A stretch of DNA of 64,000 nucleotides from the IMG/VR virus record IMGVR_UViG_3300040801_004519, positions 69,231-133,230 of that record; one strand, 5' to 3'. This document shows, piece by piece, positions 1-64,000 of this stretch. This stretch comes from a virus (Duplodnaviria; Heunggongvirae; Uroviricota; Caudoviricetes). How positions within the stretch are numbered: the stretch's first letter is position 1; every line of letters starts with the position of its first letter. The notes below the pieces were generated by a model. The model was not told the origin of the DNA, searched no databases, and saw nothing but the letters and a program-made list of their open reading frames with translations. Made by a program: the position numbers and the translations under genes.

Positions 1-56
1 GTATTGCGAGGAAAGGTCGTGGTTTCTTTATACCTGATGAAACTAGTTGCCAACTC

Positions 57-320
57 TTGTTGCACAGATACCCAAACAAGGTTGTAGATTGGAAGAACAA
101 TGCGTCCTGTCGTTACGATGATGTAGAGGAAGAGAGCGTGAAGCTTATTCACTATCATGGCAGGAAGCACTGTAGGGCTGGTGATCCAATGCCTTTTCAT
201 GGAGAGAAGTGGGTCAACCTTTACCGAGAAGTATTCGATAAGAATATAGCGGGAATTCAAGATTGGAGTCCTGGGGGTGATCGCCATTTAAAGCGATACT
301 TGAAGACAAATTCGATATAA
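57..320 (+). CDS. hypothetical protein (TTG start in ORF track; may be the 3' part of a gene starting upstream of the window)
   Basis: ORF track; the frame is open back to the window start; no recognisable motif. Confidence 0.3.
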   Translation: MLHRYPNKVVDWKNNASCRYDDVEEESVKLIHYHGRKHCRAGDPMPFHGEKWVNLYREVFDKNIAGIQDWSPGGDRHLKRYLKTNSI

Positions 321-331
321 AGGGGAGTTGT

Positions 332-910
332 ATGATGGGAGAAGTATTCTTAGGTATCGACCCAGGATTCACTGGGTACATCGTTCTAATCGATGATCAG
401 GGGAACTACCTCGAACGATTTAAAACACCCTGCATAGTTGAAAAGAAATCTATCAAGAGAAACAAAGATAAGTACAACAAGAAAGGAAAGTTGGTGTGGA
501 AGAAAGGTCATATATCTACTAAGACATCAACTGTGCTTGACGAGGAACAAATTGTCGAGTATCTTTCAAATCTGATTGATCGATTCTCAAAAATAAATAT
601 TTGCATAGAGAAGCAGCACGCTATTACGGGACAAGGGCTGGCTAGCACTGCAAAAAATATGTACGGCTTTGGTTTTTGGGTAGGAGTTTCTCGTGCCCTC
701 GGATTTAACACGCATGTTATTTCCGCTGTAGATTGGCAGAAAGAATTTTCAGACGAGTCGATTGAGGACAAGAAAGAAGCTTCAATCGATTCTGTTACTT
801 CTTGGAACAAGGATATTTGCCTAAAGAAGACGAAAAGATCAAAGAAGGCAGATCATAATTTGGCTGATGCGATTAACATTGCGCGGTATACTTACTTAAT
901 TTGTAAATAA
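332..910 (+). CDS. RuvC-like Holliday junction resolvase
   Basis: N-terminal LGIDPGFTGY motif typical of the RuvC/YqgF RNase H-fold (catalytic Asp in GIDPG); size 192 aa. Confidence 0.55.
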   Translation: MMGEVFLGIDPGFTGYIVLIDDQGNYLERFKTPCIVEKKSIKRNKDKYNKKGKLVWKKGHISTKTSTVLDEEQIVEYLSNLIDRFSKINICIEKQHAITGQGLASTAKNMYGFGFWVGVSRALGFNTHVISAVDWQKEFSDESIEDKKEASIDSVTSWNKDICLKKTKRSKKADHNLADAINIARYTYLICK

Positions 911-922
911 AGGTGAATTCAC

Positions 923-1687
923 ATGGCAGGCGGACGAAAAAGCAAAGAATCTAGGCAAGAGCAAAGTCGCAGAGAAAGAGAAGAGATTGCAAATATACAG
1001 CAGTCATTCTCAATGAACCTTGACGATGCATATACCCGTGTTATGGCCAAGAAGGCTGGCGTTGATCTTCCCGTAGGTCACCCTGGTAACACGCTGCACG
1101 AGAAGCCACTTGGCCATGATGAGCATGGGAACCCCGTTTTTAACGAGCAACTTAACTGGGATAGTGTCTTAACACAGTTGGGTAAGGCTCCCAGAGAACA
1201 ACAGCCTGCAACTACACAAAAGGTAGCCAGTAATATGAATCCACAACAGTACTTTCAACCACGTCAGCCTCCAACAATTTCTCTTGCAGTAGAGAAGAAG
1301 ACAGCAGAGGCCTTTAAGCCGGTTATCGATGAATTGAGCAGATACAAATTCGCTTCTGGAGAGAAAAAGCTTAGTCAAGTCGTAACTGCAATCAGGGAGA
1401 CTATGCAAAAGTTTGCTATTCAGGAAGTTGCAAAAATAACTAAAGAGCACTACTCGAATGCGGAAAGATTTCAGTATATTGACAACGGCGTACGAGTCAC
1501 ATTTTCACTTGACGATAAGGTAAAGGTTGCTGTAAAAGTTGCTGGTGCCTTTAGGGGTGATGAAATTATCTGCTTAGAAAGGAATGGAGACGAGGCTTCA
1601 GCTTACGTGCTTCGATCAGAAGGGAGTGGCTTTACAGATATATCTGATGGATTTGAACTTGGACTAGAGGCAATAGGAAGCAAATGA
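923..1687 (+). CDS. hypothetical protein
   Basis: 254-aa ORF packed in the + strand gene string; no recognised motif. Confidence 0.4.
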   Translation: MAGGRKSKESRQEQSRREREEIANIQQSFSMNLDDAYTRVMAKKAGVDLPVGHPGNTLHEKPLGHDEHGNPVFNEQLNWDSVLTQLGKAPREQQPATTQKVASNMNPQQYFQPRQPPTISLAVEKKTAEAFKPVIDELSRYKFASGEKKLSQVVTAIRETMQKFAIQEVAKITKEHYSNAERFQYIDNGVRVTFSLDDKVKVAVKVAGAFRGDEIICLERNGDEASAYVLRSEGSGFTDISDGFELGLEAIGSK

Positions 1688-2070
1688 ACTGGTACAAGAT
1701 AGCAACGCCACTTGTTGAAGACTTTGAGTCCAGAAATAGGCTCAATTCGCAAATCGAGTCTCTTAAAGAGACATCGATCATACTGGACCATTTGTCAAAG
1801 ATGGTCTTTCAGAGTGGAAGCATCGCCAGAGAGAAGCTGGCTGAAGTTGCTAACGATAAGAAGCTGAGCAGTTTTCCATTCATCGAACAAACGCTCTCTG
1901 AGGCGATCAAGGCTTGTCTGGATAGCCCACACAGGTCTTCTTCTCTTATTAAGAGTGCTGTTTCTGATATAGTTCTAAAGATTGATGATCTAGAGCACCA
2001 ACGACATGAGTTTGTTGAAGGCTTGAATGGAAACAATGACAGATATTGGGGATGGGTAGAAGAGGACTAA
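1684..2070 (+). CDS. hypothetical protein
   Basis: ATGA overlap with the upstream gene (translational coupling); 128 aa. Confidence 0.4.
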   Translation: MNWYKIATPLVEDFESRNRLNSQIESLKETSIILDHLSKMVFQSGSIAREKLAEVANDKKLSSFPFIEQTLSEAIKACLDSPHRSSSLIKSAVSDIVLKIDDLEHQRHEFVEGLNGNNDRYWGWVEED

Positions 2071-2735
2071 CAATGAGTAATATTGAGAAAACCAGCTTGC
2101 CAGAGAAGGTCTCCAAAGAGTATCAGTACGAAGACATCTTCGATATGGCAGATTCCATTAGCGGTGATGATGCCAAGATCGTTCCGCAATGTAAACTTTG
2201 CAACTCAGAACATAGGGCAGAAGCAGAGGAGTATTGGCTACAAAAGAGGCGCAACGTATCGGCAGTCGTCCGATTCCTAAATGATCGCGATGAGTTCATT
2301 ACAGACAAGGCGATTAAGAATCACCTTGAAAATCATTTTATGCCACAGCAGGCAGCAATAAAAGTAAAGAATTACACTGAACGCCTTAAGATGTACAGTG
2401 CTGTCAAAAGAAGCCAACTTACTGATTTAGCACTTCTTCGTGACATTCTAATGAAATCGATTCTTGAGATTGGGTCAGAGGCCGATTCCCTTCCAGTAAT
2501 CGAAAGAGCGAAACTGGTTGAACTCCAGAGCAAATTGATGGCGCAGTTCGTTTCAATCGGTTCTGCTGAAAGAACAATTCAAGAAGATTGGAAGCCAGCA
2601 GACATGATGGTTGAAAAACTTGAAGAGGTAATTACCAATGAGATGGAAAAAGCTGATGATCAGACTAAGGGCGCGTTGGTCCGCTTGATGAATACATTCT
2701 GGAACGGTCTAGAAGGCGAAGCTTTCGAGAGATAA
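2046..2735 (+). CDS. hypothetical protein (CxxC near N-terminus)
   Basis: 229-aa ORF; CKLCNSEH motif; no family recognised. Confidence 0.4.
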   Translation: MGMGRRGLTMSNIEKTSLPEKVSKEYQYEDIFDMADSISGDDAKIVPQCKLCNSEHRAEAEEYWLQKRRNVSAVVRFLNDRDEFITDKAIKNHLENHFMPQQAAIKVKNYTERLKMYSAVKRSQLTDLALLRDILMKSILEIGSEADSLPVIERAKLVELQSKLMAQFVSIGSAERTIQEDWKPADMMVEKLEEVITNEMEKADDQTKGALVRLMNTFWNGLEGEAFER

Positions 2736-2846
2736 CATGAAACAAATAGACACAACAAAGAAGGCAACACCATCGCCCAAGCCCAAAAAGAAGGGATGTG
2801 GGTGCAGTAGGACAAAGAAGAAGCAGAAAAAGAGTAACAAAAGATA

Positions 2847-3830
2847 ATGAATTTTACTTGGACCAAAGCTTCTTCCACGATTGAGTCTGCTTACCACAAG
2901 TTCACTGGCAGAGAACTTAACAAGCATGACTTGCATGATATATTGCGGGCCATCCCGACGTATCGTGCTTTGGCAAGAAGGTTGCAGTCTGATCCAGGAC
3001 GTGTATGCCGTCTCATGTTCGCAGAGAAGAACACGTATTCTTCTTGGCACCACCCCTGCGATGTTTCTGAACTAAGATACTCCTTGTCGTCTGGAGTTCT
3101 CCAGTGGCACGCACCAATGATTCTGTTTTCTCCGAAAACGGCATTGTCTCTTGTCCCAGAATACCCCGTTTGCTTAGAGATCGATAGGCCCGCTGCCGCT
3201 CGCGGCGTAGAACTGGGTGGAGTGCTCCTCCTTCAATCAAGTCGATTGAACCTTCGTAACAGTGTAAAGAGGATTCTCGTGAGAGATTATTTGAGCAAGA
3301 AGCAGTTGCGAGAGATCGAATCCATATCAAGAGAGACATTGGGAAATGTTCCAGTAAATCTTATGACAGGACTTCCAGGCCTCGATCCTGTTCGACAGCG
3401 AGAGATTCGGTTTCGAAGGTTTGCGAGCTTAAATAACGAAGAATCATTAATGCAAGATTCTGTTCCCAACTGGTATGGCAATTTAAAGGTATCTTACGGA
3501 CCTTCTGAAACATTTCACAAAAATACATTGATCGGGGAACAACCAAAACTTCCTGATCCTGATGTTTATTCGCTAAAACGCTCTGATCCGTCAACACCCT
3601 CTAATTTCGAGCGTGGAGACAGGGTTGCGTATCGATATACTAATGTGAGACTGCCTTCCTCTGCGGAAACCCGCGATATTCCAATGACACGATCTATGAC
3701 TCAGCAGCCTCCAACCGGAGTTGTGGTTGGTGTTGACGAAAAACACATTCATGTACGTTGGCACAATGAATCGAAGATTCAGAGGGTACCCGTTCGAGCA
3801 GGCGTTTTCCTTGTAAAGGTTCCTGACTAA
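2847..3830 (+). CDS. hypothetical protein
   Basis: 327-aa ORF; no family recognised. Confidence 0.4.
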   Translation: MNFTWTKASSTIESAYHKFTGRELNKHDLHDILRAIPTYRALARRLQSDPGRVCRLMFAEKNTYSSWHHPCDVSELRYSLSSGVLQWHAPMILFSPKTALSLVPEYPVCLEIDRPAAARGVELGGVLLLQSSRLNLRNSVKRILVRDYLSKKQLREIESISRETLGNVPVNLMTGLPGLDPVRQREIRFRRFASLNNEESLMQDSVPNWYGNLKVSYGPSETFHKNTLIGEQPKLPDPDVYSLKRSDPSTPSNFERGDRVAYRYTNVRLPSSAETRDIPMTRSMTQQPPTGVVVGVDEKHIHVRWHNESKIQRVPVRAGVFLVKVPD

Positions 3831-4357
3831 TGTGGTACGCTAAATTCAATAAATCTATTGAGTCTGGATTAGCCAAGGCCGCTCAAGCTAGACGAACCTC
3901 TTTTCCTCATTTTGCCAAGTCGGCTCTTCGAGCATCGCCTTTCGTACGCAAGATGTTTAGCGCTCATGGAGTGTCATTCACTGAACTTGCGCGACTGGAA
4001 ATTATTGTGGATGACCTTCCCGACTCTTGTTCTGCATTTGACGGTGAAAGAATAGTCATAGATCGAAAGACTGTCGCACAAGGTTATGATGCTGCGATGC
4101 CGTTTCTTATCCACGAACTAATGCACTTCCTGACAGATAAGGCAGAAGATGCAGACTACTTTTCTGATCCAGAAGAAAGAAGGGCGCTGGTTTGGTCTAT
4201 CGCTTATAGGCTCCAGCACGGGGTCGAATTGGATCAAATCGATCAGGAATTCCGTCCACTTGTTGAGCCACACTGTGATTCACCTTCAGAAGCGTCTTTG
4301 ATACTTCTAAGAGCAGCAAGACGAGCCTACAAGCTACTAGGTTTATTAAAGCGATAA
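3830..4357 (+). CDS. hypothetical protein with HExxH motif (possible small zinc metallopeptidase)
   Basis: LIHELMHFL contains an HExxH signature; start overlaps the previous stop (TAATG). Confidence 0.35.
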   Translation: MWYAKFNKSIESGLAKAAQARRTSFPHFAKSALRASPFVRKMFSAHGVSFTELARLEIIVDDLPDSCSAFDGERIVIDRKTVAQGYDAAMPFLIHELMHFLTDKAEDADYFSDPEERRALVWSIAYRLQHGVELDQIDQEFRPLVEPHCDSPSEASLILLRAARRAYKLLGLLKR

Positions 4358-4360
4358 GTC

Positions 4361-4648
4361 TTATCGAGATATCGACTCTGCTGCCTCTGAAAGTTCTTTC
4401 AGAAAAGACTTCTCTGGTTTCCTATTTACCTCAATGAACATGTCAATTAGGTCTTCATACCTCTTACTGGTAGGCGTGTAAAGAGCTATTTCTTCACCAA
4501 GGCTTCCTTTCAGATACTCTATTGCTTCGTTGTGAAAACTTATGATCTTTGCGTCACCTGATCTTGAAGATTGCCAACTAAGATATTCTTCTGCTTCTTC
4601 CTCGAATCGCACGATGAGTGACACTTGATATTTATTTAACTTTCTCAC
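4361..4648 (-). CDS. hypothetical protein (lone minus-strand ORF)
   Basis: 95-aa ORF; AGAGGTG Shine-Dalgarno-like sequence just upstream on the minus strand; divergent from the 4769 gene. Confidence 0.35.
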   Translation of the reverse strand: MRKLNKYQVSLIVRFEEEAEEYLSWQSSRSGDAKIISFHNEAIEYLKGSLGEEIALYTPTSKRYEDLIDMFIEVNRKPEKSFLKELSEAAESISR

Positions 4649-4768
4649 GATACACCTCTAGTTGTATTTTACCCGTAAAAACTAACCTGCACCTCCTTGG
4701 TAATATCGTGAACCGTTGGTTTTTGAGACCCTAAAATGTCGATAGAGGTTGCATAGGTAAGGATATTT

Positions 4769-6079
4769 ATGAAATTTGAGATCACCGCAAAAGGCTTGTT
4801 GGATGGCATTTCACCCGCGAGAACCGTGTCAACCACTGATGCCAGCAAGGATTTTGCTGGAACCGGAAATCTTGTTCTGGAGGCATCTGGAGAAAAACTT
4901 GTAGTGACTGCTAATGGCGGCAGGCTTGCAGTAAGAGTAAACGTCGAGTTCATTCCACAAACGAATGATTATAAGGGCGTAGAGGGTGGCAGGTGCGTTG
5001 TTAGAGCCGCAGATATTGTTACTGCCTTAGAGTCGTTCCCACATGATGCGATGCTGGTCGTGAGCCTTGGAGATTCACAGGCTAAAACTGCGCCAGAAGA
5101 TGCTGATGAAAAGGAGAAGATGTTCTATGAAGCCCTTGCTGGCAGCGATCTTCAAATCTCTCTGAAATCTGACCCCGATCAGATTCAGACCATGCCAACG
5201 ATCATATCTGAAATTCAGTTCCCAGCCCTGCCTTCTACGCCGAGGCAGTCAGTAACCGTGTCTGCTTCATCGTTTGTGAGAGGCATGAAAAAAGTCCTGT
5301 TTGCAGGTGGATTTATGGAAAGCAAGCCCAAGTTTCTCTATTGGGTCTTACGAGCAGGTAAAGAATCTGTAAGATATGTTGCTGGATCAGGGTCACGATT
5401 TGCAATTTTAGATCAGGAGGGAAATCTTTCCGATGTTTCGGATGATACCGATATCCTGATGCCTGTTGCCCAGAGCAGTATCGTCTTGAAGGCAATATCT
5501 TCAACCTCTGCTGACAATGTTGTTGTAAATCAATATGGAGATAAAATTGAATTTGTTGTAGGACATCTAACATTTATTGCAATGGGCTTGATTGAAGATA
5601 TCAAGTGGATTGACGAAAATAGCATTTACGAGAGAAAAAGCTTGCACCGCTTAGTCCTAGCGAAGAAAGATATTGAATTCGCAATGAAGGGTGTTGTTGC
5701 AGCCGAAAGCGATATCGATAAAAAGAGAAGCGCTATCCATGTTGTAACTTTGTCTCTTGATCCCTCAGCAAGCAAAGTTGTTGTGAGCAGCGACAGGACC
5801 GCCAAGAAGTCCGTTCGAAAAATTGATGTTCTTGCTCATAATGGCCCGAATGATTCAGTTGAGTTCTCAGCGGCAGCAACCCTTTTGCTTGATATTGTTA
5901 AAGAATGTGACTCACAAAACGTGCAGCTTGAAATCGAATCCTCTTCCAAACCCCTCGTTGTGAGAGGCCATGCTTCAAATGATGTAGAAGAACCTGAAAA
6001 GCTCAAGAACAAGCATGACTCAACAGGTGCTACTGAAATGTTTGGTATGCTGATCAGTTCGCGACAAAAATCATCATGA
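4769..6079 (+). CDS. DNA polymerase sliding clamp (beta-clamp/DnaN-like) candidate
   Basis: N-terminus MKFEITAKGLLDGI resembles DnaN starts (MKFTI..LL); repeated domain-start-like segments with G-x-G-x-R-L/F-A-I motifs (ANGGRLAV, GSGSRFAIL) resembling the TDGHRLA/TDSHRLA beta-clamp motif; longer than canonical beta (436 aa). Confidence 0.4.
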   Translation: MKFEITAKGLLDGISPARTVSTTDASKDFAGTGNLVLEASGEKLVVTANGGRLAVRVNVEFIPQTNDYKGVEGGRCVVRAADIVTALESFPHDAMLVVSLGDSQAKTAPEDADEKEKMFYEALAGSDLQISLKSDPDQIQTMPTIISEIQFPALPSTPRQSVTVSASSFVRGMKKVLFAGGFMESKPKFLYWVLRAGKESVRYVAGSGSRFAILDQEGNLSDVSDDTDILMPVAQSSIVLKAISSTSADNVVVNQYGDKIEFVVGHLTFIAMGLIEDIKWIDENSIYERKSLHRLVLAKKDIEFAMKGVVAAESDIDKKRSAIHVVTLSLDPSASKVVVSSDRTAKKSVRKIDVLAHNGPNDSVEFSAAATLLLDIVKECDSQNVQLEIESSSKPLVVRGHASNDVEEPEKLKNKHDSTGATEMFGMLISSRQKSS

Positions 6080-6095
6080 TATTTATTACTTTTAT

Positions 6096-6854
6096 GTGAA
6101 GAACTGGGATATACAGAATAGATATATGAGGAAAGCTAATGACTTGTCGGGCAATAAATATGGTCTTTTGATCGTCAAAAGTTTACAGAAAAGAACTAGT
6201 AAGGATTCATTTTGGAATTGCCTTTGTGATTGTGGAACTTTGTGCAAAGTGAGTGGGTCTCACCTGAGAAGAAGGAAGAACCCAACAAAGAGTTGTGGTT
6301 GTTTAAGGTCAAAGTTTATTGACATCTCAGGAAAGAGATTCGGCTCTCTTGTCGCGTTAGATCATACTTTTCGAAACTATGATGGTCACAGAAAAGCAAT
6401 CTGGCGTTGCAGATGCGATTGCGGAAATGAAACCCAATCAACGTGTTCAAATTTAAAGAGAGGAATATCTACTTCTTGTGGTTGCTCTAGAGTACTACCC
6501 AATAACCTTGCACCTAAGAATCAGTTATTTGGTAGATACAAGAGAGCAGCAGGTAACGCTGAAAGGGCCTTTAGTTTAAGTTTTGAATCATTTTGCGAAA
6601 TGATAGAAATGAGTTGCTTTTATTGCGGATTGGAGCCATCATCTGTCCTGGACCAAACTTCAGGAAGCTGGCACTCTGATTTTCGCTATAACGGGATTGA
6701 TCGTGTTGACAATTCACGAGGTTACATCGATGACAATGTAATACCATGCTGTAGTGCTTGCAATATGGCAAAGGGATTTAGTTCTTTCGAAGATTTCAAT
6801 GAGTGGCTCGATAGAGTCGCGAAGCATAGGTCAGGGGGAACACATGTCTGCTGA
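6096..6854 (+). CDS. HNH endonuclease (homing-endonuclease-like)
   Basis: Cys-rich N-terminal repeats (CLCDCG, CRCDCG) and C-terminal GIDRVDNSRGYIDDNVIPCCSACNMAKG, the HNH_3-type motif. Confidence 0.5.
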   Translation: MKNWDIQNRYMRKANDLSGNKYGLLIVKSLQKRTSKDSFWNCLCDCGTLCKVSGSHLRRRKNPTKSCGCLRSKFIDISGKRFGSLVALDHTFRNYDGHRKAIWRCRCDCGNETQSTCSNLKRGISTSCGCSRVLPNNLAPKNQLFGRYKRAAGNAERAFSLSFESFCEMIEMSCFYCGLEPSSVLDQTSGSWHSDFRYNGIDRVDNSRGYIDDNVIPCCSACNMAKGFSSFEDFNEWLDRVAKHRSGGTHVC

Positions 6855-7968
6855 TTTTAATAAAGCGTGGCTTTCAGGTAGCAAGAGGAATCGAAAGTCA
6901 AAGCTCGATTCGCTGATAAAACTTCTTGCCCCTTCTGAGATAATCGAAATTGACAATACCTCTTCTGTTCGAGACTTGGATGAGGCCGTGAACGATGGCG
7001 ATATGTTTTCTGGAAGCCGTCTTGTGATCGTCAAGGGCATGCCAGAGATGGAAAGCACTCGTCCCAAGTATGTTAAGGAAATCAAGAAAATTGTAGATCG
7101 TATCCCAGATGGATGTTTTTTGCTTTTCTATGGCATTGAGCCATCAGATGAAAAGGCCATAAGCGATCACATAAAAAAGCTAGATGGAAAAATACTTGCT
7201 TTTGGTAGAGAGGGCAACCGATCCGAAGCCAAGGCTGAGTTTGGGGCAGTATTATCTGAATTTGGGAAATACTCAGATGACGAGAATGCGATTGGAGTTG
7301 CAATTGATTTGCTTCCTTCTGAGAAGGGACAATACAATCTAGACCTTGTAGCACTTGAAGCAGAAAAGTTTGCCTTATGGCTGGGAAGAATAAAGAAATT
7401 TGATACCGAGAACATAAGGTTTGTTCTTGAGTCACTTGATACCGGACTTTGGGATTTTCTTGATACTTTGGATTCTCAAGACTTCAAGAGAATATATACT
7501 GATGCTCAAAATCTGATTAAGCAAGACAAATATGGAGTTTCTACTGCGATACCCAAAATATTGTCAATCTGTTTAAATAAGTTCCGCTTATTGATGTTTC
7601 TTTCAGAGTCTACGTCAACCGGAAACACCCAAGCTCAGGCTATTGATGCTGCTTGTGGCCTCACTAGCCTTACGGTAAAAGGCCTAGTTGAAGGTAGGAG
7701 AATTGAATCTGTGTCAAAAGCATATCAATCTTATCGAGTTGCGAAAATGTTTGACCCTCCAAACCCTCCGCTTAAAGCATACTCGCGAGGAACATTAAAG
7801 AATTGCGTTGACTGTTTACAAAGGCTTCTTGAATGTTGTAGATCATTCAACAATGACGCACAACACAAAATGGCTATGGATACATTTCTTCTGTTATTAT
7901 GTGGCAATATCAGTGGTCAAAGCTATAGCATGACGATGAGATATTTAGAAGAGTTTAATCCCGAGTAG
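6844..7968 (+). CDS. hypothetical protein; possible clamp-loader delta-like subunit
   Basis: Start moved from the track's 6754 to the in-frame ATG at 6844 (MSADFNKAWL); segment DMFSGSRLVIVKG loosely resembles HolA; position next to the clamp-like gene. Confidence 0.3.
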   Translation: MSADFNKAWLSGSKRNRKSKLDSLIKLLAPSEIIEIDNTSSVRDLDEAVNDGDMFSGSRLVIVKGMPEMESTRPKYVKEIKKIVDRIPDGCFLLFYGIEPSDEKAISDHIKKLDGKILAFGREGNRSEAKAEFGAVLSEFGKYSDDENAIGVAIDLLPSEKGQYNLDLVALEAEKFALWLGRIKKFDTENIRFVLESLDTGLWDFLDTLDSQDFKRIYTDAQNLIKQDKYGVSTAIPKILSICLNKFRLLMFLSESTSTGNTQAQAIDAACGLTSLTVKGLVEGRRIESVSKAYQSYRVAKMFDPPNPPLKAYSRGTLKNCVDCLQRLLECCRSFNNDAQHKMAMDTFLLLLCGNISGQSYSMTMRYLEEFNPE

Positions 7969-7974
7969 AGAGAC

Positions 7975-8286
7975 ATGAGTAACAAAATGAATTCAGATGA
8001 GTTTAAGGAAGTTCGAGATAAGGTTGCCAGATCATGCGTTTATGTAATTGACCGATGCCACGATTCTATTTTCTCCCGTTCAGAAGATTCCCCGTTAACT
8101 CCAACAGATATGAAGTCCCTCATGGTGACCATGAGGGAAGCCTGGTTCTTGTACTGCGAAAAGTACTCGGAACTTCTTGATGGTGATCTTGACAAACTGA
8201 TGGGCTTGCAAGATGACGACGACGATGACTTTGGAGATGACGGTTTCCAAGACTTTCTTGATGATGATGACGATGAATGGGAGTAA
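7975..8286 (+). CDS. small acidic protein (poly-Asp/Glu C-terminal tail)
   Basis: C-terminal [24 protein letters not shown]. Confidence 0.4.
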
Positions 8287-8291
8287 ATTTA

Positions 8292-9350
8292 ATGACTCAA
8301 GCTGATTACTATAAAACGCTTGGATTATCGCGTTCCGCAACACCGGATGATGTCAAGAAGGCTTATCGTCGTCTTGCCATGAAGCATCATCCCGATAGGA
8401 ATCAAGGCGACAAGTCATCCGAGGATGCGTTTAAGGACATATCAAAAGCATATGAGGTTCTTTCTGATGACAAGAAGCGAACACAGTATGATATGTCGCT
8501 AGACGGAAAAAGACACAGCCCTATATCCGACGTTTGGGATCAACCAAGACACAGTAAGGGTCAGAATCCGATACGAGGAGGTAATATTCAAGTGAATGTA
8601 CCCATCAGCCTTGAAGAGGTCGTATCAGGTGCCAATAAAGTCGTTTCGTACCAAAGAGAAGTCAAATGCGAGGTATGCAATGAGACTGGACTTGGAAACG
8701 AAAAAGAGAGAGAGCATTGTGATCCTTGCAACGGTACTGGCCATATGCTGATGAAAGCAATGGGTGGACAGTTTTCCATCAGGACGCGGTGCGTTCATTG
8801 TGACGGTAACGGCAAAAGAATAAAGCTCGGAGATGAATGTACAAAGTGTAAGGGCACCGGGAGAGCCGTACGTGTGGAAAAACTCAATGTCAAGGTACCC
8901 CCTGGTGCTCACACAGGCCAGGGTATGATATTTCAATTACACGGACACTCTGGTCGATTTGGTGGTGGCTATGGCGATGTCATGGCACTGTTTGAAGTAC
9001 AGAGTCATGAACATTTTGTTCGTAGGGGTGATCATCTTCGTACCACCGTGAAAGTCCCTCTGCATATCGCATGCCTTGGTGGAGAGGTCAATGTACCGAC
9101 ACTTGGAAGCTCGAAGGGGGCTACAGTAAAAATCCCTGAAGGAACACAATTCGGCAATGTCTTAAGGTGCGAAGGGCTTGGGCTTCCCAACAAGAATAAC
9201 TCGATAAAAGGCGATTTGTTCGTAATTACAGAAATTGACATTCCTCAATCTCTTGAAAAAGAGCAAAAAGAAGCAATGATCTCGTTCGCAAACTTAGTAG
9301 ATAAGGATTATAAGTACAATGAAGAAAGCACAGAAGAACAATCAAATTGA
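8292..9350 (+). CDS. dnaJ: DnaJ-like co-chaperone (J domain plus CxxCxGxG zinc finger)
   Basis: DYYKTLGL...[16 protein letters not shown] (J domain with HPD); four CxxCxG repeats ([32 protein letters not shown]); C-terminal substrate-binding-like region; start placed at ATG 8292 (track gives 8277). Confidence 0.85.
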
Positions 9351-9579
9351 CAATTCCAGGTTCACCCTTGGAGTAAAGTTTCTAGACGCTGGACAAACTT
9401 GGCTCGTCACGAAGGAGTTCCAGGACAGCGGATGTGATTTTCGAAGAGTTACCGGCAGTGACGGTACAGATCGCATTATGGAATTATGGATGCTTCAGTA
9501 TGACTCAGACCAGCCGGGTTTTATGTTCTTAGAAGCAACACCTAGCGAGATTGCCATGGCTAAAGCTAGGAAAGATTAG
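9319..9579 (+). CDS. hypothetical protein
   Basis: 86-aa ORF overlapping neighbours in the gene string. Confidence 0.3.
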
Positions 9580-10069
9580 GAAATTCATTGTGGCTAAAAA
9601 GAAGCAAGCAACTAACGAGAGACTAGCTAGCGTTGTTCGTACTCGACTAGCAATGGATGATGTTTCAGAATCTCTCTACAAATTCTTTAAGATTAATTAC
9701 AAGTATAAAAAAGCAGTCGAGGACAGTAAGGATGTTTCTGATCTAATTGCGATAAACAATAAGCACAAAGAGGCTAAAAAAGCAGTAAGAAGGTCGTTCG
9801 TCAATGTTCTTGCCGAGATCAATAGCATGTCGGATCAGTGGAGTGATGATGCCCTTGGTGAAGCAATATCGCCAATAAAATCTGAAATTGAGTCCTGGAA
9901 TTTAGATAACATCAAGCCTAAGCACGCATCTGAATGGTTCTCTCTGTTTTCTGAACGTCTTTCCGAACTTGAAGAGTTGGGAAATAACTTGAATGGAAGT
10001 CGTCCACGGCAAAAACAGATCAGAAATATTGCGAGCAAACCAATGGGTGATGACTTGAAGCGACCGTAA
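9551..10069 (+). CDS. hypothetical protein
   Basis: 172-aa ORF; no motif. Confidence 0.4.
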   Translation: MPWLKLGKIRKFIVAKKKQATNERLASVVRTRLAMDDVSESLYKFFKINYKYKKAVEDSKDVSDLIAINNKHKEAKKAVRRSFVNVLAEINSMSDQWSDDALGEAISPIKSEIESWNLDNIKPKHASEWFSLFSERLSELEELGNNLNGSRPRQKQIRNIASKPMGDDLKRP

Positions 10070-10139
10070 AGATTTAGTCGATTACTAGAAGGACAAATAT
10101 GTCAAAGCCAGAATATCGAACAGTCAAAAGGACAATAAC

Positions 10140-10433
10140 ATGACAACTTTATGGAGATGCATTATGTGGCGTTTCGTTCAATTTCTAAATAGGTGGCTTT
10201 ACTGCTTCTACAAGTCAGGCACTATCGTAATTCACGGTTCTGGCGAGTATCGGATTTTCACCAGATTCACTCCCGATCAAGTTTGGGCTGAGTTTGATGA
10301 TCCGAATGGAGCCAAAGGCGTGTGTAATGCTGAACCAGACGGCTTTGATATCGATGTGATTCCTCGTGGATTTGTGATTACCGCAAGACTCAACAGTGAT
10401 AAGAGAAAAATTAGGTGGATAGCAATCAAGTAA
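10140..10433 (+). CDS. hypothetical protein
   Basis: 97-aa ORF. Confidence 0.3.
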   Translation: MTTLWRCIMWRFVQFLNRWLYCFYKSGTIVIHGSGEYRIFTRFTPDQVWAEFDDPNGAKGVCNAEPDGFDIDVIPRGFVITARLNSDKRKIRWIAIK

Positions 10434-11434
10434 ATTGTCGCCCATTAGTGAACGTTGTTGGCTGGTACAACAAGCACAACGTTGGTGATGAAAGTTATAA
10501 GTTCGCGTTTGGAAAGGTCTTTCCCAATGCGAACTTATTTTTTAGCACCTTCCCTCGACGTACAGAAGATGGCCGCATCCCCCACGCCACTATTCTTGGT
10601 GGCGGTGATGTAATGTCTTCAGAGATGCTTCGCAAGCTCCAGAATGCAGATGGAAAAAAATACATTGTATCAACATCTGCATCTAGAAGTGATCATGCGA
10701 AAGAAGAATTCGATGGGGTTGAAGCAGTCATAATACGAGACAGAGCTTCATCTAAAATCCTAAGTGATATAGGTGTTGATCATCACAGGCTCCCTGATAT
10801 TGCGTACTCGCTCTCGGCAGATGCAGTGAAGGGTAAAGACGATGTAGATGCCCTGTTCAAGCAGAACAAAAGAGATCGTTATGATAATCTTGTTACAGTT
10901 ATCATTAATGGTCATTTTCTTGCTGAAAGAGATATCCACCGGTCATTGGCTTTTGAGAAACTAGCACATGATCTGGCTTACGTTGCTGATTTTACTCGTG
11001 CTAGCTTTTTGTTCTTACCCTTTGGTTGTTCGGAGCCTTGGGACGATAGGGTGGCAGGCGGCTACGTGGCCTCGAAGGCAAAGTGGTACAAGAAAAACGT
11101 ATGCATGTATGACAAGGTTGATCCCCAGAGAGCACTCAATTTGATCAGTGCGTCAGACGCCGTGATCAGTAGCAGATTGCATTCTTCGATATTCTCACTC
11201 GTCTCAGGCGTTCCTTTTGTAGATGTTACACACAATCACAAGAACAAAGCCATGCTAGAAGATTGCGGATTGGAACATTGGTCAGAGCCGTTTATGTCAT
11301 TTGATAGGGAAAGATGCAAAAATATACTAAATGATTTTCTTTCACACAAATCTCACAGGGAAATTGCACTAAAAATTGGAGTAGAAAACGGGCAAGCTTT
11401 GCGAAAGGTTGAAGAATATGTTCATCTCGATTGA
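10415..11434 (+). CDS. polysaccharide pyruvyl transferase family protein (CsaB/WcaK-like)
   Basis: VVGWYNKHNVGDES (GxYGxxNxGDE-like), ILGGGDV, and C-terminal RLHSSIFSLVSGVPFV match the PS_pyruv_trans pattern. Confidence 0.5.
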   Translation: MDSNQVNCRPLVNVVGWYNKHNVGDESYKFAFGKVFPNANLFFSTFPRRTEDGRIPHATILGGGDVMSSEMLRKLQNADGKKYIVSTSASRSDHAKEEFDGVEAVIIRDRASSKILSDIGVDHHRLPDIAYSLSADAVKGKDDVDALFKQNKRDRYDNLVTVIINGHFLAERDIHRSLAFEKLAHDLAYVADFTRASFLFLPFGCSEPWDDRVAGGYVASKAKWYKKNVCMYDKVDPQRALNLISASDAVISSRLHSSIFSLVSGVPFVDVTHNHKNKAMLEDCGLEHWSEPFMSFDRERCKNILNDFLSHKSHREIALKIGVENGQALRKVEEYVHLD

Positions 11435-12689
11435 TCCATCAGGCTTTGTGACAAGTATCTCAGATACCGCATTTTCTGTTGCTGGTGAACGTACGATGGA
11501 GGTTCCATCTCAACCCAAGTCACGGTGGGACGGCCTAATCGGAACTAAATTCATCAACGGGGGTCTTAAAGTGAAGGTCGAATCAAAACCAGCAAATGAA
11601 CTTCGTGTCGCGATCATTTGTAACTGGAACGATAAGTGCGGCATATCTACTTACTCTGGATACTTAGTTGGTGCCATACGACCAAAAGTTAAAGAGGTTA
11701 AAGTCTTCTCCGAGATTGTAGACAAAAAAACAGCAGAAGACGAAGATTTCGTGGAAAGCTCCTGGACGCGAGGTCATTCAATGGAGAAGACGATCAAGAG
11801 CGTCCTTGATTGGAAACCAGATTATGTAATCATACAGCACGAGTTTGGAATATTCCCTAATGCTCGTCACTTCTTTAAAATGATTCAAATGCTTGATCGC
11901 ACGCCATATGCTCTTGTTATGCATAGCGTATACGAGCATCTAGACAAAGCGGTCTACGCTTCTATATCTAAGAACATCATTGTACATAGCGATGCTGCGA
12001 GTCAGGTCTTGCAGAAACTTGGGAACACGAGTAATGTTCAAGTGATTCCCCACGGATGCAAAACATTTGAAGAAGTCTCTGAGCTTTGGAATATTCTGCA
12101 CACGCCTTATTCCATATTGCAATTTGGATTTGGGTTCAAATACAAGGGCGTCGAACGGGCACTGGAAGCCTTGTCAATTCTAAAGAATAGAAACCCTGAG
12201 AAGTATAAAGACCTTTTCTACACTTTCTTGCTGAGCAGCAACCCTCATAGTGATAGAGTTCATGATGAGTATTATGAATCTATTCTTGAGCAAATTGAAA
12301 AATTAGGTCTCCAGGAAAATGCTGTAGTTTTACGAAAATACAACAGCGAGGAAACTTTGATCCTTTTCCTTCGCCTGTTCAAGGTAGCTGTTTTCCCATA
12401 TCTCGTGACCGAAGATAATCGGGTTTATGGTGCAACTGGGGCCGCAAGATTGGCAATGGCCACAGGCACGCCCACAGTCGTTTCTGAAAGCCACCTTTTT
12501 GATGACCTGACAGGTGTGTCGCCTCGCCCTTCATCGGCTGAGGAACTAGCAGATGAGTTGGGGAAGCTGTTCAACGACAGCAGGTATCGGGATGATATGA
12601 TCTCCACCCAATCGAAGTACGTCAACGAAACCACTTGGGATCGAGTTGCCGACATGTACCTCGAAGCACGGAACAATCTCGTCATTTAA
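11409..12689 (+). CDS. glycosyltransferase (GT-B fold, GT4-like) candidate
   Basis: C-terminal YGATGAARLAMATGTPTVVSE resembles the E-x-FG...EAMA-G-PV donor-binding region of GT-B enzymes. Confidence 0.4.
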   Translation: MKNMFISIDPSGFVTSISDTAFSVAGERTMEVPSQPKSRWDGLIGTKFINGGLKVKVESKPANELRVAIICNWNDKCGISTYSGYLVGAIRPKVKEVKVFSEIVDKKTAEDEDFVESSWTRGHSMEKTIKSVLDWKPDYVIIQHEFGIFPNARHFFKMIQMLDRTPYALVMHSVYEHLDKAVYASISKNIIVHSDAASQVLQKLGNTSNVQVIPHGCKTFEEVSELWNILHTPYSILQFGFGFKYKGVERALEALSILKNRNPEKYKDLFYTFLLSSNPHSDRVHDEYYESILEQIEKLGLQENAVVLRKYNSEETLILFLRLFKVAVFPYLVTEDNRVYGATGAARLAMATGTPTVVSESHLFDDLTGVSPRPSSAEELADELGKLFNDSRYRDDMISTQSKYVNETTWDRVADMYLEARNNLVI

Positions 12690-12692
12690 ATC

Positions 12693-13334
12693 TTGTCATT
12701 CCTTGATTTTCACTGGGGGCGCTTGTCAAAGAGCGTCCCCGTATTGTATATTAAGGTGATGAGTTACTTACAGCCATTAGATACTGATTTTCGGGTGAGG
12801 AACACGAACACCGTCGCAAATCATGCAAAATTTCGGGGAAAGACCAAAGACATGGATTATGTAGATGTTGAGACAGAACATGGTATAGAACGTTTCGAAA
12901 TCCCAGCAACTCATTTGTCGAATTATTGGGCAATCATGAAAGTGATGTATCTTAACGCCAATAAACCGGTCTCAATGGACAAGCTATGCGATCAAGTTGA
13001 AAAATTGATGGAAGAAGAGGGGGATTTTGCTGCTTGGACTCGATTTAAAAATAAGTCAACCGTCAAGACAACAATAAATGTAGACGTTGATGGCATTCCA
13101 ATGAAGAAAGTCATTGAAAAGAAAGCACAACCCTGGCGTAGCCGTTTAGTGAAGAATGCCAGGAACCTTTGCCGCATAGGTGGCTCTGCCGCATATGGCA
13201 CACGACTCCTAGAGCGAGGCCATGTGCTCCGATTTGAAACAACAGCAGATGGAGAATCTGCATTTACACTTTACACATACCTAGATGAACGAAACACCAA
13301 AGAACTACGCAGAGGCAGGAAACGTCGTGCCTAA
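12693..13334 (+). CDS. hypothetical protein (alternative start ATG 12759)
   Basis: 213-aa ORF. Confidence 0.4.
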   Translation: MSFLDFHWGRLSKSVPVLYIKVMSYLQPLDTDFRVRNTNTVANHAKFRGKTKDMDYVDVETEHGIERFEIPATHLSNYWAIMKVMYLNANKPVSMDKLCDQVEKLMEEEGDFAAWTRFKNKSTVKTTINVDVDGIPMKKVIEKKAQPWRSRLVKNARNLCRIGGSAAYGTRLLERGHVLRFETTADGESAFTLYTYLDERNTKELRRGRKRRA

Positions 13335-13905
13335 TTGTGATTTTGAAAAGATTTCCACAACCAGAGAATCAGAAATTCAAACTACAGGGAAGGGTACAAA
13401 AGCTTGTAGCCTGATTGTTATTGTACTATTTCTGGGCACAACTGCTGTATTCCTCGCTTCTGCGTTAGGATATGCCGTCATTCCAGAGCTTGTAACCTTT
13501 GCCATCTGTATGGTTTATGCTTTGATGGCAATATGCGTTCTACGCACTGTGTTGTTCTCGGCAATGTATGTTTTGTGCAATATTATTCTCACTTCTCTTA
13601 AGAAAGACCCTGAGATGTACTGGAGGGAAAATTATGACTCTGGTAAAAAGTTTGTTGATTCTAGAGACAAGATAGACCGCCCCTGGCTGGTTGCTTTTCG
13701 CTTTTTCTGGAAAATAGTACAAATTGCCCTAATCGGCTCTCTTATCATGATCGGACATCCAATACTTGCTGCAATTTTTGCTCTTGTATTATTGTCGAGC
13801 CACATATCAATGTTCCTTGTCATGAATCAAATAAGACAGTTCTCTTCTAGCTTTGAATCATATCGAGACAATGAGATACAGGTGATTCTTGCGAAAAAGG
13901 GCTAA
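13285..13905 (+). CDS. multi-pass membrane protein
   Basis: several long hydrophobic segments (LIVIVLFLGTTAVFLASALGYAVI, IALIGSLIMIGHPILAAIFALVLL). Confidence 0.4.
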   Translation: MNETPKNYAEAGNVVPNCDFEKISTTRESEIQTTGKGTKACSLIVIVLFLGTTAVFLASALGYAVIPELVTFAICMVYALMAICVLRTVLFSAMYVLCNIILTSLKKDPEMYWRENYDSGKKFVDSRDKIDRPWLVAFRFFWKIVQIALIGSLIMIGHPILAAIFALVLLSSHISMFLVMNQIRQFSSSFESYRDNEIQVILAKKG

Positions 13906-13953
13906 TATCGTGAAAAGCTCATTTGGCCATATCTGTTCTCCCGATAGAATGGT

Positions 13954-15078
13954 ATGGCCGAGCTTATCGTACAGTCACGTAAAATTGACAAGGTTATTGA
14001 TCATCCCAACGCTGATCGTTTAGATTTAGCCAAAATTGGGGGATGGTCCTGCGCCGTCCCAAAGGGGAGTTATCAAGCTGGTGACCTCATTGTGTATATA
14101 CCACCGGATAGCCTCGTTCCTGAGAGCTTATCAGATGAGTTCGGCTTCACCAAGTATTTGTCAAATGGTCGCGTCCGTGCGCAAAAACTTCGTGGATACC
14201 CTTCTTACGGTGTGATTGTTCCAAATAAATGGAACTTCTCGGAAGGCGAAAACGTTGCTTCTGCCCTTGGAATTACGAAGTATGAGCCTCCAGCAAGAAA
14301 TGTTGGTTCACGATCTGGATCGAGTGGTCACCTTCCAGATCATCCAAAACTTCCGAAGTACACCAGCATCGAGAATCTTCGACACTATGACACAGTGTTT
14401 GAAGATGGCGAGGAAGTGGTTGTTACGGAGAAAATTCATGGTACAAACAGCCGCGTAGCCATGATCGATGGAACTTTGATGGCTGGTTCAAGGCGGCTGC
14501 TTTGGAAGTTCCCAACCAAAAAAGTTAAGAAGGAAGTTTCATTCCTCAAAAGTCTGTTATTGAAGATTCTTGGGAAACCACATCCAACGGTAGATGTCGA
14601 TGATGTTGGTGCTGCCAAGCAAAGCTGGGTATGGTCCCCCGTAACAAATGACAACGTGTTGAATCTCCTTTACTCGAAAGGGTCGAATGGTGGCTCTGAC
14701 ATCATACTCTTCGGTGAAGTTTACGGAAGTTCGGTCCAAAGAGGCGTTTCTTATGGTGAAAAGAACTCGTTAGGTTATCGTGCTTTTGATGCAATGGTGA
14801 ATGGACAATACTTAGATTATGATGATTTTCGTTCACTATGCGATGATTTTGATGTTGAAACCGCGCCCTTGCTCTATCGTGGCCCCTTCTCCCTTGAAAA
14901 GATAGAAGAGCTTTCTCATGGAGATACTACCATCGGAAATGACAAGCACATACGAGAAGGTGTAGTTGTTCGACCAGTATCTGAGAGGCATAGCGATCAA
15001 GTCGGAAGAGTCATAATGAAGTATGTAAGCGACGAATACCTACAAAGCAAAAACATTGGTGATTTTGAAGACAATTAG
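13954..15078 (+). CDS. ATP-dependent RNA ligase, Rnl2/Rnl5-like nucleotidyltransferase with N-terminal extension
   Basis: Motif I EKIHGTN (lysine-adenylate motif in the KIHGTN form seen in T4 Rnl2 and RNA-editing ligases); downstream ILFGEVYG (motif IV-like) and REGVVVRP; about 150 aa N-terminal to motif I as in DraRnl/Rnl5. Confidence 0.6.
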   Translation: MAELIVQSRKIDKVIDHPNADRLDLAKIGGWSCAVPKGSYQAGDLIVYIPPDSLVPESLSDEFGFTKYLSNGRVRAQKLRGYPSYGVIVPNKWNFSEGENVASALGITKYEPPARNVGSRSGSSGHLPDHPKLPKYTSIENLRHYDTVFEDGEEVVVTEKIHGTNSRVAMIDGTLMAGSRRLLWKFPTKKVKKEVSFLKSLLLKILGKPHPTVDVDDVGAAKQSWVWSPVTNDNVLNLLYSKGSNGGSDIILFGEVYGSSVQRGVSYGEKNSLGYRAFDAMVNGQYLDYDDFRSLCDDFDVETAPLLYRGPFSLEKIEELSHGDTTIGNDKHIREGVVVRPVSERHSDQVGRVIMKYVSDEYLQSKNIGDFEDN

Positions 15079-15169
15079 ATGAAAATAAAAGACAAACTTT
15101 ATCTGATGTCCCACTTTTCTTTTTCCTAAAGTGATAATTTTGAAGTCATTTTAGCTGGATAGGAAACTA

Positions 15170-15406
15170 ATGAAACATCCAGAAGATCGATGGTTCCAAG
15201 AAGAGCTTCAGGAGTATCTCGATCTTACAGAGTCTGAGGGGAGCCGTGTACATCGTTACGCCGCTCCCCTTGGTGATTTGATACATGGCTATTTCAAGGA
15301 AGCCAGCAAGCCCTGGTGGAAGCGTTTATTTACAAAAAATAGAATTCAGTTTTACATTGATGCTCTTAATGAGAAAGAAATACAATGGCATGTCAGGATA
15401 AAGTAA
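15170..15406 (+). CDS. hypothetical protein
   Basis: 78-aa ORF. Confidence 0.3.
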   Translation: MKHPEDRWFQEELQEYLDLTESEGSRVHRYAAPLGDLIHGYFKEASKPWWKRLFTKNRIQFYIDALNEKEIQWHVRIK

Positions 15407-15948
15407 GGCGTATCAACCTATTCGGGGGACCGGGTTCTGGTAAAAGCACAACAGCGGCTAAATTGTTTTCTGACCTCAAAGTTAGGGGCTACTCGGTTGA
15501 ACTCGTAAGCGAATTTGTCAAGGTGGATGTTTATTCTGGAAGAAGCATAGAGGGACCATACCAAGTATATGCTTTTGGGAACCAGATGAATGCAGAAGAT
15601 GTTTTTCTCAAGAACAATGTAGACCTTGTGGTTTCGGATAGCCCACTCGTTCTTCAGGCTTACTACTCAAAGCAAAGAGGTGAGTCATTTTGGACAAACA
15701 TACTCGACCTTTCAAATTATTTTGAGACTGTATACCCATCTATTAACCTCTTTCTTAAGAGGGATGGGATTCCTTACGTTGAAGAAGGAAGATATCAAGA
15801 CCTTAATCAAGCAGTAGTTGTTGATCGAGAAATACAGTCATTGCTTGATGAATCATGTGTGAATTACTCGTGCGTTGCGACTACAGATTATGATTCAGTA
15901 CTTGATTTAGTTTGTACAGCGATAGAAGATGGAAGATCAGCGTCGTGA
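15385..15948 (+). CDS. P-loop NTPase/kinase (AAA_33-like; possible polynucleotide or nucleoside kinase)
   Basis: Walker A LFGGPGSGKST at the N-terminus; 187 aa; sits directly after the RNA ligase. Confidence 0.45.
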   Translation: MACQDKVRRINLFGGPGSGKSTTAAKLFSDLKVRGYSVELVSEFVKVDVYSGRSIEGPYQVYAFGNQMNAEDVFLKNNVDLVVSDSPLVLQAYYSKQRGESFWTNILDLSNYFETVYPSINLFLKRDGIPYVEEGRYQDLNQAVVVDREIQSLLDESCVNYSCVATTDYDSVLDLVCTAIEDGRSAS

Positions 15949-16228
15949 AATTCGTGTCAGGGTAATTCTGCAACAGCCGTTTCAGGCAAGTATGATTGCT
16001 CTAGCTCAAGCATGTAACGTGTTATGTTATAATCTTGTTAGCGGATCAACTTCGGATGGCATCGCGGAGATTTCTGTTCCCTACGACAAATTTATTGCTG
16101 CATTCGGGAGCAGGGTTGAAAGGGATACGTTAACGATCCCAAGCCCCATGAAGTCTTTTGCAAAATCAATGAAAGGTCTTGGTGAAAGAGTTGTAACCGT
16201 ATCTCACCATGCCCAAGCGTCTTCGTAA
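15929..16228 (+). CDS. hypothetical protein
   Basis: 99-aa ORF. Confidence 0.25.
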   Translation: MEDQRREIRVRVILQQPFQASMIALAQACNVLCYNLVSGSTSDGIAEISVPYDKFIAAFGSRVERDTLTIPSPMKSFAKSMKGLGERVVTVSHHAQASS

Positions 16229-16553
16229 GCGCCGTTTATCTTTGTATGAAGAGCACAATGGAAAGTGCTTCTGGTGTAACTGTCAAACTATATTCCCCGT
16301 GGCCGGTAGCGACAATCAGCCAAGTGGCGACTACATGGCAACTGTCGAACACCTTAGAAGTAAATTTCATCCAGAACGCACTGACCCAAATCATCAAAAT
16401 GAAACGCGACTGGTCCTCGCTTGCCTTAAATGCAACTCTTTGCGTTCCTGGATGGAAGATAGAATGGTTAGAGGCCTCCAAGTCAATATTCATATAGACT
16501 CAATCTCTTCGAAGCAGCCGAAAATAAGGAAGAGAAAATTCGTGGATTGGTAA
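16209..16553 (+). CDS. HNH endonuclease
   Basis: CFWCNCQ...VEHLRSKFHPERTDPNHQNETRLVLACLKCNS (His-Asn-His with flanking Cys pairs). Confidence 0.55.
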   Translation: MPKRLRKRRLSLYEEHNGKCFWCNCQTIFPVAGSDNQPSGDYMATVEHLRSKFHPERTDPNHQNETRLVLACLKCNSLRSWMEDRMVRGLQVNIHIDSISSKQPKIRKRKFVDW

Positions 16554-16586
16554 TTTTCGTGAACCCTCGTTGTCGATACATCCTGT

Positions 16587-17141
16587 ATGAATAACCCATG
16601 GGAATCAGATTTATTCCGACATGAGGTCTTTGAACTTATGAAGTCAATAGGTTGCAAAGACATTGGTATCACTAATAATCCTCATTCAAATCTCGCACAC
16701 GCGACAGCAAGTTACGGCGGAAGAGAAGTAGTGTTTCGTGCATCGGTTCACCACCTTTGGGGGTCCAACGAGACTATTGGGGATTCTGATTCTTGGTCTG
16801 ATCGTCAATTTCCTATGACGACGTTTCCCCTACCACTCCCTATTCACGGGGAACCAGCGGCCAAATTCACCCATCATCTATGCCTTGGCTCTGATCTGAA
16901 AAGGGCCATCATCGTTGCCGATTCAACAGTAAGCTCGACTGAAGACAGAACTACACGATGGGTGGACGAGGGTGAAGAGCAAAGTCTAGTTCATGATGCA
17001 AACATTCTTCGGTATGCACCAAAGCTTATGTTCTTTTACAAAACTGATACAAGTTGGTCTAACGACAAGATGAACTCTTGGAAGAAACCAGCTTCAGTTC
17101 CAATGGATATCAACGAATATCTAGAAAGCTTGTCAAAATGA
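16587..17141 (+). CDS. hypothetical protein
   Basis: 184-aa ORF. Confidence 0.35.
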   Translation: MNNPWESDLFRHEVFELMKSIGCKDIGITNNPHSNLAHATASYGGREVVFRASVHHLWGSNETIGDSDSWSDRQFPMTTFPLPLPIHGEPAAKFTHHLCLGSDLKRAIIVADSTVSSTEDRTTRWVDEGEEQSLVHDANILRYAPKLMFFYKTDTSWSNDKMNSWKKPASVPMDINEYLESLSK

Positions 17142-17701
17142 GGTTGTTCATTGATTTAGATGGCGTTGTCGGAGATTGGGTAGGTCAGGCTTGCAAAACA
17201 TTTAAGATTGATAGGACTGATCCAGCCGTTCACGATTTACTTAAGCACGAATTGGGAATTCGAAGACTCATTGATGATCGTGATATGTGGAAGACTATAA
17301 ATAGCCTAGGGGCAAAGTGGTGGGACGACATCCAACTCTTTCCGTGGTCTCACACGCTTGTTTCTCGATTGAAAGAAGTAGGTAATGTTTGCTTTTTAAC
17401 AAGTCCCAGCTTTAGTGCAAGCGCAGCAGCAGGAAAAATGACTTGGTTGCCTCGCAACTTCCCTAATACCCCGTTCATTATTACAAGATATAAAGAATTT
17501 TGTGCTGGTCCAGATTCAATCCTAATTGATGACCATGTAAGTAATATTGAAAGGTTTGAAGCTGCTGGTGGTCATGGCTTCCACTTTCCTAATTCTGAAC
17601 ATCTGCTCAATCCCCAAACCGATCTAAAGATCGAGCATGTGATTGATTCTATCCTTAATGATATTCGTGAAATATCATCCTCTCAAAAGATAACTACCTG
17701 A
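17138..17701 (+). CDS. HAD-superfamily 5'(3')-deoxyribonucleotidase-like phosphatase
   Basis: MRLFIDLDGVVGDW (DxDGV motif I of HAD/NT5C); start placed at in-frame ATG 17138. Confidence 0.55.
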   Translation: MRLFIDLDGVVGDWVGQACKTFKIDRTDPAVHDLLKHELGIRRLIDDRDMWKTINSLGAKWWDDIQLFPWSHTLVSRLKEVGNVCFLTSPSFSASAAAGKMTWLPRNFPNTPFIITRYKEFCAGPDSILIDDHVSNIERFEAAGGHGFHFPNSEHLLNPQTDLKIEHVIDSILNDIREISSSQKITT

Positions 17702-17898
17702 TGATTGCTTTCTTAGTCGTCACAGTATATCACGCATTTTTCTGTTTTCTATTCCTTGCTTCTGCATTTCAGATTGCAAGCTGGATCAAGCAAAAGAGCT
17801 TTCTTCCGTTTGAGGAACTTTGGGCAGAGATGAAGTATGCAATGATTTTTGCAGTCATAATTGGAATTCCCCTTAACCTTTTATTTGGGAACTACTAA
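17701..17898 (+). CDS. small membrane protein
   Basis: 65 aa, two hydrophobic helices. Confidence 0.3.
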   Translation: MIAFLVVTVYHAFFCFLFLASAFQIASWIKQKSFLPFEELWAEMKYAMIFAVIIGIPLNLLFGNY

Positions 17899-17899
17899 C

Positions 17900-18181
17900 A
17901 TGTTTGAAAAATTCAAAAAGAAGCCCGTTACTATTGAAGCTGTTCAACTAACACTAGAGAATGCTGCTGATGTCGCTGTTGAATGCGGATTTGCCATTTG
18001 CAGTGTTGATGGAGATGGTGTTCCAAATACAGATAGCGGCAAGATGGAGGTCTATATAGATACACTTGAAGGGACCATGACCGGAATCGAATCAGATTGG
18101 ATCATTCGGGGTTTAAAGGGAGAATACTACCCATGCAAAGACGATATCTTCAAGCAATCCTACGACGAGGTTGAACAATAA
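17900..18181 (+). CDS. hypothetical protein
   Basis: in-frame ATG 17900 right after the previous stop. Confidence 0.35.
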   Translation: MFEKFKKKPVTIEAVQLTLENAADVAVECGFAICSVDGDGVPNTDSGKMEVYIDTLEGTMTGIESDWIIRGLKGEYYPCKDDIFKQSYDEVEQ

Positions 18182-18705
18182 TGTTCATTGAAAGTCGAAG
18201 GGTTAAAATAAGTCTTACACAAGAAGAGTATGATTTCTCTGCCTCGATTGCGAAACAAAGAGGAGCAAAGGAGTCTCGTTTTGGGGCAATGACTTACGGC
18301 AATAAGAGGGGCGGTATCGAAGCCCACATGCTAGGCGTTATACCGGAAATGGCTGTTGCCAAGCTTCTTGGTTGCGAAATTGACACTGAAGTATTTGACA
18401 GCCACGGAGACAATGGAATTGACCTTCAGTCTAAGCGGCATGGCAAGATCGGTGTAAAAAACACTACTTATAAGAATGATCCATTCCTTAGAGTCGAGGC
18501 TGAACACTTCCACGATAATATTGATATATACATTTTATGTTCGTATGACATGAATCCTCACAACGTTGTAAATTTGATTGGGTATGCTAAAAAGGAAGAA
18601 GTTATAGAAGCTGAAAAGCGAGTCTTTGTTGATGGTGGACCTCTTAACTATGTGCTAGAAGAGCAAGATTTACATCCTATCTCTGACCTGACAAATTTCT
18701 CCTAA
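18181..18705 (+). CDS. hypothetical protein
   Basis: 174-aa ORF, ATGA-coupled. Confidence 0.4.
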   Translation: MFIESRRVKISLTQEEYDFSASIAKQRGAKESRFGAMTYGNKRGGIEAHMLGVIPEMAVAKLLGCEIDTEVFDSHGDNGIDLQSKRHGKIGVKNTTYKNDPFLRVEAEHFHDNIDIYILCSYDMNPHNVVNLIGYAKKEEVIEAEKRVFVDGGPLNYVLEEQDLHPISDLTNFS

Positions 18706-18822
18706 AGGATTACACGAGGATTACCGATAGATTACACATGCGTGGTGAACGCATTTGCTTTGTTGCAAGAACCCCACAGTGGGGATCACAGTAGAAGAAG
18801 AAGTAGTAGAAAAGGATTTATT

Positions 18823-19746
18823 ATGTCCACAACGGATAAAATTGCGCAAGTTCTTGCGCTCATTTCGCAGCACAATGATGCTGTAGACGAAGACGGCTCT
18901 AAGGTTGACAGTGACCGTTTTATAAAGAAACTCAAGGATATCGGTGGGACCACAGAAGCGGCTCGTGCTGAAGTTACTTGGGAAGATTTGGAAGATTGCG
19001 GCCTTCCGAGAATTCTCGCCCGCAAAGCTGCCGCAATCTTTAGGCAGCACTCATCAACCGGCGAATTAAGCAAATCTAAATTTGTATCTTCAAAACAAGC
19101 AGAGCGAATGAATGTTCGTGAGCTTGTAGAAGCTTATGATCCTAAAGATCGCGATAGAAGTAGTGCGATAGAGCATGTATTGCTTGCTCGAATAGGTGAA
19201 GATCGACCAGTTCTAGTGTTTTCAGATGATGGCTCAGTTGATGTCGAATCAACTGTGATGTTAATCAATGAGGCTAGAGACGGGTACAGGCCTAGAAAGA
19301 CTGTTGTCGTCAATGACAAACCTCTAGCAGTTTATAAGCTCGGTTCCCGTCCTGACATGACTGTTGACGAGAACCCTCTGTACCCTGGGATGGCGCTTCG
19401 ACCTGACCAGACTTGCCAGAACACAAACCGGTCTTGGAAAAATATATCCAGGACAGTTCGCCAACTGTTATATATTGCGAACTCTCTTACTCATGAGTGG
19501 AGAGATAAAACAAACCTTCGACCTACTGTTTTTGTCAGGGACATCCATGATCTCTTTGACATGATGGAGCTAGCAGGCGATAACTTGGAGGCAAAGCTGA
19601 GGCTTAGGTACCCTAAGGCATCTATCATGTTAGATGAACTAGCTTCCCAGGGCAACACACCTTCGCTTAAGATTGCTTTACGTGAGGCGAATGCTGAAGT
19701 GCGTGAACAACAAGACCCATTCTTTTCTGGCCACAGGAGACATTGA
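18823..19746 (+). CDS. hypothetical protein
   Basis: start moved to ATG 18823 (MSTTDKIAQ) preceded by AAAAGGA. Confidence 0.4.
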   Translation: MSTTDKIAQVLALISQHNDAVDEDGSKVDSDRFIKKLKDIGGTTEAARAEVTWEDLEDCGLPRILARKAAAIFRQHSSTGELSKSKFVSSKQAERMNVRELVEAYDPKDRDRSSAIEHVLLARIGEDRPVLVFSDDGSVDVESTVMLINEARDGYRPRKTVVVNDKPLAVYKLGSRPDMTVDENPLYPGMALRPDQTCQNTNRSWKNISRTVRQLLYIANSLTHEWRDKTNLRPTVFVRDIHDLFDMMELAGDNLEAKLRLRYPKASIMLDELASQGNTPSLKIALREANAEVREQQDPFFSGHRRH

Positions 19747-19747
19747 T

Positions 19748-20770
19748 ATGACTTACTCAAACACAAAAATGAACGTAAATGGATTGGCATGTACCCTAAA
19801 CATGCCAAATGCACTCAAGACTAGAAAAGATGCAGATGGGAATGAAATTTCACAGGGGCTACCCCCATATGCCCCTCGATCTGCTTATGTAGTAGATGAG
19901 TACGAAAGCTGCCCAGACAACTGGATGCATGGCAACAGTAAGTCTAGTAGCTACTTTGTTGGCATTGAGGAAGGAAAGGGCATGTGGCTTGACTTCAACC
20001 AGTGCAATAACGACGAATATGATGTTGCTGCGGTCATATCGATTCAAGGTGTAAATAGCATCACCGGACAAAAGACTGACAACCTCGGTTTGGAAAAATA
20101 TGAGTCTAATTGCCCCATCCATAACGAGGAGTTTGGGCAAGACCGATTCTGTTCCAAATGCAAGTTTAAGTGGCCAGCACAGAACTATCTATCTACAACT
20201 GGTACTCCACATAATAGCTTCTGGTTAGATGGATTTCGAACGCCGGATGGAAAAGTTAGGCAATACATTTTTACGGAGGAGCAGGCTCGTGGAGTAGCTG
20301 CAAATACAATTGGTGAAGATCGCGTTTTCGCCATTGGAATTGCTTTTTATAGGAGCAAGTCAAAAAAGAAGAATGTACCTTATCTTTCTAGAAGTTACCC
20401 ACTATACTCAAAGGATATTAAATGGAATAATGAAGTACAACCTTGGTCAACACAAGATAGCTACTGCGTGCCGTGCTCTGCTGCTTCTGCTACGCTAAGT
20501 TATAACAGTGAATCACCAAGCACATCTGGTGTCATGAGAGCATCAACTACTAGGTCAATTGAACCAAAGAAGCTTGAGGTTGCGGCTGGTGCCCAAATTA
20601 CTCAAGAGGTTCATTCTGATCCAGAAAATCTAGATTACTGGAACGAAGAGCCAGCAGGTTTCATATACATCAACTATTGCTCTCAAGATGATGTTGAGAA
20701 AATTACATCTCAGGGTAAGCGAGAGGAAATTGTAGATGGATTCTTAGCTGGCATTCCCACAGGTAATTGA
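19748..20770 (+). CDS. hypothetical Cys-rich protein
   Basis: start moved to ATG 19748 (MTYSNTKMN); several CxxC pairs. Confidence 0.4.
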   Translation: MTYSNTKMNVNGLACTLNMPNALKTRKDADGNEISQGLPPYAPRSAYVVDEYESCPDNWMHGNSKSSSYFVGIEEGKGMWLDFNQCNNDEYDVAAVISIQGVNSITGQKTDNLGLEKYESNCPIHNEEFGQDRFCSKCKFKWPAQNYLSTTGTPHNSFWLDGFRTPDGKVRQYIFTEEQARGVAANTIGEDRVFAIGIAFYRSKSKKKNVPYLSRSYPLYSKDIKWNNEVQPWSTQDSYCVPCSAASATLSYNSESPSTSGVMRASTTRSIEPKKLEVAAGAQITQEVHSDPENLDYWNEEPAGFIYINYCSQDDVEKITSQGKREEIVDGFLAGIPTGN

Positions 20771-20867
20771 GAAAATATCGAGTTTTACGAGGGTGGCCTA
20801 TCTACGGATGGTCCACCCTCTTTTCGTGAATAGCTGGAAAAACACTTGTCCTGATGACGATAAACTA

Positions 20868-21590
20868 GTTATGCGAATTATAGCCATGAGTGACATTCAC
20901 GGGAATCTGCCTCCCTGCCCTGACGGTGACGTGCTTGTAATTAGTGGTGATATATGCAATGGATTTGAATCTAGGAATCACGAAAGCCAAGCAAGCTTCA
21001 TTAACGGAGACTTTAGCGACTGGATCGAATCTACTAACGTTTCTCAGACTGTTGTTTGTGCTGGTAATCATGATTTTGTTTTTCAAGACGCCCCGGAGCT
21101 AATCCGCTCAGATCGACCGTTCCATTACTTAGAAGATTCAAGTGTAGAAATCGAGGGGGTTAAGTTTTACGGAACCCCCTGGCAGTTGTGGCTTGGCAGT
21201 TGGGCGTTTAATGCACCAGAAGGGGATGCTCAGGAAGAGTTTCTTTCAAAAGTATATGGTCTAATCGATCCAGATACAGATGTTCTCGTTTCTCATGGAC
21301 CTCCCACTGGATTTGGCATGGTTGACTCTGTGCCCCAACGCGGTGGTGTAATCGCTCACGTCGGATCAAAAGCTTTGCAAGAAGCGATTCTTAATTTGGA
21401 AATACCCCTAACCGTATGTGGTCATATTCACTTTGGGAGAAAAGCAGGCATTCAGATTGTTAAGGGGGATGATCATAGATCGACTGTTGTTAATGCAGCG
21501 ATGGTGGACCAAAATTACCATATCAATCACAAGCCTTATGTATTTGAATATGACCCAAAAACAAAAGGGGTAGAAAATGTTGACAACTAA
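20868..21590 (+). CDS. calcineurin-like metallophosphoesterase
   Basis: MRIIAMSDIHGN, GDICNG, GNHDF, SHGPP, GHIHF: the ordered metallophosphoesterase motif set; start at in-frame ATG 20868. Confidence 0.6.
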   Translation, partial: VMRIIAMSDIHGNLPPCPDGDVLVISGDICNGFESRNHESQASFINGDFSDWIESTNVSQTVVCAGNHDFVFQDAPELIRSDRPFHYLEDSSVEIEGVKFYGTPWQLWLGSWAFNAPEGDAQEEFLSKVYGLIDPDTDVLVSHGPPTGFGMVDSVPQRGGVIAHVGSKALQEAILNLEIPLTVCGHIHFGRKAGIQIVKGDDHRSTVVNAAMVDQNYHINHKPYVFEYDPKTKGVENVDN

Positions 21591-22395
21591 TACAGTTCAT
21601 TTAGGTAAGTGTGAAGATGTCCTGAAGGATGTGGAAGACGAATCTGTTGATTTGATATTCAACGATCCTCCATTCAATATCGATCTAAAATACAATAGGT
21701 ATAATGATAATTTGACATATGGAGAGTATTATGATTGGTCTGAATCTTGGATCAATGAATCTGCTCGTATCCTAAAGCCAGAAGGATCAATGTATGTTGC
21801 AATCGGAGATGAGTTTGCTGGAGAAATCAGTGTTCTCCTTAAGAAGGCAGGCTTGAAGTTTCGAAATTGGATAGTCTGGCACTACACATTCGGCCAAAAC
21901 CAGAGGAAGAAGTTCAGCAGATGCCATACACACATACTCTATTTCACGAAGCACGCCTCAAAGTTCACATTCAATTTGGATGACATAAGGGTTCCGTCTG
22001 CTCGACAACTCAAATACAAGGACAAGCGTGCTAAATCTGGCGGAAAATCTCCTGATGACGTTTGGTCTGTGCATATGCCTGGAATAGAAGTTCCAGATTA
22101 TGAGCTTAAAGCATATCCAGAAGATTTTCTTGTGTGGAATGACTCCCGCATCTGCGGAACATTTAAAGAACGATATGTGGACTCTGATGGCTCTGCCCAC
22201 CCATGCCAAATGCCGTTAAGTGTTGTTTTTAGAATTGTTAAGGCCAGCAGCAATGAGGGTGACCTTGTTCTTGATGCTTTTGCGGGAACAGGCACCACTG
22301 CCGTCTCTGCGAAGCAGTTGAACCGAAATTATATCGCTATCGAAATGGACCCCCTCTATGTAGATATAACAAAAGAGAGATTAGAACGCATCTAA
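21577..22395 (+). CDS. DNA N6-adenine/N4-cytosine methyltransferase (beta-class amino-MTase)
   Basis: DLIFNDPPFN (DPPY-type motif IV) near the N-terminus and C-terminal LDAFAGTGTTAVSA (FxGxG AdoMet motif I), the circular permutation typical of beta-class MTases. Confidence 0.75.
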   Translation: MLTTNTVHLGKCEDVLKDVEDESVDLIFNDPPFNIDLKYNRYNDNLTYGEYYDWSESWINESARILKPEGSMYVAIGDEFAGEISVLLKKAGLKFRNWIVWHYTFGQNQRKKFSRCHTHILYFTKHASKFTFNLDDIRVPSARQLKYKDKRAKSGGKSPDDVWSVHMPGIEVPDYELKAYPEDFLVWNDSRICGTFKERYVDSDGSAHPCQMPLSVVFRIVKASSNEGDLVLDAFAGTGTTAVSAKQLNRNYIAIEMDPLYVDITKERLERI

Positions 22396-22405
22396 TTGAA
22401 CTATT

Positions 22406-22708
22406 ATGCCTCGTAGAAAGAAGCTGACAGAACCGCTTATTGATAAACAGGTTTTCAAAAAGATTGCCGGTAAATGTCAGATTTGTCCTGAAGATAGGTA
22501 TGAATTGCTTGATGTTCACCGCATTATTCCTGGAGCAGACGATGGAAAATATACCAGATCGAACAGCGTTTGCCTGTGTTCCAACTGTCATAGATTAGTT
22601 CACCATGGATGGTATACTATAATTGGATGGAGAAATAGTACCGCAGGAAGAGTCCTAATGGTAAAAGTGGGAAGTGGAGATGAGCATGATGTTGAAAAGT
22701 TTTTCTAA
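22406..22708 (+). CDS. HNH endonuclease
   Basis: CQICPE...LDVHRIIPGADDGKYTRSNSVCLCSNCHRLVHHG. Confidence 0.55.
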   Translation: MPRRKKLTEPLIDKQVFKKIAGKCQICPEDRYELLDVHRIIPGADDGKYTRSNSVCLCSNCHRLVHHGWYTIIGWRNSTAGRVLMVKVGSGDEHDVEKFF

Positions 22709-22735
22709 TTACGATATGTATTATAGGAGAAACAT

Positions 22736-23605
22736 ATGGTAAAGGCAAAATTTGTTCATTTAGTAAATTACTGCGGATACGAGGACTGTACCTTCAGTTT
22801 CGTTGGAGAAGACGGCGAGATCATGCCGTTGGCCATGTTCTATGGACCCAATGGAATTGGAAAGACAACCTGTATGCGAGCAATACAGCTTGCAGCAAAC
22901 CCTTCTATGTTTAGAGGCCGAGAGCGGAACTCAGAAATGCTTCTTCGAAAAAGCATTTATGATGTTGATTATCTTCCTGGCGTGGATGCTGTCAAGAAAG
23001 ATACAGACAAAAAGGAAATGAGGATAGAAGTTCTTTTTGAGACAGATGATGGAGAGAAGGCTGTCGTTATTGACAATAAAGGGTTACTTGTCAATGAACT
23101 TCCTAAGACTAATTTAAAGGATGGTTATTCATACTTTGGTGATGCTGACCATCCAATGGCAACAAACCGATTTATGCTCAACAGGGACAACAGAGACGTT
23201 TTCCTTGACTTTTGCGAAGAAGTATATGGGTACAAGTGCGACCTAGGATCGCCTGTGAGTCAACAGGGACTTGATGTTTACACTGACTTTATTATCCACA
23301 AAGGTGATGTTAGAGTTCACTTTAAATCTATGTCTGCTGGTGAAAAGAAGATTGCTACATTAGTATCCGACATCTTACAGCCCACAAACACTGAAGGGCG
23401 AGATATCATTATGGTTGACAATGTTGAAATGCATGTCTATTTCAAGAGACATGTTAGGATGATTGAAAAACTCTACGAGCATTTTCATCATAAACAAATG
23501 CTTGTAACTACGCACTCTCCAGTTATCATTGATTATATTGATGAGGAGTTTCATTTCGATCTTGAGAAATATCGCCCTGGGTACGCTCTGCTCGAATCAG
23601 AATAA
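22736..23605 (+). CDS. ABC-type/SMC-like ATPase (AAA_21-like)
   Basis: Walker A FYGPNGIGKTT, signature-like SAGEKK, Walker B/D-loop IIMVDNVEMHV, H-loop LVTTHSP; only 289 aa. Confidence 0.55.
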   Translation: MVKAKFVHLVNYCGYEDCTFSFVGEDGEIMPLAMFYGPNGIGKTTCMRAIQLAANPSMFRGRERNSEMLLRKSIYDVDYLPGVDAVKKDTDKKEMRIEVLFETDDGEKAVVIDNKGLLVNELPKTNLKDGYSYFGDADHPMATNRFMLNRDNRDVFLDFCEEVYGYKCDLGSPVSQQGLDVYTDFIIHKGDVRVHFKSMSAGEKKIATLVSDILQPTNTEGRDIIMVDNVEMHVYFKRHVRMIEKLYEHFHHKQMLVTTHSPVIIDYIDEEFHFDLEKYRPGYALLESE

Positions 23606-23619
23606 GAAAGAAAAACTAG

Positions 23620-24270
23620 ATGGATTATTTCGGAGAATCAACAAAAAGTCAACTTAGAAGAGATAAATTCACAAGAAAATACCTCAAGATGGCAAGAGAG
23701 CTTGCCAAGGATAATGATGCTTGTTATTCAAGACGGATCGGTGTAGTTCTTGTAAGCAATGTGAACAGAATTATATCTGTTGGATATAATGGTGGAGTAG
23801 AAGGGGTTCCACATGCCGATGACCAAAAATACCTTGCTCATCTTTGGAATAATCTTTTAACCGATCAACAGAGACAATACTTTGAAGACGAGCATGATGT
23901 TCAACAAATAAATGGTTCTGGGTGTTACAGTTTTGCAAGCAAGTTCTCAGGGTGTGGCCAGTGTCCAAGAAAACTTCTTGGAATAAAGAGTGGGGAGAGC
24001 CTTGAACTTTGCCCCTGTGCTCACGCGGAGCGAAACGCACTTGCCAATGCTAACATATCCGGTGTCTCGACCCTTGGTTCAGTAATGTATTGTTACTGCT
24101 CCGTTCCTTGTCACGAATGCACAGTGCAAATCTGTCAATCAAAAGTCTCTCGCGTGGTTTGTCTTGACAACGGATTTCCTGACTACAGTCCATCCAGCCG
24201 TTTTCTTTTTGAGAAATCCGGGGTTGAACTAGTACAAGTTACAGAAGAGTGGATAGATGCCTCAGAATAA
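23620..24270 (+). CDS. dCMP deaminase (cytidine/deoxycytidylate deaminase zinc-binding family)
   Basis: CYSRRIGVVLV, HAERNAL (zinc-binding H-x-E) and later PCHEC (PCxxC). Confidence 0.7.
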   Translation: MDYFGESTKSQLRRDKFTRKYLKMARELAKDNDACYSRRIGVVLVSNVNRIISVGYNGGVEGVPHADDQKYLAHLWNNLLTDQQRQYFEDEHDVQQINGSGCYSFASKFSGCGQCPRKLLGIKSGESLELCPCAHAERNALANANISGVSTLGSVMYCYCSVPCHECTVQICQSKVSRVVCLDNGFPDYSPSSRFLFEKSGVELVQVTEEWIDASE

Positions 24271-25081
24271 GGTCACCGAATCAGACTTGCTGGCTGCCTT
24301 ACGGCAGAAGTTCCCCGAGAAGTCCTATGCTCTTCTCTCACAGGTCAGAGATGGAACAGGCTATGGTAGTCCAGGTCGCACTGCTGACGCCTTGGCGATG
24401 AGCTTGTGGCCCTCAAGGGGCCTTGAATTGTCGGGATTCGAAATGAAAGTCAGCCGTTCTGATTGGCTTCGAGAACTGAAGCAACCAGAAAAGGCTGAAA
24501 GCATTGCTCGCTATTGCGACCGCTGGTGGCTCTATGTATCTGACGACAACATAGTCAAAGACGGAGAACTTCCCACGACATGGGGCCTTCTGGTTCTGAA
24601 GGGCGGGAAGCTTGTTGAGCGAGTCATGGCCCCTAAGCTGTCGCCTAGGGAGCTTGACCGTGTATTCGTGGCATCAGTGCTTCGGAGCATACAGGGGGAA
24701 TATACACCTAATCTGCTCGTGAACAAAAGGATCAACGAAGCCAGCAAAACCCAGCAAGAAGTCTTCGATACTGTAACCGGTGAATGGAAGAAAAAGTGTC
24801 AGAAGTATGTGGATATGATATCGAACTTCGAAAAGAAGAGCGGCTTAAAGTTTTCTGAATGGAGTCATGGAGATGTCTCCGAAGCAGTCGGACTCCTCAT
24901 GTCAATGATGCGAGATTCTAGGCGTGGATCACATGATATGTTGTCAGGGTATAGGAATCAGATAAACAGAGTTGTGAAAAATATGGAAGCTTCTGTTGAA
25001 TTGCTCAGAAATGGACTCGACGCATTAAACAAATTAACAGTTAAAGATTCGGGCGAGGAAGGCCCAATTGACAATACCTAG
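24257..25081 (+). CDS. hypothetical protein (possible PD-(D/E)xK-like core)
   Basis: SGFEMKVSRSD could be an E-x-K nuclease motif; speculative. Confidence 0.35.
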   Translation: MPQNKVTESDLLAALRQKFPEKSYALLSQVRDGTGYGSPGRTADALAMSLWPSRGLELSGFEMKVSRSDWLRELKQPEKAESIARYCDRWWLYVSDDNIVKDGELPTTWGLLVLKGGKLVERVMAPKLSPRELDRVFVASVLRSIQGEYTPNLLVNKRINEASKTQQEVFDTVTGEWKKKCQKYVDMISNFEKKSGLKFSEWSHGDVSEAVGLLMSMMRDSRRGSHDMLSGYRNQINRVVKNMEASVELLRNGLDALNKLTVKDSGEEGPIDNT

Positions 25082-25112
25082 AATATATAGACGGCGATTA
25101 TAAGGAGAAACT

Positions 25113-25427
25113 ATGCCAGTCAAAGGAAAGAAGCTTACGTCGAAGTCTAAGAAGAAGCCCTCTAGCGAGAGTAAATCTAAACCTCTTGTGAGGATGGTTC
25201 AGTCACTTGAAGACTATGTGAGGATCAACATCTCAGTGGGTAAAGGTGAAACTTTGAAAGTTGCTAGACTCTGGAAAAATGGTGATCGCACCTTTTTCAG
25301 GTGCAACGTGTGGAAAGAATTGGGCCACGGGCAGTCACTTGTCCAAAATCACACAATATCCAAGTCATACTTCGTATCAGTGGACGAAGTAAACGAAAGC
25401 GAAAGAGTTTTCACTATTCATGATTAG
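25113..25427 (+). CDS. hypothetical basic protein
   Basis: Lys-rich N-terminus; 104 aa. Confidence 0.35.
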   Translation: MPVKGKKLTSKSKKKPSSESKSKPLVRMVQSLEDYVRINISVGKGETLKVARLWKNGDRTFFRCNVWKELGHGQSLVQNHTISKSYFVSVDEVNESERVFTIHD

Positions 25428-26476
25428 CCTTGGTGCTGACCCACAAGCTCTTCTGGCTTGTTATCGCTAGCAGGAATAGGCTTTTCGTCTTGCCTGATGG
25501 ACGTTGTAACTCGATCCACAATTGCCGCAAGGAATGTCTCGTCCTTTACGGATGCCGAGAGGGCGATCTCCCGAGCCGTATTTGTTATTTGCTGTTTTGC
25601 TTCGGAGAGCATTTCGAACGCATCATCGAAGTCTTGCAATGCCTTTGCCAACTTGGCCTCCAGGCTGCCTTCGCTAACGCCAGTCAAATGAGGCCCGTTG
25701 GCAAAGAGGATTCTCCGAGCTTCCTGTAGCTCAGCGGTGCCACCCTGATTCTCTGGAGTCTGGTCGTTGCTGGCATGACCGTTTAGGTGCGGCTCTCCGT
25801 TCAAGTTGCTTCCCTTGCTTCGCGTAGCAGGTGGTGGAGCATTCATGTCAACTTGGCGAGGAACAATTCTTTCGTTGATGGCTCCCAAGATAACGTTCGG
25901 GTTGGGGGCTTCGACTTTCGCCAAGGTTGTTAGTTCTGGCATATACCCATCACCTTGAAGTTTTCGCACACACTTGATGACCTGTAATGCTTCCTTCTTT
26001 GTGAGGATCACGAGGCCAGCTTGAGAGACTAAGTGGTGAAGTTTCGGATTCTTGTGAATCATCCGTTGAGATCGCCCAGCGGTTTTATCCGACTTGTAAA
26101 CGAAGGCTTCTGATATGGATTCCGTGAAGCTAGTCAAGCCGGGCTTCCCAGATGTAAATCGGAGATAGCCAGGGTCCATTAGCACGGTTTTGGCCAATTC
26201 TGCTTCGTCTGCCACAATGTACATTTTCTTCTTCCCCTCTTGGAGTGCTTCTTCGAGTTCTTCTTCAGATAGTCCGCCGGATGGATTCTGCACGGTTCGA
26301 TCTTTCCAAAGATGGATTGAATCGATGTCCCTCTTCTCTGTTTTTCCACCGTGCCTTTGGGGCTTGATCTCCAGCGTCGTGTCGTTGAGGACTTGAATTA
26401 AAAGACCTCTTCCGAAGTGCTGTTCGCCATTTTCCTTCAACCTGTCCCGCACATATATCTGCTTTCCAGTATCCAA
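25424..26476 (-). CDS. hypothetical protein (only long minus-strand gene inside the + block)
   Basis: 350-aa ORF, tail-to-tail with the 25113 gene and divergent from the 26619 gene. Confidence 0.45.
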   Translation of the reverse strand: MDTGKQIYVRDRLKENGEQHFGRGLLIQVLNDTTLEIKPQRHGGKTEKRDIDSIHLWKDRTVQNPSGGLSEEELEEALQEGKKKMYIVADEAELAKTVLMDPGYLRFTSGKPGLTSFTESISEAFVYKSDKTAGRSQRMIHKNPKLHHLVSQAGLVILTKKEALQVIKCVRKLQGDGYMPELTTLAKVEAPNPNVILGAINERIVPRQVDMNAPPPATRSKGSNLNGEPHLNGHASNDQTPENQGGTAELQEARRILFANGPHLTGVSEGSLEAKLAKALQDFDDAFEMLSEAKQQITNTAREIALSASVKDETFLAAIVDRVTTSIRQDEKPIPASDNKPEELVGQHQG

Positions 26477-26618
26477 AAGGGTTTGCCAGATCGGAGCGGG
26501 GAATGTTTTCGTTGAGTTAGCCGATAAGTTTAATGTAGTTATCCTGTGGGTTCTACGAGTTGGGGGTCGATAATAGCAGTCCTGTTTGCCGCTGGCAAGC
26601 TGAACAAAAGAGAATGTC
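26477..26618. promoter_or_regulatory. divergent intergenic region with palindrome TTGCCGCTGGCAA (26586-26598)
   Basis: 142-bp gap between divergently oriented genes; near-perfect inverted repeat TTGCC/GGCAA. Confidence 0.3.
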
Positions 26619-27311
26619 TTGAGAATCTACAGACTCAGCAAGCAACCTGACCCGATCACCTACGTTCGCGTGGTGATGGCAAGGGTTAGCCACATATCGG
26701 AAGAAATGGCCAGCATTGGCAAAATTCGATGCTCTCAGCATGAACGTGATAGACTTGAAGCCATCCCAGATGTTCTGGGAGATGCTTGGCTTGAGATTCG
26801 ATCCTCTGTCTCCGATCTGAGTGGCCATGGCAGGTTTTCAAAAAAACACGCCCTGCAAGTTCGCGCAGCCCTTTCTGTCGGTATCAAGCTGACACAAGGG
26901 TGTTTTGACCTCATTCACAAGCTCCTCGAAGATGGTGTCCCTAAGGCATCTCGTCACTATTTGAAACGCACCTTACGCTGTGCTTTTGTCCGCTGTCAAC
27001 CTCATGAGGCCGAGCCAACAGATCAGTTTGTCCTGAACATGTTGGCCAATATTGCTTCTGGTCCATGTAAAAGCCTTGAGGGGCTTCTTGTAGGGGATGT
27101 CGATCCCCTATCTCATCTCAAGGTCAATGATGCCCTTGAACGTGGCCTTGTCAAGAGGATGGGGCAATTTTATGCGATGACAGGGAGCGGTTTGGAGACC
27201 CTGCTTGATGAGGCTGCCTACACTAGGGGATTGTCGCACTTGCTGTCAGACCAATCGGTTGAAACCAAAAATCTTTACTTCAAAGGACTCAAAGGAAACA
27301 ACAATGTCTAG
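26619..27311 (+). CDS. hypothetical protein
   Basis: 230-aa ORF. Confidence 0.35.
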   Translation: MRIYRLSKQPDPITYVRVVMARVSHISEEMASIGKIRCSQHERDRLEAIPDVLGDAWLEIRSSVSDLSGHGRFSKKHALQVRAALSVGIKLTQGCFDLIHKLLEDGVPKASRHYLKRTLRCAFVRCQPHEAEPTDQFVLNMLANIASGPCKSLEGLLVGDVDPLSHLKVNDALERGLVKRMGQFYAMTGSGLETLLDEAAYTRGLSHLLSDQSVETKNLYFKGLKGNNNV

Positions 27312-28173
27312 AAAATTTACAGGTGTAAAATGGCTTATCGAACGGTGTGCATTTGATGACCAAAATCCCCGAAAAATTGAAGAGTACCTTAAATCCATAG
27401 GTTTTCCTTGCTATTTTGCGAACTTCCATGGTTTTGGTAGCTACGAGCTACTTGGTCCAGCAAACGAGGAGCTAGGGAAAGAAGACTGTGTTGTTTGCTA
27501 CGCTACGATTGGCCTTGCACGCAAGTTACAGCGAGACAAAGCGTGGCATCCGTTGGCGTGGGTGGACTGGAAGATTTTTGAATGTACCCACTATTACCCC
27601 GTTTTCGCTCAGCATCTTATTGCTTCAAGATACATGATGATGCCTTTGGGAGAGATTCCCCGCCAAAAGGAATTTATATACGATACGCTCGGCATTGATG
27701 GTAAAGTATTTTTCCGACCTAATGACAATGAGAAGAGCTTTGCTGGCGAAGTTGTTCACTTCGATAGTTTTGACAAATGGTACTCATTAGCCAATATATA
27801 TGATCCAGGCAAGAGTTGCCTTTCCGTTGCTGCTCAGGTAGAAAGTATTCATTCTGAGTATCGAGTGATGGTCGCAGATCAAGAATTTTTAACTGGAAGT
27901 CGCTACCGTCTCAAAGGGGAGGTTCACTTAGATTCCGCCGTTCCTCAAGAGGTTTCTGATTTTGCCGTGATGCTTTCGAGAATTGCTGAAGAAAAATTCC
28001 CAGAATTGCCTTGTCTAATTTGCTTTGATATCGGAGTAACAGATAGAGGGCCAAAGTTGATTGAGATATCGTCTGCTAATACCAGCGGATTATACGAGAG
28101 CGACATGAAGGCCTTTGTCGATGTGGCGAACCGCATCGCAGAGAGAGAATGGCGAGACCTTTACGAGATTTAA
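27304..28173 (+). CDS. hypothetical protein
   Basis: start at ATG 27304 overlapping the previous stop (ATGTCTAG). Confidence 0.4.
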   Translation: MSRKFTGVKWLIERCAFDDQNPRKIEEYLKSIGFPCYFANFHGFGSYELLGPANEELGKEDCVVCYATIGLARKLQRDKAWHPLAWVDWKIFECTHYYPVFAQHLIASRYMMMPLGEIPRQKEFIYDTLGIDGKVFFRPNDNEKSFAGEVVHFDSFDKWYSLANIYDPGKSCLSVAAQVESIHSEYRVMVADQEFLTGSRYRLKGEVHLDSAVPQEVSDFAVMLSRIAEEKFPELPCLICFDIGVTDRGPKLIEISSANTSGLYESDMKAFVDVANRIAEREWRDLYEI

Positions 28174-28174
28174 A

Positions 28175-28573
28175 ATGGGAAAATTCGATAACGATTTCCA
28201 AGAAACTCCTACGCACCAAAACAACACCCTTTACTTGATATTCTCAGAATCAAAAGGGTTTATTGGCTCTTATGACTACTACGGTTGTCTTGAAGATGAC
28301 GATCAAATAGTGGTTCGTGTTGATGTAAATATTCCGAAGTCACTCTATAATCCTGTCAAGCTTGTTGTAGATGTGCCGGAAGATTTTGTTCGCAATGAGC
28401 CTATAAGGGGCCAAGTGGATGAAGTATCTATACCCGTCACAGTTGATGATATTAAACCAAATCCAAACCTAAAGGAAGAAATGGTTGTAAAGGAAGCACT
28501 TGATATTACAAGCCCCTCTTGGGGGAGTATTATTGGACTTATTCGCAAAAAGCTGATTGGGAGCGAAAAATGA
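28175..28573 (+). CDS. hypothetical protein
   Basis: ATG two nt after the previous stop. Confidence 0.35.
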   Translation: MGKFDNDFQETPTHQNNTLYLIFSESKGFIGSYDYYGCLEDDDQIVVRVDVNIPKSLYNPVKLVVDVPEDFVRNEPIRGQVDEVSIPVTVDDIKPNPNLKEEMVVKEALDITSPSWGSIIGLIRKKLIGSEK

Positions 28574-28905
28574 GTTATGGATATCTCGGAGAAGAAGTAG
28601 TTGATGCGAAAGACACCCCATATGCTGATTATACGGCATCTGATTGGGCTATGGAATTTATTGAGAGGTATGGAGGGATTGACGGTGATCATCACAAGTT
28701 ATGGCTTTTGGACCGAGTGGCTAGATTACTCAAAGGTGCTCCAGTAGAAGTTCGTCTGGCTAAATGGGATTCCGGGCACGAAGAATACCGATTCTCAATA
28801 GGAACTTCTGATGATTACGAGGAATGGGTAGAATACATGAAAGGGTGGAACGAAGAAGAAGGAGAGTACGATTATAGTTACGATTGGGGCGACAGCCCAC
28901 CCTAA
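28570..28905 (+). CDS. hypothetical acidic protein
   Basis: ATGA overlap; Asp/Glu/Tyr/Trp-rich. Confidence 0.35.
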   Translation: MSYGYLGEEVVDAKDTPYADYTASDWAMEFIERYGGIDGDHHKLWLLDRVARLLKGAPVEVRLAKWDSGHEEYRFSIGTSDDYEEWVEYMKGWNEEEGEYDYSYDWGDSPP

Positions 28906-28976
28906 AGATTTTGAGCAAAAAAAATCCGATACAAGGATTGACGGCTGAGGCGATAGCCGGTAAACTCTCGCCAATC

Positions 28977-29050
28977 GCTTCGGTAAGACTCAATGGTAGA
29001 GCTAGTTTTTCTAAAAAACTTGGTTGCAGGTTCGAATCCTGTCCGAGGCA
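28977..29050 (+). tRNA. tRNA with anticodon CUA (amber-suppressor type); D-arm irregular
   Basis: Acceptor stem GCTTCGG/CCGAGGC (7 bp, one G-U); perfect 5-bp anticodon stem AGTTT/AAACT with loop TTCTAAA (U33, anticodon CUA, A37); T-arm GCAGG-TTCGAAT-CCTGT with canonical GGTTCGAATCC; no encoded CCA; the D-arm folds only with a mismatch and extra nucleotides. Confidence 0.55.
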
Positions 29051-29148
29051 CTTGAACCTCGATTATTTTCAAAGGATAATCGAGGTTCAGTTTCGATTTG
29101 ATCTAAAGTTTTGCAAGCTGGTTAACCGATAATAATATTGTGACTTAG

Positions 29149-29517
29149 ATTTTTACTGACACTCGGGTCAAGCCTGCTACTCCGTACATTTACGCAGTAG
29201 TCCGAACAGACCTTCCATTCCCATCGCAAGCCGTTCAGGCTTCGCATGCTGTCTTAGAATCAACAAGACAAGGGATAGTCCCCCTTTCGGGAGATCATCC
29301 TCATCTAATCATCTGCGGTGTTGCAGATGAGATTTCTTTGCTGCGCTCGCTTGAGAAAATAAAATCTCAGGGAGTACGCTGCTCTTTGTTTCGTGAAGCC
29401 GATCTTGGGGATCAGGCTACGGCGTTTGCCAGCGAAATCGTAACGGGAGATGCTCGTCGCATCTTTCGAAAATTCAAATTACTTAAAGGCCCACCCGCTC
29501 TTTCCCCTGTCTCGTGA
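29149..29517 (+). CDS. PTH2-family peptidyl-tRNA hydrolase-like ORF lacking a canonical start codon
   Basis: Translation gives ...YIYAVVRTDLPFPSQAVQASHAVLE...HLIICGVADEISLLRSLEKIKSQGVRCSLFREADLGDQATAF..., matching the PTH2 pattern VVxRxDLxMxxGKxxAQxxHA and the later V.DE..L..L...A...GL...L..DAG block; the frame opens right after a TAG at 29146-29148 preceded by GTG 29140; absent from the ORF track because the ATG/GTG/TTG-initiated part is under 60 aa. Confidence 0.45.
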   Translation: MFTDTRVKPATPYIYAVVRTDLPFPSQAVQASHAVLESTRQGIVPLSGDHPHLIICGVADEISLLRSLEKIKSQGVRCSLFREADLGDQATAFASEIVTGDARRIFRKFKLLKGPPALSPVS

Positions 29518-29554
29518 CAGTGGCGAGGGTGGGTATTTTTATTGGAGAAACACA

Positions 29555-30073
29555 ATGAATACAACAGAAACTCAATACGTTACCAGCTTTGGCATGTTTT
29601 GCTCTTGCGATTTACCTACTTACAAGAAGATCAAAAGAATTAGACATCTTATCGAAAAAATGAAGTCGAAAAACAATAGATTTAAGTGGTACTGGAGGAA
29701 ACAAGTACAGAATCGAGTTGACTTAGTTCGAGTCAGTGAAGAGAAGGATGGTAAGATTATCAAGACTGAAATCCTCAAGAAACCAGCAGAAGAACCTATT
29801 CTCTTTAGTTCTTTATTTGAGAAGAGAGACCGTTTTGAGGATTTTACAGACTATGAGCGAAAATACTATCCTGGCTGGTACGGATTTGACTTGAATGACG
29901 AAAAGGCCCAATCTCGTTACAAGATTGGATACACAGACTTATATGACGTGTTCATGAAAGATCATTGTAATGCCAAACAACCTGTGAGTTCTCCAGATGA
30001 AGTAAAACCACTTAGCCTGACAAACGAACAAATTGACAAACTTCTTGAAGATGCAGAGAAATATCTTTCCTAA
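29555..30073 (+). CDS. hypothetical protein
   Basis: start at ATG 29555 (GGAGAAACACA ATG). Confidence 0.4.
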   Translation: MNTTETQYVTSFGMFCSCDLPTYKKIKRIRHLIEKMKSKNNRFKWYWRKQVQNRVDLVRVSEEKDGKIIKTEILKKPAEEPILFSSLFEKRDRFEDFTDYERKYYPGWYGFDLNDEKAQSRYKIGYTDLYDVFMKDHCNAKQPVSSPDEVKPLSLTNEQIDKLLEDAEKYLS

Positions 30074-30076
30074 TGC

Positions 30077-30379
30077 GTGGATGTTTTAAGGTCACTATCT
30101 CAGGAACCCGATGAGAATGATATGACTTTTCTCCTTTGGTTCTTGATTTACCTTATTATAGGTACGGTAGTAACTATGTGTTTTGATTACAAGGCTGAAC
30201 AAGATTGGGATAAGTTCAAGGAAGTTCTTAACAATCATTCACCAGGTCGCTATTCAGATCAAGAAATAATTAGGGCGATCAAGACAGCGAACATCATGGC
30301 TGGAGTTTTCTGGCCTATAGTTGTCTTATCTGGGGTTTTGACCCTGTTTTCTAATCCAAAGGACAGAACTCATGGATGA
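30077..30379 (+). CDS. membrane protein
   Basis: two hydrophobic helices (FLLWFLIYLIIGTVVTM; GVFWPIVVLSGVLTLF). Confidence 0.35.
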   Translation: MDVLRSLSQEPDENDMTFLLWFLIYLIIGTVVTMCFDYKAEQDWDKFKEVLNNHSPGRYSDQEIIRAIKTANIMAGVFWPIVVLSGVLTLFSNPKDRTHG

Positions 30380-30602
30380 GAGAATCCTTGCACTTTTTCA
30401 AGAATTTTCTGAACATGCTATTCGGGGCAATTGGGATGATGCGATGCGATCTTATAAGGAGCTTGAGCCTCAGTTAACAACTGAAGAGCGTCAATCCATT
30501 GGCTTTGCAAGATCAGGGGTTCTAGGTGATGAGGGGGTTGAGCTTGCTCTCGCAGCAGTTCTTAAATCTCTTGAAGACCGATCAGCAGAATTCAGAGAAT
30601 AA
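30372..30602 (+). CDS. hypothetical protein
   Basis: 76-aa ORF, ATGGATGAG overlap. Confidence 0.3.
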   Translation: MDERILALFQEFSEHAIRGNWDDAMRSYKELEPQLTTEERQSIGFARSGVLGDEGVELALAAVLKSLEDRSAEFRE

Positions 30603-30922
30603 ATCGTGGAAAGTTAAGCTAATGCTGTTATCATACCCGATGTAAATAGAGTGGCTTGGGTCGGACCTACGCGCGATGTACAATATCGTGAGGAAGTTCG
30701 CGACTCCACTGCTTAATCTGGGAGATCGAAAGATCGTCTGTACCAGAGAGGGAGCAAGCCAAACAGGTCAGAGCCGGTGAGCAGGGCATTGAAGACCGGG
30801 TTGGTGCAGCACTTGATTTTCAAGTGCCATACCTAAGGGTATGAGTTAAATGTAGGTCACATCATAAGAAGCGATTCTATGATGTACAGAATTGCGGCTA
30901 TAGACCCAAACCACTCTATTTT

Positions 30923-32980
30923 ATGAACAACAATAATAACAAAGATGTCGAAGTCAATCAAGAAGCGGAAGAGCGGCGAAAAGAGGAGGCCGCAAAAAAC
31001 ATCGATTTCGATTTGCTAAATGGCGGCTCAGGATTCGAAGAAATCAAAGATTTTGGAGACCGAACCACTGTATTGAAAATCATCAAAGAACGAAGGCAAC
31101 GGCTTGCTTCGGCTTCCCAAAAGCTAAAAGAGAAGTTTGTTGGTCTTGATGATATAATTGACCAAATTATTCGGAACATCGAAGTCTGGTATGTAATGCC
31201 AGAAATTGTAGCTCGCCCGGTGATAGTCAATCTTTGGGGAATGACGGGTGTGGGTAAGACTGACTTAGTGCGAACTCTTGTTAGAGAGTTGAAGCTAGGT
31301 TCAACTTTTCATGAGATTCAGCTTTGTCACAATGGATCATCAAGTGGTGGTTCATCCGCATTGCGTGATGAGCTAGGTAAGTCCAATCTTGATCCTGAAC
31401 ATCCTGGAGTTCTTCTTCTTGACGAGATGCAAAGATTTCGTACCGTTGACAACAACGGTGATGAAATGCATGATTACAAGTTTCAGGACTTATGGGCACT
31501 CTTGAGCGATGGACGTTTTACTGGAGACACTGATAGAGACTCTCTAATCAGATTAATTCTGGAAGACATTTATTGGGATTATGGAGTTGTCAAATATAAG
31601 GACGAGGACGAAGACGACGAAGAAGAAGAGGAAAAGTCTAAGGTTGTATACAAGAACGGTTTTCGAAGAGGATATCAAAGCGCTCGTCTCCTAAAAAGAC
31701 AGCTTAGGCTCAAGGAACCGATTAATGAAATCATGACTTGGGACAACCAGCGTAAGCTTCAGGTTGCTACCGAAAAATTTGCAGATGATTCGACATACGA
31801 AGGACTTGACTATTCCAAGCTTCTAATCTTCATCTCAGGCAACTTGGACGAGGCGTACCAAATGGCTGGCGACTGTGAAGATGCAGATCGTGATGCTGAT
31901 GTTCTGCATGCATTCTCGAAACAGATCAATGTCATCGATATTAAAAGGGCATTAACAAAACGATTTAAGCCAGAACAAATAAGCAGATTCGGAAATACTC
32001 ATGTTATCTACCCTTCACTTGATCGCGGAAGCTATGAACACCTAATTCAGCGATCACTTGATCAGATTTCTTCCAAAATGAGTGAACGTCATGGTTTTAA
32101 TATTTCATTCGATGAAAGCGTAAATGTTTTTGTTTACAGGAATGGGGTTTACCCATCTCAGGGTGTTCGTCCGCTCTTCTCCACCATAGCTTCAAAGATT
32201 GAAAATTCAATCCCACAATTCGTCTTGAAAGGGCTGGAAGAGAATGTCTTGAACTTTTCCATCTTCCACAAGGATGAAAAACTGGTTGCAGTTACAGATT
32301 CGGGCACGACTTTGGACAGCCTCGTTTGCAACGGAGACCTTGACAAGATTAAGGAAGGCCGAGACGACGATTCTCGTTCGATGATTGCTGCCCACGAAGC
32401 TGGCCATGCTGTTCTTTATGCAGTGTACTATGGTTATTCGCCAACCGAAGTAACTGCAAGCCTCTCTGGCTGGAATGGAGGTTATGTTGCCCCTCACAAT
32501 TTTAACCAAGAAACGCCTGAAGTTTTGAAGAACAAGATAAGGGTATATCTTGGCGGACGAGCTTCTGAACAAATCTTTTTTGGTGACGGGGTAGTAACAA
32601 CTGGTGGATGGCATGACATAAGCAGCGCGACATCAATCGCATCCTCGATGGTACGTCGTTACGGAATGGATCACACTACTGCAACCGTTCGGTCTGAAAC
32701 TTGGAACAATGCTTCAGAATCTGTGAACTTAAACAGCGAAAAGGTCAACGAGAGGATTGAAGAGATTGTAAACTCTGCCCAAGGAGAAGCCATTGATCAT
32801 CTTAAGGAACACATTCCTCTTCTAAAAGAAGTCGCTAAAAAGTTGTACCATGATGGCCGTATAGAACCGAAGACATTTGCTGACATTTGCAATAATCATG
32901 GTTTGAGTGTTGTTGTTTCCGAGAATGAAAGTATCTCGGTACAAAAATATTTAAAGAAGTTTGAAGAGTTTGTAGGATAA
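30923..32980 (+). CDS. soluble AAA ATPase fused to FtsH-type (M41) zinc metalloprotease domain
   Basis: Walker A GMTGVGKTDLVRTL, Walker B LLLDEMQ; C-terminal AAHEAGHAV (HExxH), LGGRASEQIFFG and TTGGWHDISSATSIASSMVRRYGMD parallel FtsH HEAGHA / GGRAAE / TTGA..D..AT.IA..MV..YGM; no N-terminal transmembrane segment. Confidence 0.6.
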   Translation: MNNNNNKDVEVNQEAEERRKEEAAKNIDFDLLNGGSGFEEIKDFGDRTTVLKIIKERRQRLASASQKLKEKFVGLDDIIDQIIRNIEVWYVMPEIVARPVIVNLWGMTGVGKTDLVRTLVRELKLGSTFHEIQLCHNGSSSGGSSALRDELGKSNLDPEHPGVLLLDEMQRFRTVDNNGDEMHDYKFQDLWALLSDGRFTGDTDRDSLIRLILEDIYWDYGVVKYKDEDEDDEEEEEKSKVVYKNGFRRGYQSARLLKRQLRLKEPINEIMTWDNQRKLQVATEKFADDSTYEGLDYSKLLIFISGNLDEAYQMAGDCEDADRDADVLHAFSKQINVIDIKRALTKRFKPEQISRFGNTHVIYPSLDRGSYEHLIQRSLDQISSKMSERHGFNISFDESVNVFVYRNGVYPSQGVRPLFSTIASKIENSIPQFVLKGLEENVLNFSIFHKDEKLVAVTDSGTTLDSLVCNGDLDKIKEGRDDDSRSMIAAHEAGHAVLYAVYYGYSPTEVTASLSGWNGGYVAPHNFNQETPEVLKNKIRVYLGGRASEQIFFGDGVVTTGGWHDISSATSIASSMVRRYGMDHTTATVRSETWNNASESVNLNSEKVNERIEEIVNSAQGEAIDHLKEHIPLLKEVAKKLYHDGRIEPKTFADICNNHGLSVVVSENESISVQKYLKKFEEFVG

Positions 32981-32984
32981 CGAA

Positions 32985-33392
32985 ATGGGTTGTACATTCA
33001 TTGATCTAGACGGAACCATCTTTAAGCATGGAACTAACAGCCTTCTTCCAGGTGCCCAAGAACTTCTTGAGTCCATTGAAAATGAAGGCCATGAAATCAT
33101 ATTTACTACACGTCGTGGAGATCGGGAGTTCAAAGATCACCCAGTGTATAATGCAGATTCTGCACGATTAGCAGTACGAGGCCTCAGAGTAGACTATAAA
33201 GAATTGATACTTGATGTAAGCAGTCCCCGTGTCGTTATAAATGATCAGGGTGCAGTTGGCATTAACCATCTTTATAACAACGATTGGTCTACTGAAGATA
33301 TTGAAGCTGCCCTTTATGCACTTGATCATGGCAAGCCAAAAAATAAAAAGGAAGACAATGTTAACTCTATTCAGCCAGAAGAAAGTGATTAA
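32985..33392 (+). CDS. small HAD-like phosphatase
   Basis: MGCTFIDLDGTIF (DxDGT motif I). Confidence 0.45.
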   Translation: MGCTFIDLDGTIFKHGTNSLLPGAQELLESIENEGHEIIFTTRRGDREFKDHPVYNADSARLAVRGLRVDYKELILDVSSPRVVINDQGAVGINHLYNNDWSTEDIEAALYALDHGKPKNKKEDNVNSIQPEESD

Positions 33393-33400
33393 GTATTATA

Positions 33401-33985
33401 ATGTTTAGTAAAATGCAGTCTACCATGGCCGCTGGCCTTGTGCTTCTTGTACCAGTTGTTGTAACTTTGTATACCGTTATCCTTGCATTTAAGATACTTG
33501 ATGGATGGACAGAATGGGTTGGAATCACAACCCCAGGAGTAGGCATTGTTCTTCTGATCCTTTCAATATTCGGGGCTGGTCTTTTTGCAAAGAATTTCAT
33601 TGTGTCTCGATTAGTTCATTTTGGTGGAGGGGTACTTCACAGAATACCAGCCGTTGGATGGGTCTATTCTACTGTCAAAGAGGCTTGCGAAGCTCTATTT
33701 AGTGCAGATGGCAAAAAACTTGGTGAGCCTGTATATGTTCGAATTCCAAATGGTTGGGTTTTAGGATTTAGGACAGGGGAAAGCCCTCGAAGTCTTCCAG
33801 AGAACAGTGATGTTCCAAATCCGATGGGTGCTGAATTTGAGACTGTACTTGTCATGTGGGCATTTAGTGCTGGATCAGGTGTTACTGTCGAAGTTAATAA
33901 GCGTGACATAGTATCTGCAAACATGTCTACTGATCAAGCCCTAAAACATACCCTGACGGCTGGGGTTGTGGGTAATTCGAAATAG
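33401..33985 (+). CDS. membrane protein (DUF502-like)
   Basis: two N-terminal TM helices followed by IPAVGWVYSTVKE resembling the DUF502 conserved block. Confidence 0.35.
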   Translation: MFSKMQSTMAAGLVLLVPVVVTLYTVILAFKILDGWTEWVGITTPGVGIVLLILSIFGAGLFAKNFIVSRLVHFGGGVLHRIPAVGWVYSTVKEACEALFSADGKKLGEPVYVRIPNGWVLGFRTGESPRSLPENSDVPNPMGAEFETVLVMWAFSAGSGVTVEVNKRDIVSANMSTDQALKHTLTAGVVGNSK

Positions 33986-34063
33986 GAAGTTGCTAGTAGA
34001 GGAAACTTCTCGATGTAATTGAATACTGATTGTACAGTCTATTACGTTTACTAGGAGGCAAAC

Positions 34064-34240
34064 ATGGCTGAAATTCTACTTGGCATTCTCATCGGTGTAG
34101 GACTTATCTTCGCATTTATTTACAGGGATAAGGTCAAAGTCTGGGTGCAACAGGCAATTGCGAAGCTTAAGACGCTTCGTAGCGACAAAACTAAAAATGA
34201 TGACAACTCGTATTCAGATCATCAGAACTATAAGTACTAA
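34064..34240 (+). CDS. small single-pass membrane protein (58 aa), not in ORF track
   Basis: TAGGAGG Shine-Dalgarno 7 nt upstream of ATG 34064; MAEILLGILIGVGLIFAFIY TM helix; followed by a terminator. Confidence 0.4.
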   Translation: MAEILLGILIGVGLIFAFIYRDKVKVWVQQAIAKLKTLRSDKTKNDDNSYSDHQNYKY

Positions 34241-34263
34241 GTAACTTATTACGTTTATAATGA

Positions 34264-34292
34264 AGGGGCGATTGCTAAAATCGCCCCTTTTT
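34264..34292 (+). terminator. rho-independent terminator
   Basis: GGGGCGATT-GCTAA-AATCGCCCC hairpin followed by TTTTT. Confidence 0.65.
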
Positions 34293-34345
34293 GCGTAGGA
34301 GGTCACATATTCATATGCGAAGTAGTATATTTGTGGTGACCTCAT

Positions 34346-35002
34346 ATGTACGAGTTGACTAATACAAGAATTCGATCAACAACTCTTAACGTTGAATACG
34401 CCCGTTCTGGAATACCTGTTATAGAACTTTCATATTCTGATTGGTTAAAGTCTCTTCAAGAGCTTGATCGTATGAAGTTTTCGTCTTCAAAAGATTTCAT
34501 GGGAATGTATTACAACAACCCAAATGCCACTAAATTGGGTTTTCCTCGCCGCTTCATCGTGATTAATAAGTCGATGCCCAATTACGAGAAACTTATGGTT
34601 TTCTATCATGAGGTGGGGCATCATTCTTGTGTGAAATGCCGCTGCAAATGTGCGTGGAAGGGCTTCCAACATCGAAAAACAGAATTGCACGCTGAGCTTT
34701 CATGCATATATATAGCAAAATCAAGGGGCTATTCCGAGATGGTACTGGAACTGGTAAAAGAGACTGTTGAAGCCTTAGATTATCACTTCGAATATAATTT
34801 TTGGAATGCTTCTAGGATGCTAAAACATCCGGTTTATCTTGAAGCAGTAAAGTCGGTAGAATACGATTTTAACTTGTGGTTGAAATCTAAATCAAACAGA
34901 AGACTTAAGAGGCTCTACGATCAATGTATGAATGACAGTTCAATAGGTACTTGTCGTTGGAAACCATCAAACTACTTGGTTAAATTCGCGTCTAAAGTAT
35001 AA
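34346..35002 (+). CDS. hypothetical protein with HExxH motif
   Basis: FYHEVGHHSC (HExxH) plus a Cys cluster; 218 aa. Confidence 0.35.
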   Translation: MYELTNTRIRSTTLNVEYARSGIPVIELSYSDWLKSLQELDRMKFSSSKDFMGMYYNNPNATKLGFPRRFIVINKSMPNYEKLMVFYHEVGHHSCVKCRCKCAWKGFQHRKTELHAELSCIYIAKSRGYSEMVLELVKETVEALDYHFEYNFWNASRMLKHPVYLEAVKSVEYDFNLWLKSKSNRRLKRLYDQCMNDSSIGTCRWKPSNYLVKFASKV

Positions 35003-35029
35003 CGTGGATTGCTGCAATTAATTCTATGA

Positions 35030-35473
35030 ATGTCCGATACATCATATATGTTGGAACGCAAAATCAAGATGGCTTCCTCAGACAACTCCCCCACCAATTT
35101 TGAAGAGCTTAAGCAACTTGCTGCTAAAGTTGTGGTAGAGATGTCCAGATCGGAAGATGACTCGATAAATTGGGTTGAAGGTTTGTTCTCCCACCCCGAT
35201 GACCTTGACTTTGTGAAAACTGGATTTTTTGCAATGCAGGATACGTTTCGGAATCTTCTAGGCGCAAAGTACGAATTGCTCTCTCTTGAGGGCAAAATAA
35301 AAGCCGGAGAGGCCGCTGCTGCAATGATGCTTCACTACCTTCAGAGCATCAGGCAAAAGTTTGATGAGGGTAAGTTCGATTTTGAATCAGAATCAGAAAT
35401 GAGTTTTGATGATCCAACTTTTCCTGATTTTTTGGACCCCGATGATCCAGATAATTGGGATTGGGAGGAGTAG
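35030..35473 (+). CDS. acidic protein with D/E/W-rich C-terminus
   Basis: C-terminal FDDPTFPDFLDPDDPDNWDWEE. Confidence 0.35.
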   Translation: MSDTSYMLERKIKMASSDNSPTNFEELKQLAAKVVVEMSRSEDDSINWVEGLFSHPDDLDFVKTGFFAMQDTFRNLLGAKYELLSLEGKIKAGEAAAAMMLHYLQSIRQKFDEGKFDFESESEMSFDDPTFPDFLDPDDPDNWDWEE

Positions 35474-35518
35474 CTCAGTGAATTTCTGGGAGTATACTGG
35501 CGTCCTCGGTGGCAAGCG

Positions 35519-36721
35519 TTGCCACCCGTTCCCATTCAACAGAAGAAAGAAAAGACATTGACGAAGTTTTTTAAAGGTCTTGGTTTCCCCGGAAGCTTGA
35601 TCGTCATCGCCATCCTGCTTATCGGATTCCTCACCGTCGCCTATCTGGCGGTAACCCCCTCTCGGATTAAAGGTAACCAAATTGGAGTCCTTGAGACTTG
35701 GTGGGGCGGTGTCCACGAAGAGCCAAGGGGGCCAGGGATGCACTTCCTATTTCCAGGAATTGCCATGGACCTCAAGTCTTACTCCCTTCAGCCAAGAGTC
35801 TTTGTGATGAACGACATTCCCGGTGATGTCGAAGAATCTAAAGGTCGAGAACTGGATTCATATGAGGTTCAGTCCCGAGAGGGGCAGACGATGAACATCA
35901 GCTTCAGCGTTCGTTGGAAAATCAATCCCGACCAGATCATTCAGTTGCACAAAGAATTCCGCAGTGATGGCATCACGGAGAATGATCTGATTATTGAGGA
36001 AAGATTGATCCGCCCGCAGTCCATGCGGATCATTAAAGATGCTGCAACTAGACGCGAGGCCATCGACGCATACTCTGGAGAAGGCCTTGTCTCACTTCAA
36101 GCAGAAATTCAAAGTGAGCTTTCTTCAAAGGAAGGCGAACTCTACAACAGTGGCATCATTGTTGAGAACTTTGTGATTGAGGGAATCAAGCTTGACCCAG
36201 AGTATATCGGTGAAATCCGCGCTCGCCAAGTTGCAACGCAGAAAGAGCTTCGAGCAAAAGAGGAAGAGCGTGCTGCTCTTGCTGAGGCCCAGAAGGCTAA
36301 TGCCGAAGCACAAGCTGATTACGAGAGGGCCGTTGTTGAAGCCGAGCGAGACAAAGCAGTTGGTATTTTGAGGGCAGAACAAGACCAGCAGAAACAAGTA
36401 TTGGCTGCTGAGGCATTGAAGGAAAAGCTTGTCCTCGAAGCTACTGGTCAAAAAGAGGCAGACCTTCTTAAGGCACAGGGTATTCTGGCTCTTGGTCAAG
36501 CAGAAGCAGAGGCTAAGAAATTACAACTTGAAGCATTCGCAGTTGAAGGAGCAGATGCTTTTGTTCAAGTTGAAGTGGCAAAGGCTATGGCAGAAGCATT
36601 CAAGAATATCGATGGGTATCTGCCCGAAGATATGAAGATCAACTTGCTTAGCCAAAGCTTTATGGATTCTATCAAGTCGATTGTCAACCCACAGGCATCA
36701 AACACAGAAGAGAGTAAGTGA
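35519..36721 (+). CDS. SPFH/band-7 family membrane protein (HflK/HflC/flotillin-like)
   Basis: N-terminal TM (LIVIAILLIGFLTVAYLAV), band-7-like core, then a long Ala/Glu/Lys/Gln-rich coiled-coil tail typical of HflK/C and flotillins. Confidence 0.6.
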   Translation: MPPVPIQQKKEKTLTKFFKGLGFPGSLIVIAILLIGFLTVAYLAVTPSRIKGNQIGVLETWWGGVHEEPRGPGMHFLFPGIAMDLKSYSLQPRVFVMNDIPGDVEESKGRELDSYEVQSREGQTMNISFSVRWKINPDQIIQLHKEFRSDGITENDLIIEERLIRPQSMRIIKDAATRREAIDAYSGEGLVSLQAEIQSELSSKEGELYNSGIIVENFVIEGIKLDPEYIGEIRARQVATQKELRAKEEERAALAEAQKANAEAQADYERAVVEAERDKAVGILRAEQDQQKQVLAAEALKEKLVLEATGQKEADLLKAQGILALGQAEAEAKKLQLEAFAVEGADAFVQVEVAKAMAEAFKNIDGYLPEDMKINLLSQSFMDSIKSIVNPQASNTEESK

Positions 36722-36722
36722 T

Positions 36723-36932
36723 ATGCGTGTAAAAACAGTTACATTTGCTCAACTGCGTAATACTGGTCGATACGAAAATCAGCGAGCCGAGGCGACAATC
36801 GAGGTCAATGAAGGCGAAGATGTTGAAGAAGCATACAAGCTTGCTAAAAAGGTTGTCAGGAAAACGCTGGGTCTCGGGCCAACTCAAGAAGAGTTAGACA
36901 AGGCCAGGGAGGTACTTGAATCTGCTGAATAG
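36723..36932 (+). CDS. hypothetical small protein
   Basis: ATG 2 nt after the SPFH stop. Confidence 0.3.
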   Translation: MRVKTVTFAQLRNTGRYENQRAEATIEVNEGEDVEEAYKLAKKVVRKTLGLGPTQEELDKAREVLESAE

Positions 36933-37061
36933 CTTATAATGTTCCGATAAAGGTATAGAGGGCCAGGAAATAACAAAATGGCCCACGCCAAGGATGGCAT
37001 CCAATTTAGGGCCAGAGAAATCTGGTTCTAAATTCTTAAGAAACCTTTAAAGAGAGGCAAT

Positions 37062-37223
37062 ATGCTTTCGTTCATCTGTATACTTTCACTAGTCCTTAAT
37101 CTCGCCTTAGTAGTTTTACTTATATTGATTGTAAGACCCGTCAAGGGACTTCTTGAGCAACTCACCGAACTGTTCGAGAGAGTGCTCATCGCAACACGAA
37201 CCCCACTTCCACCAAAGGAATAA
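37062..37223 (+). CDS. small hydrophobic peptide (53 aa), not in ORF track
   Basis: AAGAGAGG upstream of ATG 37062; LSLVLNLALVVLLILIV TM segment; stop overlaps the next start (TAACATG). Confidence 0.3.
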   Translation: MLSFICILSLVLNLALVVLLILIVRPVKGLLEQLTELFERVLIATRTPLPPKE

Positions 37224-37224
37224 C

Positions 37225-37851
37225 ATGAAATTTCTTCGCTTCCTGTTCCCGTTCTTTTTCTCTAAAAAGGGCAGCAGCAAGGACCAATGTAAAGACGCAG
37301 ACCTCAATAACAAACACAATGAGGTAAAAAAGCAGTATGTTGCCCCCCAAAGTAAGCCCAAGCCAAGTAAATACGAGGGCACTTTTGACAATAAGAGTAA
37401 TCGCTATGTCAAGAGAAAAAATGGCAGGGTATCAGAAGTATGGTATGACGATGAGTGGACAGCCATTGATCTAATTACTGACGTTATGCTTCTTGAAGCT
37501 CTTGGAGTAATTGACGTTTTTCCTGATAACCAAGAAGACACTGGCTACCATGAAGAACATTCCGATATTCTAGACGGAAACGAGCAGGTGCCAGAGGCTC
37601 CCGAAGTCGTTCAGGAAGAAGAGAAGGCACCAGAAGTACAAGCTGAAGTTTCAGGTGACAAGATGGAAACCTACTTCGAAGCCCCTAAAGAGAATTATCA
37701 AGAGCCACCCCAGGCCCCTGTTTCGGAGCCAGAGCCGGTGCGAACCACCACAACCTATACCGACAGTGGTTACTCTTCGTCTAGCGGAGGCGGATATTCT
37801 TCTGGAGGAGGCGGTTATGACAGTGGTGACTCTGGTGGAGGAGACGATTAA
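37225..37851 (+). CDS. secreted/membrane-anchored protein with Gly/Ser/Tyr-rich low-complexity C-terminus
   Basis: N-terminal hydrophobic signal-like segment; C-terminal SGYSSSSGGGYSSGGGGYDSGDSGGGDD. Confidence 0.4.
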   Translation: MKFLRFLFPFFFSKKGSSKDQCKDADLNNKHNEVKKQYVAPQSKPKPSKYEGTFDNKSNRYVKRKNGRVSEVWYDDEWTAIDLITDVMLLEALGVIDVFPDNQEDTGYHEEHSDILDGNEQVPEAPEVVQEEEKAPEVQAEVSGDKMETYFEAPKENYQEPPQAPVSEPEPVRTTTTYTDSGYSSSSGGGYSSGGGGYDSGDSGGGDD

Positions 37852-37920
37852 TTCTCACTAGGAAAAATTAGAAGAACATCTTCAAAGGAGGACAAGGGCC
37901 AGTGTTCGAATTAGAGAGTT

Positions 37921-38817
37921 ATGAACTCATCTAATTCAAGCACTGGCCCTTCTTCCGCTTCTTCGTCTCAGCCACTTAATTCTGATAGCTCAGAGTCAAG
38001 TAATTTTCCTGAAGAGATACAAGAGCTAGTAGAAATAGCTCAAGAAACACCGTCAAACATCGAGGATGTCAACAATAGTGAAAGTAGTTGCGATGATCCT
38101 GAAGACGTAATTGCTCCCAAAGTGGACTGTGCAGCGCCCAAGCGAGGCCTACTTCTTAGAACTCCTGACATCAGGGACTTCAATTATCGTCCAATACCTA
38201 GGAGAGCCGCATCACATATTCGAAAGAAATTCTGGGCAACAAACTATGCCTTTGATCAAGGTGAAACATCTGCTTGCGTTGGATATTCAGGAGCAGCATT
38301 TTTAGATTCTGCACCAGTAAGGAATAGGATGGAAGATGCTCCCTTTAAGCCTTTTGACCTTTATGTTCTTGCAAAAAGGTTTGATGAATGGCCAGGTGAA
38401 GATTATGAGGGAACCTCGATACGAGGATTGTGTAAGGCGTTGAAGGCTGCTGGCATAATTGCCAAGTACGAGTGGGCTTTTGATACTCGAAGTATTACCA
38501 GATGGCTGCTTACAGATGGTCCAGTTATTGTTGGCACCGTCTGGAGTGATGAAATGTTTGAGACTGACAAAAAGGGGTTCATTCACCCAGGTGTTGGTGC
38601 CTCAAATCCCCATTCTGGTGGTCATGCCTATCTTCTTAAGGGTGTTGATCTTGATAAAAAATGCCCAGATGGAACTAAGGGTGCGTATAAAATACTAAAT
38701 TCTTGGGGTAAGTCTTGGGGTACCAATGGAACAGCATGGATAGCTATTTCAGAATTCGAAGGTCTTCTTCGACTATCTGGAGAGGCAGTACGCATGAGAG
38801 AAAACAAAGTGTTTTAA
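37921..38817 (+). CDS. papain-like cysteine peptidase (C1 family-like)
   Basis: QGETSACVGYSGAAFL (Gln oxyanion and catalytic Cys context), HAYLLKGV (His), NSWGKSWGTNGTAWI (Asn-Ser-Trp-Gly block). Confidence 0.5.
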   Translation: MNSSNSSTGPSSASSSQPLNSDSSESSNFPEEIQELVEIAQETPSNIEDVNNSESSCDDPEDVIAPKVDCAAPKRGLLLRTPDIRDFNYRPIPRRAASHIRKKFWATNYAFDQGETSACVGYSGAAFLDSAPVRNRMEDAPFKPFDLYVLAKRFDEWPGEDYEGTSIRGLCKALKAAGIIAKYEWAFDTRSITRWLLTDGPVIVGTVWSDEMFETDKKGFIHPGVGASNPHSGGHAYLLKGVDLDKKCPDGTKGAYKILNSWGKSWGTNGTAWIAISEFEGLLRLSGEAVRMRENKVF

Positions 38818-38828
38818 CCTATTTCGAT

Positions 38829-39347
38829 ATGCACATTGCATTCTTTAGAGCTAGAAAAGGTAAGCTTGTAGATTGGTTAATCGATCTTTTTACAGGCCTG
38901 AAGGGCTTTAGCCATATGGAGCTTGTGTTTTCTGATGGACAATGTTTCTCTGCTCAAAAAGGGGACAAGGGAACTAGGTATAAAAATGTTGACTTTGATG
39001 CAGCTTCCTGGATCATTATTCCTCTAACCGTAACAGACGAACAAGAAGTTGTTATTCGATCTTTTTGTGATTCTGTATTGGGAAAAGAATACGATATCTG
39101 GGGTGCTTTAGGAGTAATCCTTCCATTCCGAAATCGAAAGGGAAAATGGTTTTGTAGCGAAGTTGTTGTTACCGCATTACAGGAAATAGGGATGTATGAG
39201 GGTATTGATCCAGCAAAAGTTGACCCCAACTGGTTGTGGGAAAAAGCAACTTCTGGTGTTTATCTAAACTCCAGCAGAATACTGCATGAAGATTGCCACT
39301 TTGGAAGTCTGAAGTCACAGGATATTAATGATATCTCTCCAGAGTGA
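38829..39347 (+). CDS. hypothetical protein (possible permuted papain-fold/NlpC-P60-like hydrolase)
   Basis: start at in-frame ATG 38829; His...Cys order (HMELVF ... WFCSEVV) suggests a permuted thiol-hydrolase; weak. Confidence 0.3.
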   Translation: MHIAFFRARKGKLVDWLIDLFTGLKGFSHMELVFSDGQCFSAQKGDKGTRYKNVDFDAASWIIIPLTVTDEQEVVIRSFCDSVLGKEYDIWGALGVILPFRNRKGKWFCSEVVVTALQEIGMYEGIDPAKVDPNWLWEKATSGVYLNSSRILHEDCHFGSLKSQDINDISPE

Positions 39348-39496
39348 CGATATATAGATTAGTTGGGAGATAAAAAACTTCTATATCGCTTGCGGCTTTT
39401 TCTACTTTTTAAAGTAGAGCCGAACGAGGGGGTTGATGTAGATAGTTTCCCATCTAGGCCCTCCTGATGCAGGAGATGGTTCGTCTCAAAACCCCC

Positions 39497-49137: not shown

Positions 49138-49473
49138 ATGGAAGAATATGAAAAATCTTACAAGAGCAAGGACGGTCGGCATGAAGTGCATGTCTCGCTC
49201 CCCGAAAGCAATCAAGATAACGAAATCAATTTAGCGATTTGGTCTTGTGGAAATCGTTCAAGCAGCGGAATCTTTTTTCGAGTAAAGATGATCTTCCAAA
49301 TTCTACTCAGGGGCCATTGCTATGAAGACCTCGTAAATCTTGAACCTCTGGAAGCAAAGAGACTATCAAATACTCTTTCTGAACTTGCAGAAGTTGCCGA
49401 TTTTAGAAGACAGACGGTAGAAGATAGAATTCGAGATCATGAAGAAAATATAAGAAACCTGAAGGATGAATAA
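49138..49473 (+). CDS. hypothetical protein
   Basis: 111-aa ORF, last gene of the + block. Confidence 0.4.
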   Translation: MEEYEKSYKSKDGRHEVHVSLPESNQDNEINLAIWSCGNRSSSGIFFRVKMIFQILLRGHCYEDLVNLEPLEAKRLSNTLSELAEVADFRRQTVEDRIRDHEENIRNLKDE

Positions 49474-49514
49474 CAACAAGAGAGGCGTGCCAGGGGCACG
49501 CCTCTCTTGTTGTT
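49472..49514. terminator. bidirectional rho-independent terminator (perfect 19-bp stem)
   Basis: AACAACAAGAGAGGCGTGC-CAGGG-GCACGCCTCTCTTGTTGTT, exactly between the convergent + and - blocks. Confidence 0.7.
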
Positions 49515-49528
49515 TGACATAGTGTTAA

Positions 49529-49879
49529 TTATTTCTTAGCTCTAGAGCATCCACAGCCTTTCTTCTTTTTTGTGCTTGCAGAACCAAGCCTGACACCAGA
49601 CTGATTTGCCTGTTTTGTTCCGATTGGCTTGGACGCTTTTGGCGATGTACCGCCCTCAATAAAGCTTTTCCCAAACGGACACTCAAAGTCTACCTCGTTG
49701 TTGGGTAACACATAGAGTGAAGATTGAGACTTCCTCCACTCTCTACCTCCAACCCGATCTCTACATGTGTTGCAATGTGCTTCACTTCTACAGTGAAAGC
49801 TTCTAATGAATTCAGGTTTCTGTTTTGGCTCGCTCATAGAGTTATCTTTCTCATTTATTCTCTTCTTCTCCTTCAGCAA
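49529..49879 (-). CDS. small basic Cys-rich protein
   Basis: 116 aa; CRSEAHCNTC ... FECPFG ... GCGC; overlaps the 3' end of the giant gene by 29 nt. Confidence 0.35.
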   Translation of the reverse strand: MLKEKKRINEKDNSMSEPKQKPEFIRSFHCRSEAHCNTCRDRVGGREWRKSQSSLYVLPNNEVDFECPFGKSFIEGGTSPKASKPIGTKQANQSGVRLGSASTKKKKGCGCSRAKK

Positions 49880-52800
49880 GGAGAGCTTCTATATCATCGG
49901 CATTCCGCATCATCTTTGCCAAAAGTTTAGGTGATGACCCGTTCCATATGCCACTGTTGACCCTGCCGTTATTATCAACATAGAAGAACCTGACTTTGCC
50001 ATCTCCAATTATTGTGGCACTCGGATTTGAGGGGCTAATAGACATCCTAAAATCCATGATAAAGTCTTCTGGATACGGCATTCTTATCGAGCCATCTTTT
50101 GGAAGGCTTTCTATGTCTCCAGCTATGAAGATAGGAGTGCTTCCCTTCTCGCTGTTCAAGTATTCAGCCATTGTTGGAGAGCCGACGACCCCGCTAGGAA
50201 TGTATTTCATAAACAAGAGTGAATCATCTGATACGTAGAATACAAATGTTTCATCTGTCTTGTCGTCATAGACGACATCTGCTAATCCACTTCCCTTGAT
50301 ACCTATTCCAGTTTTCCATGTGAAGCCACCATCCATGCTATAGAAGTGCTCGATAGTTGCAGAGGTTCTGCTTAACGGCTCCTCTTCGTCGCCTTTTGCC
50401 CGCCCGCAGCGACCATCAAGCTCTTCATGTTCAATTTCATGCTTTTCTTCATCGAAGATATCAGGCTGACTCTCGGATATTGTTCCAATAGCATCCCCAT
50501 TACACATGCTACAGTTCATCCTAAAGATACCATTGGGAGGACAAACGTCATGGCATCCATCAGCCTTCTTGAAAAGAGTCCATTTGTGTTCTCGACTAGC
50601 AAGAATCCAGTAGTCTCTTTCCTTGTATAAAGTCCACTTTTCTTTATCCTTTGCTTTCCACACTGCATAACCAGCATATTTATCGCGATCTTCGAACTCT
50701 GGATTTCCGTCTCTATCTTCACCCACCTTAACTGGAACCTGCCCTGGTTCAAGCCCTTCAAGCTCAAAAGCTCCTGAAAATGTAGAGCATGGACATCTTT
50801 CATCAATGATGCCAGACACATTCAAAGTTATATCTTTAATGTCACAATATTCCGTTAACTCGTCGTCTCTATCTCTTATGGGCTGACCCTTGGGCGTAAA
50901 TTCATCGATGTTCTCGCCTGTATACCGCAGAGGGTCAAAATTAGGATGAGAAGCTCCCCCGCTACCTCTTGAGCCTCGCTTCCAAACTCTAACAATACCT
51001 TTCTGATCAACATAAGAATGTATTGCTTGACCCGATTCAAAACCAAGGGATTCTCCATTATAACCAGTTCCATCTGGGTTCATTCCTATATATCTAGGAA
51101 CTAGTGTTGGCTCTTTATACGATGATCTTTCTCTAGTAGCGAGAACTTCATCATGCTCTATTTCTCCAGCAATTACATATGAAGAAGTCATTCTCAGATC
51201 AATACCATCTTGGCTGAACTGTTCAAGATGATAATCATTTGGTTCATCAGGTTTGAAGTACTGAGGTCTTTCATACTTTACAAATGCATCGAGTGATATG
51301 AGCTTATTTGTGTCAATTCGTTTCACGCATGTTGATACAAAATTTCCTCTGTCTCCTGATTCCTCTGAAGAAAGCTCTCCTCTGATGTTTACACCATGAG
51401 TTCTTTTGAAGTACAATATAATACTGTTACTTTTGTAATCAGGAATAGCTAACGGCGACGTAAGGTTTTCCCAATTTACTGTTCGTACGATAGATTTATG
51501 GTCTTCCCATGTTTTCCCTAAATCGCGGGAGACCAAAACGCTTATGTCTGAATTCTTTTGATAACATACATCTGAAACACTGGACTCTTCGAGCATTGTG
51601 TTTTCAAAATACTTTGGTTTATTGCATGACCTAAAACCCTCAGTTGGCAGCCAACAATGCTGTGTATCTATTTGAGCACTATCCCAGTGTGATCCATAAA
51701 ATAGCACATATTCTGTACCATCCAAGTCCGTCATAATAACCTCTACGGTCCACCTTCCCTCTTCCTCGATTACCGAAACTTCAACAGGAAGCAGAAGCAT
51801 TACTGGTTTTTCACAGTTATAATCACAAGCAACAGCACTTACCCTTATCGCGGTTTGTCCTGTCCACTTGGTAGAGTCGTCACAGTCTCTGATAACGCAA
51901 ATAGGACCAAGAGTTCTTGTATCAAAAACAAGCTTGCCCTGTGGATCATCCAACTCTTCGTCATCTTCTTCGCTCTTTACCTTATCTTCAGTTTGACATC
52001 CGTGACAGTATCGAGCATACTTGCCTTCTGTAATGATGTTCGAAAGGTCAATGGTGAAGTGATCATGTCTTCTAGTCCCGACATCTTTGCAATTGAAGTT
52101 GTATAGTTCTCTGTCACCACAACCTATGCTGCTGCTGCTTTCAGAACTAAAGCTGCTGCAAGACTGCGAGCTTTGGTCACTAAATCCTCCACTGGATTCA
52201 TCCGAAGTCAGACCGTCGCTAAGGCCACCACTTGTTTCTGGGTCAGTGCTGAAGCCGCCGCTGCTGTCGTCGCCGTCGCCAGTGCCTCCACCGCCACCGC
52301 CGCCTCCTCCACCACCGCCGCCACCGCCGCCACCGCCCCCTCCACCCTTGTTGTGGACAGCAATGCCTCCTGCGAAGAAAGTATTGTCTCCGTCAACGGT
52401 AAGATTAAACACCGTAGCCTCCTCAGCTTCCTCAACAGACAAGATCATGGTTGGAATGAGGTCTGCATCAAACCGGTATACTATTGTTTCTGGTACAAGG
52501 TACTTAGCCTTGGTATATCCGTGATCTGTTAAAAACGGGTGATCAGGAGAAACTTGAAGAGTCTCGTTGCTTGTTTGTATTTTTATTGTAGAAGATGAAA
52601 GTTTTGAAAATGTCTTAGAAACCTTTCCCTTACTTACCTTCCCTTCCTCATTGTGGGTGTAGACTTCATCGCCAACCCGGATTTTTTCAATATCAACATC
52701 TCCATTGAGGGTTGAGACTTTTGTTTTAGCGACGAAACAACCTCCACCTCCACCCCCACCGCCACCACCGCCGCCTCCCCCTCCACCTTTATTGTGGACA

Positions 52801-55598
52801 GCAACTTTGTTTACGAAATAGGTATTTGGCTCTTCTACCGTGAGATTGTAAACCGTATGGCACTTTCCATATCTTCTACTTCCGACAACGAAATCTTCAA
52901 CAAGCTCTCCGTTTTCATAAGTCCATATACTATCTCCAGGGATCAGCCTTTTTGCTGACTTAAATTCACCATCTCCAATGTAAAATGGGTGGTGTGCCGT
53001 CGTTTTGATTGTTGTTGATCCAGTTTCAATTACATAATGACCCATTGACAAGTGTTCGATAACTTCCTTAACTTGGGAGTTTATCATTGAACCGTCGTTA
53101 TTAAATGAAATTACAGAGTTTCTTCTATCTATCTGGCTAATTGGCCATTGTCTTCCATCCTCCAGTGTTACTAACGAATCTCCCGTAAAACAGCCTCCAT
53201 CTTTATTGTGGACCGCAGTTCCGTTTGCAATGAATGTTTTGTTTGGGCCAACAGTTAAGTTGTAAACGACGACCCACTCTTCAGGAAACTCTTCTTCGAT
53301 CTGATCAATCTTTGCTGGAACAAGTTTTTCGTCATGATACCGGAAGATTGTATCCCCAGCCTCAAGAAGCTCTGCTGCACGGTATTTCCCGCTTCCCATG
53401 TAGAATGGATGCTCTCCAGTCGTTGTTATTTTTTCACCATCAACGTGGAGTATAACCAACGAATCAACTGCCGTTGAATATGTATTGGTTACTTCGCCTT
53501 CGCAGATATTGCCATCAGGATCAAACGAAACAACCTTGCTTCCAGCAGCAAGGGACTCGATAGGTGCGTATTTTCCGTTTGCAAGTAAGACTGGGGTGCC
53601 AGAGATGAAGCAGCCCGATGAGTCTCCACTATCAGAACCAGACGGACAAACCACCTTACATGGGTCACGATCAGGGCAATCCCGTTCCTCATCTGACTGG
53701 CTTGAATTACTTGATATCAGACCATCATCATCATCGTCGTCAGGAATAGTTGACAGGCTACTATCACTGCTGCTACTAGACCAGCATTCGTCATCGGCAA
53801 TCCTGTACTCTTCATCAGCGTAAAAAACAAGAAGTCTTCCCTGAGCGTCAAACGTCACAGAATAATCCCTTGCTCCAAAAGCATACTTGATGTAGTCTTT
53901 TGGCTCCATGACGATAGCTTTAGCAGTTGCTATTTTCGGTGGTTTTACCACCTTGCCATCTTTATTTATCCATTCTCCCCCAATCTCAATTCTGAAGGGT
54001 GAAACTCGATTCACTTCGATTTTTAGTTCACCATCATTCTTTCCCTTGTTAACTGGGACATTATCTAAGACCCACTCGCTCGCCTCGTTGTTCTTTGTCC
54101 ACGAAGCTCTTGCATCGCAAATATCCTTTTCCCCACGGAATTTAAAGTGAAGCACGGCCTTTTCAGCCCCAAGCTCGTTGTCATCAGTTGTTGTGAACTT
54201 AAGAAATCTAATGAACTTGTTCTGTAGATCATCTCCACCTAAGCTCTGTATTCCATCTTCTTCTGAAATTTCCAGAGTTATCTCGTCATATATCTCATCA
54301 GGGTCTGCAAGGCCATGTTCTATCATCGCGCCATCAACCATGATCGTTTTTCCATTTTCGTATCCTGGTTGACTGGCGATTCTTTGAATACCTGAAACCG
54401 TCAAACTTCGGTCTTCTATTGAGTCTAGTGCGTATGGCAAGTGCCCGGCATGTGGGATATCCACCATAGAATTTAACGATGCAGCAAGTCTTGTCTCCTC
54501 AAGATGGTTAAAGAAAACGAGATTTGAGTTCCCTCTTCTTCTCCAAGATTTCGCGAACTCCAGAGGAAGAGATGGCTCATCGCCATCAGTGAAGGAAAAG
54601 GTGTTAATGCGGAATTGGTCAGTCACCGCGTTTGCCGCTGATCCTACAATTCTCCTACACGACGAGCAGCCAGAACTTACTCTCCCCAACCCTTCTACAA
54701 GCCTTGGTGGTTCCTCACTTGATTCCGATCCGATTTCTTCTGCGCGAAGATCAGGGTTAACGTATCCACGCATATCGTGAAAGTCTCTATTGCATGCTTT
54801 CCACGTAATGCCGAGTCTTCTGAATCTAGCAGCCGCGCCTCGTTCTTCAGCAGTTTCTCCTGAATAATTTGTTCCTGAACCAAAGCAATTGTTCTCAATT
54901 GGTAGGTTCATCGCAAATATTGTATGAACAAGCTTACCTTTGCCTGCGAACTTGTCACATTGATCCTTATCAGTAAACTCTACAGCGACTCGAAGAAACG
55001 CCTTGCTGAACACTCTGCTGTTCTGCTTTTCTCCTGGTGCTCCCGTAGGTTCTATTCTGTAATCGTAGTTTGGTCCACATGTGGCCCTTACTGCACCACC
55101 GTGAATAATTATCTCGATGTAAGCAGCACTGGGTTTTCGAGGTGGCTCTCCACTTTTGCTCTTCATGCACATGCATGTGTCGCCTTCATAAAAGCACCCC
55201 TCGTCAAGCTCTGGAAGATATGCTTCTCTAGTGTAACCACCTTCTACCTTGATTGATGCCGCCCAACGGCAAAAGGGTACCCTTACATCGTCTCCGTCGC
55301 CTTGCAAGTCAGTGCATGACATAAACTTGTTTCCACCATCAGTCCTTCGAAGCGTGTATTTCCCTCCAATATCAACCTTGTCAATATTTACCACGCCCGA
55401 TCCGCCTGATCCACAAGACGGGACACATAAATCTACACCACGCCCGACTGCTTTTTCCGCGTACACTTCAAAAAAGGATGGAACACAGTCTAGACAGTGA
55501 AAACACGGAGTATTATCATGACAATCACCACATGGCTGGTCTAAGTCTCTTAGCCAGCTTTCACAATCTGAAGGTCTAGATGGAATTCGTTTCGCCAC
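49851..55598 (-). CDS. giant (1915 aa) Cys-rich protein with four tandem Hint (intein/Hedgehog-like) domains separated by poly-Gly linkers
   Basis: Single uninterrupted ORF. Four repeats each start G-C-F-x-x-G/K-T (CFISGTPVLL, CFTGDSLVTL, CFVAKTKVST, and a fourth), carry an intein block-B-like T-x-x-H (TTTGEHPFY, TTAHHPFY, VSPDHPFL) and end in block-G-like AVHNK (TAVHNKDGG, VAVHNKGGGG, IAVHNKGGGG). The +1 residue after HN is Lys/Gly, not Cys/Ser/Thr. Poly-Gly runs of 16 and 21 residues, a poly-Asp run, and N- and C-terminal Cys-rich regions. Confidence 0.7.
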   Translation of the reverse strand: MAKRIPSRPSDCESWLRDLDQPCGDCHDNTPCFHCLDCVPSFFEVYAEKAVGRGVDLCVPSCGSGGSGVVNIDKVDIGGKYTLRRTDGGNKFMSCTDLQGDGDDVRVPFCRWAASIKVEGGYTREAYLPELDEGCFYEGDTCMCMKSKSGEPPRKPSAAYIEIIIHGGAVRATCGPNYDYRIEPTGAPGEKQNSRVFSKAFLRVAVEFTDKDQCDKFAGKGKLVHTIFAMNLPIENNCFGSGTNYSGETAEERGAAARFRRLGITWKACNRDFHDMRGYVNPDLRAEEIGSESSEEPPRLVEGLGRVSSGCSSCRRIVGSAANAVTDQFRINTFSFTDGDEPSLPLEFAKSWRRRGNSNLVFFNHLEETRLAASLNSMVDIPHAGHLPYALDSIEDRSLTVSGIQRIASQPGYENGKTIMVDGAMIEHGLADPDEIYDEITLEISEEDGIQSLGGDDLQNKFIRFLKFTTTDDNELGAEKAVLHFKFRGEKDICDARASWTKNNEASEWVLDNVPVNKGKNDGELKIEVNRVSPFRIEIGGEWINKDGKVVKPPKIATAKAIVMEPKDYIKYAFGARDYSVTFDAQGRLLVFYADEEYRIADDECWSSSSSDSSLSTIPDDDDDDGLISSNSSQSDEERDCPDRDPCKVVCPSGSDSGDSSGCFISGTPVLLANGKYAPIESLAAGSKVVSFDPDGNICEGEVTNTYSTAVDSLVILHVDGEKITTTGEHPFYMGSGKYRAAELLEAGDTIFRYHDEKLVPAKIDQIEEEFPEEWVVVYNLTVGPNKTFIANGTAVHNKDGGCFTGDSLVTLEDGRQWPISQIDRRNSVISFNNDGSMINSQVKEVIEHLSMGHYVIETGSTTIKTTAHHPFYIGDGEFKSAKRLIPGDSIWTYENGELVEDFVVGSRRYGKCHTVYNLTVEEPNTYFVNKVAVHNKGGGGGGGGGGGGGGGGCFVAKTKVSTLNGDVDIEKIRVGDEVYTHNEEGKVSKGKVSKTFSKLSSSTIKIQTSNETLQVSPDHPFLTDHGYTKAKYLVPETIVYRFDADLIPTMILSVEEAEEATVFNLTVDGDNTFFAGGIAVHNKGGGGGGGGGGGGGGGGGGGGGTGDGDDSSGGFSTDPETSGGLSDGLTSDESSGGFSDQSSQSCSSFSSESSSSIGCGDRELYNFNCKDVGTRRHDHFTIDLSNIITEGKYARYCHGCQTEDKVKSEEDDEELDDPQGKLVFDTRTLGPICVIRDCDDSTKWTGQTAIRVSAVACDYNCEKPVMLLLPVEVSVIEEEGRWTVEVIMTDLDGTEYVLFYGSHWDSAQIDTQHCWLPTEGFRSCNKPKYFENTMLEESSVSDVCYQKNSDISVLVSRDLGKTWEDHKSIVRTVNWENLTSPLAIPDYKSNSIILYFKRTHGVNIRGELSSEESGDRGNFVSTCVKRIDTNKLISLDAFVKYERPQYFKPDEPNDYHLEQFSQDGIDLRMTSSYVIAGEIEHDEVLATRERSSYKEPTLVPRYIGMNPDGTGYNGESLGFESGQAIHSYVDQKGIVRVWKRGSRGSGGASHPNFDPLRYTGENIDEFTPKGQPIRDRDDELTEYCDIKDITLNVSGIIDERCPCSTFSGAFELEGLEPGQVPVKVGEDRDGNPEFEDRDKYAGYAVWKAKDKEKWTLYKERDYWILASREHKWTLFKKADGCHDVCPPNGIFRMNCSMCNGDAIGTISESQPDIFDEEKHEIEHEELDGRCGRAKGDEEEPLSRTSATIEHFYSMDGGFTWKTGIGIKGSGLADVVYDDKTDETFVFYVSDDSLLFMKYIPSGVVGSPTMAEYLNSEKGSTPIFIAGDIESLPKDGSIRMPYPEDFIMDFRMSISPSNPSATIIGDGKVRFFYVDNNGRVNSGIWNGSSPKLLAKMMRNADDIEALLAEGEEENK
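52285..52347 (-). repeat. GGN-codon simple repeat encoding a 21-residue poly-Gly linker
   Basis: CCNCC repeats on the + strand; coding low complexity inside the giant gene. Confidence 0.8.
52741..52788 (-). repeat. GGN-codon simple repeat encoding a 16-residue poly-Gly linker
   Basis: as above. Confidence 0.8.
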
Positions 55599-55627
55599 AG
55601 TCTATTTATCGGCTTCGAAGCTCATCG

Positions 55628-55915
55628 TTATTCATCAAGCTCTTCACCGTTTTTGAAGGTATCAACTATATGAAGTTCTGATTCTTTACCGATAATAGTT
55701 GCGCGGACAAGAAGTACCTTTACATCTGGACGCATAGATTGAAGAACATCATCTTTTTTAAAAGCAAAATAGTTTCTTGCTCTTTCTTCGCTCTGCCACT
55801 TAGTAGCATTTGATCGCATCCAGTTTTTTGCAATAGGATTGTACCTCGCCGTCTCGACTCGATAAAGCTCTTTGTTTGTTTCAACAGACGAATCAATGGT
55901 TTCTTCACTTTCCAT
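55628..55915 (-). CDS. hypothetical protein
   Basis: 95-aa ORF immediately upstream of the giant gene. Confidence 0.35.
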   Translation of the reverse strand: MESEETIDSSVETNKELYRVETARYNPIAKNWMRSNATKWQSEERARNYFAFKKDDVLQSMRPDVKVLLVRATIIGKESELHIVDTFKNGEELDE

Positions 55916-55918
55916 ATT

Positions 55919-56857
55919 CTATCTATCGTTTTCTTTAAGCCAGTTCTTCAAATGAGGAAGCTGCTTGGGCCATACATAGTTGAGAAGATACTCGTCTCCT
56001 GTTTCACTTGATGCATAGTCTCTTAAAACAGAGTGAACGTGGTCTCTATAGCTCGGGTCATCCTGCCCTCCGAATCTGGAAACAAATGAATCAAAGAAAT
56101 TTTGACCATCAAATTCATCGTTCGGCATTGTTTGACGATTCTTCACGTTTGGCCTACCTGAATCTCTTTGGATTTCCATATCATTCGTCATCTTTAAGAA
56201 TTCGTTACGGCTAATTCTTTGATGCTTGTCATCATACCGTCTAACTTGATCTGGCCCTGTGTTAGTTACCCAAAAGGCTGATATCATATTAGGGTTTAGG
56301 TGTCCCGTAAATAGGGCTTGAAATTCCCTCGAAGCCATAAGAGAGTCTGCCAGTTCCGGCCTATCTGATTCCTGCACAGTAGGCCATGAGTAAGGCCCCT
56401 CTTCTGAAGCCTTTTCCCTGGCCTTAAGCCTGGCTTTCTCTCGATCTTCTGGGGCACCGAAGCTTTGAGGCATTTCCCCCTGTACGGTATAACCTCCTCC
56501 TGGCCACACTGGTGCCTCAAGCTCGCTCACTCGTGCGTTAAACTCCATGATGACACCAAGGCCCACTGCTCCAGCGAACTCTTTAGCAGTCTCTAGATCG
56601 GTGCTAACGAATAGTCCCACTGGATTATTATTGGCCTCGTAGCTATATGTTCTGCCAATTCGATCCTGACCTGATATCCCATGACGTGCTGCAACCACGG
56701 CATCCTGCTGATCGCGGAAGCCGTGGTAAAGTCGAATAATGTCATTATCTCTTAGAGGCTCTTCTTTATCAGGAAGTACCGGTGATGAGACATCCCCATT
56801 CTGCCTCCGAGTTTTCATGACCCGCCTTGCAGCTAATTTAGTCCATATAGTTTTCAC
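55919..56857 (-). CDS. hypothetical protein
   Basis: 312-aa ORF; weak R...STD...E spacing reminiscent of ADP-ribosyltransferases, but unsupported. Confidence 0.4.
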   Translation of the reverse strand: MKTIWTKLAARRVMKTRRQNGDVSSPVLPDKEEPLRDNDIIRLYHGFRDQQDAVVAARHGISGQDRIGRTYSYEANNNPVGLFVSTDLETAKEFAGAVGLGVIMEFNARVSELEAPVWPGGGYTVQGEMPQSFGAPEDREKARLKAREKASEEGPYSWPTVQESDRPELADSLMASREFQALFTGHLNPNMISAFWVTNTGPDQVRRYDDKHQRISRNEFLKMTNDMEIQRDSGRPNVKNRQTMPNDEFDGQNFFDSFVSRFGGQDDPSYRDHVHSVLRDYASSETGDEYLLNYVWPKQLPHLKNWLKENDR

Positions 56858-56897
56858 TCATGTATAGTTCGACTCTTTCAGGACATTGCCTTTTTCT

Positions 56898-57137
56898 CTA
56901 GTCTTTCTGTCTTAAATCATCAATTTCATCTTCAAGGTATTCAATTTCAGACCTCAAATCATCATTTTCTTCTCTTAGATAATCAATTTCATCTTGATCA
57001 TATTCACTGACAAAAGGAATCTTTTCGAGTTCGTATATGAAATCTTTAACGTTGCTAACTTTACAGACAGGGATAAGTCGGCTATCTACTATATTATCGC
57101 CGCTAATGCTAAATGGTGGGTAGTACTTATAGGTCAT
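56898..57137 (-). CDS. small acidic coiled-coil protein
   Basis: DEIDYLREENDDLRSEIEYLEDEIDDLRQKD. Confidence 0.3.
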   Translation of the reverse strand: MTYKYYPPFSISGDNIVDSRLIPVCKVSNVKDFIYELEKIPFVSEYDQDEIDYLREENDDLRSEIEYLEDEIDDLRQKD

Positions 57138-57150
57138 GTCTTACTCGATT

Positions 57151-57432
57151 CTATTCTTTGGTCTCATTAGAAAGTCTATGGCACGCTTTTGCGAGCCTTT
57201 CACAACGTTCAATTGTTTGTTCGTACTTTTCAGCTTGGTTTTTCCAAGCTGCTGATTGGCTGCTGAAAAGATTGTTAGCTGAGGTCATATATCCTTCGAG
57301 GGGAACGCGGCCATCAGGCAAGGCTTCGCCAACCGGTGCTGTTTGCCGTACGTCACCGTAATGGTTAATCCAATATCTTTGACCAGCTTTGATTTGTACT
57401 CCATCGCCTGTCTGATGCTTTATTTCGTTCAT
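57151..57432 (-). CDS. hypothetical protein
   Basis: 93-aa ORF. Confidence 0.35.
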   Translation of the reverse strand: MNEIKHQTGDGVQIKAGQRYWINHYGDVRQTAPVGEALPDGRVPLEGYMTSANNLFSSQSAAWKNQAEKYEQTIERCERLAKACHRLSNETKE

Positions 57433-57478
57433 GGTGTCCCTGTTGTCTTAAACCTATATCGACAAATCCAGAAAATTC

Positions 57479-58156
57479 TCATGATCGATTCACGAATTTT
57501 GAATCAAGAATTGAGAAATCAATTTCATACTCTGAAACACAATCTCCGAGGTCGAAAAGTGCCAAATTATTTCCCCTCCAACCAATATTTCCGGGATGTG
57601 CATCTTGACAATCAAACCCGCTGTCCTTTAGATTTTCTAAAAATTCCAAGTACTTTATTCCGAAGCAAAGCTCATTACCGTCCAGATCATCAAGAATGTC
57701 TACCCTTTCATCATCGTTTTCATTGAATATCTTGTCTGCGATATTTTCATCCTGGAGGGACAAGGATACAAGCCTTTTATTTATGATCATCCAAACATCG
57801 TTTGTTAGCTCTGATACTGAATAGATCGGAACTATGAATGGGTGGCTGTGGTTTATAAGCATAGCAGCCGTTGCTGCTTCTTCTTCGCTGTACGTTATTT
57901 TCACTACCCTATGATCGGGTAAGACATACGCAATACCATTTGCACCGCATCCTATGAATTCTAAATTGTGAAAGGGGATTTTGATTCCTTTTAGTCTCTG
58001 ATTCAGATGGATAAACGTTCCGCATATCGGTGGGACTTGCGGATATTTTGTTGCATTTGGCAAATGAAAACCATTTGATTTTTCTTCAACCCACCTTTTA
58101 TAGAATTGATTCATTCTTGAGACCCTTTGCGCCACAAATATGGCATCGGGAATCAA
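57479..58156 (-). CDS. protein-kinase-like fold protein (small-molecule or LPS kinase-like)
   Basis: Gly-rich loop IGCGANGIAYV, catalytic-loop-like DAHPGNIGW and DLGDC (DFG-like). Confidence 0.45.
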   Translation of the reverse strand: MIPDAIFVAQRVSRMNQFYKRWVEEKSNGFHLPNATKYPQVPPICGTFIHLNQRLKGIKIPFHNLEFIGCGANGIAYVLPDHRVVKITYSEEEAATAAMLINHSHPFIVPIYSVSELTNDVWMIINKRLVSLSLQDENIADKIFNENDDERVDILDDLDGNELCFGIKYLEFLENLKDSGFDCQDAHPGNIGWRGNNLALFDLGDCVSEYEIDFSILDSKFVNRS

Positions 58157-58180
58157 GGTGTTATTTCTTTAAGGATTCAC

Positions 58181-58888
58181 TCATATTCGGCTTAGAATCA
58201 TTAGTGATGCTGGAGACTGTATTCCCTCCGCAATTGATTCTACTTCGAAATCAGCAGATGCTAATTGGGCCAGCTTTCTGAGGGAGTTTGGTGAAAAGTA
58301 GTGTATATGACCGTCAAAATGCTTGGTGACCCTGCGTCTCGTTGGAACTTCTATAAAAACCTTATTCCTAGAGATTGAACAACACTTTCTCAAAAATTCA
58401 TGAACGTTGTCAACATGCTCAAGCACATGCCAAGCGAACACATGGTCAAATAATTCTCCTTCTATATCAGTTTCAAGGAAGTCAGTTTGAAGTGTTTCAA
58501 AACCAAGTCTCTCAGACTCTTCTACAAGTCTCTGATCTAGCTCAAGGCATGTAACAGACTCAACATCATTGATAACTTCTCGCGCGAATGTTCCTGCTCC
58601 AGAACCTATGTCCAAGCATTTGTCGTTGTCGCGAAGGAATTTCAATACCGCCTTGCGTCGTTTGTTGACTATGTTCGACCTTGCATCGTGAAAGGCTTGA
58701 GAAACTTTCCCTGCTGAGCTAAATTCCCTTTTTACTCTCTGCGATGTCGAAAGATTTCTATATTGCTCAGCGTGAAATTTAGATGCATCTCCATTGAAAG
58801 GGCGATACGTGTGACTGCAAGCATGGCAAAAGAATGATGATCTTTCCTTTGGAGTGGTTTTATCATGACAAATTGGACAAAGCATCAT
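58181..58888 (-). CDS. class I SAM-dependent methyltransferase with N-terminal zinc ribbon
   Basis: CPICHD...CHACSH zinc ribbon; CLDIGSGAGTF motif I; acidic motif II LELDQRL. Confidence 0.65.
   Translation of the reverse strand: MMLCPICHDKTTPKERSSFFCHACSHTYRPFNGDASKFHAEQYRNLSTSQRVKREFSSAGKVSQAFHDARSNIVNKRRKAVLKFLRDNDKCLDIGSGAGTFAREVINDVESVTCLELDQRLVEESERLGFETLQTDFLETDIEGELFDHVFAWHVLEHVDNVHEFLRKCCSISRNKVFIEVPTRRRVTKHFDGHIHYFSPNSLRKLAQLASADFEVESIAEGIQSPASLMILSRI

Positions 58889-64000: not shown

What the first reader, a model, noticed from the sequence alone, without database searches (positions are those of the whole stretch)
28977..29517. Amber-suppressor-type tRNA(CUA) directly upstream of a PTH2-like peptidyl-tRNA hydrolase ORF that opens on an in-frame TAG
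The tRNA-like gene at 28977-29050 has a clean acceptor stem, a perfect anticodon stem and a canonical T-arm. Its anticodon is CUA, which would read UAG. Ninety-five nucleotides downstream lies an unlisted reading frame whose product carries the PTH2 peptidyl-tRNA hydrolase signature (VVRTDL...AVQASHA). That frame has no ATG/GTG/TTG ahead of the conserved N-terminal block. It opens at ATT 29149 right after a TAG (29146-48), with GTG 29140 two codons before that TAG. Three readings fit: GTG-initiated translation that depends on the neighbouring suppressor tRNA reading through the amber codon; a non-canonical AUU start; or a decaying gene. A suppressor tRNA paired with a peptidyl-tRNA hydrolase points to a translation-manipulation module, for example stop-codon recoding of selected genes or rescue of stalled ribosomes, and not to global recoding, since other genes in the window terminate at TAG.
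Basis: partly seen in the sequence, partly recalled or inferred. Interest (0 to 1): 0.75.

Follow-up and report, generated by a model that had tools for sequence, protein, structure and literature searches.

The report
Suppressor tRNA gates its partner hydrolase
A phage carries a tRNA that reads the stop codon UAG next to a small tRNA-hydrolase gene whose third codon is UAG, so the gene is probably translated only when that tRNA works; the same pair recurs in dozens of diverse phage sequences, giving the unexplained suppressor tRNAs of giant phages a dedicated target.

Summary
A tRNA(CUA) lies at 28977-29051. Ninety-five nt downstream is an intact 122-codon PTH2-fold ORF with no canonical start. 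It is preceded in frame by GTG-ACT-TAG.

This is one copy of a conserved two-gene cassette. Among 48 non-redundant phage and MAG homologues (28-50% identity), 38 carry an in-frame TAG 2-10 codons after a start codon, and 2 carry TGA. A metagenome set gave 36 TAG, 6 TGA and 1 TAA among 66. The chance rate for this layout is about 3%.

A suppressor tRNA usually lies within 1 kb on the same strand. Its anticodon always matches the gate: TAG with CUA 30/30, TGA with UCA 4/4. The base after the stop is a purine in 40/40.

Isolated standard-code jumbo phages carry the cassette too (Serratia BF, Yersinia fHe-Yen9-03, Ralstonia RsoM2USA, Xanthomonas XacN1). There the gene is unannotated or its leader is missed, and published papers call the suppressor's targets unknown.

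Best reading: hydrolase synthesis depends on the suppressor. Decay, an AUU start and global recoding are rejected. What the hydrolase does, and which amino acid is inserted, remain unknown. I found no prior description. The window's tRNA has an aberrant D-arm.

The parts
28938..28966 (+). Promoter-like site TTGACG-17 nt-TAAACT, ending 10 nt before the tRNA
   Evidence: Consensus scan, 9 of 12 matches. Weak evidence: 4 sites were found in the region against 2.3 expected.
28977..29051 (+). tRNA with anticodon CUA (amber suppressor type), with an aberrant D-arm carrying 2 extra nt
   Evidence: ARAGORN. Rfam tRNA 33.2 bits against a gathering score of 29, with the insertion shown in the alignment. 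Cassette tRNAs in other loci score 50-68 bits.
29052..29090 (+). 18-bp perfect hairpin directly after the tRNA, followed by TTTCGATTTG. Could be a terminator, an attenuator or a processing element; role unknown
   Evidence: Terminator-like scan hit. Fold of 29046-29160: -31.5 kcal/mol, z = -3.5.
29140..29148 (+). Leader and gate: GTG ACT TAG (fMet-Thr-amber), followed by A (ATT)
   Evidence: Sequence. GTG is the only canonical start in the open frame between TAA 29104 and the TAG. It fits the family consensus M-T-TAG-purine.
29140..29517 (+). Complete amber-gated gene: 125 codons including the leader and the TAG, ending at TGA 29515-29517
   Evidence: It is the top TAG gate-like candidate in the window.
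29149..29514 (+). Coding sequence of the PTH2-fold domain (122 aa); structured core is residues 13-106
   Evidence: 865 HMMER relatives. Alignment with invariant R, Q, H, D, T, R. AF2 pLDDT 92.3. Foldseek top hits are all Pth2. Profile match to PDB peptidyl-tRNA hydrolases.
29493..29543 (+). Terminator-like hairpin enclosing the TGA stop, followed by UAUUUUUAUU
   Evidence: Fold of 29484-29552: -27.1 kcal/mol, z = -2.8. Not reported by the simple scan because the loop is structured.

Best explanation
The region 28938-29543 is one copy of a conserved phage cassette with two parts. One is a nonsense-suppressor tRNA. The other is a small PTH2-family hydrolase gene whose reading frame is gated by the stop codon that this tRNA reads.

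Proposed mechanism: ribosomes start at GTG 29140, add Thr, and meet UAG at codon 3. Without an active suppressor, only a dipeptide is made. When the neighbouring tRNA(CUA) is transcribed, processed, charged and outcompetes RF1, the UAG is decoded and the 122-residue hydrolase is produced. Hydrolase output therefore tracks suppressor activity, as an AND gate or feed-forward link.

The gate lies in the disordered N-terminal tail, so any inserted amino acid should be tolerated and failed attempts cost almost nothing.

The product most likely cleaves an ester at a tRNA 3' end (peptidyl- or aminoacyl-tRNA). It would either clear by-products of read-through or tune the suppressor itself.

Shown here: the anatomy, the conservation of the gate, the match between gate codon and anticodon, the physical linkage, and the PTH2 fold. 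Inferred: actual read-through, the enzyme's activity and substrate, and the direction of the loop.
For: 1. The gate is conserved. Among 48 clusters (80% identity) from IMG/VR, GenBank phages and MAGs, 38 are TAG-gated, 30 of them with no alternative start, and 2 are TGA-gated. In 66 non-duplicate metagenome loci, 36 are TAG-gated, 6 TGA and 1 TAA. The background rate of this layout in 506 other ORFs of the same loci is 3.0%, giving P about 6e-34.

2. Gate codon and anticodon match. 30 of 30 TAG-gated clusters with a suppressor in the flank have CUA. TGA-gated L012, L021, L081 and L122 have UCA. There are no mismatches; Fisher P = 2e-5. Homologous leaders differ only in the stop: MSGFV/L-TAG with tRNA(CUA) against MSGFA/V-TGA with tRNA(UCA).

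3. Linkage. The suppressor is on the same strand, often 25-200 nt upstream or 7-700 nt downstream of the gene. In many loci it is the only tRNA within 6 kb.

4. Context. The base after the stop is a purine in 40 of 40 cases; P about 3e-8. From my own knowledge of the classic amber context effects, this context favours suppression.

5. No second recurrently gated gene family exists in 0.9 Mb around the cassettes. No third universal gene exists either.

6. Standard-code isolates have the cassette. Serratia BF has MTH-TAG with tRNA(CUA) 3.3 kb away. Yersinia fHe-Yen9-03 has MSH-TAG. Ralstonia RsoM2USA has ML-TAG and one tRNA(CUA) according to PMC8504454. XacN1 has MK-TAG ahead of an N-domain-PTH2 fusion. 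Huge phage LR756511.1 has MTH-TAG with tRNA(CUA) 8.2 kb upstream.

7. PTH2 fold and motifs.

8. The window copy fits the consensus (M-T-TAG-A) and keeps all invariant residues.
Against: - There is no direct evidence of read-through, and the inserted amino acid is unknown.
- The window's tRNA is the weakest of the set: 33 bits, with a 2-nt insertion and a mismatch in the D-arm. This copy may be impaired.
- The window leader starts with GTG and has no Shine-Dalgarno motif. Most genes in this window also lack one.
- The Lys that I recall as catalytic in archaeal Pth2 falls in a 2-residue deletion and is Gln in this family. The chemistry or substrate may therefore differ.
- About 8 of 48 clusters are ungated, yet 5 of those still sit beside a suppressor. 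Gating is therefore not obligatory for the partnership.
- Clusters are phylogenetically related, so the counts overstate independence.
- An 18-bp hairpin between the tRNA and the gene could stop transcription.
Confidence: 0.75

Rival explanations
1. Same gating, with a specific role for the product. The hydrolase acts on the suppressor tRNA itself by deacylating or de-peptidylating it. Read-through would then produce its own inhibitor, a negative-feedback governor that holds suppression at a set point while tRNA gene dosage rises during replication. The analogy, from my own knowledge, is the in-frame UGA of prfB, the AUU start of infC, and antizyme.
For: - The recoding signal is self-referential and sits in a translation-related gene.
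- The gene sits beside the suppressor even in phages with 10-20 other tRNAs.
- Ungated copies still sit beside suppressors.
- RsoM2USA and XacN1 each carry a separate annotated aminoacyl- or peptidyl-tRNA hydrolase, so the gated paralogue looks specialised.
- The active-site region differs from canonical Pth2.
Against: No evidence on substrate. A brake on suppression seems counter-productive for phages that need efficient read-through of late genes. General peptidyl-tRNA recycling explains the fold equally well.
Confidence: 0.3
2. Termination-reinitiation or a non-canonical start. The 2-4 codon leader is an upstream mini-ORF, and ribosomes restart at the next codon (AUU 29149) or at AUU 29188 without any suppression.
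For: - ATT follows the stop in the window and in 10 of 40 clusters; GTA or GTT follows in 16.
- Strong Shine-Dalgarno motifs precede many leaders.
- Gene callers place many starts near the position aligned to I14.
Against: - The stop identity tracks the neighbouring anticodon, which reinitiation does not predict.
- TAA is almost never used: 1 case.
- Post-stop codons such as AAC, ACC, GGT, AAG and AGC cannot initiate.
- The 'MYV...' database starts proved to be truncated gene calls of gated genes.
Confidence: 0.06
3. Decaying gene: a chance nonsense mutation near the start of a PTH2-like gene that happens to lie beside a tRNA.
For: The window's tRNA has a defective-looking D-arm. The window start is GTG without a Shine-Dalgarno motif.
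Against: - The ORF is intact over 122 codons with all invariant residues, and the model is confident.
- The early stop is the majority state across homologues at 28-50% identity.
- The chance rate is 3%.
Confidence: 0.03
4. Whole-genome TAG reassignment (genetic code 15). The gene would be just one of many recoded genes of a TAG-recoded phage.
For: - Suppressor tRNA(CUA) is the hallmark of such phages (10.1101/2021.08.26.457843).
- Two metagenomic homologues have a second in-frame TAG inside the domain (L078, L080).
- The rest of this phage's genome is not in the window.
Against: - Standard-code ORFs cover 94% of the window. TAG-as-sense gains no more than TGA or TAA. 23 of 114 long ORFs end in TAG. 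Same-frame ORF pairs split by TAG are no more frequent than those split by TAA or TGA.
- Cassette flanks show no TAG-specific gain.
- The TAG sits at one fixed N-terminal position rather than scattered.
- Isolated phages with the cassette are annotated in the standard code.
Confidence: 0.1
5. Pyrrolysine system, as ARAGORN's label 'tRNA-Pyl' suggests.
For: Only the CUA anticodon.
Against: The tRNA has GG in a 7-9 nt D-loop, a 5-nt variable loop and a 5-bp anticodon stem. From my own knowledge, tRNAPyl has none of these. The cassette tRNAs are 52 different ordinary class-I sequences. No Pyl genes appeared among the 20 window proteins scanned.
Confidence: 0.01

Closest known systems
'Code-change module' of stop-codon-recoded gut phages (suppressor tRNA + aminoacyl-tRNA synthetase + release factor; Borges et al., preprint 10.1101/2021.08.26.457843)
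   Same: A phage-encoded suppressor tRNA makes translation of genes with in-frame stops depend on the phage's own tRNA. The module itself is written in the standard code.
   Different: That paper does not mention a hydrolase: 'peptidyl', 'hydrolase' and 'PTH' each occur 0 times. Its targets are many late and lysis genes with scattered in-frame stops. Here there is one dedicated partner gene with a single stop at codons 3-11, it also occurs in phages that otherwise use the standard code, and no aaRS or RF is universally linked.
Archaeal/eukaryotic peptidyl-tRNA hydrolase Pth2 (Pfam PF01981; PDB 1xty, 2zv3, 3erj, 1q7s) and the PTH2 genes noted in jumbo phages by Iyer et al. 2021 (PMC7824862)
   Same: Same fold (Foldseek E = 1.7e-7 to 4e-5, TM 0.6-0.7). 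Shared motifs V-R-x-D-L, A/V-Q-x-x-H-A and the Asp before the penultimate strand. [quoted passage not shown]
   Different: This is a divergent subfamily. The window protein scores below the Pfam cut-off. There is a 2-residue deletion, with Gln where Pth2 has Gly-Lys. Iyer et al. do not mention the in-frame stop or the link to suppressor tRNAs: 'suppressor' occurs 0 times.
Autoregulatory recoding in translation-factor genes: prfB (in-frame UGA, +1 frameshift) and infC (AUU start). Cited from my own knowledge.
   Same: A gene for a translation-related protein carries, near its start, a signal whose decoding depends on the state of the translation machinery.
   Different: Here the stop is read in frame by a dedicated, co-located tRNA, not bypassed by a frameshift. 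Whether the product feeds back on the decoding event is unknown.
Synthetic amber-suppressor feed-forward gates (Ho et al., NAR 2021, PMC7969014)
   Same: A suppressor tRNA plus an amber codon early in the target gene forms a coherent feed-forward AND gate that removes leaky expression (abstract seen).
   Different: That system is engineered. The cassette described here would be a natural counterpart, and its target is a tRNA-directed enzyme.
Lambda bar minigenes and Pth. Cited from my own knowledge.
   Same: Two- to three-codon mini-ORFs ending in a stop are known sources of peptidyl-tRNA drop-off that Pth must clear. The leader here is such a mini-ORF and lies in front of a PTH-like gene.
   Different: The bar minigenes are not fused in frame to a hydrolase gene and have no link to suppressor tRNAs. 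The relevance is speculative.

Membership tests
PTH2 peptidyl-tRNA hydrolase (PF01981) | Scores above the Pfam gathering cut-off (23 bits) | tested here: not met
   The window protein scores 18.9-19.1 bits, E about 0.002. 22 of 29 relatives match at E < 0.01, the best at 7e-9. XacN1 ORF364 scores 25.3 bits and P0123 scores 31.5 bits, both passing. The family overlaps PTH2; the window member is sub-threshold.
PTH2 peptidyl-tRNA hydrolase (PF01981) | Pth2 alpha/beta fold | tested here: met
   AF2 model pLDDT 92.3, pTM 0.83. Foldseek against the PDB: ranks 1-13 are all Pth2 chains (2zv3, 1wn2, 3erj, 1q7s, 1rlk, 1xty), probability 1.00.
PTH2 peptidyl-tRNA hydrolase (PF01981) | Conserved active-site Asp (D86 of S. 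solfataricus Pth2; numbering from my own memory) | tested here: met
   The invariant Asp (D85 of the 122-aa product) aligns with the D of the D-A-G motif in 24bt_A and AF2095.
PTH2 peptidyl-tRNA hydrolase (PF01981) | Active-site Lys in the G-K segment before A-Q-x-x-H-A (K18 of S. solfataricus Pth2; from my own memory) | tested here: not met
   The profile alignment shows a 2-residue deletion, with Q-Q (S-Q in the window) where Pth2 has g-K.
PTH2 peptidyl-tRNA hydrolase (PF01981) | Hydrolyses peptidyl-tRNA | not testable with these tools
   Needs an enzyme assay or complementation of a pth(ts) mutant.
Nonsense-suppressor tRNA | tRNA cloverleaf recognised by independent predictors, with an anticodon complementary to a stop codon | tested here: met
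   ARAGORN gives anticodon CTA. Rfam RF00005 scores 33.2 bits, above the gathering score of 29.
Nonsense-suppressor tRNA | Canonical D-arm and tertiary core | tested here: not met
   There is a 2-nt insertion after position 9 and an A-C first D-stem pair. The cloverleaf is not the minimum-free-energy fold of the D region. Sister cassette tRNAs score 50-68 bits.
Nonsense-suppressor tRNA | Is aminoacylated and decodes UAG in vivo | not testable with these tools
   Only indirect support: a cognate gated gene beside it, and gate-anticodon covariation across loci.
Stop-codon-recoded phage (genetic code 15) | Many genes, especially late ones, interrupted by in-frame TAG; coding density rises when TAG is read as sense | tested here: not met
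   Window: standard-code coverage is 0.94, and the gain from TAG-as-sense is no larger than from TGA or TAA. Same-frame ORF pairs split by TAG: 5, against 4 for TAA and 3-4 for TGA. Only 64 kb of a probably much larger genome could be tested.
Pyrrolysine decoding system | tRNAPyl architecture and pylS/pylBCD genes | tested here: not met
   The tRNA has ordinary loop sizes and G18-G19. No Pyl genes appeared among the 20 window proteins scanned. The gene search was partial.
Suppressor-tRNA / stop-gated PTH2-like cassette (defined in this report) | PTH2-like ORF without its own start, preceded in frame by a start codon, 1-9 sense codons and a stop, followed by a purine | tested here: met
   The window has GTG-ACT-TAG-A. 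The family pattern is shown.
Suppressor-tRNA / stop-gated PTH2-like cassette (defined in this report) | Suppressor tRNA with the matching anticodon on the same strand nearby | tested here: met
   The window tRNA(CUA) ends 94 nt before the TAG. The family shows 30/30 CUA and 4/4 UCA matches.

The most novel reading that the evidence does not exclude
The suppressor tRNA and its stop-gated PTH2-like hydrolase form a self-regulating unit. The enzyme would act specifically on the suppressor tRNA, or on its peptidyl or aminoacyl form, to set the level of stop-codon read-through. This cassette would be the ancestral seed from which full stop-codon reassignment in phages evolves: a phage first acquires a safely governed suppressor with one dedicated target, and only later lets in-frame stops spread to late genes.
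Probability: 0.25. Interest if true: 0.92.

Novelty: new variant of a known kind. Interest (0 to 1): 0.85.

Why it matters
1. It names a concrete, conserved target for the suppressor tRNAs of standard-code jumbo phages. The XacN1 and RsoM2USA papers state explicitly that no target could be identified.

2. It adds a component, a divergent PTH2-fold hydrolase, to the machinery linked with stop-codon suppression in phages. That component is absent from the published 'code-change module'.

3. It would be a natural AND gate or feed-forward device built from a tRNA and one codon, matching a design that synthetic biologists arrived at independently (PMC7969014).

4. It makes testable how phages tolerate or control a suppressor in a standard-code cell, and so how code change can begin.

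5. It exposes a systematic annotation error.
   - The gene is unannotated in Serratia BF, Yersinia fHe-Yen9-03, Ralstonia RsoM2USA and six Erwinia phages.
   - It is truncated in many database entries.
   - It is silently translated with code 15 in others.

Tried and rejected
- **'TAG stands for Gln.'** Database homologues start MTQI, MTHQI and MGFTQV where gated genes have MT#I, MTH#I and GFT#V, which looked like CAG/TAG exchange. Fetching the DNA showed TAG at those positions. The source pipelines had translated with code 15. The inserted amino acid is therefore unknown.
- **'Many homologues start at a Met aligned to I14, so ATT 29188 is a mutated start.'** The sampled MYV/VYV entries are truncated gene calls of gated genes.
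- **tRNA identity by nearest neighbour.** Comparing each suppressor with the other tRNAs of its phage gave no consistent isotype.
- **Finding the source genome or close relatives.** An exact-protein look-up failed. An exact tRNA pattern in IMG/VR found nothing. Single-protein scans found nothing. Megablast against GenBank phages found nothing. The word-indexed protein search found nothing.
- **Theta (HDV-like) ribozyme or another Rfam family beside the tRNA.** None found.
- **A third conserved cassette gene.** None found; neighbours are lineage-specific.
- **A second gated gene family.** None found in 0.9 Mb. In the window, the next-best TAG candidate is the minus-strand ORF ending at 25424, with TAG at 26629; it has no supporting evidence.
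- **Y RNA beside the Ro-like gene.** None found.
- **First alignment too diverse.** Alignment A1 was too diverse for locus finding. The narrower alignment A2 worked.
Full report
**1. The observation**

ARAGORN finds a single tRNA in the 64-kb window, at 28977-29051 on the + strand, with anticodon CTA. Rfam's tRNA model also matches, at 33.2 bits against a gathering score of 29. The acceptor, anticodon and T arms are regular.

The D-arm is not regular. Infernal needs a 2-nt insertion after position 9 and an A-C first pair. ARAGORN draws a 3-nt linker with a mismatched stem.

Downstream, the frame 29149-29517 is open for 122 codons. Its first canonical start is TTG at 29338. Upstream in frame lie TAA 29104, then only GTG 29140, ACT, and TAG 29146.

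The window is phage-like and mostly one-stranded. It encodes an RNA ligase, a DNA ligase, a polymerase, a sliding-clamp-like protein, a Ro-like protein and an FtsH-like protease. No close relative exists in IMG/VR or GenBank phages.

**2. The protein**

Pfam PTH2 is sub-threshold for the window protein: 18.9 bits against a cut-off of 23. The word-indexed protein search found nothing. An exhaustive HMMER search found 865 relatives, the best at E = 3e-25, mostly 95-140 aa long.

The family has invariant R, Q, H, D, T and R residues, and the window protein keeps all of them. 22 of 29 members hit PTH2 at E < 0.01.

An AlphaFold model built with a 12-sequence alignment has pLDDT 92.3. Its 13 best PDB matches are all Pth2 proteins. 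A family profile matches solved peptidyl-tRNA hydrolases. The motifs V-R-x-D-L and V-Q-x-x-H-A and the Asp align. The G-K segment of Pth2 is deleted, with Gln in its place.

This is therefore a divergent PTH2-fold subfamily. Its activity is not established.

**3. The key result: the early stop is conserved**

The best GenBank hit is a 595-kb uncultured phage, LR756511.1. Its gene reads AAGGAG...ATG ACT CAC TAG GTT..., that is M-T-H-stop followed by the conserved domain.

Isolated jumbo phages show the same pattern:
- Serratia BF: M-T-H-TAG
- Yersinia fHe-Yen9-03: M-S-H-TAG
- Ralstonia RsoM2USA: M-L-TAG

In these records the region is unannotated. XacN1 and its relatives fuse an extra N-terminal domain to the PTH2-like domain. 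They carry MK-TAG, MNLA-TAG or MSFT-TAG just upstream of the annotated ATG, and the residues after the stop (T-I-x-x-M-K) are conserved.

A degenerate-pattern scan of IMG/VR gave 64 loci. A scan of GTDB genomes gave 5, all Planctomycetota-type MAGs, including a complete 8.3-Mb Rubripirellula chromosome. A metagenome scan gave 168 relatives, of which 80 were kept.

| Set | Non-redundant units | TAG-gated | TGA-gated | TAA-gated |
|---|---|---|---|---|
| IMG/VR + GenBank phages + MAGs (80% identity clusters, incl. window) | 48 | 38 (30 with no alternative start) | 2 | 0 |
| Metagenome loci | 66 | 36 | 6 | 1 |

L072 and L076 were reclassified as TAG-gated by eye. The remaining 8 clusters in the first set are ungated.

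In 506 other long ORFs of the same loci, the same layout occurs at 3.0% for TAG, 2.0% for TAA and 4.2% for TGA. This gives P about 6e-34 for the enrichment.

Other properties of the gate:
- The leader is 2 codons in 20 of 40 clusters, 3-4 codons in 15, and 7-10 codons in the remaining 5.
- The base after the stop is a purine in 40 of 40 (P about 3e-8).

The window's GTG-ACT-TAG-A fits this consensus.

**4. Linkage to suppressor tRNAs, and covariation**

ARAGORN on the loci finds a suppressor-type tRNA on the same strand. It is typically 25-200 nt upstream or 7-700 nt downstream of the gene, and is often the only tRNA in 12 kb.

Every TAG-gated cluster with a suppressor in the fetched flank has anticodon CUA (30/30, plus 18/18 in the metagenome set). 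The TGA-gated genes L012, L021, L081 and L122 have UCA. There are no mismatches; Fisher P = 2e-5.

Closely related leaders differ only in the stop: MSGFV/L-TAG with tRNA(CUA), against MSGFA/V-TGA with tRNA(UCA).

Where the fetched flank lacked a suppressor, one was found further away:
- BF: 3.3 kb away.
- LR756511.1: 8.2 kb away.
- RsoM2USA: one tRNA(CUA) according to its paper.

The tRNAs are 52 different sequences. They score 50-68 bits on Rfam's tRNA model.

No third gene is universally linked. No other gene family is recurrently gated in 0.9 Mb. The flanks show no sign of TAG reassignment, and neither does the window.

**5. Interpretation**

The conserved early stop, its match to the neighbouring anticodon, and the purine context are what one expects if the hydrolase is translated only by suppression. 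Decay, reinitiation or an AUU start, and global recoding each fail at least one of these observations (see the rival explanations).

Placing the gate at codons 3-11, in a tail that the model shows as unstructured (pLDDT 68 for residues 1-10), means that failed attempts yield only a di- to decapeptide. It also means that any inserted residue should be tolerated.

I therefore conclude that the window holds a suppressor-dependent expression switch for a PTH2-fold enzyme. What the enzyme does is inferred only. Two options remain open:
- It clears tRNA-linked by-products of read-through. Some cassette neighbourhoods also hold tmRNA, an ArfB-like RF-1-domain gene or peptide deformylase.
- It governs the suppressor itself. 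This is favoured by three observations. The position beside the suppressor holds even in large tRNA arrays. Ungated copies also sit next to suppressors. RsoM2USA and XacN1 each carry a separate, ordinary aminoacyl- or peptidyl-tRNA hydrolase.

**6. Caveats for this window**

- Its tRNA is the least canonical of the set.
- The leader starts with GTG and has no Shine-Dalgarno motif, although only 14 of 37 genes in the window have even a weak one.
- An 18-bp hairpin with a T-rich tail separates the tRNA from the gene.
- A promoter-like site precedes the tRNA, and a terminator-like hairpin closes the gene. The unit looks self-contained, but transcription was not tested.

**7. An error caught**

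Database homologues seemed to have Gln where gated genes have TAG. The underlying DNA has TAG; the proteins had been translated with code 15. Apparent 'MYV...' starts are truncated gene calls. The inserted amino acid is thus unknown, and nearest-neighbour comparison of the tRNAs is uninformative.

**8. Prior knowledge**

Full-text searches of the held library found no paper that links a PTH2 or peptidyl-tRNA hydrolase gene to a suppressor tRNA or to an in-frame stop.

- The stop-codon-recoding preprint defines a module of tRNA, synthetase and release factor and never mentions a hydrolase.
- The jumbo-phage survey notes PTH2 but not suppressors.
- The theta-ribozyme paper and the 2026 jumbo-phage paper do not mention it.
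- A crAss-like phage paper lists an aminoacyl-tRNA hydrolase gene without comment.
- The XacN1 and RsoM2USA papers state that the targets of their tRNA(CUA) are unknown.

The library lacks most subscription journals, so a prior description cannot be excluded.

**9. Verdict**

It leads to a widespread, apparently undescribed cassette. I class it as a new variant of a known kind (phage suppressor-tRNA-dependent gene expression) and score its interest as high.

Noticed in passing
window 40052-41767 (+): Ro60-like RNA-binding protein: PHROG 850 at E = 4e-82, and 40-42% identity to actinophage 'Ro-like RNA binding protein'. Ro proteins normally pair with a Y RNA, but a permissive Rfam scan of 39200-42000 found none. 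GC is locally higher, 0.51.
   Followed up: partly
window 25424-26629 (-): The only sizeable minus-strand ORF in a plus-strand block, in a stretch of raised GC (0.47-0.48). Its frame stays open for 51 codons upstream of the first canonical start, up to a TAG at 26629 that has TTG and GTG just before it. It is the second-best 'amber-gated' candidate in the window. It has no Pfam hit, and homology was not checked.
   Followed up: partly
window 30923-32980 (+), 27304-28173 (+), 32985-33985 (+): Neighbours of the cassette: an FtsH-like protein (AAA + ClpB-D2-small + peptidase M41), an R2K-clade ATP-grasp protein, a short HAD-like protein and a DUF502 protein. No aminoacyl-tRNA synthetase or release factor appeared among the 20 proteins scanned.
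   Followed up: no
window 13954-15078, 46789-48105, 49851-55598 (-): RNA ligase (PHROG 968), ATP-dependent DNA ligase and a 1915-aa minus-strand ORF with a helicase-like segment. Gene orientation and GC skew both flip near 49.5 kb.
   Followed up: no
L085 2400-2860 (metagenome contig Ga0265319_1015034): The closest metagenomic relative of the window protein (43% identity, E = 2e-30) has a TAA gate (V-M-L-TAA-I-A-T-K-Y-V-Y). This is the only ochre-gated case seen. No tRNA lies on the 3-kb contig, so an ochre suppressor (UUA) could not be checked.
   Followed up: no
L078 97-453, L080 831-1181, L082 ~440-842: Some family members carry two in-frame TAGs. The second lies either in the loop before the H-P-H motif (L078, L080) or in a doubled leader, MSGFV-TAG-GSGFT-TAG (L082, L083).
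   Followed up: no
L025 788-1150, L030 1021-1374; L083 90-509; L081 6130-6645: Other translation-rescue or translation-processing genes lie near some cassettes: phage-encoded tmRNA about 5 kb upstream, a 139-aa RF-1-domain (ArfB-like) protein 2 kb upstream, and peptide deformylase 2 kb downstream.
   Followed up: no
L076 (Rubripirellula sp. chromosome OZ244207.1, 3278686-3286973) and L072-L075: In 185,579 GTDB species genomes, the pattern scan confirmed only 5 relatives of this gene. Four are Planctomycetota MAGs, one of them a complete 8.3-Mb chromosome; the fifth (L074) is an unclassified 'uncultured bacterium' MAG. All five are TAG-gated (four with a G-F-T-TAG-V leader, L074 with M-N-G-L-TAG-N), and four have a tRNA(CUA) 0.5-0.9 kb away. 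Whether these are prophages was not examined. It hints at a Planctomycetota host for this window's phage.
   Followed up: partly
GenBank records KY630187.1, LT960552.1, MG752970.1, MW879342-4, MT939486-8; protein database entries P0022, P0026, P0121, P0004, P0008, P0029: Systematic annotation problems. The gated gene is not annotated in several isolated jumbo phages. In public protein sets it is either truncated to an internal GTG or ATG, or translated with TAG = Q by code-15 gene calling. PHROG 34073 (77 positions) looks like such a truncated family.
   Followed up: yes
L084 4333-4404: Directly downstream of a TAG-gated gene (M-S-H-TAG) sits a tRNA whose backbone resembles the tRNA(CUA) of L009, but its anticodon loop is aberrant; ARAGORN reports the anticodon as 'ca'. 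It may be a degenerate suppressor copy.
   Followed up: no
P0114; L002 4464-5303 (XacN1 ORF364), L010, L018: Fusions of an N-terminal domain to the PTH2-like domain. Pfam detects an HD phosphohydrolase domain in P0114. The N-terminal domain of XacN1 ORF364 gives no Pfam hit but contains H...HD-like motifs. In XacN1 a GatB/YqeY-type 'glutamyl-tRNA amidotransferase' gene lies four genes upstream.
   Followed up: partly

Follow-up and report, generated by a model that had tools for sequence, protein, structure and literature searches.

The window, meaning the whole 64,000-nt stretch of viral DNA analyzed (IMG/VR record IMGVR_UViG_3300040801_004519, positions 69,231 to 133,230), carries on its + strand an ORF at 30923-32980 whose 685-aa product was identified as a soluble chimeric AAA+ metalloprotease, combining an Hsp100/Clp D2-type ATPase with an FtsH-type M41 peptidase. 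Immediately 5' of the gene is a strongly structured, ORF-free leader of 320 nt (30603..30922, + strand). Downstream on the same strand lie a gene for a small HAD-like hydrolase (32985..33392; weak match, Hydrolase_3 1.9e-4), a gene for a DUF502 membrane protein (33401..33985; PF04367 3.4e-19; hydrophobic segments at aa 5-69), a gene for a soluble, weakly metalloprotease-like protein with an HEVGHH motif (34346..35002; phrog_87 2e-4; no Pfam match) and a gene for a 400-aa SPFH/Band_7 membrane protein (35519..36721; Band_7 5.9e-19; phrog_200 9.7e-36); a small TM protein and further peptidase-like genes also belong to this same-strand block. The setting of the protease is a replication/nucleic-acid-repair and host-takeover region of a phage. 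No virion structural gene was found within the window, so the label "huge phage" is based on PHROG matches, on relatives in IMG/VR and on a related contig of 422 kb, which carries a phage lysozyme.

The peptidase half was assigned by profile search, sequence motifs and structure prediction. Pfam Peptidase_M41 matched aa 482-652 (32366..32878, + strand) at 5.8e-24, which bears out the M41 similarity proposed by an earlier, sequence-only reading of this DNA, and the motifs that it had quoted (HEAGHA, GGRASE, TTGGWHD and RRYGMD) are all present in the ORF. The domain contains the HEXXH signature of zinc peptidases (HEAGH, 32393-32407, + strand) and a third, acidic zinc ligand, D565 (32615-32617, + strand); HExxH, E549 and D565 are invariant in 141/141 family members, viral and bacterial. 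Its best PDB sequence matches were FtsH protease domains, on which the predicted M41 fold superposes at 1.9 Å. The absence of the N-terminal transmembrane anchor of FtsH also held, with a maximum Kyte-Doolittle 19-residue mean of 1.14, and no N-terminal TM segment was found in any of the 141 members.

The same reading had taken the ATPase half to be FtsH-type, and here the searches pointed elsewhere. The module matched ClpB_D2-small and the D2 rings of ClpA/B/C/E and Hsp104, with no match to an FtsH AAA module, and its NCBIfam matches were to the D2 C-terminal regions of ClpA, ClpB and ClpV. When an ATPase-only profile was searched against the PDB, the top ~37 matches were all Hsp100 D2 (ClpE first, at 7.5e-16), and FtsH was absent among the 60 matches listed. 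HMMER alignments to ClpE and Hsp104 extended over the N-terminal as well as the C-terminal part of D2, and no classic-clade AAA module (FtsH/p97/katanin type) was recognized. Identification of the protein as an FtsH orthologue was rejected on the Clp-D2-type ATPase and on the score against the FtsH model TIGR01241 (77.4 bits versus an equivalog cut-off of 600, with profile positions 413-594 only being matched).

The Hsp100/Clp D2 (HCLR clade) motifs could be placed along the + strand. The Walker A/P-loop GMTGVGKT (aa 106-113, 31238..31261) aligns with the Hsp100 D2 sequence GPTGVGKTEL, with G109, G111, K112 and T113 invariant (n=141), and the Walker B motif LLLDEM (aa 163-168, 31409..31426) has D167 and E168 invariant in 141/141 members. 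Spacing between these two motifs is normal; the long insertion that had been placed there sits instead at aa ~198-295 (31514..31807), after the post-Walker-B helix and before the sensor-1 strand, and is a family-specific helical element with a disordered acidic/Lys-rich linker, occupying length-variable alignment columns (predicted helices at 205-228 and 251-292; pLDDT <50 at aa 221-244). Sensor-1 is Asn307 within LLIFISGN (31841..31843; invariant, 141/141). It is followed by an Hsp100-type motif, F-K-P-E-Q-I-x-R-F-G-N (31961..31996), which aligns with FtPEflnRfdg of ClpE and supplies a candidate arginine finger, R355 (the "PE..xR" element; E351 and R355 invariant, n=141) and by the D2-small (lid) subdomain (32018..32332; PF10431 1.5e-6, 28.5 bits versus a cut-off of 21.9), which is also annotated in many relatives and holds the sensor-2 motif QGVRP ("G-A/V-R-P"; 32159-32173), which aligns with GARPL of ClpE and Hsp104 and contains the invariant R416. 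Because the catalytic residues of both halves are invariant in 141 members, both the ATPase and the peptidase active sites are, judging from the alignment, under purifying selection. The two-ring (D1+D2) architecture with an N-domain was not found, there being one AAA+ module preceded by aa 1-95 only. The canonical Hsp100 GYVG pore-1 loop was likewise not found in the protein; the loop that replaces it has at least one aromatic residue in 131/141 members and none in the window's copy, so substrate threading by the usual mechanism is not assured.

The protein differs from each of the established ATP-dependent systems with which it was compared. Relative to FtsH (MEROPS M41; TIGR01241, including the mitochondrial i-AAA and m-AAA proteases), it lacks the N-terminal transmembrane/periplasmic region, and its ATPase is of the Hsp100-D2/HCLR type, whereas that of FtsH is a classic-clade AAA with the second region of homology. 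Relative to the class-I Hsp100/Clp D2/NBD2 proteins (ClpB, ClpA, ClpC, ClpE, Hsp104, Skd3), it is a single AAA+ ring without the N-domain, D1, M-domain or GYVG pore loop, it has the ~100-aa helical/acidic insertion before sensor-1, and its peptidase is covalently fused, whereas Clp ATPases dock onto ClpP. Lon (LonA/LonB) is similar in layout, as a soluble single polypeptide in which an HCLR-clade AAA+ module is followed by its own peptidase, but the S16 Ser-Lys peptidase domain of Lon is absent. Phage-encoded FtsH has been published for the Pseudomonas jumbo phages MIJ3 (gp107) and PA5oct (gp342) (PMC6892783, PMC7318152), and an ftsH gene also for Microcystis phage MaAM05. These resemble the window protease in being M41 proteases without an assigned role in large phages; MIJ3 ftsH adjoins a DNA ligase gene. 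The published proteins aligned with E. coli FtsH from residue ~5 (6.9e-134 and 7.1e-191), their classic AAA modules also matched p97/Cdc48, and against the chimera family profile their M41 part alone aligned. By these comparisons the published phage FtsH proteins are canonical and of a different kind from the chimera.

The leader described in the sequence-only reading is present, with its hairpin GCACTTGATTTTCAAGTGC at 30810-30828. A 19-nt inverted repeat, whose arms (30644-30662 and 30903-30921) are 95% complementary and 240 nt apart, closes the leader, and the MFE is -116.6 kcal/mol, versus -86.7 +/- 5.5 for shuffles (z = -5.44); the opposite strand gave z = -6.17, and folding controls gave z = -0.31 (coding) and -2.07 and -3.69 (intergenic). 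No Rfam match was obtained at E <= 1 and no homologue of the leader was found in the fetched loci. An intrinsic terminator was rejected for the hairpin, as there is no T-tract 3' of it.

Scoring of 8000 candidates yielded 2689 matches to the family. With the ATPase-only query, 798 clusters at 50% identity reached E <= 1e-30, nearly all of them 610-720 aa in length. In IMG/VR, members were found in 140 stretches, the contigs measuring up to 548 kb; in GTDB they occur in stretches from at least 591 species representatives, cultured isolates included. The Clp/FtsH chimera is a large, widespread and uncharacterized family of huge phages and bacterial chromosomes. Bacterial copies adjoin the housekeeping genes fabH, fabD, plsX, infC, guaB and rsmI, in synteny that is stable and lineage-specific, with no defence islands or prophages. 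In viruses the protease is a stand-alone gene, since no neighbour family exceeds 19/78 viral loci. Public labels for the protein are "cell division protease FtsH" (JGI) and "AAA family ATPase" (NCBI); both hide the chimeric architecture, and routine annotation is here corrected.

We consider it likely that the product of ORF 30923-32980 acts autonomously in the cytosol as a single-chain, ATP-dependent zinc metalloprotease, in which an Hsp100/Clp D2-type AAA+ module is fused to an M41 peptidase and of which the SPFH protein is no regulator. On the model of FtsH and Lon, it would assemble as a hexamer in which a ring of ATPase modules sits on a ring of peptidase domains, and ATP hydrolysis would drive unfolding of substrates and their feeding into the M41 chamber for processive proteolysis. 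Going by gene context, such an enzyme would most likely supply phage-controlled cytosolic proteolysis, either to break down host or defence proteins or to keep a very large phage proteome in order.

A different division of labour, in which the protein acts above all as an unfoldase, disaggregase or remodelling ATPase of the Clp kind and M41 serves chiefly as an oligomerization platform or a site-specific processing protease and not as a processive chamber, was judged unlikely. The missing GYVG loop and the lack of an aromatic residue in the window's copy fit such a function, as do the family-specific insertion, which lies close to the position of the pre-sensor-1 element, and a full-length DnaJ encoded elsewhere in the window. 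Inactive FtsHi-type homologues, however, typically lose the M41 catalytic residues, and their invariance here, viral and bacterial copies alike, argues for retained catalysis, as does the predicted fit of the M41 fold to the FtsH protease domain.

A functional pair of the protease with the SPFH protein, like FtsH-HflK/C, in which the scaffold regulates or localizes the protease toward host membrane-protein quality control or sigma-32/CII-type switches, is very improbable. The two genes are co-directional in one block, 2.5 kb apart (protease stop codon to SPFH start), and SPFH proteins often have protease partners (HflKC-FtsH and prohibitin-m-AAA; also stomatin-NfeD). The SPFH protein has the single TM segment and the A/E/K/Q-rich coiled coil that the sequence-only reading had described, the first being N-terminal (aa 27-45) and the second a C-terminal tail, and with its Band_7 domain it shares the generic SPFH layout of HflK/HflC, QmcA and prohibitins. 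Membership of the HflK/C family was not upheld, there being no HflK/HflC model or structure match: no NCBIfam family matched at E <= 1e-3, and the SPFH profile matched QmcA (4e-10, the tail resembling that of QmcA) and prohibitins (~1e-4) in the PDB but not HflK/C, although FtsH-HflKC entries are present there. It is also a single gene, versus the K/C pair, and its relatives at 48-58% identity were located on bacterial chromosomes. Four unrelated genes intervene at the locus. Co-occurrence, scored within 10 kb either side and by contig names, gave no SPFH gene near the protease in any of 78 viral loci, in the partly syntenic locus L001 or in the three closest relatives with Pfam-annotated context (0/3), and one, as a weak match, in 1/80 bacterial loci; reciprocally, the protease was found in 0/12 loci of viral SPFH relatives, with no contig names in common. 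Relatives therefore keep the protease without the SPFH gene, the pattern that the sequence-only reading had itself named as meaning no functional link. In the FtsH-HflKC complex the cage contacts FtsH via its transmembrane and periplasmic parts, and the window protease has neither; moreover, the positive-inside rule suggests that the SPFH domain would face away from the cytosol. The SPFH gene lies near the protease gene in this lineage only, is no conserved partner of it and would encode a membrane protein acquired independently. Of the earlier proposal, the soluble M41 protease, the SPFH membrane protein and the virus-like context stand, and the regulatory pair does not; a viral FtsH-HflK/C module was an attractive idea but is unsupported and is now removed.

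Least probable of all is an anti-phage effector or anti-defence protease of a conflict system, a role suggested by weak PADLOC matches of the N-terminal ATPase region (DolB, 5.5e-8, and PDC-M37B) and by the host-takeover-like region of huge phages with homing endonucleases adjoining, but opposed by the restriction of those matches to the generic Clp-like P-loop region with no partner gene matched, by the lack of any conserved partner gene and by the stable fab/pls, infC and guaB synteny of bacterial copies outside defence islands and prophages.

Accounts of ATP-dependent proteolysis in bacteria usually list a closed set of machines: ClpXP, ClpAP/CP, HslUV, Lon and FtsH. The chimera shows that motor and peptidase modules can recombine, a Clp/Hsp100 D2 motor being fused to, and probably driving, a zinc peptidase of the FtsH type with no membrane anchor, and with ~800 clusters at 50% identity, hundreds of bacterial species and many huge phages it is no one-off. 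More tentatively, and with somewhat less than even confidence, the family may represent a previously unrecognized AAA+ protease class beside those five, encoded by a chromosomal gene in bacteria of several phyla and giving huge phages a machine of their own for degradation in the cytosol, which in this lineage a novel structured leader RNA may control. Culturable carriers (Chryseobacterium, Variovorax and Polaromonas) make the chimera directly testable, and it bears on large-phage proteostasis or the dismantling of host proteins.

The protease gene (30923-32980, + strand; 685 aa) lies in a long co-directional block with the SPFH gene, and its product carries the M41 peptidase that the sequence-only reading had recognized (Pfam Peptidase_M41, 5.8e-24, aa 482-652, with every motif cited for it present). 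That reading had also described the protein as lacking a transmembrane (TM) segment, which was borne out by a hydropathy scan (highest 19-residue mean, 1.14). A long insertion had been placed between Walker A and Walker B; the spacing of these motifs (aa 106-113 and aa 163-168) is normal, and a long, length-variable, acidic/Lys-rich insertion was located instead at aa ~198-295, past Walker B and ahead of the sensor-1 strand. The ATPase half, taken to be FtsH-type, proved Hsp100 D2-like by profile, NCBIfam and structure comparison. In a PDB sequence search with the protease, residues ~484-663 matched FtsH protease domains (2di4, 1.4e-11) and residues ~334-457 the D2 ring of ClpB, ClpC and ClpA, and the FtsH AAA region scored just -1.6 bits. 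The NCBIfam FtsH equivalog was matched by the peptidase part alone, at 77 bits versus a cut-off of 600, and the models of ClpA, ClpB and ClpV were matched as well, over their C-terminal D2 region. An ATPase-only profile (A3) was built from 16 diverse family members and run against PDB. Its best ~37 matches were Hsp100 D2 rings (ClpE at 7.5e-16, then Hsp104, ClpC, ClpB and ClpA), aligned over both the P-loop and the sensor-2/lid parts; HslU and ClpX ranked after these, and FtsH was absent from the 60 matches listed.

An AlphaFold2 model of the protease was confident (pLDDT 81.4, pTM 0.72), and Foldseek searches with it retrieved both FtsH chains and ClpB NBD2. Structure scores for the ATPase half were 18.2 against ClpA, 17.2 against ClpB NBD2, 17.1 against Skd3, 15.8 against HslU and 15.7 against ClpX, versus 10.5, 10.8 and 10.7 against the isolated classic-clade AAA modules of i-AAA, Vps4 and spastin. 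Hsp100 D2 hallmarks found in the protein were GxTGVGKT(D/E)L, DE, LLSDG, the sensor-1 N, FKPEQIxRFGN with R355, and QGVRP with R416. The GYVG pore loop, a further hallmark, is missing; the loop at its position (31331-31372, aa 137-150; HNGSSSGGSSALRD) lacks aromatic residues in the window's protease, whereas 131 of 141 family members have at least one there. Sequence searches, structure and D2 motifs thus establish the protease as a soluble chimera, a fusion of one AAA+ module of the Clp/Hsp100 D2 type (HCLR clade) with an M41 peptidase. The layout is similar to that of Lon, with Clp and FtsH supplying the parts.

An FtsH-like protein of unknown role has been reported from the Pseudomonas jumbo phages MIJ3 and PA5oct (PMC6892783, PMC7318152). 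This protein and the ftsH product of Microcystis phage MaAM05 aligned nearly end to end with E. coli FtsH (6.9e-134 and 7.1e-191), and their AAA modules are of the classic type, also matching p97/Cdc48; against the family profile of the window's protease, only their M41 part aligned. Identity with these proteins was therefore ruled out: they are canonical FtsH, differ in kind from the window's protease, and act as positive controls in assigning its clade. The literature searched, the coverage of which was incomplete, yielded no account of a Clp-D2/M41 chimera.

Homology searching returned 2689 matches among 8000 candidates scored, and the top 120 were full length throughout, at 38-48% identity. 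An ATPase-only query gave 798 clusters (50% identity, E <= 1e-30) with lengths nearly all of 610-720 aa, so the fusion is the norm in the family. Among 50,697 deposited phage records, no full-length member was found. The family is not confined to viruses: at least 591 stretches from GTDB species representatives contain a member. Cultured carriers include Polaromonas, Chryseobacterium indologenes, C. fistulae, Ottowia thiooxydans, Variovorax paradoxus, Pseudarcicella hirudinis and Neolewinella lacunae, and metagenome-assembled carriers include many Chamaesiphon and Saprospiraceae. One protease-bearing locus, L005 (IMGVR_UViG_GVMAG-S-1041352-47_000001), is catalogued as a giant-virus MAG and may belong to a true nucleocytovirus or to a mis-binned huge phage. 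The catalytic residues of both halves are each invariant across 141 viral and bacterial members, an invariance that speaks for activity of both the ATPase and the peptidase. Mean identity was 35% among viral copies and 49% among the bacterial copies sampled, so that the viral ones were the more diverse; they were also basal in a rough, indicative NJ tree, the bacterial sequences in both comparisons being skewed to best matches.

Gene neighborhoods were compared for a conserved operon partner, and no neighbor family exceeded 19 of 78 viral loci; an apparent cluster of 66 loci consisted of antisense ORFs overlapping the protease gene itself. Recurrent viral neighbors were homing endonucleases, a helicase, Thg1, R2K ATP-grasp proteins and ligases. 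Bacterial copies lie amid housekeeping genes (fabH, fabD, plsX, infC, guaB, rsmI and an RNase J-like gene), with synteny that is lineage-specific only: in Chamaesiphon (L094-L115) the gene sits inside a plsX-fabH-[gene]-fabD cluster, and in Saprospirales (L119/L120) it adjoins fabH. In Burkholderiales (L099/L101/L112/L146) the first 2 nt of the protease gene are shared with an ORF of ~164 aa, which may encode a partner peculiar to that lineage or may be spurious, the genome being GC-rich. The bacterial copies lie outside prophages and defense islands, and membership in a defense system was rejected, PADLOC matches being weak and generic only.

The SPFH/Band_7 gene (35519-36721, + strand) encodes a 400-aa protein (Band_7, 5.9e-19) with one N-terminal TM segment at aa 27-45 by hydropathy scan. 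The pairing of this gene with the protease, proposed from sequence on the model of FtsH and HflK/C, was correct as to both ORFs and their domain calls, and the functional story attached to them was unsupported. Protease-keeping relatives lack an SPFH gene near the protease. With co-occurrence scored over 10 kb on each side and by contig name, an SPFH gene lay within 10 kb of the protease in none of 78 viral loci (tblastn 1e-5; phmmer 1e-2), and only one of 80 bacterial loci gave an SPFH match, a weak one. The closest relative, L001, carries Ro60 ~7.6 kb downstream of the protease, as the window does, with no Band_7 gene between the two, and the SPFH gene was likewise absent (0/3) from the closest relatives with precomputed Pfam contexts. 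Conversely, relatives of the window's SPFH protein were found at only 12 IMG/VR loci, none with a protease within 10 kb and none on a contig named in the protease list. Relatives at 48-58% identity occur on bacterial chromosomes (Beggiatoa, Thiotrichaceae, Planctomycetota, Termitidicoccus), and an identical protein was found on a 133-kb contig. No HflK or HflC model matched the SPFH protein, and its profile retrieved QmcA (4e-10) and prohibitins from PDB, with HflK/C not among the matches. The HflKC cage grips FtsH through its membrane and periplasmic parts, both of which are absent from the window's protease. The lack of linkage in viral, bacterial and SPFH-centered loci indicates an adjacency confined to this lineage. 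In this one phage a functional link is conceivable, and the adjacency itself would speak for it, but comparative support is absent.

The 320-nt leader preceding the protease gene (30603-30922) is ORF-free and contains a hairpin at 30810-30828, both as originally described. It is exceptionally structured, folding much more stably than shuffled sequences (z = -5.44 for the + strand, -6.17 for its complement), versus -0.31 for a coding control and -2.07 and -3.69 for two intergenic controls. Two inverted-repeat arms of 19 nt each (30644-30662 and 30903-30921), 95% complementary, close the structure. The hairpin was rejected as an intrinsic terminator, a T-tract being absent; the leader was rejected as a known RNA, with no Rfam match at gathering score or at E <= 1, and as a repeated MITE, with no copies in the window beyond its own two arms. 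No homologue was found in the fetched loci or by an IMG/VR 19-mer search, the single match of which (L177) was an unrelated 22-mer within an ORF. The leader could be a novel structured 5' UTR or ncRNA, or could be a MITE-like insertion.

Strong matches to PHROG families for many window proteins, and protease relatives on IMG/VR contigs as long as 548 kb, make a segment of a huge phage the best reading of the window. A 422-kb relative contig encodes a tRNA synthetase, ligases, phage lysozyme, a 5'-3' exonuclease and an R2K ATP-grasp protein. A caveat to the huge-phage reading is that the window contains no virion gene. The window's own sequence recurs in JGI sample 3300040789. It also encodes a bacterial-type clamp-like protein, RNA and DNA ligases, PcfJ, a glycosyltransferase and papain-like peptidases. 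An R2K-clade ATP-grasp protein (27205-28173) and a protein with PARP catalytic and WGR domains (43953-45251; 3.7e-30) have counterparts near the protease in other huge-phage loci (11 and 4 loci, respectively). A tRNA with anticodon CTA (28977-29051; amber suppressor, labeled Pyl by ARAGORN; Rfam tRNA, 33.2 bits) is followed by a strong 18-bp hairpin (29052-29090). TAG recoding, which this tRNA suggests, gave no signal in a crude read-through test in the window, where TAG is the stop of 12 of 65 long ORFs. A 1915-aa ORF on the - strand (49851-55598) contains at least three Hint/intein-type stretches (PT-HINT 5.6e-30, Hint, Hint_2).

Downstream of the protease, 33401-39347 forms a block rich in membrane proteins and peptidase-like genes, comprising, besides the SPFH gene, a DUF502 protein (33401-33985), a 58-aa TM peptide (34064-34240), an HEVGHH protein (34346-35002), a papain-like C1 peptidase (37921-38817; phrog_16701, 2e-36) and a phrog_1128 protein with a KWFCSEVV motif (38829-39347). 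Elsewhere, no gene of this block recurs beside the protease. ORF 36723-36932 was rejected as ribosomal-protein-S21-like, with a sub-threshold Pfam match and no bS21 match in PDB. Beyond this block, the Ro60/TROVE orthologue with a vWA domain (40052-41767; phrog_850, 3.7e-82) has a conserved counterpart downstream of the L001 protease, and others near SPFH genes in two further loci (L081, L083); Rfam searching of the whole window gave no Y-RNA-like partner for it. A full-length type-I DnaJ encoded at 8277-9350 has the J domain, the zinc finger and the C-terminal domain, and it matches DnaJ_bact at 1.9e-83, short of the equivalog cut-off; besides the protease, the phage thus has its own Hsp40 co-chaperone.

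The protease is a single-chain, soluble protein whose ATPase and zinc-peptidase sites are both intact, and its gene is conserved on a stand-alone basis. We propose that it would assemble as a hexamer with the ATPase ring stacked on the peptidase ring, and that this complex would unfold and then degrade cytosolic proteins, placing proteolysis under phage control in early or middle infection. Its activity could serve the turnover of host or defense proteins or, alternatively, quality control together with the phage DnaJ. The protease is a member of an uncharacterized, widespread Clp-D2::M41 chimeric protease family, which is directly testable in culturable bacteria.

What the first reader, a model, noticed from the sequence alone, without database searches (positions are those of the whole stretch)
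49851..55598. 1915-aa Cys-rich polyprotein with four tandem Hint (intein-like) domains lacking a +1 nucleophile, separated by 16- and 21-residue poly-Gly linkers
Four consecutive modules of about 140 aa each start with Cys in a G-C-F context, contain an intein block-B-like T-x-x-H and end with ...AVHN. That is the intein/Hedgehog Hint architecture. The residue after the terminal Asn is Lys or Gly, not Cys/Ser/Thr, so canonical protein splicing is impossible. N-terminal cleavage (thioester formation) or C-terminal Asn cyclisation would be expected instead, as in bacterial intein-like (BIL) and pretoxin-HINT domains. Four such domains in tandem, insulated by pure poly-Gly tracts and a poly-Asp run, flanked by large Cys-rich N-terminal (about 650 aa) and C-terminal (about 800 aa) regions, is a highly unusual arrangement. 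It could be an auto-processing polyprotein that releases several fragments or delivers an effector.
Basis: partly seen in the sequence, partly recalled or inferred. Interest (0 to 1): 0.8.

Follow-up and report, generated by a model that had tools for sequence, protein, structure and literature searches.

The report
Tandem self-cleaving domains in phage protein
A 1915-residue protein of a probable jumbo phage carries three (not four) intein-like "Hint" self-processing domains inside the glycine-rich linker of a sugar-binding-type propeller protein, and these domains belong to a widespread tandem-array subfamily with an invariant lysine after each domain, for which I found no description in the searchable literature.

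Summary
The ORF (49851-55598, minus strand, 1915 aa) is real. It has THREE Hint domains, not four: aa 663-798, 803-936 and 954-1083 (Pfam PT-HINT E=5.6e-30; best solved relative is a bacterial intein-like (BIL) domain). Each starts G|C-F, keeps the T/S-x-x-H motif, and ends VHN followed by Lys. Gly never follows the Asn. The G16 and G21 tracts are confirmed and use mixed GGN codons.

The flanks are not polyprotein parts. They are two halves of one conserved phage protein family. In relatives on 170-500 kb viral contigs, the two strands that flank the insert lie 24 residues apart in a confidently modelled six-bladed sialidase/lectin-like propeller. Other relatives have a poly-Gly linker at that point and no Hint.

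The Hint domains belong to a cassette (G|C...HN|K-Gn) found as 1-5 tandem copies in 79 bacterial and archaeal loci. There it sits in secreted, Tim44-domain membrane proteins, with +1 Lys in 206 of 207 junctions and fully conserved catalytic residues.

Most likely the three domains excise themselves by BIL-type chemistry. This leaves either a Lys/Gly tether or a two-chain propeller. No toxin or effector release is indicated.

Verdict: a new variant of a known kind, of moderately high interest. Autoprocessing itself is untested.

The parts
49851..55598 (-). Whole ORF, 1915 aa, GTG start (start codon uncertain)
   Evidence: upstream in-frame TAG and ATG
54582..55598 (-). aa 1-339: N-terminal extension with 19 Cys, no detectable relatives
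   Evidence: searches found no hits; homologues align only from about aa 333 onward
53811..54581 (-). aa 340-596: conserved N-domain, ending in the strand motif FDAQGRLLVFYAD (aa 583-595)
   Evidence: blastp to P0002, P0004, P0005, P0009 and P0012; tblastn to viral loci
53613..53810 (-). aa 597-662: Ser/Asp-rich linker 1, containing D6 (aa 620-625, window 53724-53741); ends ...SSG before Cys663
53205..53612 (-). Hint domain 1, aa 663-798 (G|CF...TGEH...AVHN|K)
52791..53192 (-). Hint domain 2, aa 803-936 (G|CF...TAHH...AVHN|K), preceded by junction K-D-G-G
52740..52787 (-). Gly16 tract (aa 938-953), mixed GGN codons
52350..52739 (-). Hint domain 3, aa 954-1083 (G|CF...SPDH...AVHN|K)
52284..52346 (-). 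Gly21 tract (aa 1085-1105), mixed GGN codons. Its junction with Hint 3 is an 86%-identical 64-nt direct repeat of the Hint 2/Gly16 junction (52300-52363 versus 52741-52804)
52122..52283 (-). aa 1106-1159: Gly/Ser/Asp-rich linker 2
   Evidence: sequence; low pLDDT
51579..52121 (-). aa 1160-1340: Cys-rich beta module, shared with group A homologues and absent from group B
49854..51578 (-). aa 1341-1915: conserved C-domain of the propeller, with Asp-boxes SRDLGKTW (aa 1357-1364, window 51507-51530) and SMDGGFTW (aa 1754-1761, window 50316-50339)
   Evidence: (BNR hint)

Best explanation
The gene encodes a large carbohydrate-binding-type protein of a jumbo phage. It is a six-bladed beta-propeller with Asp-boxes and is probably virion- or tail-associated.

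One loop of the propeller has been expanded into a long flexible insert. The glycine-rich core of that insert holds three catalytically intact Hint domains of a distinct 'G|C...H-N|K-Gn' subfamily, closest to A-type bacterial intein-like (BIL) domains.

The proposed steps for each domain are as follows:
1. It makes a thioester at its Gly-Cys junction (N-S acyl shift).
2. It cuts its Asn-Lys junction by Asn cyclisation, so all three domains are removed from the precursor.
3. The ends are then either re-joined by attack of the freed Lys amine on the thioester (BIL-type ligation without a side-chain nucleophile), or left unjoined.

Re-joining would leave a Lys/Gly tether like the poly-Gly linker of Hint-less relatives. 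Leaving the ends unjoined would give two chains that stay together, because they share one propeller. I rate these two outcomes about equally likely.

Shown: domain identity, intact catalytic residues, the insertion position, and Hint-less homologues. Inferred: that processing happens, and the fate of the ends.
For: Hint identity and catalytic residues:
- Three stretches match PT-HINT, Hint and Intein_splicing above the Pfam cut-offs, and the intein N- and C-terminal TIGR models.
- The best PDB match is BIL domain 2lwy.
- Cys1, block-B Thr/Ser and His, and the terminal His-Asn are present in all three copies, although the copies are only 29-35% identical to one another.
- The same residues are 100% conserved across 206 domains of the subfamily. 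This argues for selection on catalysis.
- The literature reports that BIL domains lack the +1 nucleophile and give N- and C-cleavage, and in some cases ligation (PMC7664689, PMC7765530).

Host protein and insertion site:
- 26 relatives of the flanks were found and none has a Hint domain.
- Group B relatives have the N- and C-domains about 20 codons apart.
- The AF2 model of P0012[590-1228] has pLDDT 85 and pTM 0.89. The two strands that flank the insert are at model residues 259-265 and 290-296.
- Group A relatives have G5-G11 poly-Gly linkers at this same point.

Cassette:
- 79 genome loci carry 1-5 tandem copies, with -1 Gly in 200 of 206 domains, +1 Lys in 206 of 207, inter-domain linkers of K-G1-7, and G runs of up to 11 (usually 2-8) after the last copy.

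Phage context:
- Relatives lie on IMG/VR contigs of 170-500 kb, next to a tail tube gene.
- The window carries jumbo-phage-type genes: Ro60, PARP, FtsH, and DNA and RNA ligases.
Against: - No experiment or proteomic data shows processing.
- No close homologue carries the array, so purifying selection on the phage copies cannot be measured.
- The Hint array itself was not structure-predicted here.
- The role of the invariant +1 Lys is unexplained by a simple cleavage model.
- In the cellular family, the sequence upstream of the first Hint is only about 5 residues after the signal peptide. This fits poorly with 'removal of an insert' as the sole purpose and hints at another function for the thioester.
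- The virion/tail role of the host protein rests on gene neighbourhood in distant relatives and on fold. No phage structural family matched.
- That the two flanking strands belong to the same propeller blade is inferred from secondary structure and Asp-box position, not from coordinates.
Confidence: 0.55

Rival explanations
1. Hedgehog-like transfer. The Gly-Cys thioester(s) are resolved by an external nucleophile rather than by water or the protein's own Lys. That nucleophile could be a lipid, a sugar, a peptidoglycan amine, or a Lys of another virion or host protein. The result would be covalent attachment of the N-terminal fragment to a partner.
For: - The G-C-F junction is the same tripeptide context as the Hedgehog cleavage site (Gly-Cys chemistry in PMC3207474).
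- In the cellular relatives the array is extracytoplasmic and has almost no N-terminal flank. This suggests the thioester chemistry itself is the point.
- Polysaccharide-modifying genes lie upstream on the same strand.
Against: - No sterol- or adduct-recognition region follows the Hint domains.
- All copies keep the His-Asn needed for C-terminal cleavage, which Hog domains lack.
- Three tandem thioester sites are not needed for a single transfer.
Confidence: 0.15
2. Auto-processing polyprotein or pretoxin system. The Hint domains release independent functional fragments or a C-terminal effector or toxin.
For: - The best Pfam model is Pretoxin-HINT.
- Cleavage at up to six junctions is chemically possible.
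Against: - The C-terminal region is a conserved propeller part shared with Hint-less homologues and contiguous with the N-domain in them.
- No toxin domain was found in the big protein in Pfam or NCBIfam.
- The small downstream ORF has no Pfam match, so nothing marks it as an immunity gene.
- There is no Rhs, CdiA or secretion context.
Confidence: 0.07
3. The Hint domains are catalytically silent 'beads' that stay in the mature protein as spacers or binding modules on a flexible poly-Gly string.
For: - Some Hint-fold domains are inactive.
- The poly-Gly tracts would suit a beads-on-a-string tether.
- No processing data exist.
Against: Every catalytic residue (Cys1, block-B Thr/Ser and His, terminal His-Asn) is kept in three copies that have diverged to about 30% identity. 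The same residues are invariant in 206 related domains.
Confidence: 0.1
4. Assembly or gene-calling artefact: a chimeric contig or a frame fused through low-complexity (GGN)n sequence.
For: - Low-complexity tracts can mis-assemble.
- The only independent contig (L002) covers just aa 1308-1915.
Against: - The frame stays open for 5.7 kb.
- Domain order is collinear with homologues on both sides.
- The (GGN)n tracts use mixed codons and join complete Hint domains in frame, with the same K-Gn-C grammar seen in 79 other loci.
Confidence: 0.02

Closest known systems
A-type bacterial intein-like (BIL) domains (Amitai 2003; Dassa 2004; Clostridium thermocellum BIL4, PDB 2lwy)
   Same: - About 135-aa mini Hint domain with no endonuclease.
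- Cys1, block-B T-x-x-H and a conserved C-terminal His-Asn.
- No +1 Cys/Ser/Thr.
- Sits in a variable region rather than a conserved active site.
- It is the best PDB sequence match (E=3.4e-11).
   Different: - Strictly Gly at -1 and Lys at +1, followed by oligo-Gly.
- Occurs as head-to-tail arrays.
- Typical BIL/PT-HINT domains in Ruminococcus phages have -1 Lys and +1 Ala/Ser, and occur singly.
- Here the domain lies inside a phage propeller protein.
Tandem-Hint / Tim44-like membrane proteins of Verrucomicrobiota, Planctomycetota, Lentisphaerota, Syntrophales, Nitrospirota and DPANN archaea (found here; I found no description in the searched papers)
   Same: - The same Hint subfamily (32-42% identity).
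- The same G|C...VHN|K-Gn grammar and tandem copies.
- A Gly run followed by a G/S-rich linker after the last copy.
   Different: - Those proteins have a signal peptide, only about 5 residues before the first Hint, a transmembrane helix and two Tim44-like domains.
- Their Gly runs are at most 11, against 16 and 21 here.
- The phage host protein is unrelated to them.
Pretoxin-HINT of polymorphic toxin systems (PF07591)
   Same: It is the best-scoring Pfam model, and it is an autoproteolytic Hint domain without splicing.
   Different: No downstream toxin domain, no immunity gene, and no Rhs, CdiA or secretion context.
Canonical class 1 mini-inteins (for example gp41-1, NpuDnaB)
   Same: The fold family, and blocks A, B and G.
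   Different: No +1 nucleophile; not inserted in a conserved functional site; arranged in tandem.
Hedgehog Hog/Hint autoprocessing domain
   Same: The G-C-F cleavage context and thioester chemistry.
   Different: Ends in His-Asn, has no sterol-recognition region, and is not C-terminal.
Self-cleaving intramolecular chaperone domains of phage tail spikes and endosialidases (Peptidase_S74). This comparison is from my own knowledge.
   Same: A phage sialidase-like or receptor-binding-type protein that carries an auto-cleaving module.
   Different: Unrelated fold and chemistry, and C-terminal rather than internal. No S74 match was found.

Membership tests
HINT superfamily | Significant match to Hint-family profiles | tested here: met
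   PT-HINT 104.8 bits (cut-off 27.7), Hint 58.5 (29.7), Intein_splicing 57.7 (35.8), Vint and Hint_2; 3 stretches each for the first four
HINT superfamily | Block A nucleophile at position 1, block B T-x-x-H | tested here: met
   Cys663, Cys803 and Cys954; TGEH, TAHH and SPDH
HINT superfamily | Hint (horseshoe beta) fold | not tested
Only the sequence match to solved BIL 2lwy and to inteins is available
Canonical (class 1) intein | +1 Cys/Ser/Thr on the C-extein | tested here: not met
   +1 is Lys799, Lys937 and Lys1084
Canonical (class 1) intein | Insertion in a conserved site of a conserved protein; often a homing endonuclease | tested here: not met
   Inserted in a low-complexity linker that varies among homologues. 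The domains are about 135 aa with no endonuclease
A-type BIL domain | Conserved C-terminal His-Asn with no +1 nucleophile | tested here: met
   AVHN|K in all three; family definition per PMC7765530
A-type BIL domain | Located in variable regions of non-conserved proteins | tested here: met
   Absent from all 26 homologues; sits in a variable linker
A-type BIL domain | Auto-cleavage at the N- and/or C-terminus (some ligation) | not testable with these tools
   Needs expression and mass spectrometry
A-type BIL domain | Match to A-type-specific sequence motifs (Amitai 2003 blocks) | not tested
   No BIL-specific profile is in the libraries, and the original papers are not held. Only the best PDB hit, a BIL domain, is available
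Pretoxin-HINT / polymorphic toxin | C-terminal toxin domain released by the Hint, with an adjacent immunity gene | tested here: not met
   The C-terminal region is a conserved propeller part. No toxin family was found in the big protein, and the neighbouring ORFs have no Pfam match that marks an immunity gene
Hedgehog Hog domain | G-C-F junction plus a sterol-recognition region; no terminal Asn cleavage | tested here: not met
   G-C-F is present, but the domains end in His-Asn and are followed by Lys-Gly tracts
G|C...HN|K-Gn tandem Hint cassette (defined here) | -1 Gly, +1 Lys, oligo-Gly junctions, two or more head-to-tail copies | tested here: met
   Phage: G|C three times, HN|K three times, junctions KDGG, K-G16 and K-G21. 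Family: -1 Gly 200/206, +1 Lys 206/207
Sialidase-like / lectin six-bladed beta-propeller (host protein) | Propeller fold with Asp-box (S-x-D-x-G-x-T-W) motifs | tested here: met
Sialidase-like / lectin six-bladed beta-propeller (host protein) | Sialidase catalytic residues (Arg triad, Tyr/Glu, acid/base Asp) | not tested
   No residue-level superposition was available, so enzyme versus lectin is undecided

The most novel reading that the evidence does not exclude
The G|C...HN|K-Gn Hint domain is a previously unrecognised class of self-excising element specialised for oligo-glycine linkers.

In this reading the invariant +1 Lys is the ligating nucleophile. Either its epsilon-amine attacks the thioester, giving a Gly-N-epsilon-Lys isopeptide 'splice', or its freed alpha-amine does. 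The Hint domains would then vanish and leave a Gly/Lys tether.

The (GGN)n tracts on both sides would let the cassette multiply, be lost, and move between genes by recombination. This would include transfer from cellular Tim44-type membrane proteins into a phage receptor-binding-type protein.
Probability: 0.2. Interest if true: 0.85.

Novelty: new variant of a known kind. Interest (0 to 1): 0.62.

Why it matters
If the domains are active, this would be an internal, multi-copy Hint autoprocessing module in a phage protein of the sialidase/lectin propeller type that includes some phage receptor-binding enzymes such as endosialidases (from my own knowledge). It would be a new way for a phage to mature or re-shape such a protein.

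The more general point is the cassette. It has strictly Gly at -1 and Lys at +1, oligo-Gly junctions and 1-5 tandem copies, and it occurs in at least 79 loci from Verrucomicrobiota to DPANN archaea. I found no description of it in the papers I could search.

The invariant Lys poses a concrete biochemical question: is ligation amine-mediated, and possibly through an isopeptide bond? A simple expression and mass-spectrometry experiment can answer this. A Hint domain that works between pure Gly flanks would also be a useful protein-engineering tool, because it would leave a traceless Gly-linker scar.

Tried and rejected
1. Word-indexed homologue searches failed. I tried the full protein, the N-terminal 642 aa, and a 12-sequence C-domain alignment. 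The exhaustive HMMER search with aa 1160-1915 gave the 26 homologues instead.

2. The exact protein is not on record. An identical 581-aa fragment lies on a 1978-bp JGI contig with no context. A 39-mer from the gene is absent from IMG/VR.

3. No similar DNA exists in 50,697 phage records. tblastn there hit only single Hint domains in three Ruminococcus phages. These have different junction residues, so they are not the same cassette.

4. Scans of viral contigs with the Hint alignment and with the C-terminal motif found nothing. The metagenome scan gave one 1.3-kb contig, so the genomic context of the group A homologues stays unknown.

5. I considered and rejected the polymorphic-toxin reading (no toxin or immunity gene) and a fourth Hint domain at the GCF of aa 134 (no profile match).

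6. I checked TAG recoding because of the CUA tRNA. The number of same-frame ORF pairs split by one TAG is about what chance would give (my estimate), so it is not established.

7. Rfam found only the tRNA, and no Y RNA next to Ro60.

8. The N-terminal 339 aa has no PDB or Pfam relatives.

9. BFVD Foldseek gave only weak propeller similarities (TM about 0.25).

10. Literature searches for tandem Hint/BIL arrays, for Tim44 plus Hint, and for Lys/isopeptide Hint chemistry found nothing relevant. The original BIL papers are not held.

Full report
**1. Observation**

The minus-strand ORF 49851..55598 is open for 1915 codons from a GTG. A regex and composition pass found:
- G16 at aa 938-953, G21 at aa 1085-1105, and D6 at aa 620-625;
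- three, not four, occurrences of ...VHN;
- three G-C-F starts that coincide with Hint matches (a fourth GCF at aa 134 has none).

The modules are aa 663-798, 803-936 and 954-1083. All three are followed by Lys. The junctions are K-D-G-G, K-G16 and K-G21.

Cys content is 2.6%, clustered at aa 12-314 and 1147-1345. The Gly tracts use mixed GGT/GGA/GGG/GGC codons, so they are not homopolymer artefacts.

The start is uncertain. An in-frame TAG lies two codons upstream of the GTG and is preceded by an ATG.

**2. The repeats are Hint domains of the BIL type**

- Pfam gives PT-HINT 5.6e-30, Hint 9e-16, Intein_splicing 1.6e-15 and Vint 2.7e-12, each in three stretches.
- NCBIfam gives the intein N- and C-terminal models.
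- The best solved relative is the Clostridium thermocellum bacterial intein-like domain 2lwy (E=3.4e-11), followed by mini-inteins.
- The three copies are only 29-35% identical in protein and 42-48% in DNA. All still keep Cys1, the block-B T/S-x-x-H and the terminal His-Asn.
- BIL domains are described as lacking the +1 nucleophile and giving mainly N- and C-terminal cleavage. A-type BILs have the conserved C-terminal His-Asn (PMC7664689; PMC7765530).

**3. The flanks are one protein, not polyprotein parts**

An exhaustive HMMER search with aa 1160-1915 found 26 relatives besides an identical fragment. None contains a Hint domain. blastp shows collinear similarity to both flanks: aa about 340-596 and aa about 1170-1915.

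The relatives fall into two groups:
- **Group A** (P0002, P0004, P0005, P0008, P0009, P0011, P0017). After the N-domain these have a Ser/Pro/Gly low-complexity linker, with G5-G11 runs in five of the seven (P0002, P0004, P0005, P0008, P0017). A Cys-rich module and the C-domain follow.
- **Group B** (for example P0012). The N-domain motif FDxxGRxFVFYED is followed after about 20 residues by the Asp-box strand ISCLVSPDxGxTW.

In the phage protein these two motifs are at aa 583-595 and 1352-1364. About 756 residues have therefore been inserted between them: linker, three Hint domains, linker and Cys-rich module.

Structure predictions and fold searches:
- AF2 on P0012[590-1228] with 12 sequences gave pLDDT 85 and pTM 0.89. 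The two motifs form strands 259-265 and 290-296, joined by a 24-residue loop.
- The phage protein contains two Asp-boxes.

That the two strands belong to the same blade is my inference from the Asp-box position, not from coordinates.

**4. Genomic setting**

- Group B relatives lie on IMG/VR contigs of 170-500 kb. P0012 is the ORF L007:7370-11056 on a 498-kb contig.
- In L003 the homologue follows a Phage_tube_2 tail tube gene. It sits among ORFs of 1000-1200 aa and glycosyltransferases.
- The window itself carries Ro60/TROVE-vWA, WGR-PARP, an FtsH-like protease, RNA and DNA ligases, and PHROG-only families. This repertoire is described for jumbo phages (PMC7824862).
- Upstream of the ORF on the same strand are a methyltransferase, a pyruvyl transferase, a capsule-synthesis-like protein and a GT8.
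- A virion or receptor-binding role is therefore plausible, but it is inferred. No PHROG structural family matched.

**5. The Hint cassette is widespread elsewhere**

Scanning one genome per species with the Hint alignment returned 79 loci. They come from Verrucomicrobiota, Planctomycetota, Lentisphaerota, Syntrophales, Nitrospirota, Legionella, Riflebacteria and DPANN archaea. An HMM of the phage domains finds 1-5 head-to-tail copies per ORF, most often 3.

The junction grammar is strict:
- +1 Lys in 206 of 207 junctions, and -1 Gly in 200 of 206 domains.
- Inter-domain linkers are K-G1-7.
- The first domain is preceded by (A/G)RGGGG, directly after a signal peptide.
- The last HNK is followed by G runs of up to 11 (usually 2-8), then a G/S-rich stretch.

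These proteins continue with a transmembrane helix and two Tim44-like domains.

Cys1, block-B Thr and His, and the terminal His-Asn are 100% conserved in 206 aligned domains.

The phage domains are 32-42% identical to these, as close as they are to one another. Hint 1 and Hint 2 resemble the cellular 'second-position' type. Hint 3 resembles an archaeal type. The phage array is therefore not a recent internal triplication.

By contrast, the only phage-database hits are single Hint domains in Ruminococcus phages, with -1 Lys and +1 Ala/Ser. Those are ordinary BIL/PT-HINT domains.

I found no paper on tandem Hint arrays, on Tim44 plus Hint, or on a Lys +1 rule.

**6. Mechanism**

Shown:
- three catalytically complete Hint domains of a K-Gn subfamily;
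- their location in the Gly-rich core of a linker that Hint-less relatives also have;
- flanks that belong to one fold.

Inferred:
- Each domain forms a Gly-Cys thioester and cuts Asn|Lys by succinimide formation, so the domains are removed.
- If the freed Lys amine attacks the thioester (BIL-type ligation without a side-chain nucleophile), the product is ...SSG-KDGG-K-G16-K-G21-TGDG.... This is a roughly 45-residue Lys/Gly tether that resembles the poly-Gly linkers of group A.
- If ligation fails, the N fragment (aa 1-662) and the C fragment (from Lys1084) should remain associated through the shared propeller.
- I cannot choose between these two outcomes. BIL domains are reported to give mostly cleavage, but the invariant Lys argues for a role in ligation or in Asn cyclisation.
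- A 64-nt direct repeat with 86% identity links the two AVHNK-polyGly junctions (52300-52363 versus 52741-52804). The Hint bodies are under 50% identical in DNA. This points to recombination or gene conversion at the (GGN)n junctions, which could also explain the variable copy number in the cellular family.

**7. Rivals**

- *Hedgehog-like transfer of the thioester to an external nucleophile* is possible. The G-C-F context and the near-absence of an N-flank in the cellular family favour it. The conserved His-Asn and the lack of an adduct-recognition region count against it.
- *A toxin or effector-release system* is unlikely. There is no toxin or immunity gene, and the C-terminus is a conserved structural domain.
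- *Inert spacer domains* are unlikely given the invariant catalytic residues.
- *An assembly artefact* is very unlikely. The protein is collinear with homologues on both sides, and the in-frame K-Gn-C grammar is shared with 79 loci.

**8. Verdict**

It is a new variant of a known kind, namely BIL-type Hint domains. Two things are interesting: a strict G|C...HN|K-Gn tandem cassette for which I found no description, and its presence inside a jumbo-phage propeller protein at the site where relatives have a plain poly-Gly linker. Autoprocessing and the role of the Lys remain to be tested.

Noticed in passing
window 28977-29051 (+); 55602-55625 (-); ORF pairs 6754..7968/7975..8286, 35030..35473/35519..36721, 48298..49128/49138..49473, 55919..56857/55628..55915: A tRNA with anticodon CUA (amber suppressor type) is encoded in the window. 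The big ORF has an in-frame TAG two codons upstream of its GTG start, preceded by an ATG. Four adjacent ORF pairs are in the same frame and separated by a single TAG. TAG read-through or late-gene recoding is possible, but the count is about what chance would give.
   Followed up: partly
L011-L089 (for example L028:2467-5541, L073:2467-4731, L075:2509-5733): A widespread cellular protein family has this layout: signal peptide, RGGGG, 1-5 tandem Hint domains (G|C...VHN|K-Gn), Gly run, G/S linker, transmembrane helix, two Tim44-like domains. It occurs in Verrucomicrobiota, Planctomycetota, Lentisphaerota, Syntrophales, Nitrospirota, Legionella and DPANN archaea. I found no paper describing it.
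   Followed up: partly
window 52300-52363 and 52741-52804: A 64-nt direct repeat with 86% identity covers the two AVHNK plus poly-Gly junctions, while the Hint bodies are only 42-48% identical in DNA. This suggests gene conversion or recombination at the (GGN)n junctions.
   Followed up: partly
window 40052-41767, 43953-45251, 30923-32980, 13954-15078, 46789-48105, 41883-43943, 35519-36721: Auxiliary genes of the jumbo-phage type: Ro60/TROVE with vWA, WGR-PARP, FtsH-like AAA plus M41 protease, RNA ligase, ATP-dependent DNA ligase, PcfJ-like protein, and SPFH/Band 7. Rfam detected no Y RNA beside Ro60.
   Followed up: partly
window 58181-61752 (-): A polysaccharide-modification cluster lies on the same strand upstream of the big ORF: SAM methyltransferase, polysaccharide pyruvyl transferase, capsule-synthesis-like protein, and a GT8 glycosyltransferase. 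Glycosyltransferases also flank the homologue in L003.
   Followed up: no
window 49529-49879 (-): A small 116-aa ORF overlaps the 3' end of the big ORF by 29 nt. It is Cys/His-rich (HCRSEAHCNTC..., CPFGKS) with a basic tail (KKKKGCGCSRAKK). It has no Pfam match.
   Followed up: no
window about 49500-50000: Cumulative GC skew turns over exactly where the coding strand switches from plus (1-49.5 kb) to minus (49.5-64 kb).
   Followed up: no
L001 (Ruminococcus phage NatCom_3870, PV036417.1) 1314-3008, 3576-4373, 5236-6789: Three separate neighbouring genes each carry one BIL/PT-HINT-type domain, with near-identical N-junctions (..TMK|CFVAGTL) and +1 Ala/Ser. This looks like a polymorphic cassette system in a gut phage.
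   Followed up: no
L003:4360-18440, L005:4440-18351, L007:1121-18464: In the 250-500 kb viral contigs, the propeller-protein homologue sits in a conserved run of three or four ORFs of 900-2080 aa. None has a Pfam or PHROG match, and the run lies downstream of a tail tube gene.
   Followed up: partly
window aa 1106-1140 of the ORF (52180-52283) compared with L011-L089: Downstream of the last Gly run, both the phage protein (SSGGF...SSGGF) and the cellular proteins (KGGGGF(R/H)..S-rich) have a G-G-F motif in a Ser-rich stretch. Part of the linker may have travelled with the cassette. This is weak evidence.
   Followed up: no
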